Source: Escherichia phage CY1_Cui-2023. Taken from it: a stretch of 43,449 nucleotides of DNA. Of this stretch, positions 1-43,449 are shown in pieces; the first letter of the stretch is position 1; each line of letters opens with the position of its first letter. The translations under genes were made by a program, and so were the position numbers. The notes under the pieces were generated by a model. It searched no databases. It saw only the letters and a list, made by a program, of their open reading frames with translations, and had not been told where the DNA came from. The stretch lies in sequence record OQ357823.1; one strand, 5' to 3'.

Positions 1-3000
1 ATGGCGCAGGACATTAAAATTTACGGCAGTAAGGGCGGGCAACCGAAGCAGCACCAGCCTGTAGAGCAACCTGACAACCTAATATCTGTAAACAAGGTTA
101 AGGTTTTACTGGCCGTTTCTGATGGCGAGGTCGATAATTCGTTCTCACTAAAGGATCTGTATCTCGCTGACGTTCCGGTTCAGAATCAGAATGGAACATA
201 CAACTACGAGGGTGTAACGGCAGAATTTCGCCCAGGCACACAGAGTCAGGACTACATTGCCGGGCTAGAGGGCGCGAACTCAGAGGTGCAGGTTAACAGG
301 GAAATATCCAACTCAACACCTTACATCATTGCCGTTAACAACACTCAGCTATCAGCAATCAGGGTTAAGCTGTTCTGGCCTCGATTAATTAAACAAGAGA
401 ACAATGGCGACCTGAACGGAACATCTTGCGAGTATGCGATTGACCTGTCCGTTGATGGCGCTACATACACTGAATACACTCGAGGCGTGGCTAATGGCAA
501 GACAACCAGCGGATACGACAGGAGCATTAGGGTTAATCTTCCTGCTGAGTTCTCGAGTGCGTTGGTGAGGGTTCGCAAGATCACGGCAGATTCAGAAAGT
601 TCGACGCTGGTTAATGACATGCAAATTACGACCTATCAGGAAGTAATCGACGCCAAGTTCCGCTACCCACTTACAGCGCTGGTTTACGTTGAGTTTAGTT
701 CTGACCTCTTCCCTAACGGAATCCCGACGATTTCAATCAAGAAGAGGTGGAAGTTGATTCGCGTTCCGACCAACTACAACCCAGAGACAAGGACTTATAG
801 CGGAACCTGGAACGGAACATTTAAGATGGCTTACTCCAACAACCCAGCCTGGGTTCTTTACGATCTGGTAACGAATCAGCGTTACGGTCTGGACCAGCGT
901 GAGCTTGGTATCACGATTGATAAGTGGGGTCTGTATGAAGCTGCGCAGTTCTGTGACCAGATGGTTCCAGATGGCAAGGGTGGGATGGAGCCTAGATACC
1001 TGTGCGACGTTGTTATTCAGCAGAAGGTTGAAGCGTATCAGGTAATCCGTGACATTTGCTCTATCTTCCGTGGGTTAACCTTTTATGATGGCGAGCAGAT
1101 AGGGATTGTTGTCGATAAGCCACGCCAGCCTTCATACGTCTTTACCAACGACAACGTTGTTGATGGTCTGTTTAACCGCACGTTTGGTAGCGACAAGTCA
1201 CTGTACACAGTCGCTAACGTTCAGTTTGATGACGTTGAAAACTCATACCAACAGGATGTTGAGCCAGTATTCGAACTGGAGGCAACAAGGCGTTTCGGTT
1301 ACAACCCGGTTGACCTGACAGCCATTGGGTGTACTCGCAGGAGTGAAGCAAACCGCCGTGGTCGATGGCTGTTAAAGACAAACCTCCGCAGTGAGACAAT
1401 CAGCTTCACTACAGGTCTGGAAGGGATGATACCTATGATTGGTGAGGTGATTGCGGTTAATGACCAGGCCTGGTCTAGCAACTACACCCTCAACCTCTCT
1501 GGTCGCATCGAGTCAGTGAGTGGGTTACAGGTTTTTGTGCCGTTTAAAATTGATGCTGCTGCTGGCGACAGGATTCTAATTAACAAGCCTGACGGCATGC
1601 CTGAGTACAGGACAATTGCATCTGTATCTGAAGATGGAATGACGCTGCAACTTAACACAGCTTTTAGCTTTACTCCTCAGCCGGATACTGTGTTCGCGAT
1701 TGATAAGGAAAATCTGGCGCTTCAGCAGTATGTTGTTACCGGGATTCAAAAAGCTGATAGCGATGGAGATGATGCTTTTGGCTACACGATTACGGCAGTT
1801 GAGTACGACCCGAACAAATACGACGAGATTGATTACGGCGTAAACATTCAGGACAGACCAACGTCAATCGTTGAACCAGATACATTACTGGCGCCAGAGA
1901 ATGTTCAGGTGAGCAGCTACAGCAAGGTTGTGCAGGGTTTATCAGTTGAAACAATGATAATCACCTGGGATAAGGTTCAATACGCTAAGACCTACACAGT
2001 CCAATGGAGAAAGGAGAATGGAAACTGGATTAACGTACCGCGCACAGCGAATACAGAGATTGATATTGAAGGTATCTATGCTGGAATTTATCAGGTTCGC
2101 GTAAGGGCTGTTTCTGATACTGAAAACGTTTCTGCATGGTCTGACATTGCTTCGGCTAGCCTTACAGGTAAAATTGGAACACCGTCTGCACCAACTGTAA
2201 TCACGGCTTCAGATGATGAAGTATTTGGTATTAGGGTTAAGTGGGGCTTCCCTGAGAACTCGGCCGATACGTCATATACTGAATTGCAGCAAGTAGCCGA
2301 CAATGGTGATGGCACTTACCCTCCAGAGAATGCCAGCTTGTTAACACTAGTTCCTTACCCGAGCTACGAGTATTGGCACACTACATTACCTGCAGGTAAG
2401 GTCATCTGGTACAGGGCGCGACTAATCGACAAGATTGGTAACGTCTCTCCGTGGACTGACTTTGTGCGTGGAATGGCAAGTGATGATGTGGAATCTATCA
2501 TTGGCGAAATAAAGGTTGATATAGAGAACTCTGAGGGGTTCAAGTATCTCCAACAGAATGCCATAGCAAAGAACTCTGCTATACAGGCGCAAGCTGAATC
2601 AATTATTGAGAACGCCCTCGCGAATGAAGGTGACGTTCGAAGAATGACAAAGGAAAACGGCAAGAGGAAGGCTGAATTTGTTCAGGCAGTGAATCTTATC
2701 GCCGATGAGAAAAAGGCTCGTGTAGAGGCTCTTACGCAGCTTAAAGCACAGATAGACGATGAGGTTGTTGCATCTCTTACAAGGATTGACGTTGCACTTG
2801 CGGAAGAAACTCAAGCAAGAACCACTGCTGACACTGCATTATCAGCAAGGCTTGGTGATAATGAGGCCGCTCTAAATGAGAAGCTGGACACCTACGTTAC
2901 CGCTGATTCAATTGGTGCGCAGTACGGGGTTAAACTTGGACTTAAATACAATGGTGTTGAATACAGTTCTGGAATGAGCATGGAGCTAGCCGGTTCTGGT

Positions 3001-3387
3001 GGCAATGTTCGCAGTCAGGTTATCTTTGATGCTAACAGGTTCGCAATCAGTAACGGCATTAGCTCAGGTTCCGGTCAGTGGTCACTGCCTTTCGTGGTTG
3101 AGAATAATCAGGTGTTCATCCAGAGCGCAGTAATCCAGGATGGTTCAATCACTAACGCGAAGATTGGAAACCGGATTCAGTCTAACAATTACGTTGCTGG
3201 ATCTCAGGGATGGTCGATTGATAAGTCAGGTAGCGCCGAGTTTAGTAACGCAACCGTAAGGGGTAGTCTGTACGCCAACAGTGGTAACTTTGCATTCAAC
3301 GGCACTAATAACACGGTTCAGATTAACGGAAACGGGATCACTGTTAACCTGGCGAATGGGGGGAGGGTTGTTGTAGGTACGTTCTAA
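1..3387 (+). CDS. central tail fiber / host-specificity protein (lambda gpJ-like), 1128 aa
   Basis: Uninterrupted 1128-codon ORF from ATG at nt 1; N-terminus follows the lambda J pattern; fibronectin type III-like segment (VQWRKENGNW...VRVRAVSD); Gly/Asn-rich C-terminal receptor-binding-like tail; I-K-L-M genes sit at the other window end. Confidence 0.85.
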   Translation: MAQDIKIYGSKGGQPKQHQPVEQPDNLISVNKVKVLLAVSDGEVDNSFSLKDLYLADVPVQNQNGTYNYEGVTAEFRPGTQSQDYIAGLEGANSEVQVNREISNSTPYIIAVNNTQLSAIRVKLFWPRLIKQENNGDLNGTSCEYAIDLSVDGATYTEYTRGVANGKTTSGYDRSIRVNLPAEFSSALVRVRKITADSESSTLVNDMQITTYQEVIDAKFRYPLTALVYVEFSSDLFPNGIPTISIKKRWKLIRVPTNYNPETRTYSGTWNGTFKMAYSNNPAWVLYDLVTNQRYGLDQRELGITIDKWGLYEAAQFCDQMVPDGKGGMEPRYLCDVVIQQKVEAYQVIRDICSIFRGLTFYDGEQIGIVVDKPRQPSYVFTNDNVVDGLFNRTFGSDKSLYTVANVQFDDVENSYQQDVEPVFELEATRRFGYNPVDLTAIGCTRRSEANRRGRWLLKTNLRSETISFTTGLEGMIPMIGEVIAVNDQAWSSNYTLNLSGRIESVSGLQVFVPFKIDAAAGDRILINKPDGMPEYRTIASVSEDGMTLQLNTAFSFTPQPDTVFAIDKENLALQQYVVTGIQKADSDGDDAFGYTITAVEYDPNKYDEIDYGVNIQDRPTSIVEPDTLLAPENVQVSSYSKVVQGLSVETMIITWDKVQYAKTYTVQWRKENGNWINVPRTANTEIDIEGIYAGIYQVRVRAVSDTENVSAWSDIASASLTGKIGTPSAPTVITASDDEVFGIRVKWGFPENSADTSYTELQQVADNGDGTYPPENASLLTLVPYPSYEYWHTTLPAGKVIWYRARLIDKIGNVSPWTDFVRGMASDDVESIIGEIKVDIENSEGFKYLQQNAIAKNSAIQAQAESIIENALANEGDVRRMTKENGKRKAEFVQAVNLIADEKKARVEALTQLKAQIDDEVVASLTRIDVALAEETQARTTADTALSARLGDNEAALNEKLDTYVTADSIGAQYGVKLGLKYNGVEYSSGMSMELAGSGGNVRSQVIFDANRFAISNGISSGSGQWSLPFVVENNQVFIQSAVIQDGSITNAKIGNRIQSNNYVAGSQGWSIDKSGSAEFSNATVRGSLYANSGNFAFNGTNNTVQINGNGITVNLANGGRVVVGTF

Positions 3388-3393
3388 AATAAA

Positions 3394-3417
3394 AGCCCCG
3401 AAAGGGGCTTTATCTTT
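3394..3417. terminator. bidirectional hairpin terminator between J and the convergent leftward gene
   Basis: AGCCCC-GAAA-GGGGCT stem-loop flanked by A-run upstream and T-run downstream, so it reads as an intrinsic terminator on both strands. Confidence 0.6.
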
Positions 3418-4372
3418 AATACATGTTTGGAAGGTATGGGAGTGACATTGCTATATTTGTGTTGAATGGGAACCGTGCTCCTGTTTTCGTTGAGTAGTTA
3501 CCAATAACGCTTCCGAACTCACTCCTAACTGAGCCACCAGACATAACGACACCTTTATACCGGAGGTTGTTATAGCCACCAGTTACCCGAGTGTATGCTC
3601 CGGTTCTAAGTATTGGGAAGTACCCACCACCTATTGACTGGAATGAATTTGTTAACTGTAGAAATCCACCAAGAACAAATGGACGCTTAACTGTCGAGAA
3701 AACAACCTGACCAGCTGGGTTTACTATAGTTATTCCAGGTCCGCCAACTGGAGCTGTATTATTGAATATAACGAGATCTATAGTTACAGATGCGCCAACA
3801 TTATCAATTCCAGTATATGAGTTGCTTCTGCAAAGTATGCTGTCCCCATCAAATTCAACAGTTACATTCGGGTCACTCCACCTCCCAAAAGGAACTCCAG
3901 TAACTGGAAGTTTGTAACTACCATTTACTGTAACAGTCCCTACATATTGAGCGGTAAGTATCCTTGAGTTTGTTGTTATGGAAACAAAGTCAGTTGAGTT
4001 TGCAACCAAAATTCCCTGCCCACTTGCAGCACCCGCTATCTCAAAGCAGTTACCTGAGAAGTTTATCAACCTTCCTCTAGCACCGTTGAAGTTACTAACA
4101 TTTATCCTTCCCTGTGAGTCTGATACACGCTGGAATCCATTTAGGTAATAAACCTCAGGCACTACGCCAAAAACAACTACATCAACCGCTTTAATTGGAA
4201 GCATGAATGCAGTTGATCCACTAGTTTGTGTAAGACCGAAAGTTAAACCTCCATTTGCTGAGTTGAAACCTGACGTTGGAACTGAACCTGTCACATTTGG
4301 AATTCTCAAACCTGATGTTATCTCCATTGCCGGCCTTCCATCATTAAGGTTTATGTAGATACCTTGACCCAT
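3416..4372 (-). CDS. hypothetical Gly/Ser/Thr/Asn-rich beta-type protein (possible fiber/adhesin-like), 318 aa
   Basis: Long ORF; ATG at 4372 overlaps upstream stop as TAATG; strong SD AAGGAG 8 nt upstream; low-complexity G/S/T/N composition. Track start 4381 is GTG; ATG 4372 preferred. Confidence 0.5.
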   Translation of the reverse strand: MGQGIYINLNDGRPAMEITSGLRIPNVTGSVPTSGFNSANGGLTFGLTQTSGSTAFMLPIKAVDVVVFGVVPEVYYLNGFQRVSDSQGRINVSNFNGARGRLINFSGNCFEIAGAASGQGILVANSTDFVSITTNSRILTAQYVGTVTVNGSYKLPVTGVPFGRWSDPNVTVEFDGDSILCRSNSYTGIDNVGASVTIDLVIFNNTAPVGGPGITIVNPAGQVVFSTVKRPFVLGGFLQLTNSFQSIGGGYFPILRTGAYTRVTGGYNNLRYKGVVMSGGSVRSEFGSVIGNYSTKTGARFPFNTNIAMSLPYLPNMY

Positions 4373-4614
4373 TATTTCCACTCCTTAGAGCCGTGGTCAG
4401 CAACAGACCCGCTGTAACCGCCACCATTCATCTTAATGCCGTCGTAGCGCACATCAACTTCACCAGCCGGTAGAACCACTCCACCTTTCCATTTAGCCAC
4501 GCATACTCCGTTTGCTTGCGTTGCACACCAACCGTCAGGGCGAGGACCAGAAGAGCAACCCACCATCATGATTGCTGCTGCGGAGATGATTGAAAGTTTG
4601 ATTAAGTTAGTCAT
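4372..4614 (-). CDS. small lipoprotein, Cor-like superinfection-exclusion candidate, 80 aa
   Basis: N-terminal signal peptide with lipobox MMVGC-SS; AAGGA SD before ATG 4614; sits next to the tail-fiber gene as cor does in T1/phi80-type phages; translationally coupled to the downstream gene. Confidence 0.55.
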
Positions 4615-4682
4615 TTTCTTATTCCTTAGAATGTGCATTTCGTTTCGATGGAGTAATCATACCTCAACTGTGAGTTTTGTCT

Positions 4683-4943
4683 TTAGCAATTAATGCTATT
4701 CAACCACCTGTTATATTTATCCTTCTCATTGATTGCCTTTTCCAGTGACTTGAATCTTAAAAGTAGTGGCATGCAGTCAACACTCATAGTTAAGGATTCG
4801 TCGCAGCTATTTGAACCAGTCAGCCAAAGTGAGAAGTACTGTTGTTCGAGGCCGTAGTTCCTGTCTTTATTGACTCTAACGCTAACAACTTTGAATTTCA
4901 AACCTGCCAACTTAACCTTATCTATAAATTCTGACTTATTCAT
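4683..4943 (-). CDS. hypothetical protein, 86 aa
   Basis: ORF with AAGGAG SD 7 nt upstream of ATG 4943. Confidence 0.5.
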   Translation of the reverse strand: MNKSEFIDKVKLAGLKFKVVSVRVNKDRNYGLEQQYFSLWLTGSNSCDESLTMSVDCMPLLLRFKSLEKAINEKDKYNRWLNSINC

Positions 4944-4972
4944 CTTGTTGCTCCTTTTGAGTTTGCCTGTAA

Positions 4973-5015
4973 ATAGTACATCACCAATGAAATTTGTCTT
5001 TAGCTATTCGTGCTG
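4973..5015 (-). promoter_or_regulatory. dyad-operator promoter (CAGCA-cgaat-AGCTA, minus strand) with -10-like TACTAT
   Basis: Dyad at 5001-5015 overlaps the last codons (STNS) of the Rha-like gene; -10-like hexamer 30 bp downstream on minus strand; precedes gene starting 4943. Confidence 0.45.
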
Positions 5016-5683
5016 CTTCTTTCCAGCAACGGCTTAATGTCGATACCAAGTTTATTCTCGATCAATCCTGCCAGTGCGTCAGTCTTCTCTTTAAGAGCGA
5101 AACATTGTGCTTCATACCTAAACCTTGCTTCCATTTCATCGGAACGTGATACCCAAGACTGCCGAGCTTCACAAGCGAGAAGGTCAAGCTTCTCGTCAAT
5201 GTTCTTATCCATAAGGAGGATTTCATTGATTCGCTGCTCCGCAACGATTCGCTGGCCAAGGTGAGCGTTCTGCGCATTAGCCACACCAAGCATCACGCGC
5301 GCTTCTTTTAGCTCATCAATACTCACCATCTGGCTGATTACTTCCGTTTGTTTGTTGATGGTGGACTGCATCTCTTTAAGCTTATTAAGAACCGCACGGC
5401 GAACAGACTTTGACTCACGCATTCCAACAAGAAGCATCTGTTCCATATTAAGCACTGGTGAGTTGATTGACTTTCTATAACCCCCTCTCCTCTCACTTTT
5501 GATTACGAAACTTTCGTAGTCAAACTCAAACCCCTCAAGCTCATCCTCTATCCTCTCAACAAAGTCATTGTGCCGAACATCAGATTCACCGGCAACTAAC
5601 CTCGCTGGGTTGATAACTTCATTCAAAAACTGATAACTGTTCATTTTTACATCTTCATTTAGTAGAGTTAGGTTCATTTTCAT
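5000..5683 (-). CDS. Rha-family phage regulatory protein (putative)
   Basis: N-terminal segment LNEVINPARLVAGESDVRHNDFVERI matches the Rha-domain pattern; track ORF begins with TTG at 5710, first in-frame ATGs at 5683/5677; start uncertain. Confidence 0.5.
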   Translation of the reverse strand: MKMNLTLLNEDVKMNSYQFLNEVINPARLVAGESDVRHNDFVERIEDELEGFEFDYESFVIKSERRGGYRKSINSPVLNMEQMLLVGMRESKSVRRAVLNKLKEMQSTINKQTEVISQMVSIDELKEARVMLGVANAQNAHLGQRIVAEQRINEILLMDKNIDEKLDLLACEARQSWVSRSDEMEARFRYEAQCFALKEKTDALAGLIENKLGIDIKPLLERSSTNS

Positions 5684-5782
5684 CTCTCTTCTGGTTTTTT
5701 CATGGCTCAAATCTGAGCCATCACTTTGGTTCCCAGCCTGAAATTTAGGTTGGATGACAGCACCATTGCCGCCACGCGCCTA

Positions 5783-5825
5783 AATATACCTAAAGATAGC
5801 CAGTTGTCTTTAGCAAATCGTGCTA
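5783..5825 (-). promoter_or_regulatory. dyad-operator promoter (TAGCA-cgatt-TGCTA) with -10 TATATT, for the Rha-like gene
   Basis: Dyad 5811-5825 read on minus strand; TATATT exactly 30 bp downstream (5788-5783). Confidence 0.5.
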
Positions 5826-5854
5826 TTTATCGACAATTTCACCATAAATCACAG

Positions 5855-6020
5855 TTACACGTAACCGATGTAACTCGATGTATACAATCTCATCCGCGGG
5901 AAATGATATACTCGCTGTTACGCCAATTTACGCATTGGTTACATTAAAATATCTATATATATCAACCTTTTACTCTTATTATTATTATTATATATATTAC
6001 TGTGTATATCATGTAACTAC
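5855..6020. repeat. intergenic control region with GTAAC/GTTAC motif cluster plus (TA)n and (ATT)5 microsatellites
   Basis: GTTACACGTAACCGATGTAAC, GTTACGCC, GGTTAC at 5862-5945; (TA)4-5 at 5953-5961; TTATTATTATTATTA at 5977-5991; CATGTAAC at 6010-6017; lies between divergent genes. Confidence 0.6.
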
Positions 6021-6313
6021 TTCTATAGAGTGTTCCGGTTATAATTTTAATATCATGTGGATTTATACAGTATTGCGCGGCAGCTATACCAATGCACCCT
6101 CAGCGAGAAACGGCATACACGATATACACGATGTTTACATTGAGCTATGGCTGGCTTGAGATGCCAAAAAGCGTAACTAGTGCCAATGCCTACACGAAAT
6201 TACAAAGATTCACGCGTAAACTTAAATCAACGATTGGCAAAACCAATTGGACTGGTTACGGTGCTGAATATATAGTTACCTCATCGAAAGCAATCAACCA
6301 GAGAGATATATAA

Positions 6314-6508
6314 ATGACCTACTACATTATCAAAGAGAAAAACAACGCACTGTTCGGCGACTGCTACTTTGGAGGAGAGGCCGGTTACACCACGGATAAG
6401 AACGAAGCAGACAGATTCGAGACCAAAGGAGAAGCCCGCGATGTACTGACCGGTTACTTCACTGAAGAAGATTTGAAGTCTGTTAAAGTAGTTAAGGTCA
6501 AGGGGTGA
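6314..6508 (+). CDS. hypothetical protein, 64 aa
   Basis: ORF directly abutting the exonuclease gene; first rightward gene after the control region. Confidence 0.5.
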   Translation: MTYYIIKEKNNALFGDCYFGGEAGYTTDKNEADRFETKGEARDVLTGYFTEEDLKSVKVVKVKG

Positions 6509-6511
6509 GTT

Positions 6512-7477
6512 ATGAGCTTTAAAGTTTTTACGCGAGAGGAGCTAAGCAACGAGGCTTACCACGCTGAAACTGAACACATCTCAGGTAGCTCGCTTGTCGA
6601 GATTATCCAGGGATCACCAGCCAAGTGGAAGTTTAAGCAGCGCAACAATGATAGCAAGGCGCTTAAGTTCGGCACGCTAAGCCACACGATGATTTTAGAG
6701 CAAGATGTATTCGAAAAAGAATACCTTCGCGCAACAGACCTTGACTCGATTGAAGGCTTAATTACAAGTCAGTCTGGATTATCATCAGCACTTAAAAAAG
6801 TTGGTGTAGCTGGCACGTCAGGTAAGGGGTATAGCGAGCTTATAGAGATGATGTATCGATCTGGTGAGGATTGGCCCGTTGGATGGTTAATTGAGCAGCA
6901 GGAGAGCGCCCAGGCGCTTGCGGATGGTAAGGAGCTAGTTAGCGCAGTAGACTATGACAAGGTTGTAGCGATGCGTGAGGTCCTCTGCAACATTCCGGCG
7001 TATAATGCGATCGTGAACAGTAAGACGGCGCAGAAAGAGTTATCGATCTTCGGTGAGATTCTAGGAGTCGGCGTTAAGATTCGAATTGACCACGTTGATG
7101 TTGTTGATGGAGCAGTTCGGATCACAGATTACAAAACGACAGCAGACGCAAGCCCGGAAGGATTCGGTAAGTCAGCATTCAACCACGGATACCTTGCAAA
7201 AATGGCACTTCAGCGTGATCTGTTTGTGAAAGCATTCAACGAGAAGCGCAAGGTTGTTGTGGGGTTGCTGGCACAGGAGAAGGTGGAGCTATACTTACCA
7301 ATGCTGTACACCCTAACTGACGAACAGCTTCGCATTGGTCGTCTCCAGTATCTTGAGGCACTTGCCACTTACAAGAAGTGCAAGGAGCTAGATATCTGGC
7401 CTGGGTACTCGAACGGCATAACAGAGCAAGAACTACTAGTCCCTGAGTGGGCTCTAAAGCAATACAAAGAAATCTAA
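6512..7477 (+). CDS. PD-(D/E)XK recombination exonuclease (lambda Exo/YqaJ-like)
   Basis: Motif IDHVDVVDGAVRITDYKTT resembles the D...D/E-x-K nuclease core; SD AAGGGGTGAG; immediately upstream of erf. Confidence 0.65.
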   Translation: MSFKVFTREELSNEAYHAETEHISGSSLVEIIQGSPAKWKFKQRNNDSKALKFGTLSHTMILEQDVFEKEYLRATDLDSIEGLITSQSGLSSALKKVGVAGTSGKGYSELIEMMYRSGEDWPVGWLIEQQESAQALADGKELVSAVDYDKVVAMREVLCNIPAYNAIVNSKTAQKELSIFGEILGVGVKIRIDHVDVVDGAVRITDYKTTADASPEGFGKSAFNHGYLAKMALQRDLFVKAFNEKRKVVVGLLAQEKVELYLPMLYTLTDEQLRIGRLQYLEALATYKKCKELDIWPGYSNGITEQELLVPEWALKQYKEI

Positions 7478-7478
7478 A

Positions 7479-7521
7479 CAGCACGAATTGCTAAAACAAA
7501 ACGGGATGACTTAGGTATAGT
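7479..7521 (+). promoter_or_regulatory. dyad-operator promoter (CAGCA-cgaat-TGCTA) with -10 TATAGT
   Basis: Dyad 7479-7493; -10 at 7516-7521 exactly 30 bp from dyad centre; leader AATCAACAACGAACGAGG precedes ATG 7551. Confidence 0.55.
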
Positions 7522-7550
7522 TATCCAATCAACAACGAACGAGGTTAAAG

Positions 7551-8201
7551 ATGCAAATTTCAGAATTATGCAAATCAATTTTAAAAGCGCTTCACACTGC
7601 TAAATCGCTATTTGCGAAGGCTGAAAAGTCTAAGCAGAACTCTCACTTAAAGAATAAATACGCTACCTTAGAAGACGTTTTGGCGGCTGTTGAGCCTGGT
7701 TTATATGAGTGTGGTTTGGTGATGTTCCAGAGTGTGATTGATGACGAACAAACAAATCGCATGAAGGTCGAGACAAAGCTGTTTCATGTTGAATCTGGAG
7801 AGTGGGTAAGCTTCTTAATGATAGTCCCAATCAGCAAGAATGATGCACAAGGTTACGGATCAGCTTTAACATACGCTCGTCGCTACGGTATCACAGCTGC
7901 CTTGGGTCTTAGCCAGGCTGATGATGACGGAAATCTTGCAGCCAAAGGCGTTAAGGATTTCAAGCGAGAGCTAGAGAAATGCAATACTCTTGATGAACTT
8001 CGTAACGTCTGGAAAGAGGCTAAGCAGTCACTTGATGCGGCTGGATGGAAGGTTTTTGAACCTCACATTATCGAGCGAAAAGCAGAGATTGAGGCTAGTG
8101 CAATGACGGGCTTCAACCCAGCGAAACCTAAGCAGGTTGCACAAAAAGCTGTTCAAGAAGAAAAGGCTGAAGTACAATCTCAAGAAATCGATACATTCTA
8201 A
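7551..8201 (+). CDS. erf: Erf-family single-strand annealing protein
   Basis: YATLEDVLAAVEP and GSALTYARRYGITAALGL match the P22 Erf signature (..YARKY..). Confidence 0.8.
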   Translation: MQISELCKSILKALHTAKSLFAKAEKSKQNSHLKNKYATLEDVLAAVEPGLYECGLVMFQSVIDDEQTNRMKVETKLFHVESGEWVSFLMIVPISKNDAQGYGSALTYARRYGITAALGLSQADDDGNLAAKGVKDFKRELEKCNTLDELRNVWKEAKQSLDAAGWKVFEPHIIERKAEIEASAMTGFNPAKPKQVAQKAVQEEKAEVQSQEIDTF

Positions 8202-8241
8202 TTTAACGGGGCTTAGGCCCCAACATTAAGAGAGAAAGAAA

Positions 8242-8661
8242 ATGAGTCACGTAATTACTGGTGTTATCCGTCGCGCTCCGTTTACTAAAGAAGGTCAGAA
8301 TGCAAATGGCACCTGGAAAATGTACGCGGTTGATTTGAGTGAGCGCTACAAGGATAAGGATGGACAGGCGCATTACAGTAACTATCGAGCCGCCTTCTTC
8401 GCAAAAGAGTCAATGCTTGCATGGTATGACGAAGCGTTTCAGGAAGGTAAGGTTGTTAGCGTAAGTTGCGAAACTTTGGCTGTAGATGTTCGTGATAAAG
8501 ATGGTAAGACGTATGTAACCATTAATATGAACAATCCTCGACTTGAGTTTAGTCAGCGCGGTGAAGGTGGGCAGCAGCAGCAGAAACAACAACAGCAGCA
8601 GCAGCAACAACGACAGCCGCAGCCACAACAGCAGTTTGAAGCTGACAATATTCCTTTCTGA
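8242..8661 (+). CDS. ssb: single-stranded DNA-binding protein
   Basis: OB-fold-like N-terminus, Gln-rich linker and acidic C-terminal tail ending DNIPF, as in E. coli SSB (DDDIPF). Confidence 0.8.
   Translation: MSHVITGVIRRAPFTKEGQNANGTWKMYAVDLSERYKDKDGQAHYSNYRAAFFAKESMLAWYDEAFQEGKVVSVSCETLAVDVRDKDGKTYVTINMNNPRLEFSQRGEGGQQQQKQQQQQQQQRQPQPQQQFEADNIPF
8570..8634 (+). repeat. CAG/CAA trinucleotide repeat encoding the SSB poly-Q linker
   Basis: GGTGGGCAGCAGCAGCAGAAACAACAACAGCAGCAGCAGCAACAA... read directly. Confidence 0.8.
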
Positions 8662-8670
8662 TAAAAGATA

Positions 8671-8696
8671 AAGCCCCTTTCGGGGCTTTTTTATTT
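8671..8696. terminator. bidirectional intrinsic terminator between ssb and the convergent tail fiber gene
   Basis: GCCCC-TTTC-GGGGC hairpin with A-run upstream and T-run downstream. Confidence 0.7.
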
Positions 8697-10187
8697 GCTA
8701 ATCAATGTTGACACAATAGCTTTAAGTTCCTCCACTTCCCTTTCAAGTTTAGTCACCCTATCATCCGTCTCTCGCCCAACCTGAACAAGCAATCCAGTAA
8801 TGCCGGAATAGTCAACCATGTAGCTCCTATTCTCCAGTTGCAGTGGAGTTCCATCAGGGTTTACACCGTGAGCATCTATGTATTCAAAAGTACCACTAAA
8901 CGCTTCCGGTATAGCATCTTGAACCTCCTGTGCGATTACGCCAGCATAAGGCATTCCATTAGATTTCAAGGTATAGGTGTAACCGTTCATCATGCGTAAC
9001 TTTACAGTCGCGTCAGAGATAACTTCAATGTTATCTTTCTTTTCTCTGTCAGATGTTTGGTTAAATGCCGTAGCATTAATAGGCCCATTCACTTCGAAAT
9101 ACCTTCCTCCATCAGCGTTTTGTTGTGCGTACCAAAGAAAGCCATTATCTAGCTTGCACTCAACTACAGAAGGTCTTCCGTTGTTATTGCCCCAAGCCAT
9201 GATGGTGGCATTTCTATTAGGCTCATGCACTTCTAACGAGAATGACTTTACATTTCGCGTAGCGCTAATAACAGAACCAAACTCAGGCTGTATTGTTTTG
9301 AATGACTCAACGCTTAAAAACCTTTGCCACGCGCTCCATTTCCATGTGCCAGAATCCAAGTTGTACTGTCTTCTGTATGTTATGCCTTGTTTGTTGGAAG
9401 GAATATAATCTTGCGTAGTATGCCTGACACCATTCGCTATAGCGCTGTAAACAAAAAGAGTGCCAGCAGTTTCTTCAGGATATCCATTGGCAACGGTCGC
9501 ATTAGCTGTGTTGTTTTGGTAATAAATGCCAGTATTTTCGACTCCACTAATCGAGTCAATGTTAACGTCTGACGGAATTGGAGACGAGGAGAGATAAGGA
9601 ACCATAAGGTTATTCCTTGCTGTTTTCTTATTCTCCAGATCTGCCAGGTTCTGGCTTTTAGCCAGAAGTAGACCTGGGTTAATGCTGTCAGCGTAACCTG
9701 CCGCTTCTTGCGCTGATGCCGCTGCTGCGTCTTTATCAGAAGCTACCTGATTTGCATCATTTGATACCTGCGCTCCAATATTAACAATCTCACCATATTG
9801 CGTATTTACTTGATTTACATCACTTGCAAATTTATCCTGATTAAAATCCTTAAAAACATCAACCGCTGTTGCAACCTCAGATTCTCTCGATTGGTAGAAG
9901 CGCAGAGTTTCCGCAACATCCTGTGCCAATCCCTGAACGGTAATCCCATCATGAGCTAGAATCGCGTAACCAGTACCAGCAGGAACAGTTTCAGAATTTG
10001 GGTTGTATACATTAATCTGCGTATCGCTGATAATTTCAGAGATAGTGTAAATCTTCACTGGTTCAGTTTTGAACACAATAGTGGCGCCTACACGAATGAG
10101 AGTAAGCGGAGCCATCCAGTTGGTTCCAGTACCAGTTACGGTACCGTTGGCTGCCAGGCTTGCTGTGCCAGAATCATAAATTGCCAT
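8691..10187 (-). CDS. tail fiber protein with C-terminal intramolecular chaperone (peptidase S74-like) domain, 498 aa
   Basis: C-terminal SDREKKDNIEVIS...GVIAQEVQDAIPEAF...YSGITGLLVQ...LEREVEELKAIV matches the auto-cleaving chaperone domain of phage fibers/endosialidases; SD GGAGA before ATG 10187. Confidence 0.7.
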   Translation of the reverse strand: MAIYDSGTASLAANGTVTGTGTNWMAPLTLIRVGATIVFKTEPVKIYTISEIISDTQINVYNPNSETVPAGTGYAILAHDGITVQGLAQDVAETLRFYQSRESEVATAVDVFKDFNQDKFASDVNQVNTQYGEIVNIGAQVSNDANQVASDKDAAAASAQEAAGYADSINPGLLLAKSQNLADLENKKTARNNLMVPYLSSSPIPSDVNIDSISGVENTGIYYQNNTANATVANGYPEETAGTLFVYSAIANGVRHTTQDYIPSNKQGITYRRQYNLDSGTWKWSAWQRFLSVESFKTIQPEFGSVISATRNVKSFSLEVHEPNRNATIMAWGNNNGRPSVVECKLDNGFLWYAQQNADGGRYFEVNGPINATAFNQTSDREKKDNIEVISDATVKLRMMNGYTYTLKSNGMPYAGVIAQEVQDAIPEAFSGTFEYIDAHGVNPDGTPLQLENRSYMVDYSGITGLLVQVGRETDDRVTKLEREVEELKAIVSTLISK

Positions 10188-10252
10188 TGTAAAGTCTCCG
10201 TTTGTAAAATAGCACTAATTGATAAAATTCATTCTACCATCTTTCAGGCAAT

Positions 10253-10272
10253 AAAAAACCTCCCGAAGGAGG
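10253..10272 (-). terminator. intrinsic terminator after primase gene (minus strand)
   Basis: CCTCC-CGAA-GGAGG hairpin followed on minus strand by TTTTTTAT. Confidence 0.6.
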
Positions 10273-11196
10273 TTAGTTTAGTAAGTCGTTGGCTTTGTAT
10301 ATTTTCTTGCGTATTCCTGTTTTAAATGACCTCCCGTCGTTAGGAATCACCACATCAACATTACGATCGTCAGCGACAGCGAGTATATCAGTATCACAAT
10401 CGCGGCAAGCAATCCTGAACCTTCTTGACCTGTCGCGGTGGATAACCATCTCCATATTGTAACAGGAGAAAGCAACAAACACCTCGCGACCCCCAGTAGC
10501 AAGGTGAACATGTACGCCATCAATGTAATTGTCGACAACATAAGTGTAACTATTATCCTGCCTAGAACCAATAACGTAAACAGAATCACGAGTGTAATCA
10601 CCAGCAAGGAACTTAACATTTGAATCCTCATCAATAAACATTACGTTACAAAACTCATCACCAAGCCCATCCTCATAAACCATAGAGCATGGGGTTGCGT
10701 GAATCATTGAACCATCCTTAGCGATACCAACATCAAAACCATCACTAAGGTAAATACCCTCGTATGTCGTGAGTGGACTTGATTCGACTCTCATGGTTCT
10801 CTCCATTACCTCCAGAACTTTCTCGTGGTCGACATGGGCACCCATTTTGTATCGCTGAGTTCTCGACGCTTGCTTGTTTGCTTTAACTATAACCTCAATT
10901 GGTGTTAAGTTCAGCCAGTCACCAAGCAAATTTACTGAATCGGCGAAGGACAATCCAGTGCACTTCATGACCCATCCTATACCTGTATCATTACCGCACT
11001 GACTGCAAATTGCAGCGCCATTACCTTTCTCGTTATTTAATTCATCAGTAAAACGAAACCTATCCTTACCAAAGCAGTAAGGGCATGGCCCGTGTTTCTT
11101 GCTAAGGTTTTCTTTTGTCCAGCCCATGTGAGATTCGTAAAACTTTGACCACATGCCCTTCATTTTTGACAAAACTTCATTCTTATCGTGATGCAT
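10273..11196 (-). CDS. DNA primase (zinc-ribbon plus TOPRIM-like)
   Basis: CPYC...CSQC zinc-binding motif near N-terminus followed by acidic TOPRIM-like region; position beside helicase. Confidence 0.6.
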   Translation of the reverse strand: MHHDKNEVLSKMKGMWSKFYESHMGWTKENLSKKHGPCPYCFGKDRFRFTDELNNEKGNGAAICSQCGNDTGIGWVMKCTGLSFADSVNLLGDWLNLTPIEVIVKANKQASRTQRYKMGAHVDHEKVLEVMERTMRVESSPLTTYEGIYLSDGFDVGIAKDGSMIHATPCSMVYEDGLGDEFCNVMFIDEDSNVKFLAGDYTRDSVYVIGSRQDNSYTYVVDNYIDGVHVHLATGGREVFVAFSCYNMEMVIHRDRSRRFRIACRDCDTDILAVADDRNVDVVIPNDGRSFKTGIRKKIYKANDLLN

Positions 11197-11236
11197 AAAA
11201 AAGCCCTCGCATTTAACTTGAGGGCATTATACATAC

Positions 11237-11719
11237 TCATTCAGATCTTTCTTTAGCTTTTCGTGCGGCTTCGTTGGCAATCTTATTCTTTCGCCATGGT
11301 CGACAGGGTGGCTTTGTTGCTAGTTCTGCATCGGTAACTACGCGAAGCATATGGCGCTTCTTGCATCGAAGTGTTAGCGGTTTTCCGTTTCCGTCGAATT
11401 GCAGGTCTGGTCGGCAGAATGTAGCTCGAAATCCCTCCTTATTTCGCTTGTACGCATTATGTGCTCGCTGAGCCCCTCGAGCCGAAATCATACCGCGGTT
11501 AAACCATTCCGATACAGCTTGGTTGGACACATTTAACTGCTTTGCGATGTTCGCCTTTGTACCGTAGAAATCAAGAACCATCTCCAGGCGAGCACGTAGC
11601 CCAGCCTTTACCTCATCTTTCAATACGTAGTAGCCTGATGGTCGTTTGCGTTGCTTTTTGTCTTTTGTGCGCACGGTTCCGTTATTGCCGTTAATAGTTC
11701 GCTTGTCGATTTCACACAT
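11237..11719 (-). CDS. putative HTH DNA-binding protein (Cro/YdaS-like), 160 aa
   Basis: Segment KQLNVSNQAVSEWFNRG resembles a helix-turn-helix recognition helix; basic N-terminus. Confidence 0.45.
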   Translation of the reverse strand: MCEIDKRTINGNNGTVRTKDKKQRKRPSGYYVLKDEVKAGLRARLEMVLDFYGTKANIAKQLNVSNQAVSEWFNRGMISARGAQRAHNAYKRNKEGFRATFCRPDLQFDGNGKPLTLRCKKRHMLRVVTDAELATKPPCRPWRKNKIANEAARKAKERSE

Positions 11720-11732
11720 CTCATTACCTCAA

Positions 11733-11774
11733 TAGCACTTTTTGTTAAACAATGGGTTCGATGGCTGTTATTAT
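11733..11774 (+). promoter_or_regulatory. dyad-operator promoter (TAGCA-ctttt-TGTTA) with -10 TATTAT, for helicase gene
   Basis: Dyad 11733-11747; -10-like hexamer 11769-11774. Confidence 0.5.
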
Positions 11775-11815
11775 ACATCAATGCAACGAACTAAAGAACT
11801 ATCAGGATATTTAAA

Positions 11816-13810
11816 ATGCTTCCAGTAGAACGCTTAGTGGCAAACTTTGACCAAGAAAAGATTAAGCAGATTCAGAGAGACTATCAGTTTGGAGATATTA
11901 CGCCGTATCCATTCCAGTGCGTGACATTCGACCAAATCGGCAAGAATATTGCTAAGTACGAAGCTCCGTTCATCGCAGACCTGTCTGTATCGGCTGGCAA
12001 GACAATCATTATTGCCATGATTGGTAAACGCATGGAGCAACTTGGCCTTCCTTATATGGTACTTTCTCGCCAGTCTGAAATTATCAGTCAGAACGCTGAA
12101 GAACTTCTCAACTTTGGCATTCGTAATAGCGTATATTGCGCTGGCCTTAACGTTAAATCAGTTTATTACCCAACCATAGTGGCTAGTGAAGGAACGGCTG
12201 CCAATGGATTGTTTAAGGGTCTTGGTGACTATGTTCCTGCGGTTATCGCAATAGATGAGGCACACATGGTGGACCACATGGATATCGTAGAAGCTGAAGA
12301 GAACGAAGAGACATTTGAGCAAATGAGCACCAAGAAAGGCGAAATGGTTTTCAAGGATGGAGTGAATACCGGATTGCTTGGAACTGGTCGTGCGCAGTAC
12401 ACACTAATCATCACTGAAATGAAGCGCCGCTGCAAAGAGAAGTATGGTCGCGAGCTCCGTATATTCGGCTTGACTGGTAGCCCGTATCGTAACAACGACC
12501 ACATTGTAGTTAGTAACCCAAATATTCGTGGCTTCTGGCGCAAGACGGTAATGCAAGTTCCGACCAGTTACCTGGTTGATTTGGGATTCGTTGTTCCAAC
12601 TGTTTACGGTGAGGTTGGTGATTTGGGTTATGACCTTAGCGAGTTTGCACCTGATGGAAGTGATGGCGTTAAGGATTTCAGCAAAAAAGAAATGGATGCA
12701 ATGGCTGCAAAGATTCACGAAAACCAGACGATGACACAAAAGATAATGGGGTTCGTTATCAAAATACTTGAAACACGTAACGCCGCACTGGTAACTTGCG
12801 CTGGTAAAATGCACTGCGATGAAGCGGCTGCTGCTCTACCCGATGGTTATCCTTACGCGATAATCACTGATTCCACTGGTGAGAAGAAGAGAAGGGAAAT
12901 TCTAGATGAATGCCAGACCGGAAAGTACAAGATTATTTTTCAGATTGGATGCTTAACCACAGGCGTTTCGGTGCCTCCGTGGGACACAAGTGTCATACTC
13001 CGCAAGATTGGAAGCCTGACATTAATGATTCAGCTTCTTGGTCGTGGAATGCGAATTCTCAAGAAGAAACATATTGAAATTGGTATGAAAAAGGATGACC
13101 ACTTAGTCCTGGACTTTGCTGGCGCACTTGATGATATGGCTGAACTTTACTTTGATCCAATAATTGAAGAGATTCAGGCCGAGAAGTTTAAGTCATCACG
13201 CAATGGTGATTCAGATGTTCGAGTGTGCCCAATTTGCTCATACGAGAATTCGCCTTTTGCTCGTAGATGCGGAAATAAGATTGACGGAAAGAGATGTGAG
13301 CACTTCTTTACTTTTACAGTTTGTGAAGATATTACAGACCTGCAGACAAAGGCTATTATCAAAAAAGGGTGCGGGACTCGCAATGATATAGCAGCGAAGG
13401 TCTGTCGAGAGTGCGGAGAGATGCTTAAAGACCCCAATGCTAACCTTACAGGTAAGATGTATCGTCGTGGTGATTACCTTCGTGTTTATGATTTTCAAGT
13501 TGGCTTAAGTAAGAATCAAACCGGAATTGTTGTTAAGTACAATATCATGGCTCATAACGGAGATCGGTTTAATGCATGGGAATTCTTCAACCCCGAGTCT
13601 GACCATCGAGTTTGCAGCGTGCTATGGAAGAACTTCTGCCTTGCTCATATAGAGAATCGCGCTGAAGCCACAAGAATTGGCAGACTTCGCAATGCGAGAA
13701 TGATTATGACGAACGTAGATAAGTTCCGCGCACCAGTGCAGGTTACACATAGAAAAAACGGCAAAGGTAAAGATATAATCGCTTTTAAGAATTTTGGAGA
13801 ATTGTTATGA
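11816..13810 (+). CDS. SF2 DNA helicase (DEAH-box) with C-terminal zinc ribbon
   Basis: Walker A-like SVSAGKT, DEAH box (IDEAHMV), C-terminal CPIC...CGNK...C...CRECG cysteine cluster. Confidence 0.75.
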   Translation: MLPVERLVANFDQEKIKQIQRDYQFGDITPYPFQCVTFDQIGKNIAKYEAPFIADLSVSAGKTIIIAMIGKRMEQLGLPYMVLSRQSEIISQNAEELLNFGIRNSVYCAGLNVKSVYYPTIVASEGTAANGLFKGLGDYVPAVIAIDEAHMVDHMDIVEAEENEETFEQMSTKKGEMVFKDGVNTGLLGTGRAQYTLIITEMKRRCKEKYGRELRIFGLTGSPYRNNDHIVVSNPNIRGFWRKTVMQVPTSYLVDLGFVVPTVYGEVGDLGYDLSEFAPDGSDGVKDFSKKEMDAMAAKIHENQTMTQKIMGFVIKILETRNAALVTCAGKMHCDEAAAALPDGYPYAIITDSTGEKKRREILDECQTGKYKIIFQIGCLTTGVSVPPWDTSVILRKIGSLTLMIQLLGRGMRILKKKHIEIGMKKDDHLVLDFAGALDDMAELYFDPIIEEIQAEKFKSSRNGDSDVRVCPICSYENSPFARRCGNKIDGKRCEHFFTFTVCEDITDLQTKAIIKKGCGTRNDIAAKVCRECGEMLKDPNANLTGKMYRRGDYLRVYDFQVGLSKNQTGIVVKYNIMAHNGDRFNAWEFFNPESDHRVCSVLWKNFCLAHIENRAEATRIGRLRNARMIMTNVDKFRAPVQVTHRKNGKGKDIIAFKNFGELL

Positions 13811-14226
13811 AAGTTACAGACAAAACTGACTACCTCGAGTTCTATGGCGGCCCGGTGAAGTCATGCCCGAAGGAAGACGAAGAACAAATCTTTTGCTCTG
13901 ATTGGGTTAAGTATAACTATCCGCAGGTTGTTTACTGGCACACAGTTAATGAATCAATGAAGAGCATTGGTCAGGCAAGGAAAGACCAGGCTAAAGGACT
14001 TCTTAAAGGCGTATCAGACTGCCTATTTCTAATACCTGAGTCATTACGAGGAAGTTATCCATTTGGCGCAATAGAGCTAAAGAGGGCTGGGAAAACACAG
14101 GCTAGCCCAGTAAGTGATGAGCAAAAGTCATTCCTAAAAAGCGTAAGGGAATCAGGCGGTTTCGCAGGAGTTGCCTACGGCAGAGATGGTTTTCTTGCTG
14201 CATTCGCAGAGATGATTAGAAAATAG
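13807..14226 (+). CDS. VRR-NUC domain nuclease
   Basis: DCLFL...IELKRAGK...QKSFLKSVRESGGFAGVAYG matches the VRR-NUC PD-(D/E)XK pattern; ATGA overlap with helicase stop. Confidence 0.7.
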   Translation: MKVTDKTDYLEFYGGPVKSCPKEDEEQIFCSDWVKYNYPQVVYWHTVNESMKSIGQARKDQAKGLLKGVSDCLFLIPESLRGSYPFGAIELKRAGKTQASPVSDEQKSFLKSVRESGGFAGVAYGRDGFLAAFAEMIRK

Positions 14227-14266
14227 CACGAATTGCTAAAGACGAATTGATGAAGTGGTGTATTAT
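14224..14266 (+). promoter_or_regulatory. dyad-operator promoter (TAGCA-cgaat-TGCTA) with -10 TATTAT
   Basis: Dyad 14224-14238 overlaps the TAG stop of the VRR-NUC gene; -10 at 14261-14266; leader ATCGAAACGAAAC. Confidence 0.55.
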
Positions 14267-14304
14267 CACTTCATCGAAACGAAACACACGAAGAGAGAAA
14301 GAAA

Positions 14305-14505
14305 ATGGCTACTATCTATACTGGAAAATTCTACGAATCACGCAAGACCGGTTACCAATACTCACTTGCTATCACAGATGATGGTTATATTCTTATTGAT
14401 GTTGAAGATGTTAACTACGCATTTGAAGTCAGCCCAACTTACAAAGACGATTTAGAAACTGTTAAAAACGCGTTTGGCGAGAAATTTGATGAGGTATCTG
14501 AGTAA
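14305..14505 (+). CDS. hypothetical small acidic protein, 66 aa
   Basis: ORF with purine-rich SD; acidic composition. Confidence 0.5.
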   Translation: MATIYTGKFYESRKTGYQYSLAITDDGYILIDVEDVNYAFEVSPTYKDDLETVKNAFGEKFDEVSE

Positions 14506-14726
14506 TGGCGACTTTAACCTTTGACAAGCAGTGGGAGTTATTTCAGGCAATGGCATCGCAGGAGTTGCACAAGGCTGGATATAAAGGTGATGTTTGGGAT
14601 TTGGCTCGTTGCCTGGATTATAGTTTTGAGGAAGATTACTTGCGAACTGATATCGAAACGTGGCGCGACCGAATGGTTGCAGACATTGCAGAGATGAAGA
14701 AAGATTGCCCAGAGGATTTTAAATAA
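14505..14726 (+). CDS. hypothetical protein, 73 aa
   Basis: ORF starting at the stop of the previous gene (TAATG-type coupling). Confidence 0.5.
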   Translation: MATLTFDKQWELFQAMASQELHKAGYKGDVWDLARCLDYSFEEDYLRTDIETWRDRMVADIAEMKKDCPEDFK

Positions 14727-14851
14727 TGAAAATCTTAGATAAAGAGATGTTCGAGATTGCACAGGTTTATGCGATTGACGCTGTTAAGAATAATTCACAA
14801 TGGTCATGGATGTGCGCTCGTGAATACCTGAAAATGGCATACGGCTTATGA
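14726..14851 (+). CDS. hypothetical small protein, 41 aa (below ORF-track cutoff)
   Basis: ATG 14726 overlaps upstream TAA; stop TGA 14849-14851 overlaps next ATG (ATGA); translation MKILDKEMFEIAQVYAIDAVKNNSQWSWMCAREYLKMAYGL. Confidence 0.3.
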   Translation: MKILDKEMFEIAQVYAIDAVKNNSQWSWMCAREYLKMAYGL

Positions 14852-15090
14852 TAGTTGAAACAGGAAGGGCCGCGGTCTGGACCCACTGCGCAGAGGCTGG
14901 GCTTCAGGATGACATTAAGATGATATCTAAGTATTTTGATATAAAAGATATCAGCGTTATTTTCAACGGTAAATTTACGTACATGGATGAAAGGCCGCGC
15001 AAGTATGTCAGGGTTAAGCCTGGCGTAACGATAGACACAAATGAGTTCCTGAAAGAGCAGGGATTCAAATTTAAGATAACGAAGGGTTAG
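14848..15090 (+). CDS. hypothetical protein, 80 aa
   Basis: ORF, ATGA coupling with previous small ORF. Confidence 0.45.
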   Translation: MIVETGRAAVWTHCAEAGLQDDIKMISKYFDIKDISVIFNGKFTYMDERPRKYVRVKPGVTIDTNEFLKEQGFKFKITKG

Positions 15091-15092
15091 TT

Positions 15093-15344
15093 ATGTTTGG
15101 ATTAGATTTTCAGCCTGAGCATTATGATTTGGTGCGTGGGAGTAGTGGTGCTAAGTTTAGGGCGATACCTATTGCTGATTGGTTTCCTCCTGACTATGCG
15201 GATGTTAATGCGAAGACGAAGGATGGAAAGTGGGTTCAGATTTATTACTCGCCAGCGTGCGGCAATCTCTGCATGACTGACCTGGACGAGAAATTAGCAA
15301 TTAGTGCGAATTTAATTGATTACTGGCTGAAAGAGGTTGTATGA
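15093..15344 (+). CDS. hypothetical protein, 83 aa
   Basis: ORF with AAGGG SD. Confidence 0.45.
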   Translation: MFGLDFQPEHYDLVRGSSGAKFRAIPIADWFPPDYADVNAKTKDGKWVQIYYSPACGNLCMTDLDEKLAISANLIDYWLKEVV

Positions 15345-15425
15345 AGTACGCCGTCCTAGTAGCATTAGTACCACTGTTTAGCTTTACTATCTTATATTTT
15401 ATCGTGATGAACTAAGGATTTGAAA

Positions 15426-16559
15426 ATGACAGTAGCAAAGATTACCAACGATCAGCTAATCGAAGAACTTAAAAACGGCATGACTAACAAGGCGATTGCG
15501 GAGAAGTACGACATGAACATTCGCAACGTTGAACTTCGTCGCAGTAAGTTAGCTAAGAGTGGTTTGTTTGGGCATGGCAATGATGGTATCAAGAAGTTAG
15601 TGCCGGACGGCTATTTAGTCAAGGGTACTTCAACCATGATTGATGCGGATGGGAATGAGAAGCTGCGCTGGGTTAAGACGAGCGTTGATAATGAACGCCT
15701 TGAAATTATGCTCGAGCAAGCGCGAGAGGCTTTCTGTTCTGAGTTGCCAAAGTGTGAGGAAGTTAAGCATTCAGGCAAAGATACAAACCCTGACCTAATG
15801 ACACTGTATCCAATTTTCGACATACATATTGGAATGATGGCCCATCGCCACGAGTCTGGTGAAAATTATGACACGGCAACGGCAGAAAAACTAATGGGCT
15901 CATACTTTGACCATGCAATATCAGTTTCGCCAGCTTCAGAAAAGGCAGTCATCCTTGTTGGCGGTGATTATCTCCACTCAGATGGTCTTGAGGCGGTAAC
16001 TCCAGCTAGTGGCCACTGCCTTGACCAAGATAGCCGTTACGCTAAGTTAGTCTACATCGCAATTAGATCAATTCGTGGCGCTGTAGAAAAGATGCTTAAA
16101 AAGCATAAAAGTGTTGACATTCAAATTATCGAGGGAAATCATGACCAAAGCGGCATGATCTGGCTTCGGGCTGCGATGGCTGCATTTTATGAAAATGAGA
16201 GTCGTGTCTTTGTTGATGTAAGCCCTGCGATTATGCACAAGACAAGATTTGGCTCAACACTACTTGGCTACACTCATGGTCACACAATGAAGAAAGCGGA
16301 AGGTAGACTTGCAGCTATGGCAACCGATTACAGGAAAGACTTTGGTGAATGCGAGTTCGTTTATTGCCATTCCGGGCATTTTCACCACGCAACAGTAACA
16401 GAGTGCACTCTTGGTATTGACGAAGTACATCCAGCACTAGCAAGCAAGGATGCGTATGCAGCACGAGGGGGGTGGCGCTCATATCGTCAGGCTGCCGCGA
16501 TTGTTTATCACAAAGAGTTTGGCGAGGTTGGTCGTCATATCTATCGACCTGGAATGTAA
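15426..16559 (+). CDS. calcineurin-like metallophosphoesterase with N-terminal HTH-like extension
   Basis: Motifs DIHIG, GGDYLHSDG, EGNHDQ, GHT, GHFHH in the canonical metallophosphatase order; N-terminal ~120 aa contains TNKAIAEKYDMNIRNVE; AGGA SD before ATG 15426. Confidence 0.65.
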   Translation: MTVAKITNDQLIEELKNGMTNKAIAEKYDMNIRNVELRRSKLAKSGLFGHGNDGIKKLVPDGYLVKGTSTMIDADGNEKLRWVKTSVDNERLEIMLEQAREAFCSELPKCEEVKHSGKDTNPDLMTLYPIFDIHIGMMAHRHESGENYDTATAEKLMGSYFDHAISVSPASEKAVILVGGDYLHSDGLEAVTPASGHCLDQDSRYAKLVYIAIRSIRGAVEKMLKKHKSVDIQIIEGNHDQSGMIWLRAAMAAFYENESRVFVDVSPAIMHKTRFGSTLLGYTHGHTMKKAEGRLAAMATDYRKDFGECEFVYCHSGHFHHATVTECTLGIDEVHPALASKDAYAARGGWRSYRQAAAIVYHKEFGEVGRHIYRPGM

Positions 16560-16563
16560 TAAA

Positions 16564-16606
16564 TAGCACTTTTTGTTAAGAAATCCCAGAGAAATCTGGG
16601 TATATT
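16564..16606 (+). promoter_or_regulatory. dyad-operator promoter (TAGCA-ctttt-TGTTA) with -10 TATATT
   Basis: Dyad 16564-16578; hairpin CCCAGAGAAATCTGGG in the spacer; -10 16601-16606; leader AATCAAACACAAACGAGATGG. Confidence 0.55.
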
Positions 16607-16636
16607 AATCAAACACAAACGAGATGGTAAACAAAA

Positions 16637-17185
16637 ATGAAACAACTATATTCAATGATAAAAAAATCAATTAACAATGACTTCAAAGGTAAGCCAGTTT
16701 ATATTTTTGATTATGACGGAACGCTTTCTGACGGGGCTCACAGACTTGATAAGCTCCCAAAAACTGACCCTCACCTTACCGAGTCGTGGATTGAGTTTAA
16801 CTCACTAAGCAGATTTGATTCTCCATTTAATGATACGATAAGCGTAATGAATTCGCTTTATGATAGCGGCGCATACATAATCATTTTAACAGGAAGGTCT
16901 GATCATGTTCTAGATGAGTCACTTGATTGGCTTACTAAAAATGGATGCAAATACAACGTAATGGTAATGCGATCAGCTTCGGACAACAGGAAGGATACGA
17001 TAATTAAAGAGGAATTCTTAAATTCAATTGGGATTGAAAGAATTACGGCGGCCTGGGATGATAGCCCGAATGTAATAAATCACTTTAGGTCTCTAGGGAT
17101 AACCACTTATCAGGTTTGTGATTATGGTTATAATGTTCACAGCGGCCTTAAATCTCATGGTGTAGAAAATCTGAATTCTAAATAA
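16637..17185 (+). CDS. HAD-superfamily phosphatase
   Basis: HAD motif I FDYDGTLSDG near N-terminus; downstream Thr/Lys/Asp motifs in HAD order. Confidence 0.6.
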   Translation: MKQLYSMIKKSINNDFKGKPVYIFDYDGTLSDGAHRLDKLPKTDPHLTESWIEFNSLSRFDSPFNDTISVMNSLYDSGAYIIILTGRSDHVLDESLDWLTKNGCKYNVMVMRSASDNRKDTIIKEEFLNSIGIERITAAWDDSPNVINHFRSLGITTYQVCDYGYNVHSGLKSHGVENLNSK

Positions 17186-17234
17186 ATAAAATCAATGGGG
17201 TTTTAAATGGCCCCATTAAAATTGAGTAAATAAA

Positions 17235-17789
17235 ATGAAAAAGTTAATCATCCTTAATGGACCCCCAGGTGCTGGAAAAGATACAGTTGCAGATATCATT
17301 GTTAAACTTGGAATTTGCAAGGATAAGGTTTCTTTCAAATCACCTATGTTTAATGTGGCTAAGAGCATGCTATCAAGCGATGAGTTTGATGGATTTATTA
17401 AGAATTACGATGATCGAGAGTACAAAGAATCACCACATGAATTTCTTGGTGGAATGACTGTTCGTCAATTTATGATTTGGATTAGCGAATCAGTGATGAA
17501 GCCAGTTTTTGGTGATGAGGTTTTCGGTAAAAGGCTAGCTCAGTCTCTTGGCAATGGTTGCCACATCTGTTCAGATGGTGGATTTGCAAGTGAAATTGAG
17601 CCACTAATTGAAAGTGGTGTTGAGGTTACATTGGTTAGGCTTCATAGACCTGGTTACACTTTCGAAGGAGATAGTAGGTCATACATTAGCGGCCTCTGCG
17701 CAAGGGAAATTGATATTGATGTTATTGAAGGTGATATTAAAATAACTACAGAAAAAGTGATTGATGCAATAAATAGCACGAATCGCTAA
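17235..17789 (+). CDS. deoxynucleoside monophosphate kinase (T4 gp1-like P-loop kinase)
   Basis: N-terminus KKLIILNGPPGAGKDTVADII and internal VTLVRLHRPG parallel T4 dNMP kinase. Confidence 0.6.
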   Translation: MKKLIILNGPPGAGKDTVADIIVKLGICKDKVSFKSPMFNVAKSMLSSDEFDGFIKNYDDREYKESPHEFLGGMTVRQFMIWISESVMKPVFGDEVFGKRLAQSLGNGCHICSDGGFASEIEPLIESGVEVTLVRLHRPGYTFEGDSRSYISGLCAREIDIDVIEGDIKITTEKVIDAINSTNR

Positions 17790-17816
17790 ACAATCGCCAC
17801 AGCAATTAGGTATAAT
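17774..17816 (+). promoter_or_regulatory. dyad-operator promoter (TAGCA-cgaat-CGCTA) with consensus -10 TATAAT
   Basis: Dyad 17774-17788 lies inside the last codons (NSTNR-stop) of the kinase gene; TATAAT at 17811-17816; leader AATCGAAAACAACAGAGG. Confidence 0.55.
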
Positions 17817-17847
17817 CACCAAATCGAAAACAACAGAGGATTCAAAA

Positions 17848-18021
17848 ATGACTAAACTATACTGCGTGAAAAACAACTCAAAGACGCTTCCGTTTACTGA
17901 GAATCAGCCATACAGCGGCGAGCATCTTGGTAGCGGTTACTACAAGATTTATGGCGACGATATGACTCACATCCTTGCGCCGATTGATGGCTCTTTGGTG
18001 GAATTTATTATCGCAGATTAA
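17848..18021 (+). CDS. hypothetical small protein, 57 aa (below ORF-track cutoff)
   Basis: ATG 17848 with SD AGAGGA; translation MTKLYCVKNNSKTLPFTENQPYSGEHLGSGYYKIYGDDMTHILAPIDGSLVEFIIAD. Confidence 0.4.
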   Translation: MTKLYCVKNNSKTLPFTENQPYSGEHLGSGYYKIYGDDMTHILAPIDGSLVEFIIAD

Positions 18022-18047
18022 CACATCAAAAACATAGTTTTACAAGT

Positions 18048-18073
18048 GGGGGGCCTTTTGGCTCCCCTTTTTT
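18048..18073 (+). terminator. intrinsic terminator ahead of the lysis cassette
   Basis: GGGGGGCC-TTTT-GGCTCCCC hairpin followed by TTTTTT. Confidence 0.7.
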
Positions 18074-18077
18074 GTGC

Positions 18078-18106
18078 TTACAATCCGAACTGGCCTACTG
18101 TATTAT
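18078..18106 (+). promoter_or_regulatory. sigma70-type promoter for the lysis cassette
   Basis: TTACAA (18078-18083), 17-nt spacer, TATTAT (18101-18106), about 45 nt upstream of holin ATG. Confidence 0.45.
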
Positions 18107-18149
18107 ATTTACACTATCTATTGACAAATTAGGATTTAAAGGTGATCAC

Positions 18150-18365
18150 ATGAGGGAAGTACTTAACGCCGCCACGGCATCAACTGGCGGGGCTGCTGTA
18201 ACTGGCGCCGCAACTGGTCAAATCACAGTCGCAATAATCAGCCTTGTAGCTCTTATCGTTTTTGGGTTATGGGGGTCTTACTGGAAGTTTAAGGATAGCC
18301 AGGCGATTCGACGAGCACTTGAATCAGGAGACTTAAAAACAGCAATCAAGATAAGGAGTAAGTAA
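18150..18365 (+). CDS. holin (single-TMD, pinholin-like), 71 aa
   Basis: AGGTGA SD before ATG 18150; hydrophobic helix ITVAIISLVALIVFGLWG then charged C-terminus; immediately upstream of endolysin. Track ORF starts earlier at a non-ATG codon. Confidence 0.55.
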   Translation: MREVLNAATASTGGAAVTGAATGQITVAIISLVALIVFGLWGSYWKFKDSQAIRRALESGDLKTAIKIRSK

Positions 18366-18850
18366 TGAAGCAAAGGCTGATAATTAGTGCAGCGACGGCA
18401 GCGGCAATATACATCGCAGCGCCGGTTATTGAGCTTGTTGAGGGTGTAGAGTACAGGCCATATATGGATATTGCTGGCATACCTACGGTTTGTTCTGGTG
18501 TGACTGGCCCAGATGTTATTGTTGGTAAAGTATACAGCGCAAGGGAGTGCCGTAACTTGCTGGAGAGGCACATTAAGATTCATGGTAAGTATGTGCAGGA
18601 TGCAGTTACCTATCCAATTTCACCAGAAACAAGGGCGGCGTTAATCAGCTTTAGTTATAACGTTGGCGGTTCTGCAATGAGGAAGTCAACGGCTGTACGG
18701 CTGATTAACCAGGGTAAAGTTGAGCAGGGTTGCAAGGCTCTCGGGATGTGGAACAAGGCTCGAATAAATGGCAAGCTGAAGGTAGTCAAGGGTCTCGTAA
18801 ACAGGCGTAACGAGGAGATTAAATTGTGCTTAAGCGGGGTTGGTAAATGA
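18365..18850 (+). CDS. SAR endolysin (GH24 lysozyme)
   Basis: N-terminal weakly hydrophobic signal-anchor (LIISAATAAAIYIAAPVIELV) then E-x8-D-x5-T (EGVEYRPYMDIAGIPT) catalytic pattern of T4/P1-type lysozymes. Confidence 0.75.
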   Translation: MKQRLIISAATAAAIYIAAPVIELVEGVEYRPYMDIAGIPTVCSGVTGPDVIVGKVYSARECRNLLERHIKIHGKYVQDAVTYPISPETRAALISFSYNVGGSAMRKSTAVRLINQGKVEQGCKALGMWNKARINGKLKVVKGLVNRRNEEIKLCLSGVGK

Positions 18851-19233
18851 AGACTGTATTAATTGCTGCGGCAATTCTTCTTTCTGGTTGTTCGGCAACA
18901 TCAGCACTGACCGGATTGATTGGCAGTAAGCCAGAGATTAGCGCCCAGGCTGGAGCGGAGAACAATAAGGTTGGCGTAGGTCTGACAAACAAGGTTGATT
19001 CAAGTTCCAATGCAAAGGCTGAGTTGAAGAACTCTAATGTTGACACTCTTGATAGCTCAAGCGGTAAGAAGACTTCTGATAACTCAATCAAAGCGTCAAC
19101 AATCACAGCTGAGAAGATTGAAATCACAAACAATGATTCTTCTGCAATCCCGTGGGTTGGAAGTGGAATTATGTTGTGCATCATCATCATTCTGCTTTTG
19201 GTAATATTCAGGAAAAACAAAAAAGCCCCGTAA
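18847..19233 (+). CDS. unimolecular spanin (T1 gp11-like)
   Basis: N-terminal lipoprotein signal with lipobox LLSGC and C-terminal transmembrane helix (IMLCIIIILLLVIF) in one polypeptide; ATGA overlap with endolysin. Confidence 0.7.
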   Translation: MKTVLIAAAILLSGCSATSALTGLIGSKPEISAQAGAENNKVGVGLTNKVDSSSNAKAELKNSNVDTLDSSSGKKTSDNSIKASTITAEKIEITNNDSSAIPWVGSGIMLCIIIILLLVIFRKNKKAP

Positions 19234-19248
19234 TGGGGCTATTTTTAT
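19224..19248. terminator. bidirectional terminator after lysis cassette
   Basis: AGCCCC-GTAAT-GGGGCT hairpin with T-runs on both strands. Confidence 0.65.
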
Positions 19249-19580
19249 GCAAACAATTCTTCGTCACTCATGGTTGCTATATTCATCATCTCATTAACAT
19301 AAGCACTAGACTTACCTTCAAGGCTCATAAACTCAAACTGGAATGGCCTCTTGCCTGAACCCTTTGACCAGTACACGCCATTAACTCCATCAAGATAACC
19401 AGCCGTAAGCATTCTCGCCATAAACTCCTTCGAGCAACTAGATGCAAAATACCTTTCATCAACTCCAGCGGCCTTAGCCATCCTTGCACAATCCTTGTGC
19501 TTGTAGATGAATCTTGCCAGGTGCTGGCGGTTGAAGTTCCTGTATCCTTCGCAGAACTTGTATACGTCGAGTAGAAACAT
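19245..19580 (-). CDS. hypothetical protein, 111 aa
   Basis: ORF with GGGGTGA SD; immediately downstream of the 527-aa gene on the minus strand. Confidence 0.5.
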   Translation of the reverse strand: MFLLDVYKFCEGYRNFNRQHLARFIYKHKDCARMAKAAGVDERYFASSCSKEFMARMLTAGYLDGVNGVYWSKGSGKRPFQFEFMSLEGKSSAYVNEMMNIATMSDEELFA

Positions 19581-19583
19581 CTA

Positions 19584-21167
19584 TCACCCCAACAATCGCG
19601 GATTAATGTAAATCTTATCACCAATCAGGCATGTATAGTTTTTCTCATCAAGCATAGGAACCAAGTGGTCCTTGATGCGAGTCATTACGCCAGCCTGTCC
19701 TTCAAAAGGTTTAACTTTGCGTGCTGCTTCATACAGTGAGCGAACGCCAACAACACCCTTCCCATTCTTACCTTGCTTAATCAGGATATCAACCAGCTTA
19801 TTCATTTCAGCATTATCACCAGCATGACCAGCAGCACTAGCGGACGACAAATAAGTCTTGCTTAACTCGTGGAAAATCATAACCGCTTCTTGCATTGTTT
19901 CAAGCTCAATCTCTCTTGATTTCTGCGGACTCGACCCTGCCGGTGCGAACCAGTTGCGAATAACGTGCAATACTGAGGCAATACGGATTGCTTGCTTATC
20001 AAATTTACCAAGAGCACCACGTAACATCGTGTGGGAATATTTACCGCCATCACCAAGATGCGGTTCCATTTCCTGGCGAGCTCGGTTAAGGTAGCGCATG
20101 GATGACGCACTTACTGTCAGTTTCACTTCAACTTCATTCATAATTTCATGAACGAGACGGAAATAGTCTGCTTTAAGACCATCATCAATAGCCTCGTATG
20201 TTGAATCGCCATTCTCATCAACAAACACGCGGTCTCCAAGAAATGACTTTTCACGCACCAGAAGGAAACGCTCGGAAACACCAATACCACGCGCACCAGC
20301 ATTCATAATCGCATTGATTGTTTCATCCTGAGCAATTACAGAGATGCACCCCATTGCCACGAAACTCATGTTGTTTTCTGCGTTAGCGCGGGCAATAGAT
20401 ACGTTACCAGCATCCCACGCTTTAAGTACAAGCTCGCTGTTCGTTTTCTTGGAACCATCACCGTATGTCATGCCCAATAATGAGTTGACGCTTGTTGCCT
20501 CATCCGAGATGACCGCAAAGTTACCCTGGCGGTTGTTGATTCGTGCAAGACCTTCTGGCGTAGTATCTGAGACCGGGAATACGATATCGCACAGCTTCTC
20601 GAGCTTTTCCTCTAAATCTTCCTTCTCCTCAAACAGTGAAGCCATCTCAGATGGTGACTTCTCCTGTTTCATTTCTTTTGCTAGCGCAGACAGCTTAGCC
20701 ATAATCTTTTTGCGGTCACGTTTACGCACCTCGTTCAAACGCTCAGTCTCAGCAATCATTGGCGCAATTGACAGAGAGTTAATGGCTGACTTACCAGTAG
20801 ATGGCGGCTGGCTAGTTACCACGTAAAGCGATGTTGGCTGCTGGGTTCCGTGATACTCAACAGTAAAGCGCCCTAGCATCGCAGCGGACACACAACCCAA
20901 AAAGTGCATGTATGCTGATGACTCTGGGAACTGAACTGAGCGAGCAATATTTGCCGAGAGCTTACCAACAACATCAATGTCATTGCCTAGAGATATTACA
21001 GGGTACTTGTCATTACCTGCGTCAATCTCCACAGGTGTTTTCCAGAATGATTGAGACTGCCGATAGCCATTTGCATTAATGGCCACGCGAAGCGGTGGGA
21101 GGTTGTCGGTCGCGGCAATCGCCATAACTTGTTCAACAGATAGTTTATCTTCGTTGAAATCAAACAT
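19584..21167 (-). CDS. large P-loop-containing protein of unknown function (possibly DUF3987-like), 527 aa
   Basis: Long ORF with SD ACGGAGAG; deviant Walker A-like TSQPPSTGKS and Walker B-like AVISDEAT; N- and C-terminal segments are homologous to the 160-aa ORF at 23768-24250. Confidence 0.55.
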   Translation of the reverse strand: MFDFNEDKLSVEQVMAIAATDNLPPLRVAINANGYRQSQSFWKTPVEIDAGNDKYPVISLGNDIDVVGKLSANIARSVQFPESSAYMHFLGCVSAAMLGRFTVEYHGTQQPTSLYVVTSQPPSTGKSAINSLSIAPMIAETERLNEVRKRDRKKIMAKLSALAKEMKQEKSPSEMASLFEEKEDLEEKLEKLCDIVFPVSDTTPEGLARINNRQGNFAVISDEATSVNSLLGMTYGDGSKKTNSELVLKAWDAGNVSIARANAENNMSFVAMGCISVIAQDETINAIMNAGARGIGVSERFLLVREKSFLGDRVFVDENGDSTYEAIDDGLKADYFRLVHEIMNEVEVKLTVSASSMRYLNRARQEMEPHLGDGGKYSHTMLRGALGKFDKQAIRIASVLHVIRNWFAPAGSSPQKSREIELETMQEAVMIFHELSKTYLSSASAAGHAGDNAEMNKLVDILIKQGKNGKGVVGVRSLYEAARKVKPFEGQAGVMTRIKDHLVPMLDEKNYTCLIGDKIYINPRLLG

Positions 21168-21197
21168 TACTTCTCTCCGTATTGTTTCTGAGCGGCC

Positions 21198-21240
21198 ATT
21201 ATATCAACAGCCGCTTATAATGCATTATCAATTCGTGCTG
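21198..21240 (-). promoter_or_regulatory. dyad-operator promoter variant (CAGCA-cgaat-TGATA) with consensus -10 TATAAT, for the 527-aa gene
   Basis: Dyad 21226-21240 on minus strand; TATAAT (reverse complement of 21198-21203) exactly 30 bp downstream. Confidence 0.5.
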
Positions 21241-21594
21241 CTATTTGTAAGATGATTCAAATAGGTAAGTCTGGCAAAGAGTGTAGAAACCAACATCTTC
21301 GCTTCGATATAGCTGCCATGCATTACCATCTTCGTCGTAAATGTAACCAGCAGACTGACCCATCCCGCTATGCATTAGCACCTGGTATCTCTTTCCTTCT
21401 TTGAAATCCTTCTTAACGCCAGATTTGTGGTTAACATGTGTCACGTAAAGCGTTCTGGTCTTAATGTATTTACCACGTTCTTCCAGATTAACCCATTTGC
21501 CATCTTTCTTGATTTGCTCGACACCATCTTTAACGCGAGCTTTAAACAGTTGGTTGTCTTTGCTAATGAAATTTTTAGTTATGGTAGTAGTCAT
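21241..21594 (-). CDS. hypothetical protein, 117 aa
   Basis: ORF; ATG overlaps the stop of the upstream small ORF. Confidence 0.5.
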   Translation of the reverse strand: MTTTITKNFISKDNQLFKARVKDGVEQIKKDGKWVNLEERGKYIKTRTLYVTHVNHKSGVKKDFKEGKRYQVLMHSGMGQSAGYIYDEDGNAWQLYRSEDVGFYTLCQTYLFESSYK

Positions 21595-21758
21595 TATTCA
21601 GCCCTCTCTTTTGTAGTCCACATGAATTTGTTTGGTACTGATTTGCGCACGATACGCACAACAATCTTATCAACTTTCTGAACTAAACCGTAAATCTTTC
21701 CATCAAGCGAGGCCCTGAAAACTGCCTCTTCCATCGCGTCGTAAAAGTTGTCAAACAT
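21594..21758 (-). CDS. hypothetical small protein, 54 aa (below ORF-track cutoff)
   Basis: ATG at 21758, TAA at 21594-21596 overlapping the next ATG; translation MFDNFYDAMEEAVFRASLDGKIYGLVQKVDKIVVRIVRKSVPNKFMWTTKERAE. Confidence 0.4.
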   Translation of the reverse strand: MFDNFYDAMEEAVFRASLDGKIYGLVQKVDKIVVRIVRKSVPNKFMWTTKERAE

Positions 21759-21790
21759 GATTACTTGTTCTCTTTCGTTTCGATGAGGAA

Positions 21791-21833
21791 ACTATACAAC
21801 AAAAGCCCCGAAGGGCTTTAGCAATTCGTGCTA
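21791..21833 (-). promoter_or_regulatory. dyad-operator promoter (TAGCA-cgaat-TGCTA) with -10 TATAGT and a terminator-like hairpin in the spacer
   Basis: Dyad 21819-21833; hairpin AGCCC-CGAA-GGGCT 21804-21817; TATAGT (reverse complement of 21791-21796); leader CATCGAAACGAAAGAGAAC before ATG 21758. Confidence 0.5.
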
Positions 21834-21979
21834 TTTCTCGCCTTCTCAATCGCCTTAAGCATAATCTCGTGAGATTCAAGCAAGTCCTCGTTGAACCATT
21901 CCCCGCAAGGCCAGCCCTTGCCGCTGTAAGAACTAATAACTTCCAGATCAAAATAGTTAATCTCAGATGGTAATAGCAT
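21818..21979 (-). CDS. hypothetical small protein, 53 aa (below ORF-track cutoff)
   Basis: ATG 21979 with SD AGGTGA; translation MLLPSEINYFDLEVISSYSGKGWPCGEWFNEDLLESHEIMLKAIEKARNSTNC; last four codons and stop lie inside the dyad operator. Confidence 0.4.
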   Translation of the reverse strand: MLLPSEINYFDLEVISSYSGKGWPCGEWFNEDLLESHEIMLKAIEKARNSTNC

Positions 21980-22182
21980 TATTCAATCACCTTAAAAGTT
22001 GCGATGCCTGGGATGACGACGTAATCAAGGCATTTAAGAGCCTGAAACGTGTCGTGATGCTTATGTGGACGCTCTCCGGTAACAAGGCACATGTCATCTT
22101 TGAAATCGGTAGCGTTGTATTCAGAGCCCTTATTGAACGCGTCGTTAAAGTCTTTAATGATATTGGTGCAAAGTAGTTTCAT
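21979..22182 (-). CDS. hypothetical protein, 67 aa
   Basis: ORF in a leftward string of coupled small genes. Confidence 0.45.
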   Translation of the reverse strand: MKLLCTNIIKDFNDAFNKGSEYNATDFKDDMCLVTGERPHKHHDTFQALKCLDYVVIPGIATFKVIE

Positions 22183-22183
22183 G

Positions 22184-22402
22184 CTAACCTTCTACTGTTT
22201 CAAAAATAAGCCTATTTTTAATTGCTGCAATGACACGTCCATCATCAATGTGGCAGTAAACTGGTTTGAAGTTGTCACCAACTACGTAACCATACATTTC
22301 ATCATAAATGTAATGCTTTCCGTTTCTAAATTCCCAGGTTCCATCATTAAGATTATTTAAGCACTTAACTTTCATCATCTCATTCCTTGCCAGGGTAAAC
22401 AT
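22184..22402 (-). CDS. hypothetical protein, 72 aa
   Basis: ORF in a leftward string of small genes. Confidence 0.45.
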   Translation of the reverse strand: MFTLARNEMMKVKCLNNLNDGTWEFRNGKHYIYDEMYGYVVGDNFKPVYCHIDDGRVIAAIKNRLIFETVEG

Positions 22403-22572
22403 TCGTCACAGCCCAAGCCATCACAACATAGATACTCATCATCTGACTGGAATTGCTTAGCGAGGTCAATATCAATCTTGCCGCGCAAAACCATATCGCT
22501 GTACATCTCGTTCAACCCAATCAGAGCGCATTCCTGCTTTAGCTGCTCATACGCTTCGTCTTTAAGTTTCAT
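22375..22572 (-). CDS. hypothetical Cys-rich small protein, 65 aa
   Basis: ORF ending with CCDGLGCDEC cluster (possible metal-binding); first gene after leftward promoter. Confidence 0.45.
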   Translation of the reverse strand: MKLKDEAYEQLKQECALIGLNEMYSDMVLRGKIDIDLAKQFQSDDEYLCCDGLGCDECLPWQGMR

Positions 22573-22599
22573 ATCTCTCTCCTCGTTGTTGATGGATTC

Positions 22600-22643
22600 A
22601 TTATGGTCCCGTCGCCAATGTTTGTCATTAGCAAAAAGTGCTA
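22600..22643 (-). promoter_or_regulatory. dyad-operator promoter (TAGCA-ctttt-TGCTA) with -10 CATAAT
   Basis: Dyad 22629-22643 on minus strand; CATAAT (reverse complement of 22600-22605); leader ATCAACAACGAGGAGAGAGAT before ATG 22572. Confidence 0.5.
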
Positions 22644-22660
22644 TTCGTTGGGTTTATGTA

Positions 22661-22757
22661 TTATTGCAGTTATTGCAATGATTCATCTCATTATTGCACA
22701 TATAGCAATATTGCATCTGATGCAATGATGTTTTTGATTGTTGCAGAATTTGCAATT
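22661..22757. repeat. array of at least 7 short TTGCA/TATTGCA iteron-like repeats
   Basis: TTATTGCA at 22661, 22670, 22691; ATATTGCA 22708; TGCAAT 22721; TTGCA 22741 and 22750; direct and inverted copies within about 100 bp. Confidence 0.6.
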
Positions 22758-22829
22758 ATTGATGTGATGGTGAATGAATGGTGGATGGACTACCATACAA
22801 GTTGATTTTTATTCTGGCCGAGCCATTTT

Positions 22830-23215
22830 GCCGCATACACGTAACCGGCGTAGCGCGATGTAAGCCAACCACTATCGTTACGCGAGTTACGCGAAGCTAC
22901 GCCTAGACTTACACTATAAGTACTTAATATATATATATATCTTCTTTCTATTATTATTATTATTATTATTATTATTGTATGTAAGTCATGTAACGGGTGT
23001 TCTTCTGCTATATATATGTTTTTTCCTATCAGAGTACATATCTGCAATTTTATGGAAGAAATAGCCAGTATTGGGCAACCCCACCCAATTTATGCGTTAC
23101 AGGCGTTACCACAAACTACATTTAGCTATAGCTTGGCTAGGATGCCATTTCGCGTAACCACACCTAAAAGTTACCAAAAATTACACTTGATTACGTGTGT
23201 AAGTCGATATATGAT
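22830..23215. repeat. AT-rich control region with CGTAAC/GTTACG clusters, (TA)7 and (ATT)9 microsatellites
   Basis: ACGTAACCGG, CGTTACGCGAGTTACGCGA at 22840-22890; (TA)7 22927-22940; (ATT)9 22950-22976; CATGTAAC 22988-22995; GCGTTACAGGCGTTACC, GCGTAACC, AGTTACC, ATTACGTG at 23093-23207. Confidence 0.6.
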
Positions 23216-23246
23216 GGATTCAACCTAAACGAGAGGAGTGATAAAC

Positions 23247-23726
23247 ATGAATGAGAAAGCAACATTGGGTCAAGTGATTCGCGAGATGGTAAAACAGGCT
23301 CTAAAATCTGAAGATAAGCAATTCAGCGTTTCACTAAGGAAAATTGAAAGCATTATTGGCAGTGAAGATGGTTCCATTAAGAAGCTTAAGAGCTCATACA
23401 TCTACAACACAACAGCTCGCATGCCTGAGTTGAGAGACGCAGGTCTGAAGGCGACTCACTACTATGATGAAGATAGCGGCAAAAGCCAATTCGGCGTGAC
23501 AGAGCTATCAGATGGCAAGAGGCTGGTTATCAAACTGATCCCTGGAACTGCCAACATTGGTATCAGGAAGAAGACCAATGACGCAATCAAGGTGGAGGCA
23601 ATAACTGAATTCAAGGCTAAGATATCGAAAGTCATGCCAGACCTATCGGAGTATGAAGGTGAAGCGCTCGCAGCAGCAATGAAAGCAATTAAAGATTATC
23701 GTTTGATTATTGAGGAGATTAAATAA
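23247..23726 (+). CDS. hypothetical protein, 159 aa
   Basis: ATG 23247 with strong SD GAGAGGAG; track start 23238 is GTG; first gene right of the control region. Confidence 0.5.
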   Translation: MNEKATLGQVIREMVKQALKSEDKQFSVSLRKIESIIGSEDGSIKKLKSSYIYNTTARMPELRDAGLKATHYYDEDSGKSQFGVTELSDGKRLVIKLIPGTANIGIRKKTNDAIKVEAITEFKAKISKVMPDLSEYEGEALAAAMKAIKDYRLIIEEIK

Positions 23727-23767
23727 TGTTTAACTTTAACGATGACAAACTAACAGCATAGCAGGTA

Positions 23768-24250
23768 ATGAATATCGCCAGGCAAGATGGACTTTCGCCA
23801 GTCAGAATCGTAATAAATGCAAATGGGTATCGTCAGTCAACGCCATTCTGGGGTTCGATTGATACGTCAGATGTGTACTCAGGTGATGAGCTTGGTGTGC
23901 TAATTAAAATCATCAGGAAGATGGGAGTTAACGGGAAAGGAGTGGTTGGTGTCAGGTCTGTATATGAAGGAGCTCGAAAGGTTAAGCCTTTTGTTGGGCG
24001 TAATGGAGTGATGTTGCTCATCAAGGACAAGCTAATCCCAGAGCTCGACAAGATGAATGTTACATGTCTAATTGGCGATAAGGTTTATGTTCACCCCGCA
24101 ATACTAAATGAGTGTTTGGAGCCTAACTTCAAGGTCTACGAAGGTAAGCATCCTAGTAGACTACCATACCACTTGCGGTACAGCGAGGAAGAGGTTGAGG
24201 CGGCGATGGAGTTTTATCGGGAAGCTAAATTACTCCTGAATGGACAATAG
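23768..24250 (+). CDS. mini-paralog of the 527-aa P-loop protein (N- plus C-terminal segments only); upstream in-frame ATG 23726 is cut off by an amber codon
   Basis: Residues align with the N-terminus (RVAINANGYRQS) and C-terminus (GKGVVGVRS..ARKVKPF...TCLIGDK.Y) of the 19584-21167 product; the reading frame is continuous from ATG 23726 except for TAG at 23759-23761. Confidence 0.45.
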   Translation: MNIARQDGLSPVRIVINANGYRQSTPFWGSIDTSDVYSGDELGVLIKIIRKMGVNGKGVVGVRSVYEGARKVKPFVGRNGVMLLIKDKLIPELDKMNVTCLIGDKVYVHPAILNECLEPNFKVYEGKHPSRLPYHLRYSEEEVEAAMEFYREAKLLLNGQ

Positions 24251-24290
24251 CACGAATTGCTAAACAATCGCCGGAGAAATCCGGCATAAT
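24248..24290 (+). promoter_or_regulatory. dyad-operator promoter (TAGCA-cgaat-TGCTA) with -10 CATAAT
   Basis: Dyad 24248-24262 begins in the TAG stop of the mini-paralog; hairpin CCGGAGAAATCCGG in spacer; -10 24285-24290; leader ATCGACAACACGATGG. Confidence 0.55.
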
Positions 24291-24321
24291 TACCACATCG
24301 ACAACACGATGGAGTATAGAG

Positions 24322-24531
24322 ATGAGAATCAAGATTATTGAAGTTGACATTGCTGATGGTGACGAACTTAGCCTTGCTGATTGCGGTTTCCAGGTTGGTG
24401 ATATTGTTGATGTTTCTGGTAAGTATAAAGATGGTAGCTTATCAGTTCAGGCGATTCGTGATACTGATTTAGTAACAATCGGCAACGAGATTAGTTTGCA
24501 AGAAGGCGAATACGAGGTAATTGAAGAATGA
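24322..24531 (+). CDS. hypothetical small acidic protein, 69 aa
   Basis: ORF; about 30 percent Asp/Glu. Confidence 0.5.
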   Translation: MRIKIIEVDIADGDELSLADCGFQVGDIVDVSGKYKDGSLSVQAIRDTDLVTIGNEISLQEGEYEVIEE

Positions 24532-24707
24532 GATTCCGACAATCAGAACCAAAACTTCAGGCTAACCACTCCGACGGCTACGCAACATTCATCATTGCTC
24601 AGGCTTGCGGAATGCGTGACGAACCTCAAGTTCACACCATCCACTTAACAGAAGAGCAAGCTAGAGAACTGGCTTACGAAATTCTTGAGCAATTGAACAA
24701 GATTTAA
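24528..24707 (+). CDS. hypothetical small protein, 59 aa (below ORF-track cutoff)
   Basis: ATGA overlap with previous stop; translation MRFRQSEPKLQANHSDGYATFIIAQACGMRDEPQVHTIHLTEEQARELAYEILEQLNKI. Confidence 0.35.
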   Translation: MRFRQSEPKLQANHSDGYATFIIAQACGMRDEPQVHTIHLTEEQARELAYEILEQLNKI

Positions 24708-24717
24708 GGAAAACAAG

Positions 24718-24852
24718 ATGCACACGGAACTTATGATTGACGAGGTTTTAGTTGAGGCTTTACCATGGTTGTTGTGGTCTCTGGGCTTCGCGATTATTTA
24801 CATTATTTCGGCAGCCGTAGACGATGCTAAAACGCATTCTAACGAACTATAA
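24718..24852 (+). CDS. hypothetical small membrane peptide, 44 aa
   Basis: SD AAGGA 7 nt before ATG 24718; hydrophobic core LPWLLWSLGFAIIYIISAAV. Confidence 0.3.
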   Translation: MHTELMIDEVLVEALPWLLWSLGFAIIYIISAAVDDAKTHSNEL

Positions 24853-24870
24853 TTTAAGGCATGCGATTAG

Positions 24871-25029
24871 ATGGATAACTACGAAAAACCAAGCCAGTGG
24901 GCTAAGAGAATGATGGATGATGCTGAGACTGGCGAGATTGCCATGATGTACTTTGAGTTAATGAATATCTGGAAAGAGCGTGAGGAAAAGTGTGGTCTAA
25001 ATAAGGGCGAGGATAAGAAAAGTGCTTAA
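24871..25029 (+). CDS. hypothetical small protein, 52 aa
   Basis: ATG 24871 to TAA 25027-25029; weak SD; translation MDNYEKPSQWAKRMMDDAETGEIAMMYFELMNIWKEREEKCGLNKGEDKKSA. Confidence 0.3.
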   Translation: MDNYEKPSQWAKRMMDDAETGEIAMMYFELMNIWKEREEKCGLNKGEDKKSA

Positions 25030-25180
25030 CACATGTTTATTCCCGAAATGTGATGAATTTGTTGAGGATTTAATCTACTTCAATGAGAAATACGGTGACA
25101 CGTTTGAGTGCGATGGCGATACAGACGAAGTATTAGCAACTTTTGATAGAGGGCCAGATGTAGACAGCACGAATAGCTAA
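25022..25180 (+). CDS. hypothetical small Cys-containing protein, 52 aa, GTG start (tentative)
   Basis: GTG 25022 preceded by GAGGAT SD; ends DSTNS-stop inside the dyad operator like several other genes; overlaps previous ORF in another frame. Confidence 0.25.
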   Translation: MLNTCLFPKCDEFVEDLIYFNEKYGDTFECDGDTDEVLATFDRGPDVDSTNS

Positions 25181-25207
25181 ACGTGACAGGCATTGATGCC
25201 ATATAAT
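25165..25207 (+). promoter_or_regulatory. dyad-operator promoter variant (CAGCA-cgaat-AGCTA) with consensus -10 TATAAT
   Basis: Dyad 25165-25179; hairpin GGCATTGATGCC in spacer; TATAAT 25202-25207; leader AATCAAACAACGAGAGG. Confidence 0.55.
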
Positions 25208-25236
25208 CAACCAATCAAACAACGAGAGGGCAGAAA

Positions 25237-25473
25237 ATGTTCGGATTAGAAGATGCATACTTCAACGCAGTTAAGCACCAGGCTGACAAGCTGAACGACG
25301 AGTACGGAAAGTTGGGCGCAAAGAAGAAAGACGATAAAGTTGTCGCAGCACTGATTACTCAGGTTTGGGGTCCTGTGTCTACGCTAATTGCGAGGGATAA
25401 ATTTGTGTGGATAGCTGGGTATAGAAAAGGTCGCGTTGGCCACGATGAGAATGGGAATAGCCTTTATGAATAA
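25237..25473 (+). CDS. hypothetical protein, 78 aa
   Basis: ORF downstream of operator promoter. Confidence 0.5.
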   Translation: MFGLEDAYFNAVKHQADKLNDEYGKLGAKKKDDKVVAALITQVWGPVSTLIARDKFVWIAGYRKGRVGHDENGNSLYE

Positions 25474-25702
25474 GATCAAGTCACTAATGTTTAAGGTCGG
25501 AATTCTACATAAGCATAAATATAGATTATTCCGACGCATAAGTTGGTTTGAGGATTCGTATCAGGATGGGTGTAGGACAAAGCTAATCTGTACAGTTTGC
25601 GGGAAGATTGTTAACTCAAATGTTGACCTAATGGTTTGTAAAAGCACGCTGGATTTCGTTAGGTATGAAAAAGAGATTGCATCACTGACAGGAAAGTATT
25701 AG
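25445..25702 (+). CDS. hypothetical protein with CxxC zinc-ribbon-like motif (start uncertain: 25445 or 25466)
   Basis: ORF containing ...CRTKLICTVCGK...; overlaps the end of the previous gene. Confidence 0.4.
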   Translation: MRMGIAFMNKIKSLMFKVGILHKHKYRLFRRISWFEDSYQDGCRTKLICTVCGKIVNSNVDLMVCKSTLDFVRYEKEIASLTGKY

Positions 25703-25901
25703 TATTTATCTCGTAGGCATACGAGCTAGCCAAGCTAGAACGGCGCACGGAGCGCAACACAAAGTCCATTGCTAATTAAGTAGCGTACATGGCAAGTTGG
25801 CCAAAGAGGATAAGGCGCAAACCTCAATAACCGGTCGAGAAACTCGACGCTGGAGGCGTAACCAGCAATCTTTAAATAGCGCAATCGCTACTTAAATATT
25901 T

Positions 25902-25977
25902 GTTCTGCTGGCGTAACAGGATAACGCAAAGACCTCCTAAGTCTTAGTTGCTGGTTCGAGTCCAGCGCGGAACACCA
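25902..25977 (+). tRNA. tRNA-Arg (anticodon CCU)
   Basis: Hand-folded cloverleaf: acceptor GTTCTGC/GCGGAAC (one G-U), D-arm GCGT-AACAGGATA-ACGC, anticodon arm AAGAC-CTCCTAA-GTCTT (CCT at 25936-25938), T-arm GCTGG-TTCGAGT-CCAGC, discriminator A plus encoded CCA; 76 nt. Confidence 0.8.
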
Positions 25978-25993
25978 ATAAAGGAGATTCATT

Positions 25994-26176
25994 ATGTGGG
26001 ATGTTAAGCTTTCAATCCGCTTAATGGGTCGAAGCTGTAAGAATTGTCAGCAAGAATTTATCGCGTCGGTTACCGCTGAGTCCTCAGAGGAAGCGGTAGC
26101 GAAAGTAAAGGTAATGTCTGGTGCCGACCCGTATTACCACAAATTCCTAGTAACTTACGTTCGTGAGCGAAAGTAA
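25994..26176 (+). CDS. hypothetical small protein, 60 aa
   Basis: Strong SD AAAGGAGA before ATG 25994; contains CKNC. Confidence 0.5.
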   Translation: MWDVKLSIRLMGRSCKNCQQEFIASVTAESSEEAVAKVKVMSGADPYYHKFLVTYVRERK

Positions 26177-26228
26177 AAGAAGTTCTACTCTCTGGTTGTT
26201 TCATCTCTCTCGTTGTTGTTCGATAATT

Positions 26229-26252
26229 CGCCCTCTTCTTGAGGGCTTTTTT
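26229..26252 (+). terminator. intrinsic terminator separating the early/accessory block from the packaging genes
   Basis: GCCCTC-TTCTT-GAGGGC hairpin followed by TTTTTT. Confidence 0.7.
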
Positions 26253-26264
26253 ACGTCTGTAATA

Positions 26265-26273
26265 TGGTATAAT
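26265..26273 (+). promoter_or_regulatory. extended -10 promoter (TGGTATAAT) for the packaging/head operon
   Basis: TG-N-TATAAT at 26265-26273, 25 nt upstream of terS ATG; no good -35. Confidence 0.4.
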
Positions 26274-26298
26274 CCTACATCAACAAAGGAGGTCACAA

Positions 26299-26823
26299 AT
26301 GAAAGACGAAAACTTCACCAGCCAGGCGCAAGAAAAGATTCGCTCTGGCAACTTCAAAGCCATGTACAACAAAAAGTATTCTGACATTACAACTCTGTCC
26401 AAAAACCGAATAATGACCCCAGAGCAGCTATTCGACCTGGCCGTGAAATACTTCTCATGGGCTGAGAGCCAGGCAATCAAGGCAATTGAGACAGCCAGCT
26501 TCCAGGGTGTCGTAACCGAGAATCTGGTGCACAAGCCACGAGTCTTCACACTAACAGGATTCTGCCTTTACTGCGGTGTTACCCATAGCGCAATAGAGAA
26601 ATGGAGGAAGTCGGCGGGTTATGACGAGGTAATTGCATTCATTGATTCCGTGATTCGCGAGCAGAAGTATCAGCTGGCAGCGTCTGGCATTGTTAACCCT
26701 GGCATGATTTCCAAAGAACTTGGCATCGATAAGCCGCAGGAGATTACTATAAGCAATAACTCTTCAGCTAACGACGTTGGCACGATGAAGGAAGCGCTGG
26801 AGTCTGTGATTAGTAAGCTGTAG
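26299..26823 (+). CDS. terS: terminase small subunit
   Basis: 174-aa ORF with strong SD AAAGGAGG, positioned immediately upstream of the HNH and large terminase genes. Confidence 0.6.
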   Translation: MKDENFTSQAQEKIRSGNFKAMYNKKYSDITTLSKNRIMTPEQLFDLAVKYFSWAESQAIKAIETASFQGVVTENLVHKPRVFTLTGFCLYCGVTHSAIEKWRKSAGYDEVIAFIDSVIREQKYQLAASGIVNPGMISKELGIDKPQEITISNNSSANDVGTMKEALESVISKL

Positions 26824-26862
26824 CACTTTTTGTTAAAAGAAGAGGCCCAATCAATGAGATAA
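26821..26862 (+). promoter_or_regulatory. dyad-operator promoter (TAGCA-ctttt-TGTTA) with -10 GATAAT, upstream of HNH gene
   Basis: Dyad 26821-26835 overlaps terS stop; -10-like GATAAT 26857-26862 sits in the loop of hairpin GGCCCA...TGGGCC. Confidence 0.45.
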
Positions 26863-26891
26863 TGGGCCCAACAAACTAGCGAGGTGATCAT

Positions 26892-27398
26892 ATGAATTGG
26901 CATGATATTTTTGAATATAGAGACGGGCTTTTAATAAGAAAGGTAAAAGTAGCAAATGTATCAAAGGTTGGAGAGGTGGCCGGAAGAGTTGATAAATTTG
27001 GCTATGTGATACTAAAGTATAGACAAAAAGCATACAGGTGTCACAGGGTGGTGTGGGAGATGCACAATGGAGCAATCCCTAAAGGCATGTACATAGATCA
27101 CATAAACCAAAATAGAAGTGACAATAGAATAGAGAACTTAAGGTTAGTAAGCAATAAAGAGAACTCAAATAACAGATCACTATCATCAAGAAATAAAAGC
27201 GGAATAAACGGTGTAAGCTGGTGCAAAAGAGAGAATAGATGGCTTGTTCAGGCTAGAGAGTTTGGTAAAACAGTCTTCATATGCTACAAGGACACTATAG
27301 AGGAGGCTGCATTGGCAAGGTCGCAGTATGACAAATTGAACGGATATCATGAAAATCATGGCTCTGAAAATAAAGGCTACCTAAATACGAGAGCGTAA
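26892..27398 (+). CDS. HNH homing endonuclease with AP2-like DNA-binding domain
   Basis: HNH core (CHRVVWEMHNG...IDHINQNRSDNRIENLRLVSNKEN) followed by AP2-like segment (KSGINGVSW...W.A..F.....DTIEEA); inserted between terS and terL. Confidence 0.8.
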   Translation: MNWHDIFEYRDGLLIRKVKVANVSKVGEVAGRVDKFGYVILKYRQKAYRCHRVVWEMHNGAIPKGMYIDHINQNRSDNRIENLRLVSNKENSNNRSLSSRNKSGINGVSWCKRENRWLVQAREFGKTVFICYKDTIEEAALARSQYDKLNGYHENHGSENKGYLNTRA

Positions 27399-27400
27399 CA

Positions 27401-28972
27401 ATGAGTGAATTAATAGTCTGGGATGAACTGACTCACGCTGAAAAGATGGCTATAAAGGCAATCTCTGAGCATAGTTTCGAAGGGTTCTTGCGGTGCTTCT
27501 TTCAGATAACGCAAGGCGAGAGATTCAAAATGAATTGGCATGCTAAATACCTTTGTCGTGTCATAGATGAGATTCTTGATGGTAAGAGAAAGGATACCAT
27601 CATAAACGTAGCTCCTGGATCAGCCAAAACCGAGCTCTTTAGTATACATTTCCCTGTATATAGCATGATCAAGATTAAGAAGGTTAGAAATCTTAGTTTG
27701 TCGTTCTCTGACTCATTGGTTAAGCGTAACTCAAAGCGTGTGCGCGACCTGATTAAGTCAAAGGAGTTTCAGGAACTTTGGCCTTGCTCATTTGGGACTT
27801 GCAGGGATGATGAGATTCAGGTTCTAGATGAAGATGGAAAGGTGAGGTTTGAATCGATATCTAAGGCAATGGCTGGACAGGTGACTGGTTCGCGTGGTGG
27901 TTACATGACCGATGATTACAGTGGATGCATAATGCTTGATGACCCGCTGAAGCCAGATGATGCGCTTAGTAATGTAAGGAGGGAGGCTGTTAATATGCTT
28001 CTCAAGAACACAATTCGCTCACGAAGGGCGAGTTCAGTTAAGGGAAAAGAGACTCCAATATTAGCCGTTCAGCAAAGGCTTCATGTTCTTGACACTAGTC
28101 ACTTCATGGAGTCTGGGCAGATGGGGATAAAATTCGACGTAGTTAAAATTCCAGCAATAGTCACGGAAGAATACGCCGACACGCTTCCTGAATGGATTAG
28201 GCAGCAGTTTATAGATGACGTTCTTTCTTCGCCATTTGTAGAGCGCGATGGGGTTAAGTATTACAGCTACTTCCCAGCAAAGGAATCAATAGAAGACTTG
28301 ATAGCCATGCGTGATGCTGATCCTTACACATTCCTTAGTCAATATGCTCAGGAGCCTGTAGCTCTAGGTGGCAACCTGATTAACGTAGACTGGCTCCAGC
28401 GCATTAGTGACACCCTGCGACCGCCAGCTAAGTACGATTACAGGTTCATGACGCTTGATACCGCGATGACCACTAAAAGCTACAGTGACTTTAGTGTACT
28501 GCAACTCTGGGGCTATAAGGATGGCAAGATTTACCTGTTAGACCAGCGACGTGGTAAATGGGAGGCGCCAGAGCTAGAGGCAGAGCTATTAGACTTCGAG
28601 AGGATGGCAAGGGCATCCAATCAGACAGATGGTATCCTTCGTAAAATCATCATCGAGAAGAAAGCATCTGGTATAGGTCTGATTCAATCAGCAGGAAGGG
28701 TTATGCGAACGCCTATCGAGCCATACGTGCCAGATAACGACAAGCTGACTCGCGTAATGAGTGCACTTCCTCAGATTAAGGCTGGCAACGTTATCCTGCC
28801 GGAGTCAGCAAATTGGCTTAACGGATTGCTAACAGAGATTGCAGCATTTACGGCAGATGATTCTCACTCGCACGATGACCAGATAGACTGTTTGACGATG
28901 GCTGTCAACCTGGTACTGAACATCGCAGAAGACCCTAAAGCGAGAATGATGCGATTAGCAGGAATTAAATAA
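27401..28972 (+). CDS. terL: terminase large subunit
   Basis: 523-aa ORF with N-terminal ATPase and C-terminal nuclease-like acidic motifs (ILDDPLKPDD...), located between terS and portal. Confidence 0.8.
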   Translation: MSELIVWDELTHAEKMAIKAISEHSFEGFLRCFFQITQGERFKMNWHAKYLCRVIDEILDGKRKDTIINVAPGSAKTELFSIHFPVYSMIKIKKVRNLSLSFSDSLVKRNSKRVRDLIKSKEFQELWPCSFGTCRDDEIQVLDEDGKVRFESISKAMAGQVTGSRGGYMTDDYSGCIMLDDPLKPDDALSNVRREAVNMLLKNTIRSRRASSVKGKETPILAVQQRLHVLDTSHFMESGQMGIKFDVVKIPAIVTEEYADTLPEWIRQQFIDDVLSSPFVERDGVKYYSYFPAKESIEDLIAMRDADPYTFLSQYAQEPVALGGNLINVDWLQRISDTLRPPAKYDYRFMTLDTAMTTKSYSDFSVLQLWGYKDGKIYLLDQRRGKWEAPELEAELLDFERMARASNQTDGILRKIIIEKKASGIGLIQSAGRVMRTPIEPYVPDNDKLTRVMSALPQIKAGNVILPESANWLNGLLTEIAAFTADDSHSHDDQIDCLTMAVNLVLNIAEDPKARMMRLAGIK

Positions 28973-28984
28973 GCGTGATAAACT

Positions 28985-29007
28985 AGCCTCTTAAATGGGG
29001 CTTTTTT
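28985..29007 (+). terminator. hairpin plus T-run directly fused to the portal SD (TTTTTTATTGGAG)
   Basis: AGCCTC-TTAAAT-GGGGCT then TTTTT, immediately followed by GGAG and ATG 29022. Confidence 0.45.
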
Positions 29008-29021
29008 ATTGGAGCAAGAAA

Positions 29022-30296
29022 ATGGTAAAAGCAGATTCATACGCCACGCAGTTCCTGGGTGGAACTAGTGATGGTAGCGAGATTTACGGGCAATTCGGCA
29101 ACACTTACCTTGCGCCACCATTCGCCGATTCACTTTACGTGTCTAACTCACTGGTTCGCCGCATCGTCGATACCATCCCAGAGACAGCAATCGCCGCAGG
29201 TTTCCATATTGATGGCATTGATAACGAGGGTGAATTCTGGTCAAGGTGGGATTACCTAAAGGTCAACGAGTCAATCTCTGACGCATGGTCATGGGCGAGG
29301 TTGTTCGGCGGCTCAGCTATTGTGGCTATCGTTAAGGATAATCGTGCGCTAACTAGTCCGGTACGTGAAGGTGCTGAACTTGAATCGCTTCGAGTATACG
29401 ATCGCAGTCAGGTGAGGGTGCAAGCGAAGGAGGAGAATCCTCGCAATGTTCGATTTGGAAAACCACTAACGTACCGCATAACACCTGAAGGTAGCTCCAC
29501 GTTTTATGATGTGCATTACTCTCGAGTTCACATTATGGATGGAGAGAAGATTCCTAGCTCATTGCGTCTCGGCAATGATGGGTGGGGTGCTAGCGTTCTG
29601 GTTCCTGACCTACTGGAGGCAATCAAGGATTATCAGACGTGCGAGAAACTGGCAACCCAGTTATTGCGCCGTAAGCAACAGGCGGTATGGAAGGCGAAGG
29701 GGCTTGCTGAATTGTGTGACGACGCAGAAGGTTTTGGTGCGGCAAGGTTAAGGCTGGCTCAGGTTGATGATAATTCCGGCGTTGGTCGCGCGATTGGTAT
29801 TGATGCAGAGTCTGAAGAGTACAGTGTTCTGAACTCGGATATTGGTGGGATTGATGGATTCCTGGATAAGAAATTCGACAGGATTGTTGCTCTGAGTGGT
29901 ATTCATGAAATCATCCTCAAAGGCCGTAACGTTGGTGGTTTGTCATCAAGCCAAAACACAGCATTGGAGACATTCCATAAACTAATCGACCGCAAGAGAA
30001 ATGAAGAATTACTCCCTGTTCTTGGTTTTTTAATCCCGTTCATCACAACCGAGCAGGAATGGTCAGTTGAGTTTAATCCGCTAGCTCAGGAATCGAAGAA
30101 GGACCGCGCTGAAATACTGAAGAATAACGTTGATTCAATCGCCACTCTCATCACTAACGGAGTAATGGACGCAGATGAAGCACGAGATACCTTGCGCGCA
30201 TTAGCCCCTGAGGTTAAGATTGGTGAAGGTTCGATTGTAACTGAGCAGCCCGCACAAGAAGAATCACCAAAAGAGGAGATTGTAATTGAAAGCTAA
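29022..30296 (+). CDS. portal protein
   Basis: About 425-aa ORF after terL with SD GGAG 7 nt upstream of ATG 29022 (track start 28995 lacks an SD); acidic C-terminus. Confidence 0.75.
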   Translation: MVKADSYATQFLGGTSDGSEIYGQFGNTYLAPPFADSLYVSNSLVRRIVDTIPETAIAAGFHIDGIDNEGEFWSRWDYLKVNESISDAWSWARLFGGSAIVAIVKDNRALTSPVREGAELESLRVYDRSQVRVQAKEENPRNVRFGKPLTYRITPEGSSTFYDVHYSRVHIMDGEKIPSSLRLGNDGWGASVLVPDLLEAIKDYQTCEKLATQLLRRKQQAVWKAKGLAELCDDAEGFGAARLRLAQVDDNSGVGRAIGIDAESEEYSVLNSDIGGIDGFLDKKFDRIVALSGIHEIILKGRNVGGLSSSQNTALETFHKLIDRKRNEELLPVLGFLIPFITTEQEWSVEFNPLAQESKKDRAEILKNNVDSIATLITNGVMDADEARDTLRALAPEVKIGEGSIVTEQPAQEESPKEEIVIES

Positions 30297-31398
30297 AATT
30301 CGTTATGACAGTGCAAAAGTTAAAGCGCGATTTGACGAAAACGGATTCCTGGTAGATACACCTGTGGTTGCTCGCGTAGGCGTGCAATCATACTACCTGC
30401 CAGATGGCTCGGAACGACGCGAATTTAGGCCAGCTTCAGAGGTCTTTAAAGCTGATTCTCTTGCAAGTTATCAGGGCAAGCCGATTACCTTAGGCCACGT
30501 GTTTGTTAACGTTGATAATGCCAAGCAGGTAGTTGTAGGCTCAGTGTCTGGCTCAGCAATGCGTCAGGATTCGAACGTGGTAGTTCCACTAACCGTTTAC
30601 GACAAGGAATCAATCGAGAAAGCTAAATCTGGCATTGCCGCCGAGTTATCTGTAGGCTACTCGACTGTTGATGTTGAGTCTCCAGGTTGGGGGAGTAATG
30701 AGACTGGTGAATACAAGTTGGATGGTGATTACGAGTCCCAAGATGAAATTCCACCTGACTGGGTTCGTTTTGATGCACTGCAAACTAACATTATTGTTAA
30801 TCACGTTGCAATGGTATACAAAGGTCGCGCAGGTGTTGCAAAATTGAATATGGACGCAGAACAGGAAAACCCGTATACTGACAGCGTTGATTCTATTAAA
30901 GAGGATGTTAAAGAAATGGTTAAGATTAAACTGGATGGCGCCCAGGAGTTCGAAATCGCTCCAGAAGTTGCCGCACACATTGAAGCTATTAAAAAAGATG
31001 CAGTTGACGCTAAAACCAAAGCCGACTGCATTGAAGCTGAGCGTGATGCGCTGAAGGCTAAAGTAGACGCGATGCCTGCTGAAATCGAGAAAGCCGTTAA
31101 AGCTGCTAAAGCCGACGCTGAAGCACTTGCCGCTCTGGTTACTGTAGCCGCAGAGGTTGGAATTAAGACTGATGGTCTGGATGCTAAAGGCATCAAAGTA
31201 GCTTACGTTAAAGAAGTTTCCGGCCTTGATGTTGCTGATAAATCCGACGCATACATCGACGCAGCGTTCGACATTGCCAAGGATTCTGATAAAATGGCTG
31301 AAGTTCGTAAAGCTACCGTAGCTTCCGACAAATCTGACAAAGCTGACGAACCTAAGAAATTAGACCCACGTGCTCGTCTGGCTAAAATTAAAAAGTAA
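30286..31398 (+). CDS. head maturation protease / scaffold-like protein (TTG start)
   Basis: TTG 30286 with strong SD AAGAGGAG; C-terminal half is Ala/Lys/Glu/Asp-rich coiled-coil-like (scaffold-like); sits between portal and capsid genes. Confidence 0.55.
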   Translation: MKAKIRYDSAKVKARFDENGFLVDTPVVARVGVQSYYLPDGSERREFRPASEVFKADSLASYQGKPITLGHVFVNVDNAKQVVVGSVSGSAMRQDSNVVVPLTVYDKESIEKAKSGIAAELSVGYSTVDVESPGWGSNETGEYKLDGDYESQDEIPPDWVRFDALQTNIIVNHVAMVYKGRAGVAKLNMDAEQENPYTDSVDSIKEDVKEMVKIKLDGAQEFEIAPEVAAHIEAIKKDAVDAKTKADCIEAERDALKAKVDAMPAEIEKAVKAAKADAEALAALVTVAAEVGIKTDGLDAKGIKVAYVKEVSGLDVADKSDAYIDAAFDIAKDSDKMAEVRKATVASDKSDKADEPKKLDPRARLAKIKK

Positions 31399-31409
31399 GG
31401 AGATAGATA

Positions 31410-31904
31410 ATGGCAATTCGTTCTGTAGCTCTGGCAGGTATGGTAGCTGATACTTCCCTGTATAATATCGATGGTGCTTGTGTAGTTGGTGGTACTGCTG
31501 CCACTAGAATCCCGGTTGGAACATTCGTAGGTGTTAGCACCGCTCAGCCAGTAGATGGTCACAAGGTTGTTGCCCTTCCGGCTATATCAGGAACTGCAAT
31601 TAAACCTTACGGCGTTGTTGTTAAATCTCATTATGAGACTCCAGATGGTCAGGCTCGCGGCCTTGAGGCAGTTAACGTAATGACTTCTGGTCGTATTTGG
31701 GTTCGCACTACTCTTGCAGCTGCTCCGGCATTTGGTGACAAGGTTTTCGTAAATGAAAGTGGCGTTGTTGCCGCTAAAGTGGGACGTTCTACCTGGGGAA
31801 CTGGTTTCACATTTGCTGGTGGCTATGTATCAGCTAGTGAAAGCGTTGATGGCGCACTGGTTGAAGTTCAGCTGATTCAATCCGCAGACTCAACTGTGGC
31901 TTAA
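31410..31904 (+). CDS. putative head decoration / head-associated protein, 164 aa
   Basis: SD AAGGAG; Gly/Val/Ala-rich beta-type sequence between scaffold and major capsid genes. Confidence 0.45.
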   Translation: MAIRSVALAGMVADTSLYNIDGACVVGGTAATRIPVGTFVGVSTAQPVDGHKVVALPAISGTAIKPYGVVVKSHYETPDGQARGLEAVNVMTSGRIWVRTTLAAAPAFGDKVFVNESGVVAAKVGRSTWGTGFTFAGGYVSASESVDGALVEVQLIQSADSTVA

Positions 31905-31930
31905 CAAAATCTGAATGCACAAATAAACAA

Positions 31931-31951
31931 CCTCCTTCGGGAGGTTTTTTT
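31931..31951 (+). terminator. intrinsic terminator
   Basis: CCTCC-TTCG-GGAGG hairpin followed by TTTTTTT. Confidence 0.7.
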
Positions 31952-32046
31952 ATACCTTCCGCTTGGTCATGATAGAATCATTGCGCGGTCCTCAAACTAG
32001 TGTATAATTGACTCGTACATACCTAACTGAAAAGGAATAAACAAGA

Positions 32047-32991
32047 ATGGCCATTAAATTTGATGCAGAACAAGCAAAAATCACCGCTCACCTAGAGCAA
32101 ATGGGCGTAGATAAGGCTGATGCTGCTGGTATCTGGACCGTTAAGCAGTTAACCGCATCACTGAATCGCGCTTACGAAAAAGAATACGCAGACAACTCAG
32201 TTGTCAACATCTTCCCAGTAACCAACGAAATCCCTGGTCACGCGAAATACTTCGAATACCCTGAGTTCGATGGTGTTGGTATTGCTCAGATCATCGCTGA
32301 TTACTCTGACGACCTGCCGCTGGTTGATGCTTTCATGACCGAGAAGCAGGGTAAAGTATTCCGCTTCGGTAATGCGTTTATGATCTCAGTTGATGAGATT
32401 AAAGTTGGCGCTGCTACTGGTCAGTCACTGTCCGCTCGCAAACAGGCTTTGGCTTTTGAAGCTCACGACAACCTGCTTGATAAACTGGTATGGTCTGGCT
32501 CTGCACCTCACGGCATCGTAGGCGTATTTAACCAGCCGAACATCAACAACGTTGTTGCAACTCCAAACTGGAGCAATCCAATTAACGCGGTTAACGACGT
32601 TACCGCAATGATTGATGCTGTAGAAACCAGCACACAGGGCTTCCACCATGTAACTGACATTCTGCTGCCAGCTTCCGCTCGCCGTGTAATGCAGCGCCTT
32701 GTTGATAATACAACCCTGAGCTATGGCGAGTTGTTTACTCGTAACAACCCAGGTGTAACCCTGCGCTTTATGCAGTTCCTGGATAACTACGATGGTGCTG
32801 GCGGTAAAGCTGCGCTGGCGTTTGAAAAGGATCCGCTCAACATGAGCATCGAGATTCCGGAAGTTACAAACGTTTTACCTGGTCAGCCTCGTGATCTTCA
32901 CTTCCGCTTCCCTGTAACCTCTAAGGCGACAGGTTTGATTTTATATCGCCCTCTTACAGTGGCAGCTATCAAAGGAATTACCTTTGCCTAA
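32047..32991 (+). CDS. major capsid protein
   Basis: 314-aa ORF with SD AAGGAA, positioned after portal/scaffold/decoration genes; abundant-protein-like codon usage. Confidence 0.7.
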   Translation: MAIKFDAEQAKITAHLEQMGVDKADAAGIWTVKQLTASLNRAYEKEYADNSVVNIFPVTNEIPGHAKYFEYPEFDGVGIAQIIADYSDDLPLVDAFMTEKQGKVFRFGNAFMISVDEIKVGAATGQSLSARKQALAFEAHDNLLDKLVWSGSAPHGIVGVFNQPNINNVVATPNWSNPINAVNDVTAMIDAVETSTQGFHHVTDILLPASARRVMQRLVDNTTLSYGELFTRNNPGVTLRFMQFLDNYDGAGGKAALAFEKDPLNMSIEIPEVTNVLPGQPRDLHFRFPVTSKATGLILYRPLTVAAIKGITFA

Positions 32992-33034
32992 TAGCACTAA
33001 ATGACAAAACAATACCACCGAAAGGTGGTATTTT
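32992..33034 (+). promoter_or_regulatory. degenerate dyad operator (TAGCA-ctaaa-TGACA) with terminator hairpin in spacer, upstream of second HNH gene
   Basis: Dyad 32992-33006 right after capsid stop; hairpin ACCACC-GAAA-GGTGGT plus TTTTT 33013-33035; weak -10 TATTTT 33029-33034; leader CATCAAAACAATGGAGG. Confidence 0.35.
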
Positions 33035-33062
33035 TGTTTCCATCAAAACAATGGAGGCGAAA

Positions 33063-33659
33063 ATGAAAATTGAAGAACTACTAACTCACGAAGAGCTAAC
33101 ATCAAGACTTGAATCAGATTCTGAAAGTCCCGTTATGACATGGAAAGTAAAGCCGGGAAATGATAGGTTTACAAATGTATGGAATTCAAGGTACGCCGGA
33201 AAGGTTGCTGGAGGTGAATTCACTCCAAACCCAACATGCCCAGAAAGTAAGATGTGGAAGCTATGTATTAAAGTTTCCGGGAAGAAGTTTCACGTTTCAA
33301 TGCATAAGTTAAAGTGGTTTTATCATCACGGGAGTTGGCCGACAGGTGAGATAGATCACATTGATGGTAACTCATTAAACAATAGGGTGGAAAACCTAAG
33401 GGTTGTTACTCGAAGTGAGAACATGATGAATACGAGCCTATACAAAAGGAACAAGAGTGGATTTAAAGGTGTTAGCTACGATAAATCAAGGGGGAAGTGG
33501 AAAGCCCAGATACAAAAGGATTGCGGAGATGTAAGGATGGCTAAAAGGTTTGACACAATTGAAGAGGCTAAGGAGTGTTACGACAGTTGGTGTAAAGAAA
33601 TATTCGGCGAGTACGGAAACGCCAATGGGGTTCACGAAGGCGATTGTTTAGTGCTATAA
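33063..33659 (+). CDS. HNH homing endonuclease with AP2-like domain (paralog of 26892-27398)
   Basis: EIDHIDGNSLNNRVENLRVVTRSEN then KSGFKGVSY...GKWKAQI...FDTIEEA, parallel to the first HNH; GGAGG SD before ATG 33063. Confidence 0.8.
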   Translation: MKIEELLTHEELTSRLESDSESPVMTWKVKPGNDRFTNVWNSRYAGKVAGGEFTPNPTCPESKMWKLCIKVSGKKFHVSMHKLKWFYHHGSWPTGEIDHIDGNSLNNRVENLRVVTRSENMMNTSLYKRNKSGFKGVSYDKSRGKWKAQIQKDCGDVRMAKRFDTIEEAKECYDSWCKEIFGEYGNANGVHEGDCLVL

Positions 33660-33689
33660 TCAATCATCAATTAATAAAAGGAGCAAGTA

Positions 33690-33935
33690 ATGATTAAGTT
33701 AGAACACACTGGCGCGTGCATGATTGTTTATAAAGGTGCTAAATACTTACCTGGCGACACAATTGAAGCAAGTGAGCTTTGTGATGGACTGAAACGCCTG
33801 ATTGCTGAAGGTAAGCTCACTATTGAAGGTGACTACAAGGCAACTAAAGAAGTGGCGCAAGAAATCAACAGTAAGAAAAAACGCAAAGAACCAAAGACCA
33901 TCTCTGAAGCCGAGACTGGCAACGAGTACAAATAA
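33690..33935 (+). CDS. hypothetical protein, 81 aa
   Basis: SD AAAGGAG before ATG 33690. Confidence 0.5.
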   Translation: MIKLEHTGACMIVYKGAKYLPGDTIEASELCDGLKRLIAEGKLTIEGDYKATKEVAQEINSKKKRKEPKTISEAETGNEYK

Positions 33936-33941
33936 CAAAAT

Positions 33942-33964
33942 GGGCGCTTCGGCGTCCGTTTTTG
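33942..33964 (+). terminator. intrinsic terminator
   Basis: GGGCGC-TTCG-GCGTCC hairpin followed by GTTTTT. Confidence 0.55.
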
Positions 33965-33976
33965 TATGGAGGTAAT

Positions 33977-34093
33977 ATGTCATTATTTTTAGCGGTTATG
34001 TCAGTACTTCTATTCATCCCAATGTCTTTGGTTGGTTTGATTCTTATTGCTGCATTTATTAATGGCGACCTATTCCGGAGGTTTTATGAATGA
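33977..34093 (+). CDS. hypothetical small membrane peptide, 38 aa
   Basis: GGAGG SD before ATG 33977; translation MSLFLAVMSVLLFIPMSLVGLILIAAFINGDLFRRFYE. Confidence 0.3.
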   Translation: MSLFLAVMSVLLFIPMSLVGLILIAAFINGDLFRRFYE

Positions 34094-34481
34094 ACAAGCA
34101 TTAGCATTCATGAGGTCATTAGTTCCTGCCCTTAAGAATGTTTCTGATGAAACACTTGACGTATGGCTTGAACTGGCTAAACTTTACATCTGCACTAGTA
34201 AGTTTGGTGATGATGCTTACAAGGCACTTGCACTGTACACTATGCACATTGCCTTTCTTGATGGTGCACTTAAGCAGAATGAGTCTTTGGATGATTACGG
34301 TAAGAAGGTGGCAAGTTACTCCCTGAGTGGTGAGTTCTCTATCAGCTATGAATCAACGTCTCAATCACAATCAGCACTGACTTCCACCCCGTGGGGTCGT
34401 CTGTACTGGAACCTTCTGCGTAAGAAAGGTGGTGGCTTTGGATTGGTTACGTCCGGTGGGCGTGGGTGCGGTTGCCGATGA
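34086..34481 (+). CDS. putative head-tail connector / head completion protein
   Basis: ORF in the connector position between head and tail genes; GGAGG SD before ATG 34086 (track start 34047 is TTG). Confidence 0.45.
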   Translation: MNEQALAFMRSLVPALKNVSDETLDVWLELAKLYICTSKFGDDAYKALALYTMHIAFLDGALKQNESLDDYGKKVASYSLSGEFSISYESTSQSQSALTSTPWGRLYWNLLRKKGGGFGLVTSGGRGCGCR

Positions 34482-34849
34482 ATTACTCTCAAATCGAATC
34501 ATTAATGCGAGCGGGAATCAATATCTTTAGTGATGGCGATGGTACGTTTACCATGGAAACTGGTAAAGGTGGGGTGGAGATTGTCGATGGTGTCGAGGTT
34601 CCTGTATCTGGCGGCACTGCATTAATCAAGGGGCTGGTGAGGGAGATTAAAACCAGAGATATTGATGGTGAGTATATTCAGTTTGGCGATAAGCGTGGAA
34701 TCTTCACTTCCGAGGTGCCAATCTTGCAAGGCTACAGGATTATTGTTGATGACGAAACTTACACTGTAGTCGACCCGAGACCAGTGAAACCAACAGGTAC
34801 TGTAGTCGCATACAGGCCAATTCTGAGGAGGATTGCTGCTTATGGCTAA
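34478..34849 (+). CDS. putative head-tail joining protein
   Basis: ATGA-coupled ORF in the connector region. Confidence 0.45.
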   Translation: MNYSQIESLMRAGINIFSDGDGTFTMETGKGGVEIVDGVEVPVSGGTALIKGLVREIKTRDIDGEYIQFGDKRGIFTSEVPILQGYRIIVDDETYTVVDPRPVKPTGTVVAYRPILRRIAAYG

Positions 34850-35279
34850 TAATGTTGGTGGCTTAGCTACATTCACGAACTCTATCAATGACTGGATTTC
34901 AAGAGCTGATGATGGTTTTTCTGAAATTGTTTCAGGCACTGTAATTAAAGCAGCTAACGCCATTGTTGATTTATCTCCTGTTGATACTGGTAGGTTTAAG
35001 GCTAACTGGCAGATTACAGCAAACTCACCAGCAGTACAGTCGTTAAATGATTACGACAAGACTGGCGGTGATACAAAAAGGTACCTTGCAAGACAAGCCA
35101 GAGCAGTAGCTAACTCACCAGCAACAAAGGTTATCTACATAACCAACAGGCTAGATTATGCGTCAGATCTTGAATACGGTGCATCGCAGCAAGCGCCAGC
35201 AGGTGTACTTGGTGTAGTTAATATCAGACTTGGTCGATACTTTGAGGAAGCCGTTGCTGAAGCGAGGAGTAAACGATAA
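34842..35279 (+). CDS. putative head-tail adaptor / tail completion protein
   Basis: SD GAGGAGG before ATG 34842; coupled to neighbours. Confidence 0.45.
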   Translation: MANNVGGLATFTNSINDWISRADDGFSEIVSGTVIKAANAIVDLSPVDTGRFKANWQITANSPAVQSLNDYDKTGGDTKRYLARQARAVANSPATKVIYITNRLDYASDLEYGASQQAPAGVLGVVNIRLGRYFEEAVAEARSKR

Positions 35280-35677
35280 TGCAGTATGAGCTATCTTTAG
35301 CATCAAGGAGGTTTGTGACTGATTTGGTTAAAACGTTTCCAGTCAGGTATCCAATCTCCTACGAAAACGTAGCATTCTCTCCTCCAAGTAATGGCGGTAT
35401 GTGGCTGAAGTACGACTACACTGAGGCCGATACCGTAACCTATAGCTTGAGTCGCAAGTGCAAATACTATGTCGGCATGGTTCAGGTCTCTGTATTTTTC
35501 TCACCAGGTGATGGTGTTGATAGCGCAAGGAGGTTGGCGAATCAATTGGCAGAATCAATGCTTGATGGTACAATGCTTGACACAGGCTACATTTATGAGG
35601 GCGGAGTAGTTCACCCGGTAGTGAAGTCAAAATCTGGCTGGTTTATTCCAGTTCGTTTCTATGTTCGTCTTGACTAA
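35279..35677 (+). CDS. putative tail terminator protein
   Basis: TAATG-coupled ORF immediately upstream of the major tail gene. Confidence 0.45.
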   Translation: MQYELSLASRRFVTDLVKTFPVRYPISYENVAFSPPSNGGMWLKYDYTEADTVTYSLSRKCKYYVGMVQVSVFFSPGDGVDSARRLANQLAESMLDGTMLDTGYIYEGGVVHPVVKSKSGWFIPVRFYVRLD

Positions 35678-35688
35678 AAGGAAAATAT

Positions 35689-36348
35689 ATGGCCCATCTC
35701 AGCAATGGCACCCAGGTCTTCGTAGAGGGCACTAGGGGTAATACTATCGACGTAACAGCAATTACCAATGCTGTTGCTCCTGTTTTAACTTTGTCCGACG
35801 CCACAGGTATTGCGCGCGGGGATTACCTGCTGTTCACCAGCTCAGCTTCAACACTTCTGGCTGATAAGCAAGTTCGTGTCACCGCGGTATCTGGTTCGGA
35901 CGTAACTGTTGAAGGTATTGATACCTCCAACAACACTAAGTTTCCAGCCGGTTTAACTGGTGAAGTAGTTAAGATTCTTAGCTGGTTTGAAGTTCCTTGT
36001 GTTCAGGATGTATCCACTGACGGCGGCGAACAGCAGTTCGTTAACTTCCAGTGTTTATCTGATGACCGCGAGCAACAGATTCCAACCTATAAGTCTGCGG
36101 TAACTAACACCTACACGTTCGCGCACGAATACACCAACCCGGTATATCCGATTCTGCGTAACTATGATGAGTCTGGTCAGGTTGTTGCTATCCGTCTGTT
36201 CGTGCCTCGCGCTAGTGAGATGCGACTTCAGTCTGGCACTATCTCTTTCAACGACACCCCGAGCATTGGTGTTAACGAAATCGAAACGGTATCCATCGCG
36301 GTATCCATCCGTGGTAGGCTGAGTTCTGTGGCTTCTGAGCTAGTATAA
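35689..36348 (+). CDS. major tail protein
   Basis: 219-aa ORF with SD AAAGGAAA, followed by a strong terminator and then the chaperone and tape-measure genes. Confidence 0.65.
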   Translation: MAHLSNGTQVFVEGTRGNTIDVTAITNAVAPVLTLSDATGIARGDYLLFTSSASTLLADKQVRVTAVSGSDVTVEGIDTSNNTKFPAGLTGEVVKILSWFEVPCVQDVSTDGGEQQFVNFQCLSDDREQQIPTYKSAVTNTYTFAHEYTNPVYPILRNYDESGQVVAIRLFVPRASEMRLQSGTISFNDTPSIGVNEIETVSIAVSIRGRLSSVASELV

Positions 36349-36353
36349 AATTA

Positions 36354-36375
36354 ACCCTCTTCGGAGGGTTTTTTA
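36354..36375 (+). terminator. intrinsic terminator after major tail gene
   Basis: CCCTC-TTCG-GAGGG followed by TTTTTT. Confidence 0.7.
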
Positions 36376-36379
36376 TTGA

Positions 36380-36422
36380 TAGCACTTTTTGTTAAAGACG
36401 TGTGGCAGGGATTTGCTATTAT
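36380..36422 (+). promoter_or_regulatory. dyad-operator promoter (TAGCA-ctttt-TGTTA) with -10 TATTAT
   Basis: Dyad 36380-36394; -10 36417-36422; leader ATCGAAACGAGATGG before ATG 36462. Confidence 0.5.
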
Positions 36423-36461
36423 TACTTTATCGAAACGAGATGGATTATAGAGGTAAACAAA

Positions 36462-36602
36462 ATGATTTTAATTGGTATGCTGACCGCTTTTTTCTATTAT
36501 GCTACAGGTCTAACCTTTTGGGTATCATTAGGTGCAGCCATAGGCACTTACTTCGTATCTGCTTTGCTTGCTTTAATTGTGAGAGCGCTGCGTAATCGCT
36601 AA
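36462..36602 (+). CDS. hypothetical small membrane protein, 46 aa
   Basis: ATG 36462 after conserved leader; two hydrophobic segments (LIGMLTAFFYYATGLTFWVSLGAAIGTYFVSALLALIV). Confidence 0.35.
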   Translation: MILIGMLTAFFYYATGLTFWVSLGAAIGTYFVSALLALIVRALRNR

Positions 36603-36620
36603 AACGAGAGAGAAAACAAA

Positions 36621-36869
36621 ATGAACAACGTTAAAAATATCATCAAACTTACTGCTGCTCTTGGTGCTTTCTACCTGGCAATTCAGATTGTCAACCCAAC
36701 TGGTGGCGCAACCGCAAACTCTGATGCAATAAAGTATGAACATGAATTTAATAGTGCATATTCGCATTGTGAAAAAGTAGCTGGCGATAAGACAAACCAG
36801 ATTCTGCACTATGGTCGCGAAGTGTGCACCGAAGTTGCTCACAACATTGTAAAAAACGAATCAAAGTAA
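36621..36869 (+). CDS. hypothetical small secreted protein, 82 aa
   Basis: N-terminal signal-peptide-like IIKLTAALGAFYLAIQIV; leader AACGAGAGAGAAAACAAA. Confidence 0.45.
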   Translation: MNNVKNIIKLTAALGAFYLAIQIVNPTGGATANSDAIKYEHEFNSAYSHCEKVAGDKTNQILHYGREVCTEVAHNIVKNESK

Positions 36870-36904
36870 TATAATCATTCAACATAAACAAAGGAGATAA
36901 CGAG

Positions 36905-37219
36905 ATGGCAAAATTCAAACTTTCACTTAAGGCGCTTCCTGACTTTAAACTTCCAGTTAAGTTTCAGCTTGCGAATGGAGAGGACGCAGAAGTAGTCTTA
37001 ACAGTTAAGCACAAGAAATCATCTGAGTTACAGGAGATTCTTAATCGTGAAAACTTCAGCACTAAGGAATTGATTAGCGAAATCTGCTCTGACTGGGATT
37101 TAGAAGAACCATTTAACGATGAGAACGTCGATGAGTTTGCAAACCTTTTCCCTGGTGCAGTTCCATCGCTAATGGATAGCTACATGAAAGCACTTGCAGG
37201 GCAGCGAGTAAAAAACTAA
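36905..37219 (+). CDS. tail assembly chaperone (lambda gpG-like)
   Basis: 104-aa ORF with SD AAAGGAG directly upstream of the tape measure gene; ends at a slippery heptamer. Confidence 0.65.
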   Translation: MAKFKLSLKALPDFKLPVKFQLANGEDAEVVLTVKHKKSSELQEILNRENFSTKELISEICSDWDLEEPFNDENVDEFANLFPGAVPSLMDSYMKALAGQRVKN

Positions 37220-37533
37220 AACGCGCAGTATACTTACAATACCAGTCACCGCCAACGGATGCCGAACTCGAAGCTATCGGAATGAAACGTTCCGATTATG
37301 AAGGTGAGGAGCCTGAAGAGTTACACTTCGATGAAACAATGATGCAAAGCTGGGATGTGTACTGTGCTATGTCGACACAATGGCGAGTGGGTGCTTGCGG
37401 TGCCACAGGCCTTGATTATAATTGCCTTCCATTCTTGTTCAAAGTCTATAAAATAGATGATGAAGAAATGGTACTTAACGATATCAGAATACTTGAGGCT
37501 AAAGCCTTAGATATGATGAACGCCAAGAAATAG
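36905..37533 (+). CDS. tail assembly chaperone frameshift product (gpGT-like), made by -1 slip at 37210-37216
   Basis: After the slip the frame continues LKRAVYLQYQSPPTDAELEAIGMKRSDYEGE... to TAG 37531-37533 without stops. Confidence 0.5.
37210..37216 (+). other. programmed -1 ribosomal frameshift slippery site A_AAA_AAC
   Basis: Heptamer AAAAAAC at the last two sense codons of the chaperone gene; the -1 frame is open from here to 37533. Confidence 0.6.
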
Positions 37534-37556
37534 CCATCCTTCGGGGTGGCTTTTTT
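37532..37556 (+). terminator. hairpin plus T-run fused to tape-measure SD (TTTTTTATTATGGAGA)
   Basis: AGCCATCC-TTCG-GGGTGGCT followed by TTTTTT and GGAGA, 6 nt before ATG 37571. Confidence 0.5.
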
Positions 37557-37570
37557 ATTATGGAGACAAT

Positions 37571-40543
37571 ATGGCAACTAACGAAATTGCTGGTATCACG
37601 CTAGCCGTCGACGTCGCTCAGGTCGATAAGGGTACGCAATCATTACAGAAATTCAGGCAAGCAAACGAGCAAGCTGCAACGGGAATCAATAGCTTCATCA
37701 ACGCCGAGCTTGTAGCCAAGACTCAAGCAAGGGACACTGCAAGGCAGCTTGAGGAACAGCGCAAATCTTTCGCATCACTTCAGAAAGCCATAGACCCAAC
37801 TGCCGCTAAATTCCAGAAGTTGCAGAAGGCAGCAACTGAATTAGACAAAGCATTTGAATCTGGGATAGTTCCTGATGAAGAATTCTTCAGGCTTGGCTCT
37901 GTTATTGAAACTCAAATCAATAAGCTCAACAGGTCTAAAGCTGCTCTTAGCGAGGAAGGTCGGGCTGCACTCCAGGCATCAATAGACAAAGAAAAGGCAA
38001 CAGCAGCGGCGCAAAAGTTCATTCAATCTCTTGAGAACGAGGCGAATGCAGCAAGCCTTACAAGGACTGAACTGCTTCAGCTTAAGGCTGCTCAGCTAGG
38101 GGTTAGTGACCAAGCTGCGCCTATTATCGACAGGATTGGTAAGGCTGCCGAGGCATCTGCTGTTCAGTTGCAGAAGCAGAGTTCCGCTTTTCTTAAGTCA
38201 GGTTTAAGCGCCGGTCAGTACAAGCAAGCGATTCGCCAGCTACCCGCTCAGATTACAGATATCGGAACTTCCCTTGCTAGCGGCATGCCAGTCTGGCTTG
38301 TTGCAATCCAACAGGGTGGGCAGATTAAGGATAGTTTTGGCGGTATTGGAAATACAGCAAGGTTTGCACTGGCAGCCATTAACCCATTAACAGCAGTTGT
38401 TGGGACTCTAGGCCTGGCTCTTGGCGCTTTGGGTGTTGCGGCTTATCAGGCCGATAAGAATGCTCGAGGACTAGCATCTACGATAACGTTGGTTGGCAAC
38501 TCAACTATCACGTCTACAGCGCAGATAAATCAGGTTGTTGATGGAATTGAGAGATCAACACTAGCTACTCGCGGACTTATTCAGGAAATAGCCAATAGCC
38601 TTGTGGCAAACGGAAACCTAACTCTTACGCAGATAGACAAGATAACTAAGGCAACAGCGCAGTGGGCGGCAGTAACATCAACCGATTCAAAGACCATTCT
38701 CGGGTACTTTGACCAAATTACAAAAGACCCTGTTAAAGGCCTTGCTGAGCTTGATAAGCAATTTAACTTCCTTCAAAGTGGGCAGTTAAAACACATAGAG
38801 AACTTAAGGAAGACAGCGGGAGAGACTGAGGCTGTAACAGCAGCTACTGAGTTATTTGCTAACGTTATGGAAAACAGGCTAGAAGATGTTGCACTAAGCC
38901 TCAATCCGCTAGAAAGTGCATGGAATAGCTTCAGGAAGTTTGTAAGTAATATTTGGGATGATATCGGCAAAAGGACACTTGGTGCTCTTAACTTAATAAC
39001 TGACGTTGTTGCTGGGACGATTGAGCAGATAAGGTCGTTCATAAACTCAGGCGACATTCTTCTTGGTGAATTTGCTATCGCTGCAACCAAGACGCTTCAG
39101 TCAATCCCGGGACTTGGCGATTTAGGCAATGAAGCAATCGCTGAGCAGCAAAAGATTGTCGATGCTGCCAAGAAGCAAAACATTGAGTTAGCTAAAAGCA
39201 TAGCTGAGCGAGACGCGAGAATCAGGAAGGGTGAACTTGGTTATGTCGAGAGCAACAATAACACTAACCTGAGCGGGAATAATGCATCAACAGATAAGGA
39301 GTTCGGAGCAAGGAAGAAAGCGCTAGCAGACGAGCTTGATGCAATAAAGAAATCGAGGAGCGAGAGGAATAAGGCAGTAAAAGAAGAAATGGATTTAACT
39401 TTATCTTATGAATCTGGTGTTCTTGCACTTCAGGCTCAGTTAAAGGCTTTGCAAGAGCATAGGACGATAAATGATGTAATAAGTAACGAACGAAAGCAGC
39501 TATTCCAGGAAGAAGCTAAGTTTGCAATACTTGAACAAAGATATGCTGATGGTAGCCTGACTAAGTCTCAAGCCAAACTGCTAGCGCAGAAGGATATCAT
39601 TCTTGAGCAAGCTAAACAGAAGGCTGAACTTGGTGACCGAATCGTTCTTCAGGAGCGGTCAAACAAGTTACTTGATGACAACCTTAAGAAGACAATACAG
39701 ATTACCAATGAGGCGAAGAATGTTTCACTTGCTGCTGGTCTATCCGAAAGGGAGCGGCAAAGGGCAAGAGAACTTCAGGCGCTAGAGTCCAATCAGTTAA
39801 ACAAAGGTGGATCTGTAGATGATGTTGATTTCCAGAATCTGCTGGAAGCAAGAAAAGAATACTACAGGCAGGAAGATAACCTAAGGTCAGACTGGCAAGC
39901 TGGTGTAACTTCAACGCTTGCTGACTTAACTGAGAAGTACACTGACTTCAACCAAATTGCTAAGGATTTGACTGTCGCAGCTTTTGATGGAATTACCGAC
40001 CAGATTACAAACCTTGTAACCACTGGTGAGACTAATTTCAGGGAGTTCACGGTAAGCATCCTCAAAATGATTGCGAAGATTGCGACACAGCTTCTGATTG
40101 TTAAGGCTATTGAGTCAAGTTTGAGTAGCTTTGGTGGCACTGGCGGCGCAATTGGTTCAATTGGTAGTGCGCTTGGATTTGCTGGCGGCGGCTACACTGG
40201 TGACGGTGGGAAGTATCAACCTGCTGGAACGGTGCACAAAGGTGAATTTGTTTTCACCAAAGAAGCAACCAACAGGATTGGCGTTAAGAACCTGTACAAG
40301 CTGATGCGAGGTTATGCCAATGGTGGCGCTGTTGGTGGGCCTTCTGGCTATGCTAATGGTGGAGTTGTTGGCGGTACAAATGTTAATGTAAGCGGAATCA
40401 CTGTTAACGTGAATTCTGGAATCGGTGGCGGTAATGATGCTAAGGCGATAGAATCTGGAGTCAAGGTTATCGTGGCTGAGGAAATCAGCAAGTCATTCCA
40501 GCAGGGTGGCAGGGCCTTTGCTTTCTTGCGAGGTTATAATTAA
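37571..40543 (+). CDS. tail tape measure protein, 990 aa
   Basis: Very long Ala/Gln/Lys-rich helical ORF with C-terminal Gly-rich segment, located between chaperone and M/L/K/I genes. Confidence 0.85.
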   Translation: MATNEIAGITLAVDVAQVDKGTQSLQKFRQANEQAATGINSFINAELVAKTQARDTARQLEEQRKSFASLQKAIDPTAAKFQKLQKAATELDKAFESGIVPDEEFFRLGSVIETQINKLNRSKAALSEEGRAALQASIDKEKATAAAQKFIQSLENEANAASLTRTELLQLKAAQLGVSDQAAPIIDRIGKAAEASAVQLQKQSSAFLKSGLSAGQYKQAIRQLPAQITDIGTSLASGMPVWLVAIQQGGQIKDSFGGIGNTARFALAAINPLTAVVGTLGLALGALGVAAYQADKNARGLASTITLVGNSTITSTAQINQVVDGIERSTLATRGLIQEIANSLVANGNLTLTQIDKITKATAQWAAVTSTDSKTILGYFDQITKDPVKGLAELDKQFNFLQSGQLKHIENLRKTAGETEAVTAATELFANVMENRLEDVALSLNPLESAWNSFRKFVSNIWDDIGKRTLGALNLITDVVAGTIEQIRSFINSGDILLGEFAIAATKTLQSIPGLGDLGNEAIAEQQKIVDAAKKQNIELAKSIAERDARIRKGELGYVESNNNTNLSGNNASTDKEFGARKKALADELDAIKKSRSERNKAVKEEMDLTLSYESGVLALQAQLKALQEHRTINDVISNERKQLFQEEAKFAILEQRYADGSLTKSQAKLLAQKDIILEQAKQKAELGDRIVLQERSNKLLDDNLKKTIQITNEAKNVSLAAGLSERERQRARELQALESNQLNKGGSVDDVDFQNLLEARKEYYRQEDNLRSDWQAGVTSTLADLTEKYTDFNQIAKDLTVAAFDGITDQITNLVTTGETNFREFTVSILKMIAKIATQLLIVKAIESSLSSFGGTGGAIGSIGSALGFAGGGYTGDGGKYQPAGTVHKGEFVFTKEATNRIGVKNLYKLMRGYANGGAVGGPSGYANGGVVGGTNVNVSGITVNVNSGIGGGNDAKAIESGVKVIVAEEISKSFQQGGRAFAFLRGYN

Positions 40544-40574
40544 TTAATGTGGCTTCGGACACTAAGGATTTTAA

Positions 40575-40925
40575 ATGGCATTGCAAACTTTTAACTGGTG
40601 CTTGAACGTTCTCAATGGCGGCTCTTCATTTACTAACGCCAACAATGTTAGGGTTGTCTCATTTGGGAATGGATTTCAGCAGCGTGGTACTGGAGGCTAC
40701 AGAACGAATAAAAGGACGTATACGGTTAGCTACGTTGGTCGTGAGTGGGAAGCAGTAATGAACTTCTGCTTCGATCACATCGTAAAACCTTTCGCGTGGA
40801 CTACGCCGCAGGGTGAGTTAAAACTGTTCGTTATTCAGCAGGATAGCATTAGCGTCTCGCCAAGCACGAAAGAAGTTCAGACTGTTAGTATGCAATTTAC
40901 TGAAGTTTTCACCTCAATGAGTTAA
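40575..40925 (+). CDS. minor tail protein (lambda gpM-like)
   Basis: 116-aa ORF after the tape measure gene, SD AAGGA. Confidence 0.65.
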   Translation: MALQTFNWCLNVLNGGSSFTNANNVRVVSFGNGFQQRGTGGYRTNKRTYTVSYVGREWEAVMNFCFDHIVKPFAWTTPQGELKLFVIQQDSISVSPSTKEVQTVSMQFTEVFTSMS

Positions 40926-40929
40926 ACTA

Positions 40930-40952
40930 AGGCCCATAGAGGGCCTTTTTTA
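40930..40952 (+). terminator. hairpin plus T-run fused to SD (CCTTTTTTATTGGAGAG)
   Basis: AGGCCC-ATAGA-GGGCCT followed by TTTTTT and GGAGAG before ATG 40964. Confidence 0.5.
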
Positions 40953-40963
40953 TTGGAGAGAGT

Positions 40964-41719
40964 ATGGCAAGTGTAAAGTTTGAAAACCAACTTCAATCAC
41001 TTTTCCCTGGTGAAGTGGTTACGCTTATTGAGGTTGATGGCAGCAAGTTCGGCGCAAGGGTTTACAGGTTTCATGGGGAGAATATCTCATACACGCCTGA
41101 AGAAATCATGCAAGCCCAGGCATCTGGTCAGCCACTACCAGCCAAGACAATTACATTTCGTGGCGAAGAGTATGGAGCCAGACCTTTCGGCATTAGCGGC
41201 ATCAACCTTACATCTGATGGAAAAGCAAACAAGCTCACGCTAACTTTATCAAACGTTGACCAGGCTGTTTCCTCGCTAATCCGTCAGTACAATGGCATGG
41301 TTCAGGCGAAGGTAACAATCTGGGTTACTATCAGGGATAATATCAATGATGATGGCAGCATTGCAGATGGCGATTATCGTAAGATGGTTTACTTTATTGA
41401 GCGTCCAAAGCAGGTTGACTACAAGACTGCCTCTTTTGAGTTATCTAGCCCAATTGATATGGATGGTATCTATATTCCAGCGAGGCTAGTCCAGTCAGTA
41501 TGTTACTTTGCTTCTCGTGGATGGTATCGCAGTGGCAACGGTTGCGATTATGCTGGGAATCGCTACTTCGACAAAGACAATAATCCGGTTGATGACCCTG
41601 GGTTAGATTTTTGCGCCGGAACTGTTGATTCCTGTAAGTTGAGGTTTGGTGAAAACAACCAGCTATCATTTGGGGGGTGTGCCTCCGCAAGTTTACAAGC
41701 TAAGAATAATCAGAACTAA
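40964..41719 (+). CDS. minor tail protein (lambda gpL-like) with C-terminal Cys cluster
   Basis: 251-aa ORF; C-terminal cysteines (CYFASRGW...GCDYAG...FCAGTVDSCKLRFG) as in the lambda L Fe-S domain. Confidence 0.7.
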   Translation: MASVKFENQLQSLFPGEVVTLIEVDGSKFGARVYRFHGENISYTPEEIMQAQASGQPLPAKTITFRGEEYGARPFGISGINLTSDGKANKLTLTLSNVDQAVSSLIRQYNGMVQAKVTIWVTIRDNINDDGSIADGDYRKMVYFIERPKQVDYKTASFELSSPIDMDGIYIPARLVQSVCYFASRGWYRSGNGCDYAGNRYFDKDNNPVDDPGLDFCAGTVDSCKLRFGENNQLSFGGCASASLQAKNNQN

Positions 41720-41790
41720 TAGCATTTTTGATAAATACAAACTGCCAGGGATGGTATATAGTTACTTTACACAAACGATAGGATACAGAA

Positions 41791-42000
41791 ATGAAAAGTA
41801 AATTTATTGAATGCGTAAGATCTAGCGAATACTGGAATTTGACTATTGGTGATATCTACACTTTAAATCTCGATGGAGATGAGTCAGAATTATTCATAAA
41901 AGATGACATGGGAACAAAGCTACACCTTGAATACCTTCCTGAGTCATCAATGCTAAGCTTAATTGCGGACCATGATTGTATTTTCACTCATATCGATTAA
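41791..42000 (+). CDS. hypothetical protein, 69 aa (moron-like insert between L and K)
   Basis: ORF with its own SD in a separate intergenic island between two otherwise adjacent tail genes. Confidence 0.45.
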   Translation: MKSKFIECVRSSEYWNLTIGDIYTLNLDGDESELFIKDDMGTKLHLEYLPESSMLSLIADHDCIFTHID

Positions 42001-42026
42001 AACAAAGCAAGATTAGTGTTAAACTA

Positions 42027-42052
42027 GGTCAATCGAGAGATTGGCCTTTTTT
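42027..42052 (+). terminator. hairpin plus T-run fused to SD (CCTTTTTTATTGGAGAC)
   Basis: GGTCAATC-GAGA-GATTGGCC followed by TTTTTT and GGAGAC before ATG 42065. Confidence 0.5.
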
Positions 42053-42064
42053 ATTGGAGACAAA

Positions 42065-42811
42065 ATGCTAACACCAAAAGTTAAATTAGAAATCATGCGC
42101 CACGCCAAAGAGGATTACCCTAATGAATGTTGCGGAGTAGTAACCCAAAAAGGTATGGCTCAGAAGTACCATCGAATCACTAACACATCTAAAGACCCTG
42201 AGAATGAATTCATTCTTGATGCCAGTGGGTACATGAAGATTAGCGATGAGGAGCGAGTTGTGTACATTGTCCACTCACACACTGGAGATGGGGCCACCAC
42301 CAGACCTAGTCCAGCAGATATATGCAGTTGCAATGAGTGCGAGATTCCTTATGTAATTGTTAGTTACCCTGAGGGTGATATGCGAATCCTTGAGCCAGAG
42401 GACATGCCGTTAGCAGGAAGGCCATGGGGTTTGGGTAGCTTTGATTGCTGGGGGTTGATTATGGCATTCCACGCAAAACACGGCGTCAAACTGGCTGACT
42501 ACCGCGTTAATTACCCGTGGTGGAACAAGGAGTATGGTGAAAATATATATGATGACAATTGGATTAATGAAGGATTTGAGCTACTAGAAACTGATGATAT
42601 TCCTGTTGGCTCCATGATTATGATGCAGATTCAAAGTGAGACCACGAATCACGCAGGAATCTATATTGGCGATAACAAATTCTTGCACCATCTTTACGGG
42701 AAGATGAGTAAAGTTGATACCTATAGTGATTATTGGCGCGAGCGTACGGTTCGCATTGTTCGCCACAAAGATTTACCAGAAGGAGCAAACTACAATGCAG
42801 AGACTGATTAA
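42065..42811 (+). CDS. tail assembly protein (lambda gpK-like; JAB/MPN plus NlpC/P60)
   Basis: JAMM-type HSHTGDGATTRPSPAD motif and downstream Cys/His segment (FDCWGLIMAFHAKHG); ATG 42065 has SD GGAGAC (track start 42041 is TTG). Confidence 0.8.
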   Translation: MLTPKVKLEIMRHAKEDYPNECCGVVTQKGMAQKYHRITNTSKDPENEFILDASGYMKISDEERVVYIVHSHTGDGATTRPSPADICSCNECEIPYVIVSYPEGDMRILEPEDMPLAGRPWGLGSFDCWGLIMAFHAKHGVKLADYRVNYPWWNKEYGENIYDDNWINEGFELLETDDIPVGSMIMMQIQSETTNHAGIYIGDNKFLHHLYGKMSKVDTYSDYWRERTVRIVRHKDLPEGANYNAETD

Positions 42812-43370
42812 AATTAAATTGGGCTTATCTCTTGGCAGGAAGTACGGAAAGATTCATGAACTTTGCGTTGAGTCAGTCCCTGAGGCGTTAAGGGCATTAT
42901 CTGTGAACATTCCAGCATTCAAAGAGTTTATGCAGAGCCATGTCGGGCAGAATACCAGGTTTGCAATCTTCGCGGACGGCAAGAACCTTAACGAACATCG
43001 CATTAAAGACTTTAAGGCCGTAAAGGAGATTCGCATCATGCCAATCCCTCAGGGCCGAAAGAGTGGTGGGCTGTTCCAGACTGTTTTGGGGGCCGCACTA
43101 ATTGGTGCTAGCTTCTTCTTTACTGGTGGTATTGCAACGGCTGTTCTTGGTGCTGGCATTTCACTTGCTGCTGGCGGTATTGCTCAGTTGCTTTCACCGC
43201 AGGCAACGGGACTTAGAAACCAGGAGTCCGCACAAAACAGGGCTTCATATGCATTTGGCTCTGCGGTTAACACCGTCGCGGCTGGTTATCCAGTCTGCCT
43301 ACCTTATGGCTACCGAAGCGTTGGCGGCTCTGTATTTAGCGCCGGCAGTTACGCTCAAGATATTGCATAA
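42795..43370 (+). CDS. tail assembly protein (lambda gpI-like)
   Basis: ATG 42795 with SD AAGGAG overlapping the end of the K-like gene; C-terminal Gly/Ala-rich hydrophobic segment typical of gpI. Confidence 0.7.
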   Translation: MQRLIKIKLGLSLGRKYGKIHELCVESVPEALRALSVNIPAFKEFMQSHVGQNTRFAIFADGKNLNEHRIKDFKAVKEIRIMPIPQGRKSGGLFQTVLGAALIGASFFFTGGIATAVLGAGISLAAGGIAQLLSPQATGLRNQESAQNRASYAFGSAVNTVAAGYPVCLPYGYRSVGGSVFSAGSYAQDIA

Positions 43371-43375
43371 ATCAA

Positions 43376-43399
43376 AGCCCGCCTAGTGCGGGTTTTTTA
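43376..43399 (+). terminator. intrinsic terminator after the I-like gene
   Basis: CCCGC-CTAGT-GCGGG hairpin followed by TTTTTT. Confidence 0.65.
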
Positions 43400-43449
43400 T
43401 TTAGTGTAGAATGGCACAAACAGTCGAAAACAAAACAGGATAATGTGAT

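Follow-up and report, generated by a model that had tools for sequence, protein, structure and literature searches.

Two HNH endonuclease genes beside terL and the major capsid gene of an Rtp-like coliphage are probably free-standing homing endonuclease cassettes

Introduction

An HNH endonuclease gene that lies next to the terminase genes of a phage may be a component of the packaging machinery or a mobile element that has settled beside it. Escherichia phage CY1_Cui-2023 (record OQ357823.1) raises this question, since one HNH gene is found between its terminase genes and a second one follows the major capsid gene. A first-pass annotation, made from the letters of the sequence, described the two as paralogous HNH-AP2 homing endonucleases, each behind its own dyad promoter or operator, and added that the gene next to terminase may take part in packaging cleavage. 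Here, we analyse the whole stretch of 43,449 nucleotides (the window) and compare the two genes, HNH1 and HNH2, and their insertion sites, site 1 (terS/terL) and site 2 (major capsid gene/DUF7444 gene), with those of related phages.

Results

The window belongs to an Rtp-like coliphage of the Braunvirinae (Drexlerviridae), with E. coli as host. It is about 99.7% identical to Rao1, TR2 and TR3 and is, judging from these identities, another isolate of the Rao1/TR group. The proteins at the two sites are 100% and 99.5% identical to those of Rao1 (gp12 and gp18), TR2 and TR3, with no substantive difference, and in the records of these phages each of the two genes already has the label HNH (homing) endonuclease. 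They are thus known and annotated, and hold little new biology in themselves. The two open reading frames were found at the positions first given for them, and Pfam confirmed their neighbours (Table 1).

Table 1. Features at the two HNH gene sites and in the block between them
Feature	Coordinates	Strand	Basis and remarks
terS (GP3_package)	26299-26823		Pfam; left neighbour of HNH1
Direct repeat copy TAGCACTTTTTGTTAAA, 'T' subclass	26821..26837	+	0 mismatches; left edge of HNH1 cassette; 71 nt before ATG
Short inverted repeat GGCCCA-N13-TGGGCC	26844..26868	+	Spans HNH1 -10-like hexamer; z = -1.55, not significant alone
-10-like hexamer GATAAT (5/6)	26858..26863	+	Exactly 20 nt past repeat; HNH1 ATG 28 nt further
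HNH1, 168 aa	26892..27398	+	Pfam, phrog_99, I-HmuI match; I-HmuI-like HNH_3 endonuclease, sub-threshold AP2-like tail
terL, 523 aa	27401..28972	+	Terminase_6C; conserved essential gene adjoining HNH1 cassette
Portal, DUF2213 protease/scaffold, cement protein	between terL and major capsid gene		Pfam
Major capsid gene	32047..32991	+	Pfam Major_capside
Direct repeat copy TAGCACTAAATGACAAA	32992..33008	+	1 mismatch; directly after capsid stop; left edge of HNH2 cassette; 71 nt before ATG 33063
Intrinsic terminator AATACCACC-GAAA-GGTGGTATT + T-tract	33011..33040	+	Predicted; z = -5.6; in the spacer between repeat and -10-like hexamer
-10-like hexamer TATTTT (4/6, weak)	33029-33034	+	Overlaps terminator 3' arm and T-tract; HNH2 ATG 28 nt further
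RNA hairpin	33029..33065	+	Predicted; T-tract region pairs with HNH2 SD (GGAGG 33053-57) and AUG; dG -14.5, z -4.1, 0/200 shuffles
HNH2, 198 aa	33063..33659	+	Pfam; HNH_3 + AP2 endonuclease; N-terminal region longer and different
DUF7444 gene	33690..33935	+	Pfam; right-hand neighbour of HNH2 cassette

The HNH_3 domain was recognized by Pfam in HNH1 (E=4e-22, 78 bits) as well as HNH2 (E=3e-16, 59 bits; cutoff 24.8), and an AP2 domain was significant in HNH2 only (E=9e-9, 35.9 bits; cutoff 33.3). In HNH1 the AP2 match stayed below that cutoff (E=0.015, 16 bits), and the sole support for AP2 there is the alignment of its tail in register with AP2-positive paralogs. Between HNH1 and HNH2, 41% of residues are identical in an alignment of 113 aa that covers the core HNH region and the AP2-like tail (E=3e-20). 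The description as HNH-AP2 paralogs thus holds for the paralogy, for HNH_3 in both and for AP2 in HNH2, while for HNH1 the AP2 part is a sub-threshold match. A third HNH copy was sought within the window and not found. When 13 phage paralogs and I-HmuI were aligned, H51, D69, H70, N78, N82, N91 and N94 were invariant, and the catalytic HNH columns are all intact in HNH1 and HNH2. HNH1 aligns over its full length with I-HmuI, the HNH nicking homing endonuclease of Bacillus phage SPO1 (PDB 1U3E; E=1e-4), and shares with it the DH...N...N catalytic columns, a strand-rich N-terminal region and a size of about 170 aa. I-HmuI, however, lies inside a group I intron and has a helix-turn-helix/NUMOD end, whereas the window genes are free-standing with an AP2-like end. 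HNH2 had no match among PDB sequences.

HNH1 has a Shine-Dalgarno sequence (SD), GAGGTG, at 26881-86, and its stop codon lies 2 nt ahead of the terL ATG. For HNH2, the start at 33063 is favoured over an ATG at 33051 because of the GGAGG upstream of it and its distance of 28 nt from a -10-like hexamer, as in HNH1. Its stop codon TAA falls inside the -10 TATAAT (33655-33660) of the promoter-like site of the next gene. The terS, terL, capsid and DUF7444 genes are complete and collinear with those of relatives that lack homing endonuclease genes (HEGs), and both HNH reading frames are intergenic and outside any intron or intein, which agrees with their first description as free-standing. The terL N-terminus, MSELIVWDEL..., is collinear with that of the HNH-less phages 12210I and IMM-001. 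In the Rao1, TR1, TR2 and TR3 records terL is annotated 132 nt too short, the true start being 27401.

The presence of both genes had been expected to vary among related phages, and comparison of synteny found HNH-less alleles at both junctions. Site 1 is occupied in Rao1, TR1-3, ES, 2725-N35, BEK2, phiEB49, BECP10 and Rtp, where rtp20 occupies the same junction behind the same 78-nt leader (93.6% identical). It is empty in IMM-001, the 12210I series, SU57, Rogue1, phiJLA23, ECH1, Phagiculus, IME253 and more distant T1-like phages, and most relatives sampled have no insert there. Site 2 is occupied in Rao1, TR2, TR3, IMM-001, C119 and phiKP26, and empty in TR1, IME253, RES-2009a, SU57, Jk06, DTL and others. 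The exact boundaries of the cassettes were taken from the alignment of occupied and empty alleles. In empty alleles of site 1, terS ends with TAA, terL starts 16-18 nt further on and the direct repeat is missing; in those of site 2 the repeat is likewise missing, and the DUF7444 gene follows directly after the capsid terminator and a promoter. No HNH1-less relative above about 80% flank identity was found in these comparisons, and recent mobility of HNH1 is therefore not directly visible.

The same junctions are also used by different genes. The HNH reading frames found at one site in different phages share only 27-50% amino acid identity, and at least four unrelated HNH lineages were seen at site 1 across the relatives; in e4/1c, Sd1 and PCEc3 this site holds a reading frame for a membrane peptide of 33-37 aa in place of an HNH gene. 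The leaders of the HNH cassettes, in contrast, are 91-98% identical and the flanks 73-80%, a pattern which points to exchange as a cassette and not to vertical descent. The number of HNH genes differs even among near-identical genomes, from two in the window and in TR3 to three in Rao1, four in TR2 and five in TR1, and paralogs of the same family are located at replication and tail-gene junctions. In BEK2 the catalytic DH has become DR, and in phiKP26 the gene carries frameshifts, although the latter record contains Ns and sequencing errors may explain them. Both copies apparently bear the marks of decay that HEGs commonly show.

The motifs at 26821 and 32992, previously taken for dyads, are real and far above chance. 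In the window, TAGCAC-N4-TG-N-TAAA has 22 matches at no more than two mismatches where 4.9 are expected, and none of 100 shuffles reached 22. By their consensus, these motifs are copies of the Drexlerviridae 21-nt direct repeat aaATAGCACnnnTTGnTAAAA, described in phage TLS and also seen in T1, Rtp and Rogue1 (PMC11447400). The window repeats and the TLS repeat agree in consensus, in A/T/G subclasses, in co-direction with the genes and in a location about 71-76 nt before start codons. Only copies of the 'GAA' subclass are perfect dyads (TAGCA-N5-TGCTA), and the two HNH copies are imperfect ones, TAGCActtttTGTTA and TAGCActaaaTGACA. The first three bases of the copy at 26821 are the terS stop codon TAG. 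The repeat heads most HNH cassettes, and the type of leader that starts at 26821 also precedes the site-1 HNH gene in Rtp, BEK2/3, FP, 2725-N35, JeanPiccard and ES.

A hexamer matching TATAAT in at least five of six positions is found at an offset of exactly 20 nt from 12 of the 22 repeat copies in the window, whereas in 2000 trials with random positions there were 0.12 such cases on average and never more than 2. The copies ahead of HNH1 and HNH2 both conform to this spacing, with the ATG at 28 nt from the hexamer. The strand of the repeat is always that of the gene, the reading frame starts 27-41 nt past the hexamer, an A/C-rich leader resembling ATCGAAACGA is conserved 3' of it, and small hairpins like the one upstream of HNH1 are located in the spacer of many other copies. 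The TLS paper (PMC11447400) has neither the fixed spacing nor the link to HNH cassettes, both of which are seen here. A standard sigma-70 scan upstream of both HNH genes (-35/-10, spacing 16-18 nt) found nothing, only a weak aaGACA-like -35 being present. Repeat and hexamer together have the layout predicted for a promoter whose upstream element is centred near -42, and a promoter-like element of its own upstream of each HNH gene is well supported in silico. Of the dyad promoter or operator first proposed, the promoter-like part was retained on account of the fixed spacing; a function as operator is putative, the symmetry being imperfect.

The leader of HNH2 also contains a predicted rho-independent terminator which the first-pass annotation had missed. 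In empty alleles the capsid gene has a resident terminator, GCCCTCTTCGGAGGGC-T6, whose place this one has taken. An unrelated site-2 cassette in C119 and phiKP26 likewise carries repeat, hairpin and T-tract, and in IMM-001 the 54-nt leader matches at 98% identity although the capsid 3' flank is only 73% identical and the HNH reading frame is a different one. The hairpin predicted at the HNH2 start is a weak candidate: it could form only in read-through RNA, RNA from near 33042 being predicted as unstructured, and it is not conserved in C119. Read-through may account for most of the expression of HNH2, since the -10-like hexamer of this gene matches in only four of six positions and overlaps the T-tract of the terminator.

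By informative-site analysis TR1 is window-like to 32886 and 100% IME253-like past the capsid stop. The crossover thus lies in the last ~100 nt of the capsid gene, and its distance to the point of HNH2 insertion is about 100 nt; at its other edge the block would end at the repeat at 24248. IME253 is empty at both HNH sites.

Discussion

Taken together, HNH1 and HNH2 are probably ordinary selfish, free-standing HEG cassettes; the enzymes fall in the I-HmuI-like HNH_3 class and have a tail of the AP2 type for DNA binding. The cassette unit consists of the repeat, a spacer of 20 nt in which a small hairpin lies, the -10-like hexamer, a short A/C-rich leader, the SD and the reading frame, and each is inserted precisely in an intergenic junction adjoining a highly conserved essential gene, terL or the major capsid gene. 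Such a layout would spare the host phage from harm: HNH1 extends into the old ribosome-binding region of terL and stops just short of its ATG, and the HNH2 cassette comes with a predicted terminator of its own to end the capsid transcript and itself ends within the promoter-like -10 of the next gene. In a mixed infection the enzyme would nick or cut the DNA of a related phage whose allele lacks the HEG, close to the empty junction and for HNH1 probably near the terL start region, and repair by the phage's own exonuclease/Erf-type recombinase would copy the cassette, together with part of its flanks, into the recipient. The TR1 crossover near the HNH2 site is indirect evidence for such homing, although modular recombination of the ordinary kind could also have produced it. 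Which sites are cleaved, whether homing takes place, whether the promoters are active and when the genes are expressed are what we infer here.

Similar genes are known from the T4-type phages (HEGs reviewed in PMC2988022; mobE in PMC2790892). Like mobE and segB, the window genes are intergenic cassettes by conserved genes, with presence/absence polymorphism and regulatory signals of their own, and the mode of spread proposed for the T4-type genes, intronless homing in which the flanks are co-converted, may likewise be proposed for them. They differ in residing in a Drexlerviridae siphovirus, in having the Drexlerviridae direct repeat as promoter element instead of T4 early, middle or late promoters, and in being known by sequence only.

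The suggested role in packaging would make HNH1 an accessory nuclease to the terminase, of the same type as HK97 gp74, helping terL to cut concatemers. The position between terS and terL, with a stop codon so close to the terL start, is in its favour, and in cos phages HNH genes that adjoin the terminase genes are known to belong to the packaging apparatus (PMC3592412). As described there, however, the enzymes of this type carry a [CxxC]2 zinc site and are conserved members of the packaging module of phages with cos ends, none of which applies to HNH1; no CxxC pair was found when this site was sought in the HNH1 and HNH2 sequences. Moreover, many relatives with homologous terS and terL have no gene at this junction, others have unrelated HNH lineages or the membrane peptide gene, the family with its I-HmuI architecture is HNH_3, and paralogs are located at replication and tail-gene junctions. 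The near-identical TR1 is reported to package by a headful mechanism from a pac site in another reading frame (PMC10450929). A packaging role is thus very improbable and was abandoned. Scarcely credible is also a function without nuclease activity, in which the two proteins would bind DNA in the manner of AP2 and regulate the late genes nearby: the AP2 domain and the location at operon junctions would suit it, but the catalytic columns are intact in both proteins and the genes are dispensable in relatives. That the endonucleases are kept as weapons which benefit the phage against co-infecting relatives (marker exclusion), and are not purely selfish, fits all the sequence data; the cassettes adjoin genes that competitors must share, and several HNH genes are retained per genome. 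It is nonetheless unlikely, as the patchy distribution, the replacement of lineages and the apparently inactivated copies in BEK2 and phiKP26 fit gain, decay and loss better than sustained selection. Such a use and homing are not exclusive, and sequence alone does not separate them.

With regard to expression, the upstream repeat might instead be bound by a repressor, as a 'stoperator', or act as a signal in the RNA, with the HNH genes expressed only by read-through from terS and the capsid gene. The authors of the TLS study leave the function of the repeat open and list stoperator, enhancer site and UP element (PMC11447400); the strong terminator after the site-2 copy, the poor -10 and the lack of a standard -35/-10 pair at this site are also consistent with it. 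Against it stand the fixed spacing to the hexamer in over half of the copies, the match of strand and gene direction, the start of a reading frame 27-41 nt past the hexamer and the conserved leader, and we consider it doubtful. Equally tentative is the idea that the modules of repeat, hairpin and -10 are portable boundary elements by which HNH cassettes and small genes are swapped, that HNH breaks could drive mosaicism in the Drexlerviridae and that TR1, in which window-like and IME253-like DNA are joined close to the HNH2 site, is a natural product of this.

For the homing endonuclease cassettes, the outcome is a corrected annotation with exact boundaries for both, a terL start at 27401 and a terminator in the site-2 leader, from which the packaging hypothesis has been removed. 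The added value is modest: the published Drexlerviridae repeat lies in the window at a fixed 20 nt from a -10-like hexamer and heads most HNH cassettes, which makes the promoter hypothesis directly testable. For phage engineering and phage therapy, both junctions are proven permissive for insertion, and HEGs can skew the inheritance of markers in phage crosses.

The two HNH genes and their setting

The genome is that of an Rtp-like coliphage of the Christensenvirus group (Drexlerviridae, Braunvirinae), either complete or circularly permuted. TR2 is its nearest relative by whole-genome comparison among the closest public phage genomes (Rao1, TR1, TR2 and TR3), and over positions 26000-34500 identity is 99.7% with Rao1 and TR2, 99.8% with TR3 and 98.9% with TR1. 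The two HNH reading frames of the first-pass annotation were both recovered, HNH1 at 26892-27398 (168 aa) between terS and terL (site 1) and HNH2 at 33063-33659 (198 aa) between the major capsid and DUF7444 genes (site 2), and a search for a third copy across the window found none. Both proteins belong to phrog_99, match Pfam HNH_3 (E=4e-22 for HNH1, E=3e-16 for HNH2) and are 41% identical over 113 aa (E=3e-20), a span that takes in both the HNH core and the AP2-like tail. The shared architecture claimed for them stands for the HNH core and, in HNH2, for AP2 (E=9e-9), but the AP2 score of HNH1 is sub-threshold (16 bits against a cutoff of 33.3); in the alignment its tail is in register with AP2-positive paralogs. 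HNH1 also matches I-HmuI, the homing endonuclease of SPO1 (PDB 1U3E), over the full length (E=1e-4). The catalytic columns H51, D69, H70, N78, N82, N91 and N94 are invariant among 13 phage paralogs and I-HmuI, which makes both proteins look like active enzymes. The two cassettes are ordinary, free-standing HNH homing endonuclease genes that existing records already annotate, and they belong to a very large phage family, with tblastn matches in 2,776 phage records for HNH1 and 3,416 for HNH2.

Two smaller features lie nearby. A single tRNA-Arg (anticodon CCT, 25902-25977) precedes a DUF3667-like small ORF and terS, and is found at the same place in TR1, TR2 and TR3. Relative to Rao1, TR2 and TR3, an insertion of about 98 bp (33978-34076) separates the DUF7444 and DUF4054 genes; it encodes a 38-aa hydrophobic peptide, MSLFLAVMSVLLFIPMSLVGLILIAAFINGDLFRRFYE, duplicates a GGAGGT ribosome-binding site and looks like a tiny moron-like gene.

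Coordinates of neighbouring genes, repeat copies, mosaic breakpoints and insertions in relatives (L-numbers are handles of the relatives' sequences)
Feature	Sequence	Position	Basis
terS (GP3_package)	window	26299-26823	Pfam
terL (Terminase_6C)	window	27401-28972	Pfam
Portal	window	28995-30296	Pfam
DUF2213 protease/scaffold	window	30286-31398	Pfam
Cement protein	window	31410-31904	Pfam
Major capsid	window	32047-32991	Pfam
DUF7444	window	33690-33935	Pfam
DUF4054	window	about 34089-34481	Pfam
Repeat 20 nt (19-21) upstream of TATAAT-like hexamer	window	4682(-), 4999(-), 5809(-), 7479, 11733, 14224, 16564, 17774, 21224(-), 21817(-), 22627(-), 24248, 25165, 26821, 32992, 36380	
Near-identity block breakpoints close to repeat	window	~5741-5931, 10251, 22791, 24211, 32901	
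Further HNH_3 paralog	Rao1 (L005)	20820-21308	
Further HNH_3 paralogs	TR1 (L006)	15207-15686, 19633-20007, 20894-21385, 30248-30718	
Further HNH_3 paralogs	TR2 (L007)	15129-15653, 19365-19844	
33-37-aa hydrophobic peptide ORF at terS|terL	e4/1c (L010)	540-633	
33-37-aa hydrophobic peptide ORF at terS|terL	Sd1 (L011)	580-693	
33-37-aa hydrophobic peptide ORF at terS|terL	PCEc3 (L012)	608-709	

Variable occupancy of both junctions

The expectation that the two genes vary in presence between related phages was borne out, as relatives with an empty junction exist at both sites. Site 1 is occupied in Rao1, TR1-3, ES, 2725-N35, BEK2/3, phiEB49, BECP10, Rtp (rtp20), FP and JeanPiccard, and empty, with 16-18 nt between the two genes, in IMM-001, the 12210I series, SU57, Rogue1, phiJLA23, ECH1, Phagiculus, IME253 and more distant T1-like phages. 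Site 2 is occupied in Rao1, TR2, TR3, IMM-001, C119 and phiKP26, and empty in TR1, IME253, RES-2009a, SU57, Jk06, DTL, AugustePiccard, the 12210I series and others. Even the near-identical genomes differ in their number of HNH genes (two in the window and TR3, three in Rao1, four in TR2 and five in TR1, at seven different junctions). Identity between HNH ORFs that share a junction is only 27-50%, so invasion or replacement has taken place repeatedly at these junctions. Some copies are apparently decaying: the site-1 HNH of BEK2 (L013, 576-1088), 97.6% identical to the 2725-N35 copy, has its catalytic DH altered to DR and, in addition, a D altered to V, and the site-2 HNH of phiKP26 (L016, 693-1270) is frameshifted in a record that contains Ns, so that a sequencing error is possible. 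Patchy presence with apparent decay is the pattern of gain, decay and loss expected of homing endonuclease genes.

The closest relatives carry other HNH_3 paralogs at five further junctions, none of them in the window; the TR2 cassette at 19365 has a copy of the 21-nt repeat described below on either side, and the TR1 ORF at 20894 ends inside one. Some Rogunavirinae and related phages have 80-90 extra bp at terS|terL, for which a leader remnant with a solitary repeat was considered; these are membrane-peptide ORFs that replace the HNH gene and not footprints of a homing endonuclease gene. The terS|terL junction is a general hotspot for small insertions.

The suggestion that an HNH next to terminase takes part in packaging cleavage is rejected, because terS|terL is empty in many relatives and in others is filled by HNH genes of unrelated lineages or by tiny membrane-peptide ORFs, because HNH paralogs of this family are also present at replication and tail junctions, and because HNH1, a protein of the HNH_3/I-HmuI-like kind, has no [CxxC]2 zinc site such as cos/terminase-associated HNH enzymes possess (PMC3592412). 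TR1 is reported to package by the headful mechanism, with its pac site in a different ORF (PMC10450929), which also speaks against such a role.

A direct repeat with promoter-like geometry

Each gene had been described as lying behind its own dyad promoter or operator, at 26821 and 32992. The GC hairpins at 26844-26868 and 33011-33032 were considered as these dyads and discarded, as they are separate structures inside spacers and the two positions are copies of a motif, TAGCAC-N4-TG-N-TAAA, with 22 matches in the window against 4.9 expected. The copies are almost always intergenic and always on the strand of the downstream gene. The motif is the 21-nt direct repeat aaATAGCACnnnTTGnTAAAA of phage TLS, where it is present 21 times, in A/T/G subclasses and about 76 nt ahead of start codons; it also occurs in T1, Rtp and Rogue1, and stoperator, enhancer site and UP element are named as its possible functions (PMC11447400). 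Apart from that paper, literature searches on the exact repeat and on transcriptomics of Drexlerviridae returned nothing.

In 12 of the 22 copies a hexamer matching TATAAT in at least five of six positions lies exactly 20 nt downstream. Random positions average 0.12 such hexamers at that offset and never exceed 2 in 2000 trials, and other offsets give 0-1. An A/C-rich 'ATCGAAACGA'-like leader follows the hexamer, and the ORF starts 27-41 nt past it. This geometry would place the centre of the repeat near -42 of a promoter with only a weak -35. The fixed spacing seen in the window is not mentioned in the TLS paper (PMC11447400). The spacers often contain a small hairpin. A standard sigma-70 consensus scan found no promoter upstream of HNH1 or HNH2, its total equalled the shuffle expectation, and such a scan is uninformative for this promoter type.

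HNH1 fits the full geometry (0 mismatches, GATAAT, ATG at +28). HNH2 fits less well, with 1 mismatch, TATTTT (4/6), leader ATCAAAACAA and a spacer that is a true terminator; its start at 33063 is supported because it follows GGAGG (33053-57) and has the same 28-nt distance from the -10-like hexamer. The repeat is missing from the empty alleles of both sites and so belongs to the cassettes; it heads 12 of the 16 HNH genes inspected among these phages. An own promoter is thus well supported in silico, by the geometry and by the repeat being part of the cassettes, but the operator is unproven and neither HNH copy is a perfect dyad.

Cassette boundaries

At site 1 the left edge of the insertion falls within the terS stop codon. 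Empty alleles have TAA here, and occupied ones have TAG, with which the repeat begins. The right edge is the old terL ribosome-binding region, which the HNH1 ORF enters to end with a TAA 2 nt ahead of the terL ATG at 27401. From this ATG the terL N-terminus is collinear with that of the HNH-less 12210I and IMM-001, and the terL genes annotated 132 nt (44 codons) downstream in Rao1 (4746), TR1 (42868), TR2 (43940) and TR3 (39608) are therefore too short. At site 2 the cassette lies directly 3' of the capsid stop codon, the resident terminator GCCCTCTTCGGAGGGC-T6 being swapped for the cassette's AATACCACC-GAAA-GGTGGTATT and T-tract. The HNH2 stop codon is within the TATAAT (33655-33660) of a promoter-like site of DUF7444, which is kept in empty alleles and where the SU57 record annotates a terminator plus promoter. 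Both insertions thus preserve the signals of the host phage.

Leaders, read-through RNA and recombination

Rtp, BEK2, FP, 2725-N35 and JeanPiccard share the 78-nt leader of site 1 at 91-94% identity. For two of them, 2725-N35 and BEK2, the HNH protein encoded after the leader was compared with HNH1, and identity is about 41-43%. At site 2, IMM-001 has the 54-nt leader at 98% identity in front of a different HNH ORF; the capsid 3' end was considered as a trace of co-conversion and is only 73% identical between the two phages. Part of the history of the leaders is thus distinct from that of the ORFs.

A 15-bp hairpin (33029-33065; dG -14.5, z -4.1) is predicted in capsid read-through RNA, pairing the T-tract region with the Shine-Dalgarno sequence and AUG of HNH2, and RNA from the predicted own start (about 33042) is unstructured. 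Translation of HNH2 might thus, on weak grounds, be blocked in read-through RNA only, an arrangement resembling the translational control of T4 homing endonuclease genes. The hairpin is not conserved in the C119 cassette, so it is kept only as a hypothesis.

TR1 matches the window at about 100% identity between about 24250 and 32886 and, from the capsid stop codon rightwards, is 100% identical for at least 2.2 kb to IME253, in which both sites are empty. The crossover, with a short patchy zone, is at 32886-32966 and precedes the point of HNH2 insertion by about 100 nt. If HNH2 had broken an IME253-like genome in the 3' end of its capsid gene and repair had been one-sided, this pattern would result. 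Ordinary modular recombination at intergenic boundaries fits it equally well, so TR1, a natural recombinant at site 2, is only suggestive of such a break. The left edge of the window-like block coincides with the repeat at 24248. Of about 16 mosaic breakpoints against Rao1 and TR1-3, 7 have a repeat copy no more than 160 nt away (about 2 by chance), a comparison confounded by the intergenic location of both breakpoints and repeats.

Implications for cassette expression

Hexamer-bearing repeat copies mostly head replication, recombination and small non-structural genes, and the two HNH copies are the only ones in the head module. From this distribution we infer that the cassettes may be expressed together with the non-structural genes. 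What is added here to the knowledge of these phages is confined to the precise anatomy of the cassettes, their link to the direct repeat and the fixed promoter-like geometry of that repeat.

Follow-up and report, generated by a model that had tools for sequence, protein, structure and literature searches.

Terminator hairpins fused to ribosome-binding sites as probable transcripton boundaries in a T1-like coliphage

Several late genes of the T1-like (Drexlerviridae) coliphage studied here start directly behind a GC-rich hairpin and a T-run, which raises the question what an apparent terminator would do at a ribosome-binding site inside a late gene cluster. The window is the 43,449 nucleotides of Escherichia phage CY1_Cui-2023 (OQ357823.1), 99.7% identical to phage TR2. 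An original prediction had placed hairpin, T-run and GGAG, fused to each other, 5' of the portal, tape-measure (TMP), L-like and K-like genes, and a hairpin, T6 and ATG at the minus-strand primase gene; it read them as partial termination setting stoichiometry. The arrangement is present at all four late genes and at the primase gene, where a separate Shine-Dalgarno (SD) sequence is absent. Pfam matches identify the genes (Phage_portal_3, TMP_2, Phage_tail_L, NlpC/P60+JAB and primase Zn ribbon, respectively). The prediction overlooked a sixth cassette, a -10-like hexamer 5' of four hairpins and the position of the K cassette inside an insertion.

The common layout of the late cassettes is hairpin, T6, ATT(AT), GGAG and ATG. 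The U-tract (UUUUUUAUU) is 8-9 nt long and GGAG begins exactly at its end in each cassette. Exact occurrences of TTTTTTATTGGAG number three against 0.11 expected. A strict scan, for a perfect stem, at least five Ts, at most 6 nt, an SD and then ATG, returned five sites, every one of them in the late region and on the + strand, where 0.02 are expected from 200 dinucleotide shuffles. The hairpins fold with free energies between -8.9 and -15.8 kcal/mol (z-scores between -1.6 and -3.3). Judged by sequence, the cassettes possess all features of intrinsic terminators.

T1 late transcriptons are bounded by rho-independent terminators (annotation of NC_005833; Roberts et al. 2004, summarised in PMC11447400), and 18-21 intergenic terminators have been described in T1-like phages (PMC11447400, PMC4070988). 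The T1 record lists them at 10545-10573 before portal, 19508-19527 before TMP, 22793-22816 before L and 35930-35971 before primase. The GenBank record of Klebsiella phage KP36 also annotates them at these junctions, and in both phages they end 10-20 nt 5' of the corresponding genes. Since records and literature already show junction terminators, this kind of feature is known and the terminator/ribosome-site arrangement is not new. T1 and KP36 share both the junctions (TerL/portal, T/TMP, M/L and regulator/primase) and the anatomy with the window, and the T1 portal junction carries the same T5ATTGGAGG string. However, the stems differ, the K-junction cassette lacks a T1 counterpart and at M/L in T1 a -10 separates the terminator from the SD. 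Overlooked so far is a promoter-like -10 element lying against the hairpin at several junctions: the accessible part of the published T1 description mentions neither an adjoining -10 element nor a predicted start-site geometry. The KP36 record contains an annotated promoter that ends at the stem-loop.

Conservation was studied at about 90 related loci; many of these sequences are close relatives, so the junction counts given below are not independent events. The hairpins occupy the same junctions throughout the Drexlerviridae, whereas their stems turn over with compensatory changes (for instance AAGGCTGG/CCAGCCTT versus AGGGCTGG/CCAGCCCT). This bears on the suggestion that the cassettes have no special significance and that short phage intergenic regions simply bring terminators next to ribosome sites. 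Indeed, 10 of the 16 annotated T1 terminators end at most 23 nt before the next ATG, and lambda has one such cassette after lom, where the terminator runs into the ribosome site of the next gene (19633 TTTTTTGTGGGGTGAATATG). Yet the exact string T5-7 ATT(AT) GGAG is kept between subfamilies with portal proteins just 55% identical, while the window's ordinary ribosome sites have AAAGGAG, and compaction explains adjacency but not the presence of terminators inside a late gene cluster. We regard this explanation as highly improbable.

At the portal junction (+ strand), the TerL stop codon (28970-28972) is followed by an extended -10-like element, TGATAAACT (28976..28984). It adjoins the putative terminator (28985..29010), which consists of a hairpin (28985-29002; stem AGCCTC/GGGGCT, loop TTAAAT) and the U-tract TTTTTTATT (T6 at 29002-29007, then ATT) and folds with its flanks at -15.8 kcal/mol (z -3.3). 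Then follow the SD GGAG (29011-29014), a 7-nt spacer and the portal ATG at 29022 (29011..29024). Hairpin and T-run are found in 48/49 unique portal junctions, on at least 13 distinct fully paired stems. All 48 related portal junctions have a TAnnnT hexamer 0-4 nt 5' of the hairpin's GC core; its T1, A2, A4 and T6 are invariant and changes are confined to positions 3 and 5, unlike the loops and SD-ATG spacers, which vary freely. The hexamer is invariant irrespective of the upstream gene, inserted ORFs included, as is the retention of TG at -15/-14 across Braunvirinae and Rogunavirinae. T1 and tunus carry consensus TATAAT at this position.

The conserved T-runs are informative on a role in RNA processing and stability, in which the hairpins would mainly shield upstream 3' ends from exonucleases, the AU-rich unpaired linker (UUUUUUAUU) would be an RNase E site and expression levels would be set by unequal decay of the processed segments instead of termination. 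RNase E favours sites where AU-rich single-stranded RNA comes straight after a stable stem, the context that the cassettes offer, and the KP36 portal junction retains its hairpin without any T-run, which suggests that the stem has some value besides termination. Nevertheless, 48/49 portal junctions and 24/24 TMP junctions have kept an unbroken T5-T7 run immediately 3' of the stem; such a run defines intrinsic termination and is unneeded for 3' protection. A processing role does not compete with termination and can go along with it; as the explanation of the cassettes it is very doubtful.

The M/L junction (+ strand) has the -10-like hexamer TAAACT (40923..40928), which includes the M stop codon, has G at -14 and matches TATAAT at 4/6 positions. 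The adjoining putative terminator (40929..40954; hairpin 40929-40947, stem AAGGCCC/GGGCCTT, then T6 and ATT, U-tract TTTTTTATT; -12.1 kcal/mol) precedes the SD GGAGAG (GGAG at 40955-40958) and ATG 40964 of the L-like gene (40955..40966). All related L junctions have hairpin and T-run, with nine distinct fully paired stems. TAAACT is kept in two relatives (L069 and L091) whose upstream gene is not M, and Sd1-like phages have TGtTAATAT in its place. Phages with a T-run fused to the SD have the hexamer upstream of the hairpin, whereas in T1, tunus and KP36, with an unfused T-run, a -10 (TAGAAT, TGtTACAAT and TATGAT, respectively) lies between T-run and SD. At the K junction (+ strand) the extended -10-like element TGTTAAACT (42017..42025) adjoins a terminator-like hairpin (42026-42047; stem AGGTCAATC/GATTGGCCT, loop GAGA; -14.5 kcal/mol, z -2.5) with T6, ATT and U-tract TTTTTTATT (42026..42055), before GGAG (42056-42059) and ATG 42065 (42056..42067). 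At the primase junction (11194..11231, - strand), the regulator gene's stop codon (11239-11237) precedes TATAAT (11231-11226), which adjoins the hairpin GCCCTC (11225-11220)/GAGGGC (11208-11203) with an 11-nt loop (-10.6 kcal/mol, z -2.5), T6 (11202-11197) and ATG 11196; here GAGGG lies inside the 3' arm, 7 nt from ATG.

We hold with moderate confidence that the cassettes are T1-like transcripton boundaries, in each of which a leaky terminator is joined to the ribosome-binding site of the following gene; most of them probably carry a nested promoter as well, with a pure attenuator at TMP. Such boundaries would be packed into the smallest intergenic space: stop codon, GC hairpin, U-tract, SD and AUG. 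As the U-tract ends where GGAG starts, terminated RNAs would lack the next ribosome site, while read-through RNAs would include it, in open and U-rich surroundings. Initiation by host sigma-70 polymerase at the portal, L, K and primase junctions would fall some 7 nt past the -10, inside or just beyond the 5' arm; since transcripts begun there could not form the terminator, they would run into the next gene, and at primase the SD otherwise buried in the 3' arm would become exposed. The conserved, partly extended, -10 adjoining the hairpin makes these four junctions look like terminator-plus-restart rather than simple attenuators, upstream transcription most likely being stopped and then restarted within about 50 nt. 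The abstract of a preprint claims extensive coupling of initiation and termination sites of adjacent units in bacteria (bioRxiv 10.64898/2026.08.19.745784); the nested -10/hairpin geometry would be such coupling.

The terminators would be leaky and translation-sensitive, as a ribosome terminating at such spacing represses hairpin formation. The upstream stop codon lies -2 to 12 nt from the hairpin start for five of six hairpins, and 25 nt for K. For terminator tR2, repression is nearly complete when the stop codon of a translated frame lies 8-9 bp upstream, and efficiency is greatest at distances above 30 bp (PMC4824070). No observation connects termination with ribosome loading at the SD that follows, as had been proposed; the plausible link is the upstream ribosome, stopping 0-12 nt before the hairpin, a distance at which terminators are known to be repressed. 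Short gaps also occur at terminators behind high-copy genes (4 nt at the major tail protein gene), which counts against a regulatory reading, and the spacing may reflect compaction instead.

The TMP junction (+ strand) differs. Its upstream T frame, open between 37180 and the TAG stop codon at 37531-37533, contains the slippery heptamer A_AAA_AAC (37210..37216) of the G/GT -1 frameshift, G matching Phage_TAC_4. The stop codon overlaps the stem base of the putative terminator (37532..37561; hairpin 37532-37551, stem AGCCATCC/GGGTGGCT, UUCG loop, then T6 and ATTAT, U-tract TTTTTTATTAT), and the SD GGAG (37562-37565), a 5-nt spacer and ATG 37571 follow (37562..37573). Hairpin, T-run and SD are found in 24/24 related TMP junctions, with six distinct fully paired stems, and a TAnnnT hexamer before the hairpin core in none of the 24, nor in the window copy. 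Because the promoter-like element is absent and the stop codon overlaps the stem, the simplest interpretation is partial termination, giving TMP and the tail-tip genes a lower dose. Given this absence, and as the T frame is translated only after the frameshift, this terminator would be expected to be the most effective, lowering transcription into low-copy tape-measure and tail-tip genes. Internal partial terminators grade operon expression in rpsU-dnaG-rpoD, at the filamentous-phage gene VIII terminator and in T7 T-phi read-through. T/TMP fits this pattern, in which an intrinsic terminator separates co-directional genes and the downstream products, made by read-through, are of lower copy number, but the window has many such hairpins serially, most with a promoter-like element.

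The stoichiometry proposal is the favoured reading at TMP; at portal, L, K and primase it is not supported in its original form. Extended to all junctions, it would make the late region one operon with a stepwise fall in transcript, TAnnnT being a by-product of stops and A-rich sequence. The canonical terminator anatomy and the TMP junction agree with this, low-copy genes (TMP, M, L, K and I) sit behind several hairpins, and stop codons explain part of TAAACT at M/L. However, some nine hairpins follow one another between 26230 and 43396 (about 17 kb), and cumulative termination over them would leave distal genes, J among them, almost silent, while the high-copy capsid gene sits behind two hairpins. 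Other hairpins are followed by consensus extended -10 promoters (TGgTATAAT 26265, TGaTAGAAT 31970), so restart is evidently in use. The portal hexamer's indifference to the upstream gene and the switch of the M/L hexamer from before to after the hairpin also speak against a by-product. Attenuation throughout is therefore possible but rather unlikely. The lambda late operon is read by Q antitermination, and no such cassette was found at the lambda A..J junctions.

For the nested promoter, the elements at 28976 and 42017 are among only nine intergenic, gene-oriented TGnTAnnnT motifs in the window, and most others lie at promoter-like distance upstream of a gene (for example TGgTATAAT for TerS, TGaTAGAAT for the capsid gene and TGgTAGAAT for the tail-fibre gene). 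Overall, TGnTAnnnT shows no intergenic enrichment (14/136 motifs, p = 0.2). Hexamers of the -10 type arise easily from A-rich sequence and TAA stops upstream of terminators, and also occur 5' of some hairpins with their own promoter after them (36353, 3392). The upstream AUAAA can pair with UUUAU of the U-tract upon folding, which could also explain why it is conserved. With the start predicted in tunus-type phages, 4-5 nt of the 5' arm would be retained, which counts against a nested promoter. Our literature search found no transcript 5' or 3' ends for any Drexlerviridae, and termination efficiency and promoter activity of the cassettes are wholly inferred.

Lambdoid morons are promoter-ORF-terminator inserts such as lambda lom. 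The moron-type insertion between L and K (41720..42064, +) likewise places a promoter, an ORF and a terminator between two tail genes: it has a DR promoter (ATAGCAtttTTGaTAAA ... GTATATA ... ACACAAACGA), a 69-aa ORF (41791-42000) lacking a Pfam match and the 3' cassette. L and K are adjacent in most relatives, the insertion being absent, and by comparison the K cassette came along with the inserted moron. This accounts for the K cassette only, the portal, TMP and L cassettes lying between core genes in every Drexlerviridae examined. The sixth cassette (33942..33979, +) consists of GGGCGC-ttcg-GCGTCC, GTTTTTGTAT, GGAGG, taat and ATG (33977), and folds at -15 kcal/mol (z -3.1). In Rao1 the gp20 homologue lies directly 3' of the same cassette.

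Such insertions fit a reading in which shared flanks are kept as short homologies for gene swap or insertion at module boundaries, regulation being secondary. Three window copies have 9 nt upstream and 14 nt downstream in common around unrelated stems (TAAACTA(A)G ... CTTTTTTATTGGAGA). A different ORF between L and K in one relative (L065) ends in the identical 3' cassette, ES and Sd1 have morons exactly between TerL and the portal cassette, and a 38-codon ORF is inserted right at the ATG of the sixth cassette in the window but not in Rao1. There is precedent in the promoter-early stem-loop (PeSL) cassettes of T4-like phages, composite terminator/promoter sequences that mediate indels (PMC4122927). 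Still, homologies of 9-14 nt are very short, no recombinant junction was placed inside a cassette, the TMP cassette is universal without indel association, and the idea accounts for cassette spread rather than function; we consider it unlikely. PeSLs (PMC2839356, PMC4122927) resemble the window cassettes, which we read as transcripton boundaries, in being short repeated intergenic terminator-plus-promoter motifs that are found next to variable or inserted ORFs and as recurrent, conserved indel boundaries. They belong to another phage family and sequence and to hyperplastic early regions, whereas the window cassettes lie in the late structural region. In the window cassettes a -10 adjoins the hairpin at its 5' end and the U-tract is fused to the SD.

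A hairpin whose T-run runs directly into the ribosome-binding site had been claimed before the portal, tape measure (TMP), L and K genes, with a similar hairpin-T6-ATG arrangement before the primase gene, and all five cassettes were found in the window sequence as described (hairpins 28985-29002, 37532-37551, 40929-40947, 42026-42047 and, on the minus strand, 11225-11203). The late cassettes consist of a GC-rich stem of 6-9 bp, T6, ATT or ATTAT, GGAG, 5-7 nt and ATG, with zero spacer between U-tract and Shine-Dalgarno sequence (SD). Cassette stems contain four to five GC pairs and the loops measure 4-6 nt, that of the primase 11 nt. At the primase T6 directly joins the ATG; GAGGG, the sole SD-like sequence there, forms the 3' arm of the stem and lies 7 nt away from the start codon. 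A strict scan for a perfect stem and five or more T, followed within 6 nt by an SD and then by a start codon, yielded five sites, all sense to late genes, vs 0.02 in shuffled sequences; the fifth, at 33942-33979 with U-tract GTTTTTGT, had been overlooked by the original prediction. The 13-mer TTTTTTATTGGAG has three copies in the window vs 0.11 expected; the pattern is far from chance. As stand-alone repeats, TAAACTAG and TTAAACTA showed no over-representation in the window, and for these two only the position beside the hairpins carries information. Gene assignments confirmed by Pfam are portal, tape measure, M, L, K (NlpC/P60 and JAB), the primase Zn ribbon, a Cro-like regulator and G, the tail assembly chaperone.

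Intrinsic terminators were taken to be GC-rich hairpins, with stems of 5-10 bp and short loops, that have a U-tract directly 3' of the stem; the cassettes have both stem-loop and U-tract. Folding energies of the hairpins lie between -8.9 and -15.8 kcal/mol (z-scores -1.6 to -3.3). All have the orientation of the neighbouring genes and lie downstream of a stop codon, with stop-to-stem distances from -2 to 25 nt (T -2 nt, M 3, the 33690 ORF 6, the regulator 11, TerL 12, orf69 25). We regard the cassettes as very probably functional intrinsic terminators. Bidirectional termination was ruled out since the reverse strand has no T-run. A classical attenuator or riboswitch was rejected too: minimum-energy and centroid folds give only the terminator stem, with an optional A/U extension, and no competing structure. 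An Rfam scan of the entire window gave only a tRNA, therefore the window has no known leader or riboswitch.

The window derives from a T1-like siphophage of the Drexlerviridae, Braunvirinae-like, with a late region 99.7% identical to that of Escherichia phage TR2 and 95% to that of Rao1. Conservation was determined using eight annotated relatives and 84 IMG/VR loci, counting unique regions with a hairpin and T-run followed, directly or beyond a spacer, by SD and ATG; many of the compared sequences come from close relatives. Conservation of the cassette in related phages, named as a check in the original prediction, was borne out, as hairpin and T-run are kept in 48/49 TerL/portal regions (13 distinct stems), in 24/24 T/TMP regions (six stems) and in all M/L regions (nine stems). 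Portal, TMP and L stems show 2-4 pair types at each position, and the portal junction has the compensatory stem pair AAGGCTGG/CCAGCCTT and AGGGCTGG/CCAGCCCT. A MAFFT alignment of portal junctions misaligned stems of unequal length; pair counts were instead obtained with a script that anchors stems on the T-run. Since stems were chosen for pairing, the fully paired figure (100%) is not itself evidence; the informative result is that nearly all portal and all TMP junctions possess such a stem at all. The string T5-7 ATT(AT) GGAG is common to subfamilies with portal proteins only 55% identical. This conservation across junctions indicates that the hairpins are selected structures at selected positions.

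KP36 is the sole portal junction that keeps the stem without a T-run. There (L008, 11476-11541) a -10-like CATAAT and the stem-loop GTGGGCC/GGCCCAC are retained, therefore the stem may act apart from termination in Webervirus. In Sd1 (L006, NC_047847, 25900-25960) RefSeq places the start of the L-like gene at a GTG (locus position 25900), 5' of both hairpin and T-run of the M/L junction; its true start is likely the ATG after TTTTTATTGGAGAAATATT.

Features of this kind are known from T1-like phages and already annotated there. The T1 GenBank record has rho-independent terminators that end 10-20 nt before the portal, tape measure, other late genes and the primase; T1 annotates them at TerL/portal, T/TMP, M/L and regulator/primase, KP36 at the first three. 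These four junctions agree in position with T1-type transcripton boundaries; the cassette at the K junction has no counterpart among the annotated terminators. Since 23 nt or less separate ten of the 16 annotated T1 terminators from the next ATG, fusion of T-run and ribosome site is the norm in the T1-like family, for which 18-21 terminators have been reported in other members (PMC4070988). In lambda the homologous junctions overlap or are tightly coupled, and the late region lacks a cassette except after the lom moron. That the window is T1-like and that T1 and KP36 have annotated terminators changes the novelty of the finding. It gains three testable additions of moderate interest: the nested -10 geometry, the complementary placement at M/L and a possible coupling to the frameshift at TMP.

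At portal junctions a TAnnnT hexamer, overlooked in the original prediction, always lies directly 5' of the hairpin, 0-4 nt from the GC core. Its positions 1, 2, 4 and 6 are invariant (48/48), and loops and SD-ATG spacers are free to vary. Braunvirinae and Rogunavirinae have TAAACT, TACAAT or TACACT; T1, tunus and relatives have TATAAT, TACAAT or TAAAAT. This set fits the -10 conservation pattern with T-12, A-11 and T-7 fixed and free middle positions. In the window's lineage the hexamer carries TG at -15/-14 (TGaTAAACT, 28976), irrespective of whether TerL, an HNH gene or an inserted ORF lies upstream. The K hairpin is likewise preceded by an extended -10-like TGtTAAACT at 42017, so that TGn plus TAnnnT occurs at both portal and K. 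The resemblance is partial at L (aGtTAAACT, with G at -14) and at the primase, where a perfect TATAAT (11231-11226, minus strand) adjoins the hairpin without TGn. Overall, the element is conserved at four of six cassettes. The hexamer is absent from all 24 TMP junctions and so is no generic by-product of pre-terminator sequence.

M/L junctions show a complementary placement. In lineages with T-run and SD fused, the hexamer precedes the hairpin (TAAACT; in Sd1-like phages TGtTAATAT). T1, tunus and KP36 have 25-45 nt between T-run and ATG, with a -10 (TAGAAT, TGtTACAAT, TATGAT) in this spacer, and tunus has a weak hexamer, TAATTT, upstream of the hairpin as well. Other hairpins of the window are followed by a consensus extended -10: TGgTATAAT at 26265 ahead of TerS, TGaTAGAAT at 31970 ahead of the major capsid gene and, on the minus strand, TGgTAGAAT (10239-10231) ahead of the tail fibre gene. 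Fourteen of the 136 TGnTAnnnT motifs are intergenic vs 8% of bases, no significant enrichment (p = 0.2), and nine of the fourteen point to a downstream gene. TAAACT agrees with the consensus at only four of six positions, similar hexamers arise before some other hairpins from A-rich sequence and stop codons, and in the folds the upstream AUAAA can pair with UUUAU of the U-tract. We regard a promoter nested in the cassettes as possible, with a probability somewhat short of even. The direct repeat motif TTGnTA was ruled out as -35 of the portal hexamer since the spacing is only ~8 nt, and T7 class II terminators acting as promoters, described in a preprint, are not relevant to hairpin terminators.

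According to the original prediction the cassettes are partial terminators or attenuators that set stoichiometry within the operon, possibly coupled to ribosome loading. Support for this reading is partial: terminator anatomy and conserved stems speak for it, but the -10-like element abutting four of six hairpins does not. A cassette would end the upstream transcription module, the terminated RNA stopping at the U-tract without the next ribosome site. These terminators may be leaky and translation-sensitive, as five of six hairpins start close to a stop codon; the tR2 terminator is almost fully repressed 8-9 bp past a translated stop and reaches maximal efficiency only at >30 bp (PMC4824070). 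At portal, L, K and primase, sigma-70 polymerase could bind the abutting -10 and start ~7 nt downstream, with predicted starts inside or just past the 5' arm (~28991-28993, 40936, 42032 and 11219). Transcripts born there would lack the 5' arm and could not fold the terminator, which would make them terminator-immune with an open ribosome site; those of the primase would also expose the SD otherwise hidden in the stem. Transcripts from upstream would either terminate or, on read-through, carry a structured leader. The full arrangement, a three-in-one insulator with the -10 set against the 5' arm and the start inside the hairpin, is put forward tentatively, as somewhat less likely than not. The same logic may apply in other registers in T1-like phages, with a hairpin in the -35/-10 spacer of direct repeat (DR) promoters or a -10 just after the U-tract. 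Between 26230 and 43396 there are nine terminator-like hairpins, and the high-copy capsid gene and the low-copy J gene each lie behind several of them, which on arithmetic grounds would call for a nested restart.

T/TMP would be the one junction without a promoter under the insulator arrangement, and here the cassette may be a real attenuator before the low-copy tape-measure and tip genes. The slippery heptamer A_AAA_AAC of the G/GT frameshift lies at 37210, in phase with G (36905-37219), and the -1 (T) frame stays open between 37180 and a TAG (37531-37533) that overlaps the base of the TMP hairpin. Among relatives the T stop codon lies 0-10 nt from the TMP stem, 10 nt upstream in the JeanPiccard/12210I group. 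The T frame would be reached only through the -1 frameshift, so that few ribosomes would protect this terminator. Read-through could then hinge on those rare ribosomes that have shifted frame and arrive at the T stop, and such a dependence would link tape-measure transcription to GT chaperone synthesis. We regard the chances for and against dosage control at this junction as evenly balanced.

Most relatives have L and K side by side. In the window the two are separated by an insertion (41720-42064) of a DR-type promoter, a 69-aa ORF and the cassette; the ORF (41791-42000) has no Pfam match and its own DR promoter. Relatives have at this position a Rha gene, HNH-like genes, another unrelated ORF or nothing, and IMG/VR locus L065 has a different ORF ending in a cassette identical to that of the window. 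ES and Sd1 contain DR-promoter morons exactly between TerL and the portal cassette. A 38-codon hydrophobic ORF (MSLFLAVMSVLLFIPMSLVGLILIAAFINGDLFRRFYE, 33977-34093) begins at the ATG of the 33942 cassette, before the gp20 homologue (ATG 34086); Rao1 lacks this ORF and has the cassette immediately 5' of the gp20 homologue. Since inserts are found at the K, portal (ES, Sd1) and 33942 cassettes, cassettes mark points of gene gain. No indel-boundary association was found for the TMP cassette among the junctions compared. In this the cassettes resemble PeSL, the composite promoter/terminator cassettes of T4-like phages (PMC2839356, PMC4122927), with which they share an indel-boundary position (the K cassette of the window and of L065, the morons in ES and Sd1, the insert at 33977). 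The window also repeats a hairpin with a putative -10 four times with shared flanks, which may amount to a composite motif of that sort. PeSL come from another phage family, and the likeness is an analogy, not membership.

T1-like phages are now a large family with many therapeutic candidates, and GenBank contains more than 1000 Drexlerviridae genomes. To our knowledge the timing and grading of their late expression is essentially unstudied, and we know of none that encodes an RNA polymerase or sigma factor. About nine strong-looking terminators break up the run of structural genes; our literature search found no report of an antiterminator in T1-like phages and no Drexlerviridae or T1 transcript maps (TSS, Term-seq, RNA-seq). 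If real, the nested geometry would account for distal gene expression and for motifs that mark moron entry points, and would offer synthetic biology a compact portable 50-nt part combining terminator, promoter and ribosome site. If the cassettes are only leaky terminators, they amount to ordinary operon-internal attenuation, already annotated in phage T1.

A 21-nt direct repeat, aaATAGCACnnnTTGnTAAAA, was reported in phage TLS (PMC11447400). It has 23 matches in the window vs 6.3 expected, at ~17 sites, for instance 7478-7495(+), 14223-14240(+), 17773-17790(+), 21817-21834(-), 24247-24264(+) and 36379-36396(+). The longer conserved unit comprises the repeat, ~15 nt, gGTATAaT, 6 nt, ATCGAAACGA, then SD and ATG, and looks like a complete promoter with a TAAA(g/c)A -35, an 18-nt spacer, a -10 and a conserved leader box. 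Several of these promoters have a GC hairpin, such as TAAAGCCCCttcgGGGGCTTTTGTTGTATAGT, within the -35/-10 spacer (21817-21780(-), 24247-24295(+), 16563-16610(+), 25164-25210(+)); these are promoter/terminator overlaps in another register. In T1 (L003) the weak U-tracts of the terminators annotated at 38973-39001, 39998-40024 and 41980-42007 are -10 hexamers (TATTAT, TATAGT).

At 33011-33053 the 3' arm and T-run of the post-capsid hairpin form an extended -10-like TGgTATTTT (33026-33034), ~17 nt before the ATG (33051) of an HNH endonuclease gene without recognisable SD, so that a very short-leader transcript is possible. Palindromic hairpins AAAGCCCC(GAAA/TTTC)GGGGCTTT at 3392-3411 and 8670-8689 are mutual reverse complements between convergent genes and probably bidirectional terminators; 19224-19240 is noted with them. 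The hairpin AACCTCCTTCGGGAGGTT is identical at 31929-31946(+) and 10274-10257(-). The tRNA gene (25902-25974; Rfam RF00005, 59 bits) lies in a 520-nt gap upstream of the terminase region, and relatives have a tRNA-Arg at the corresponding place.
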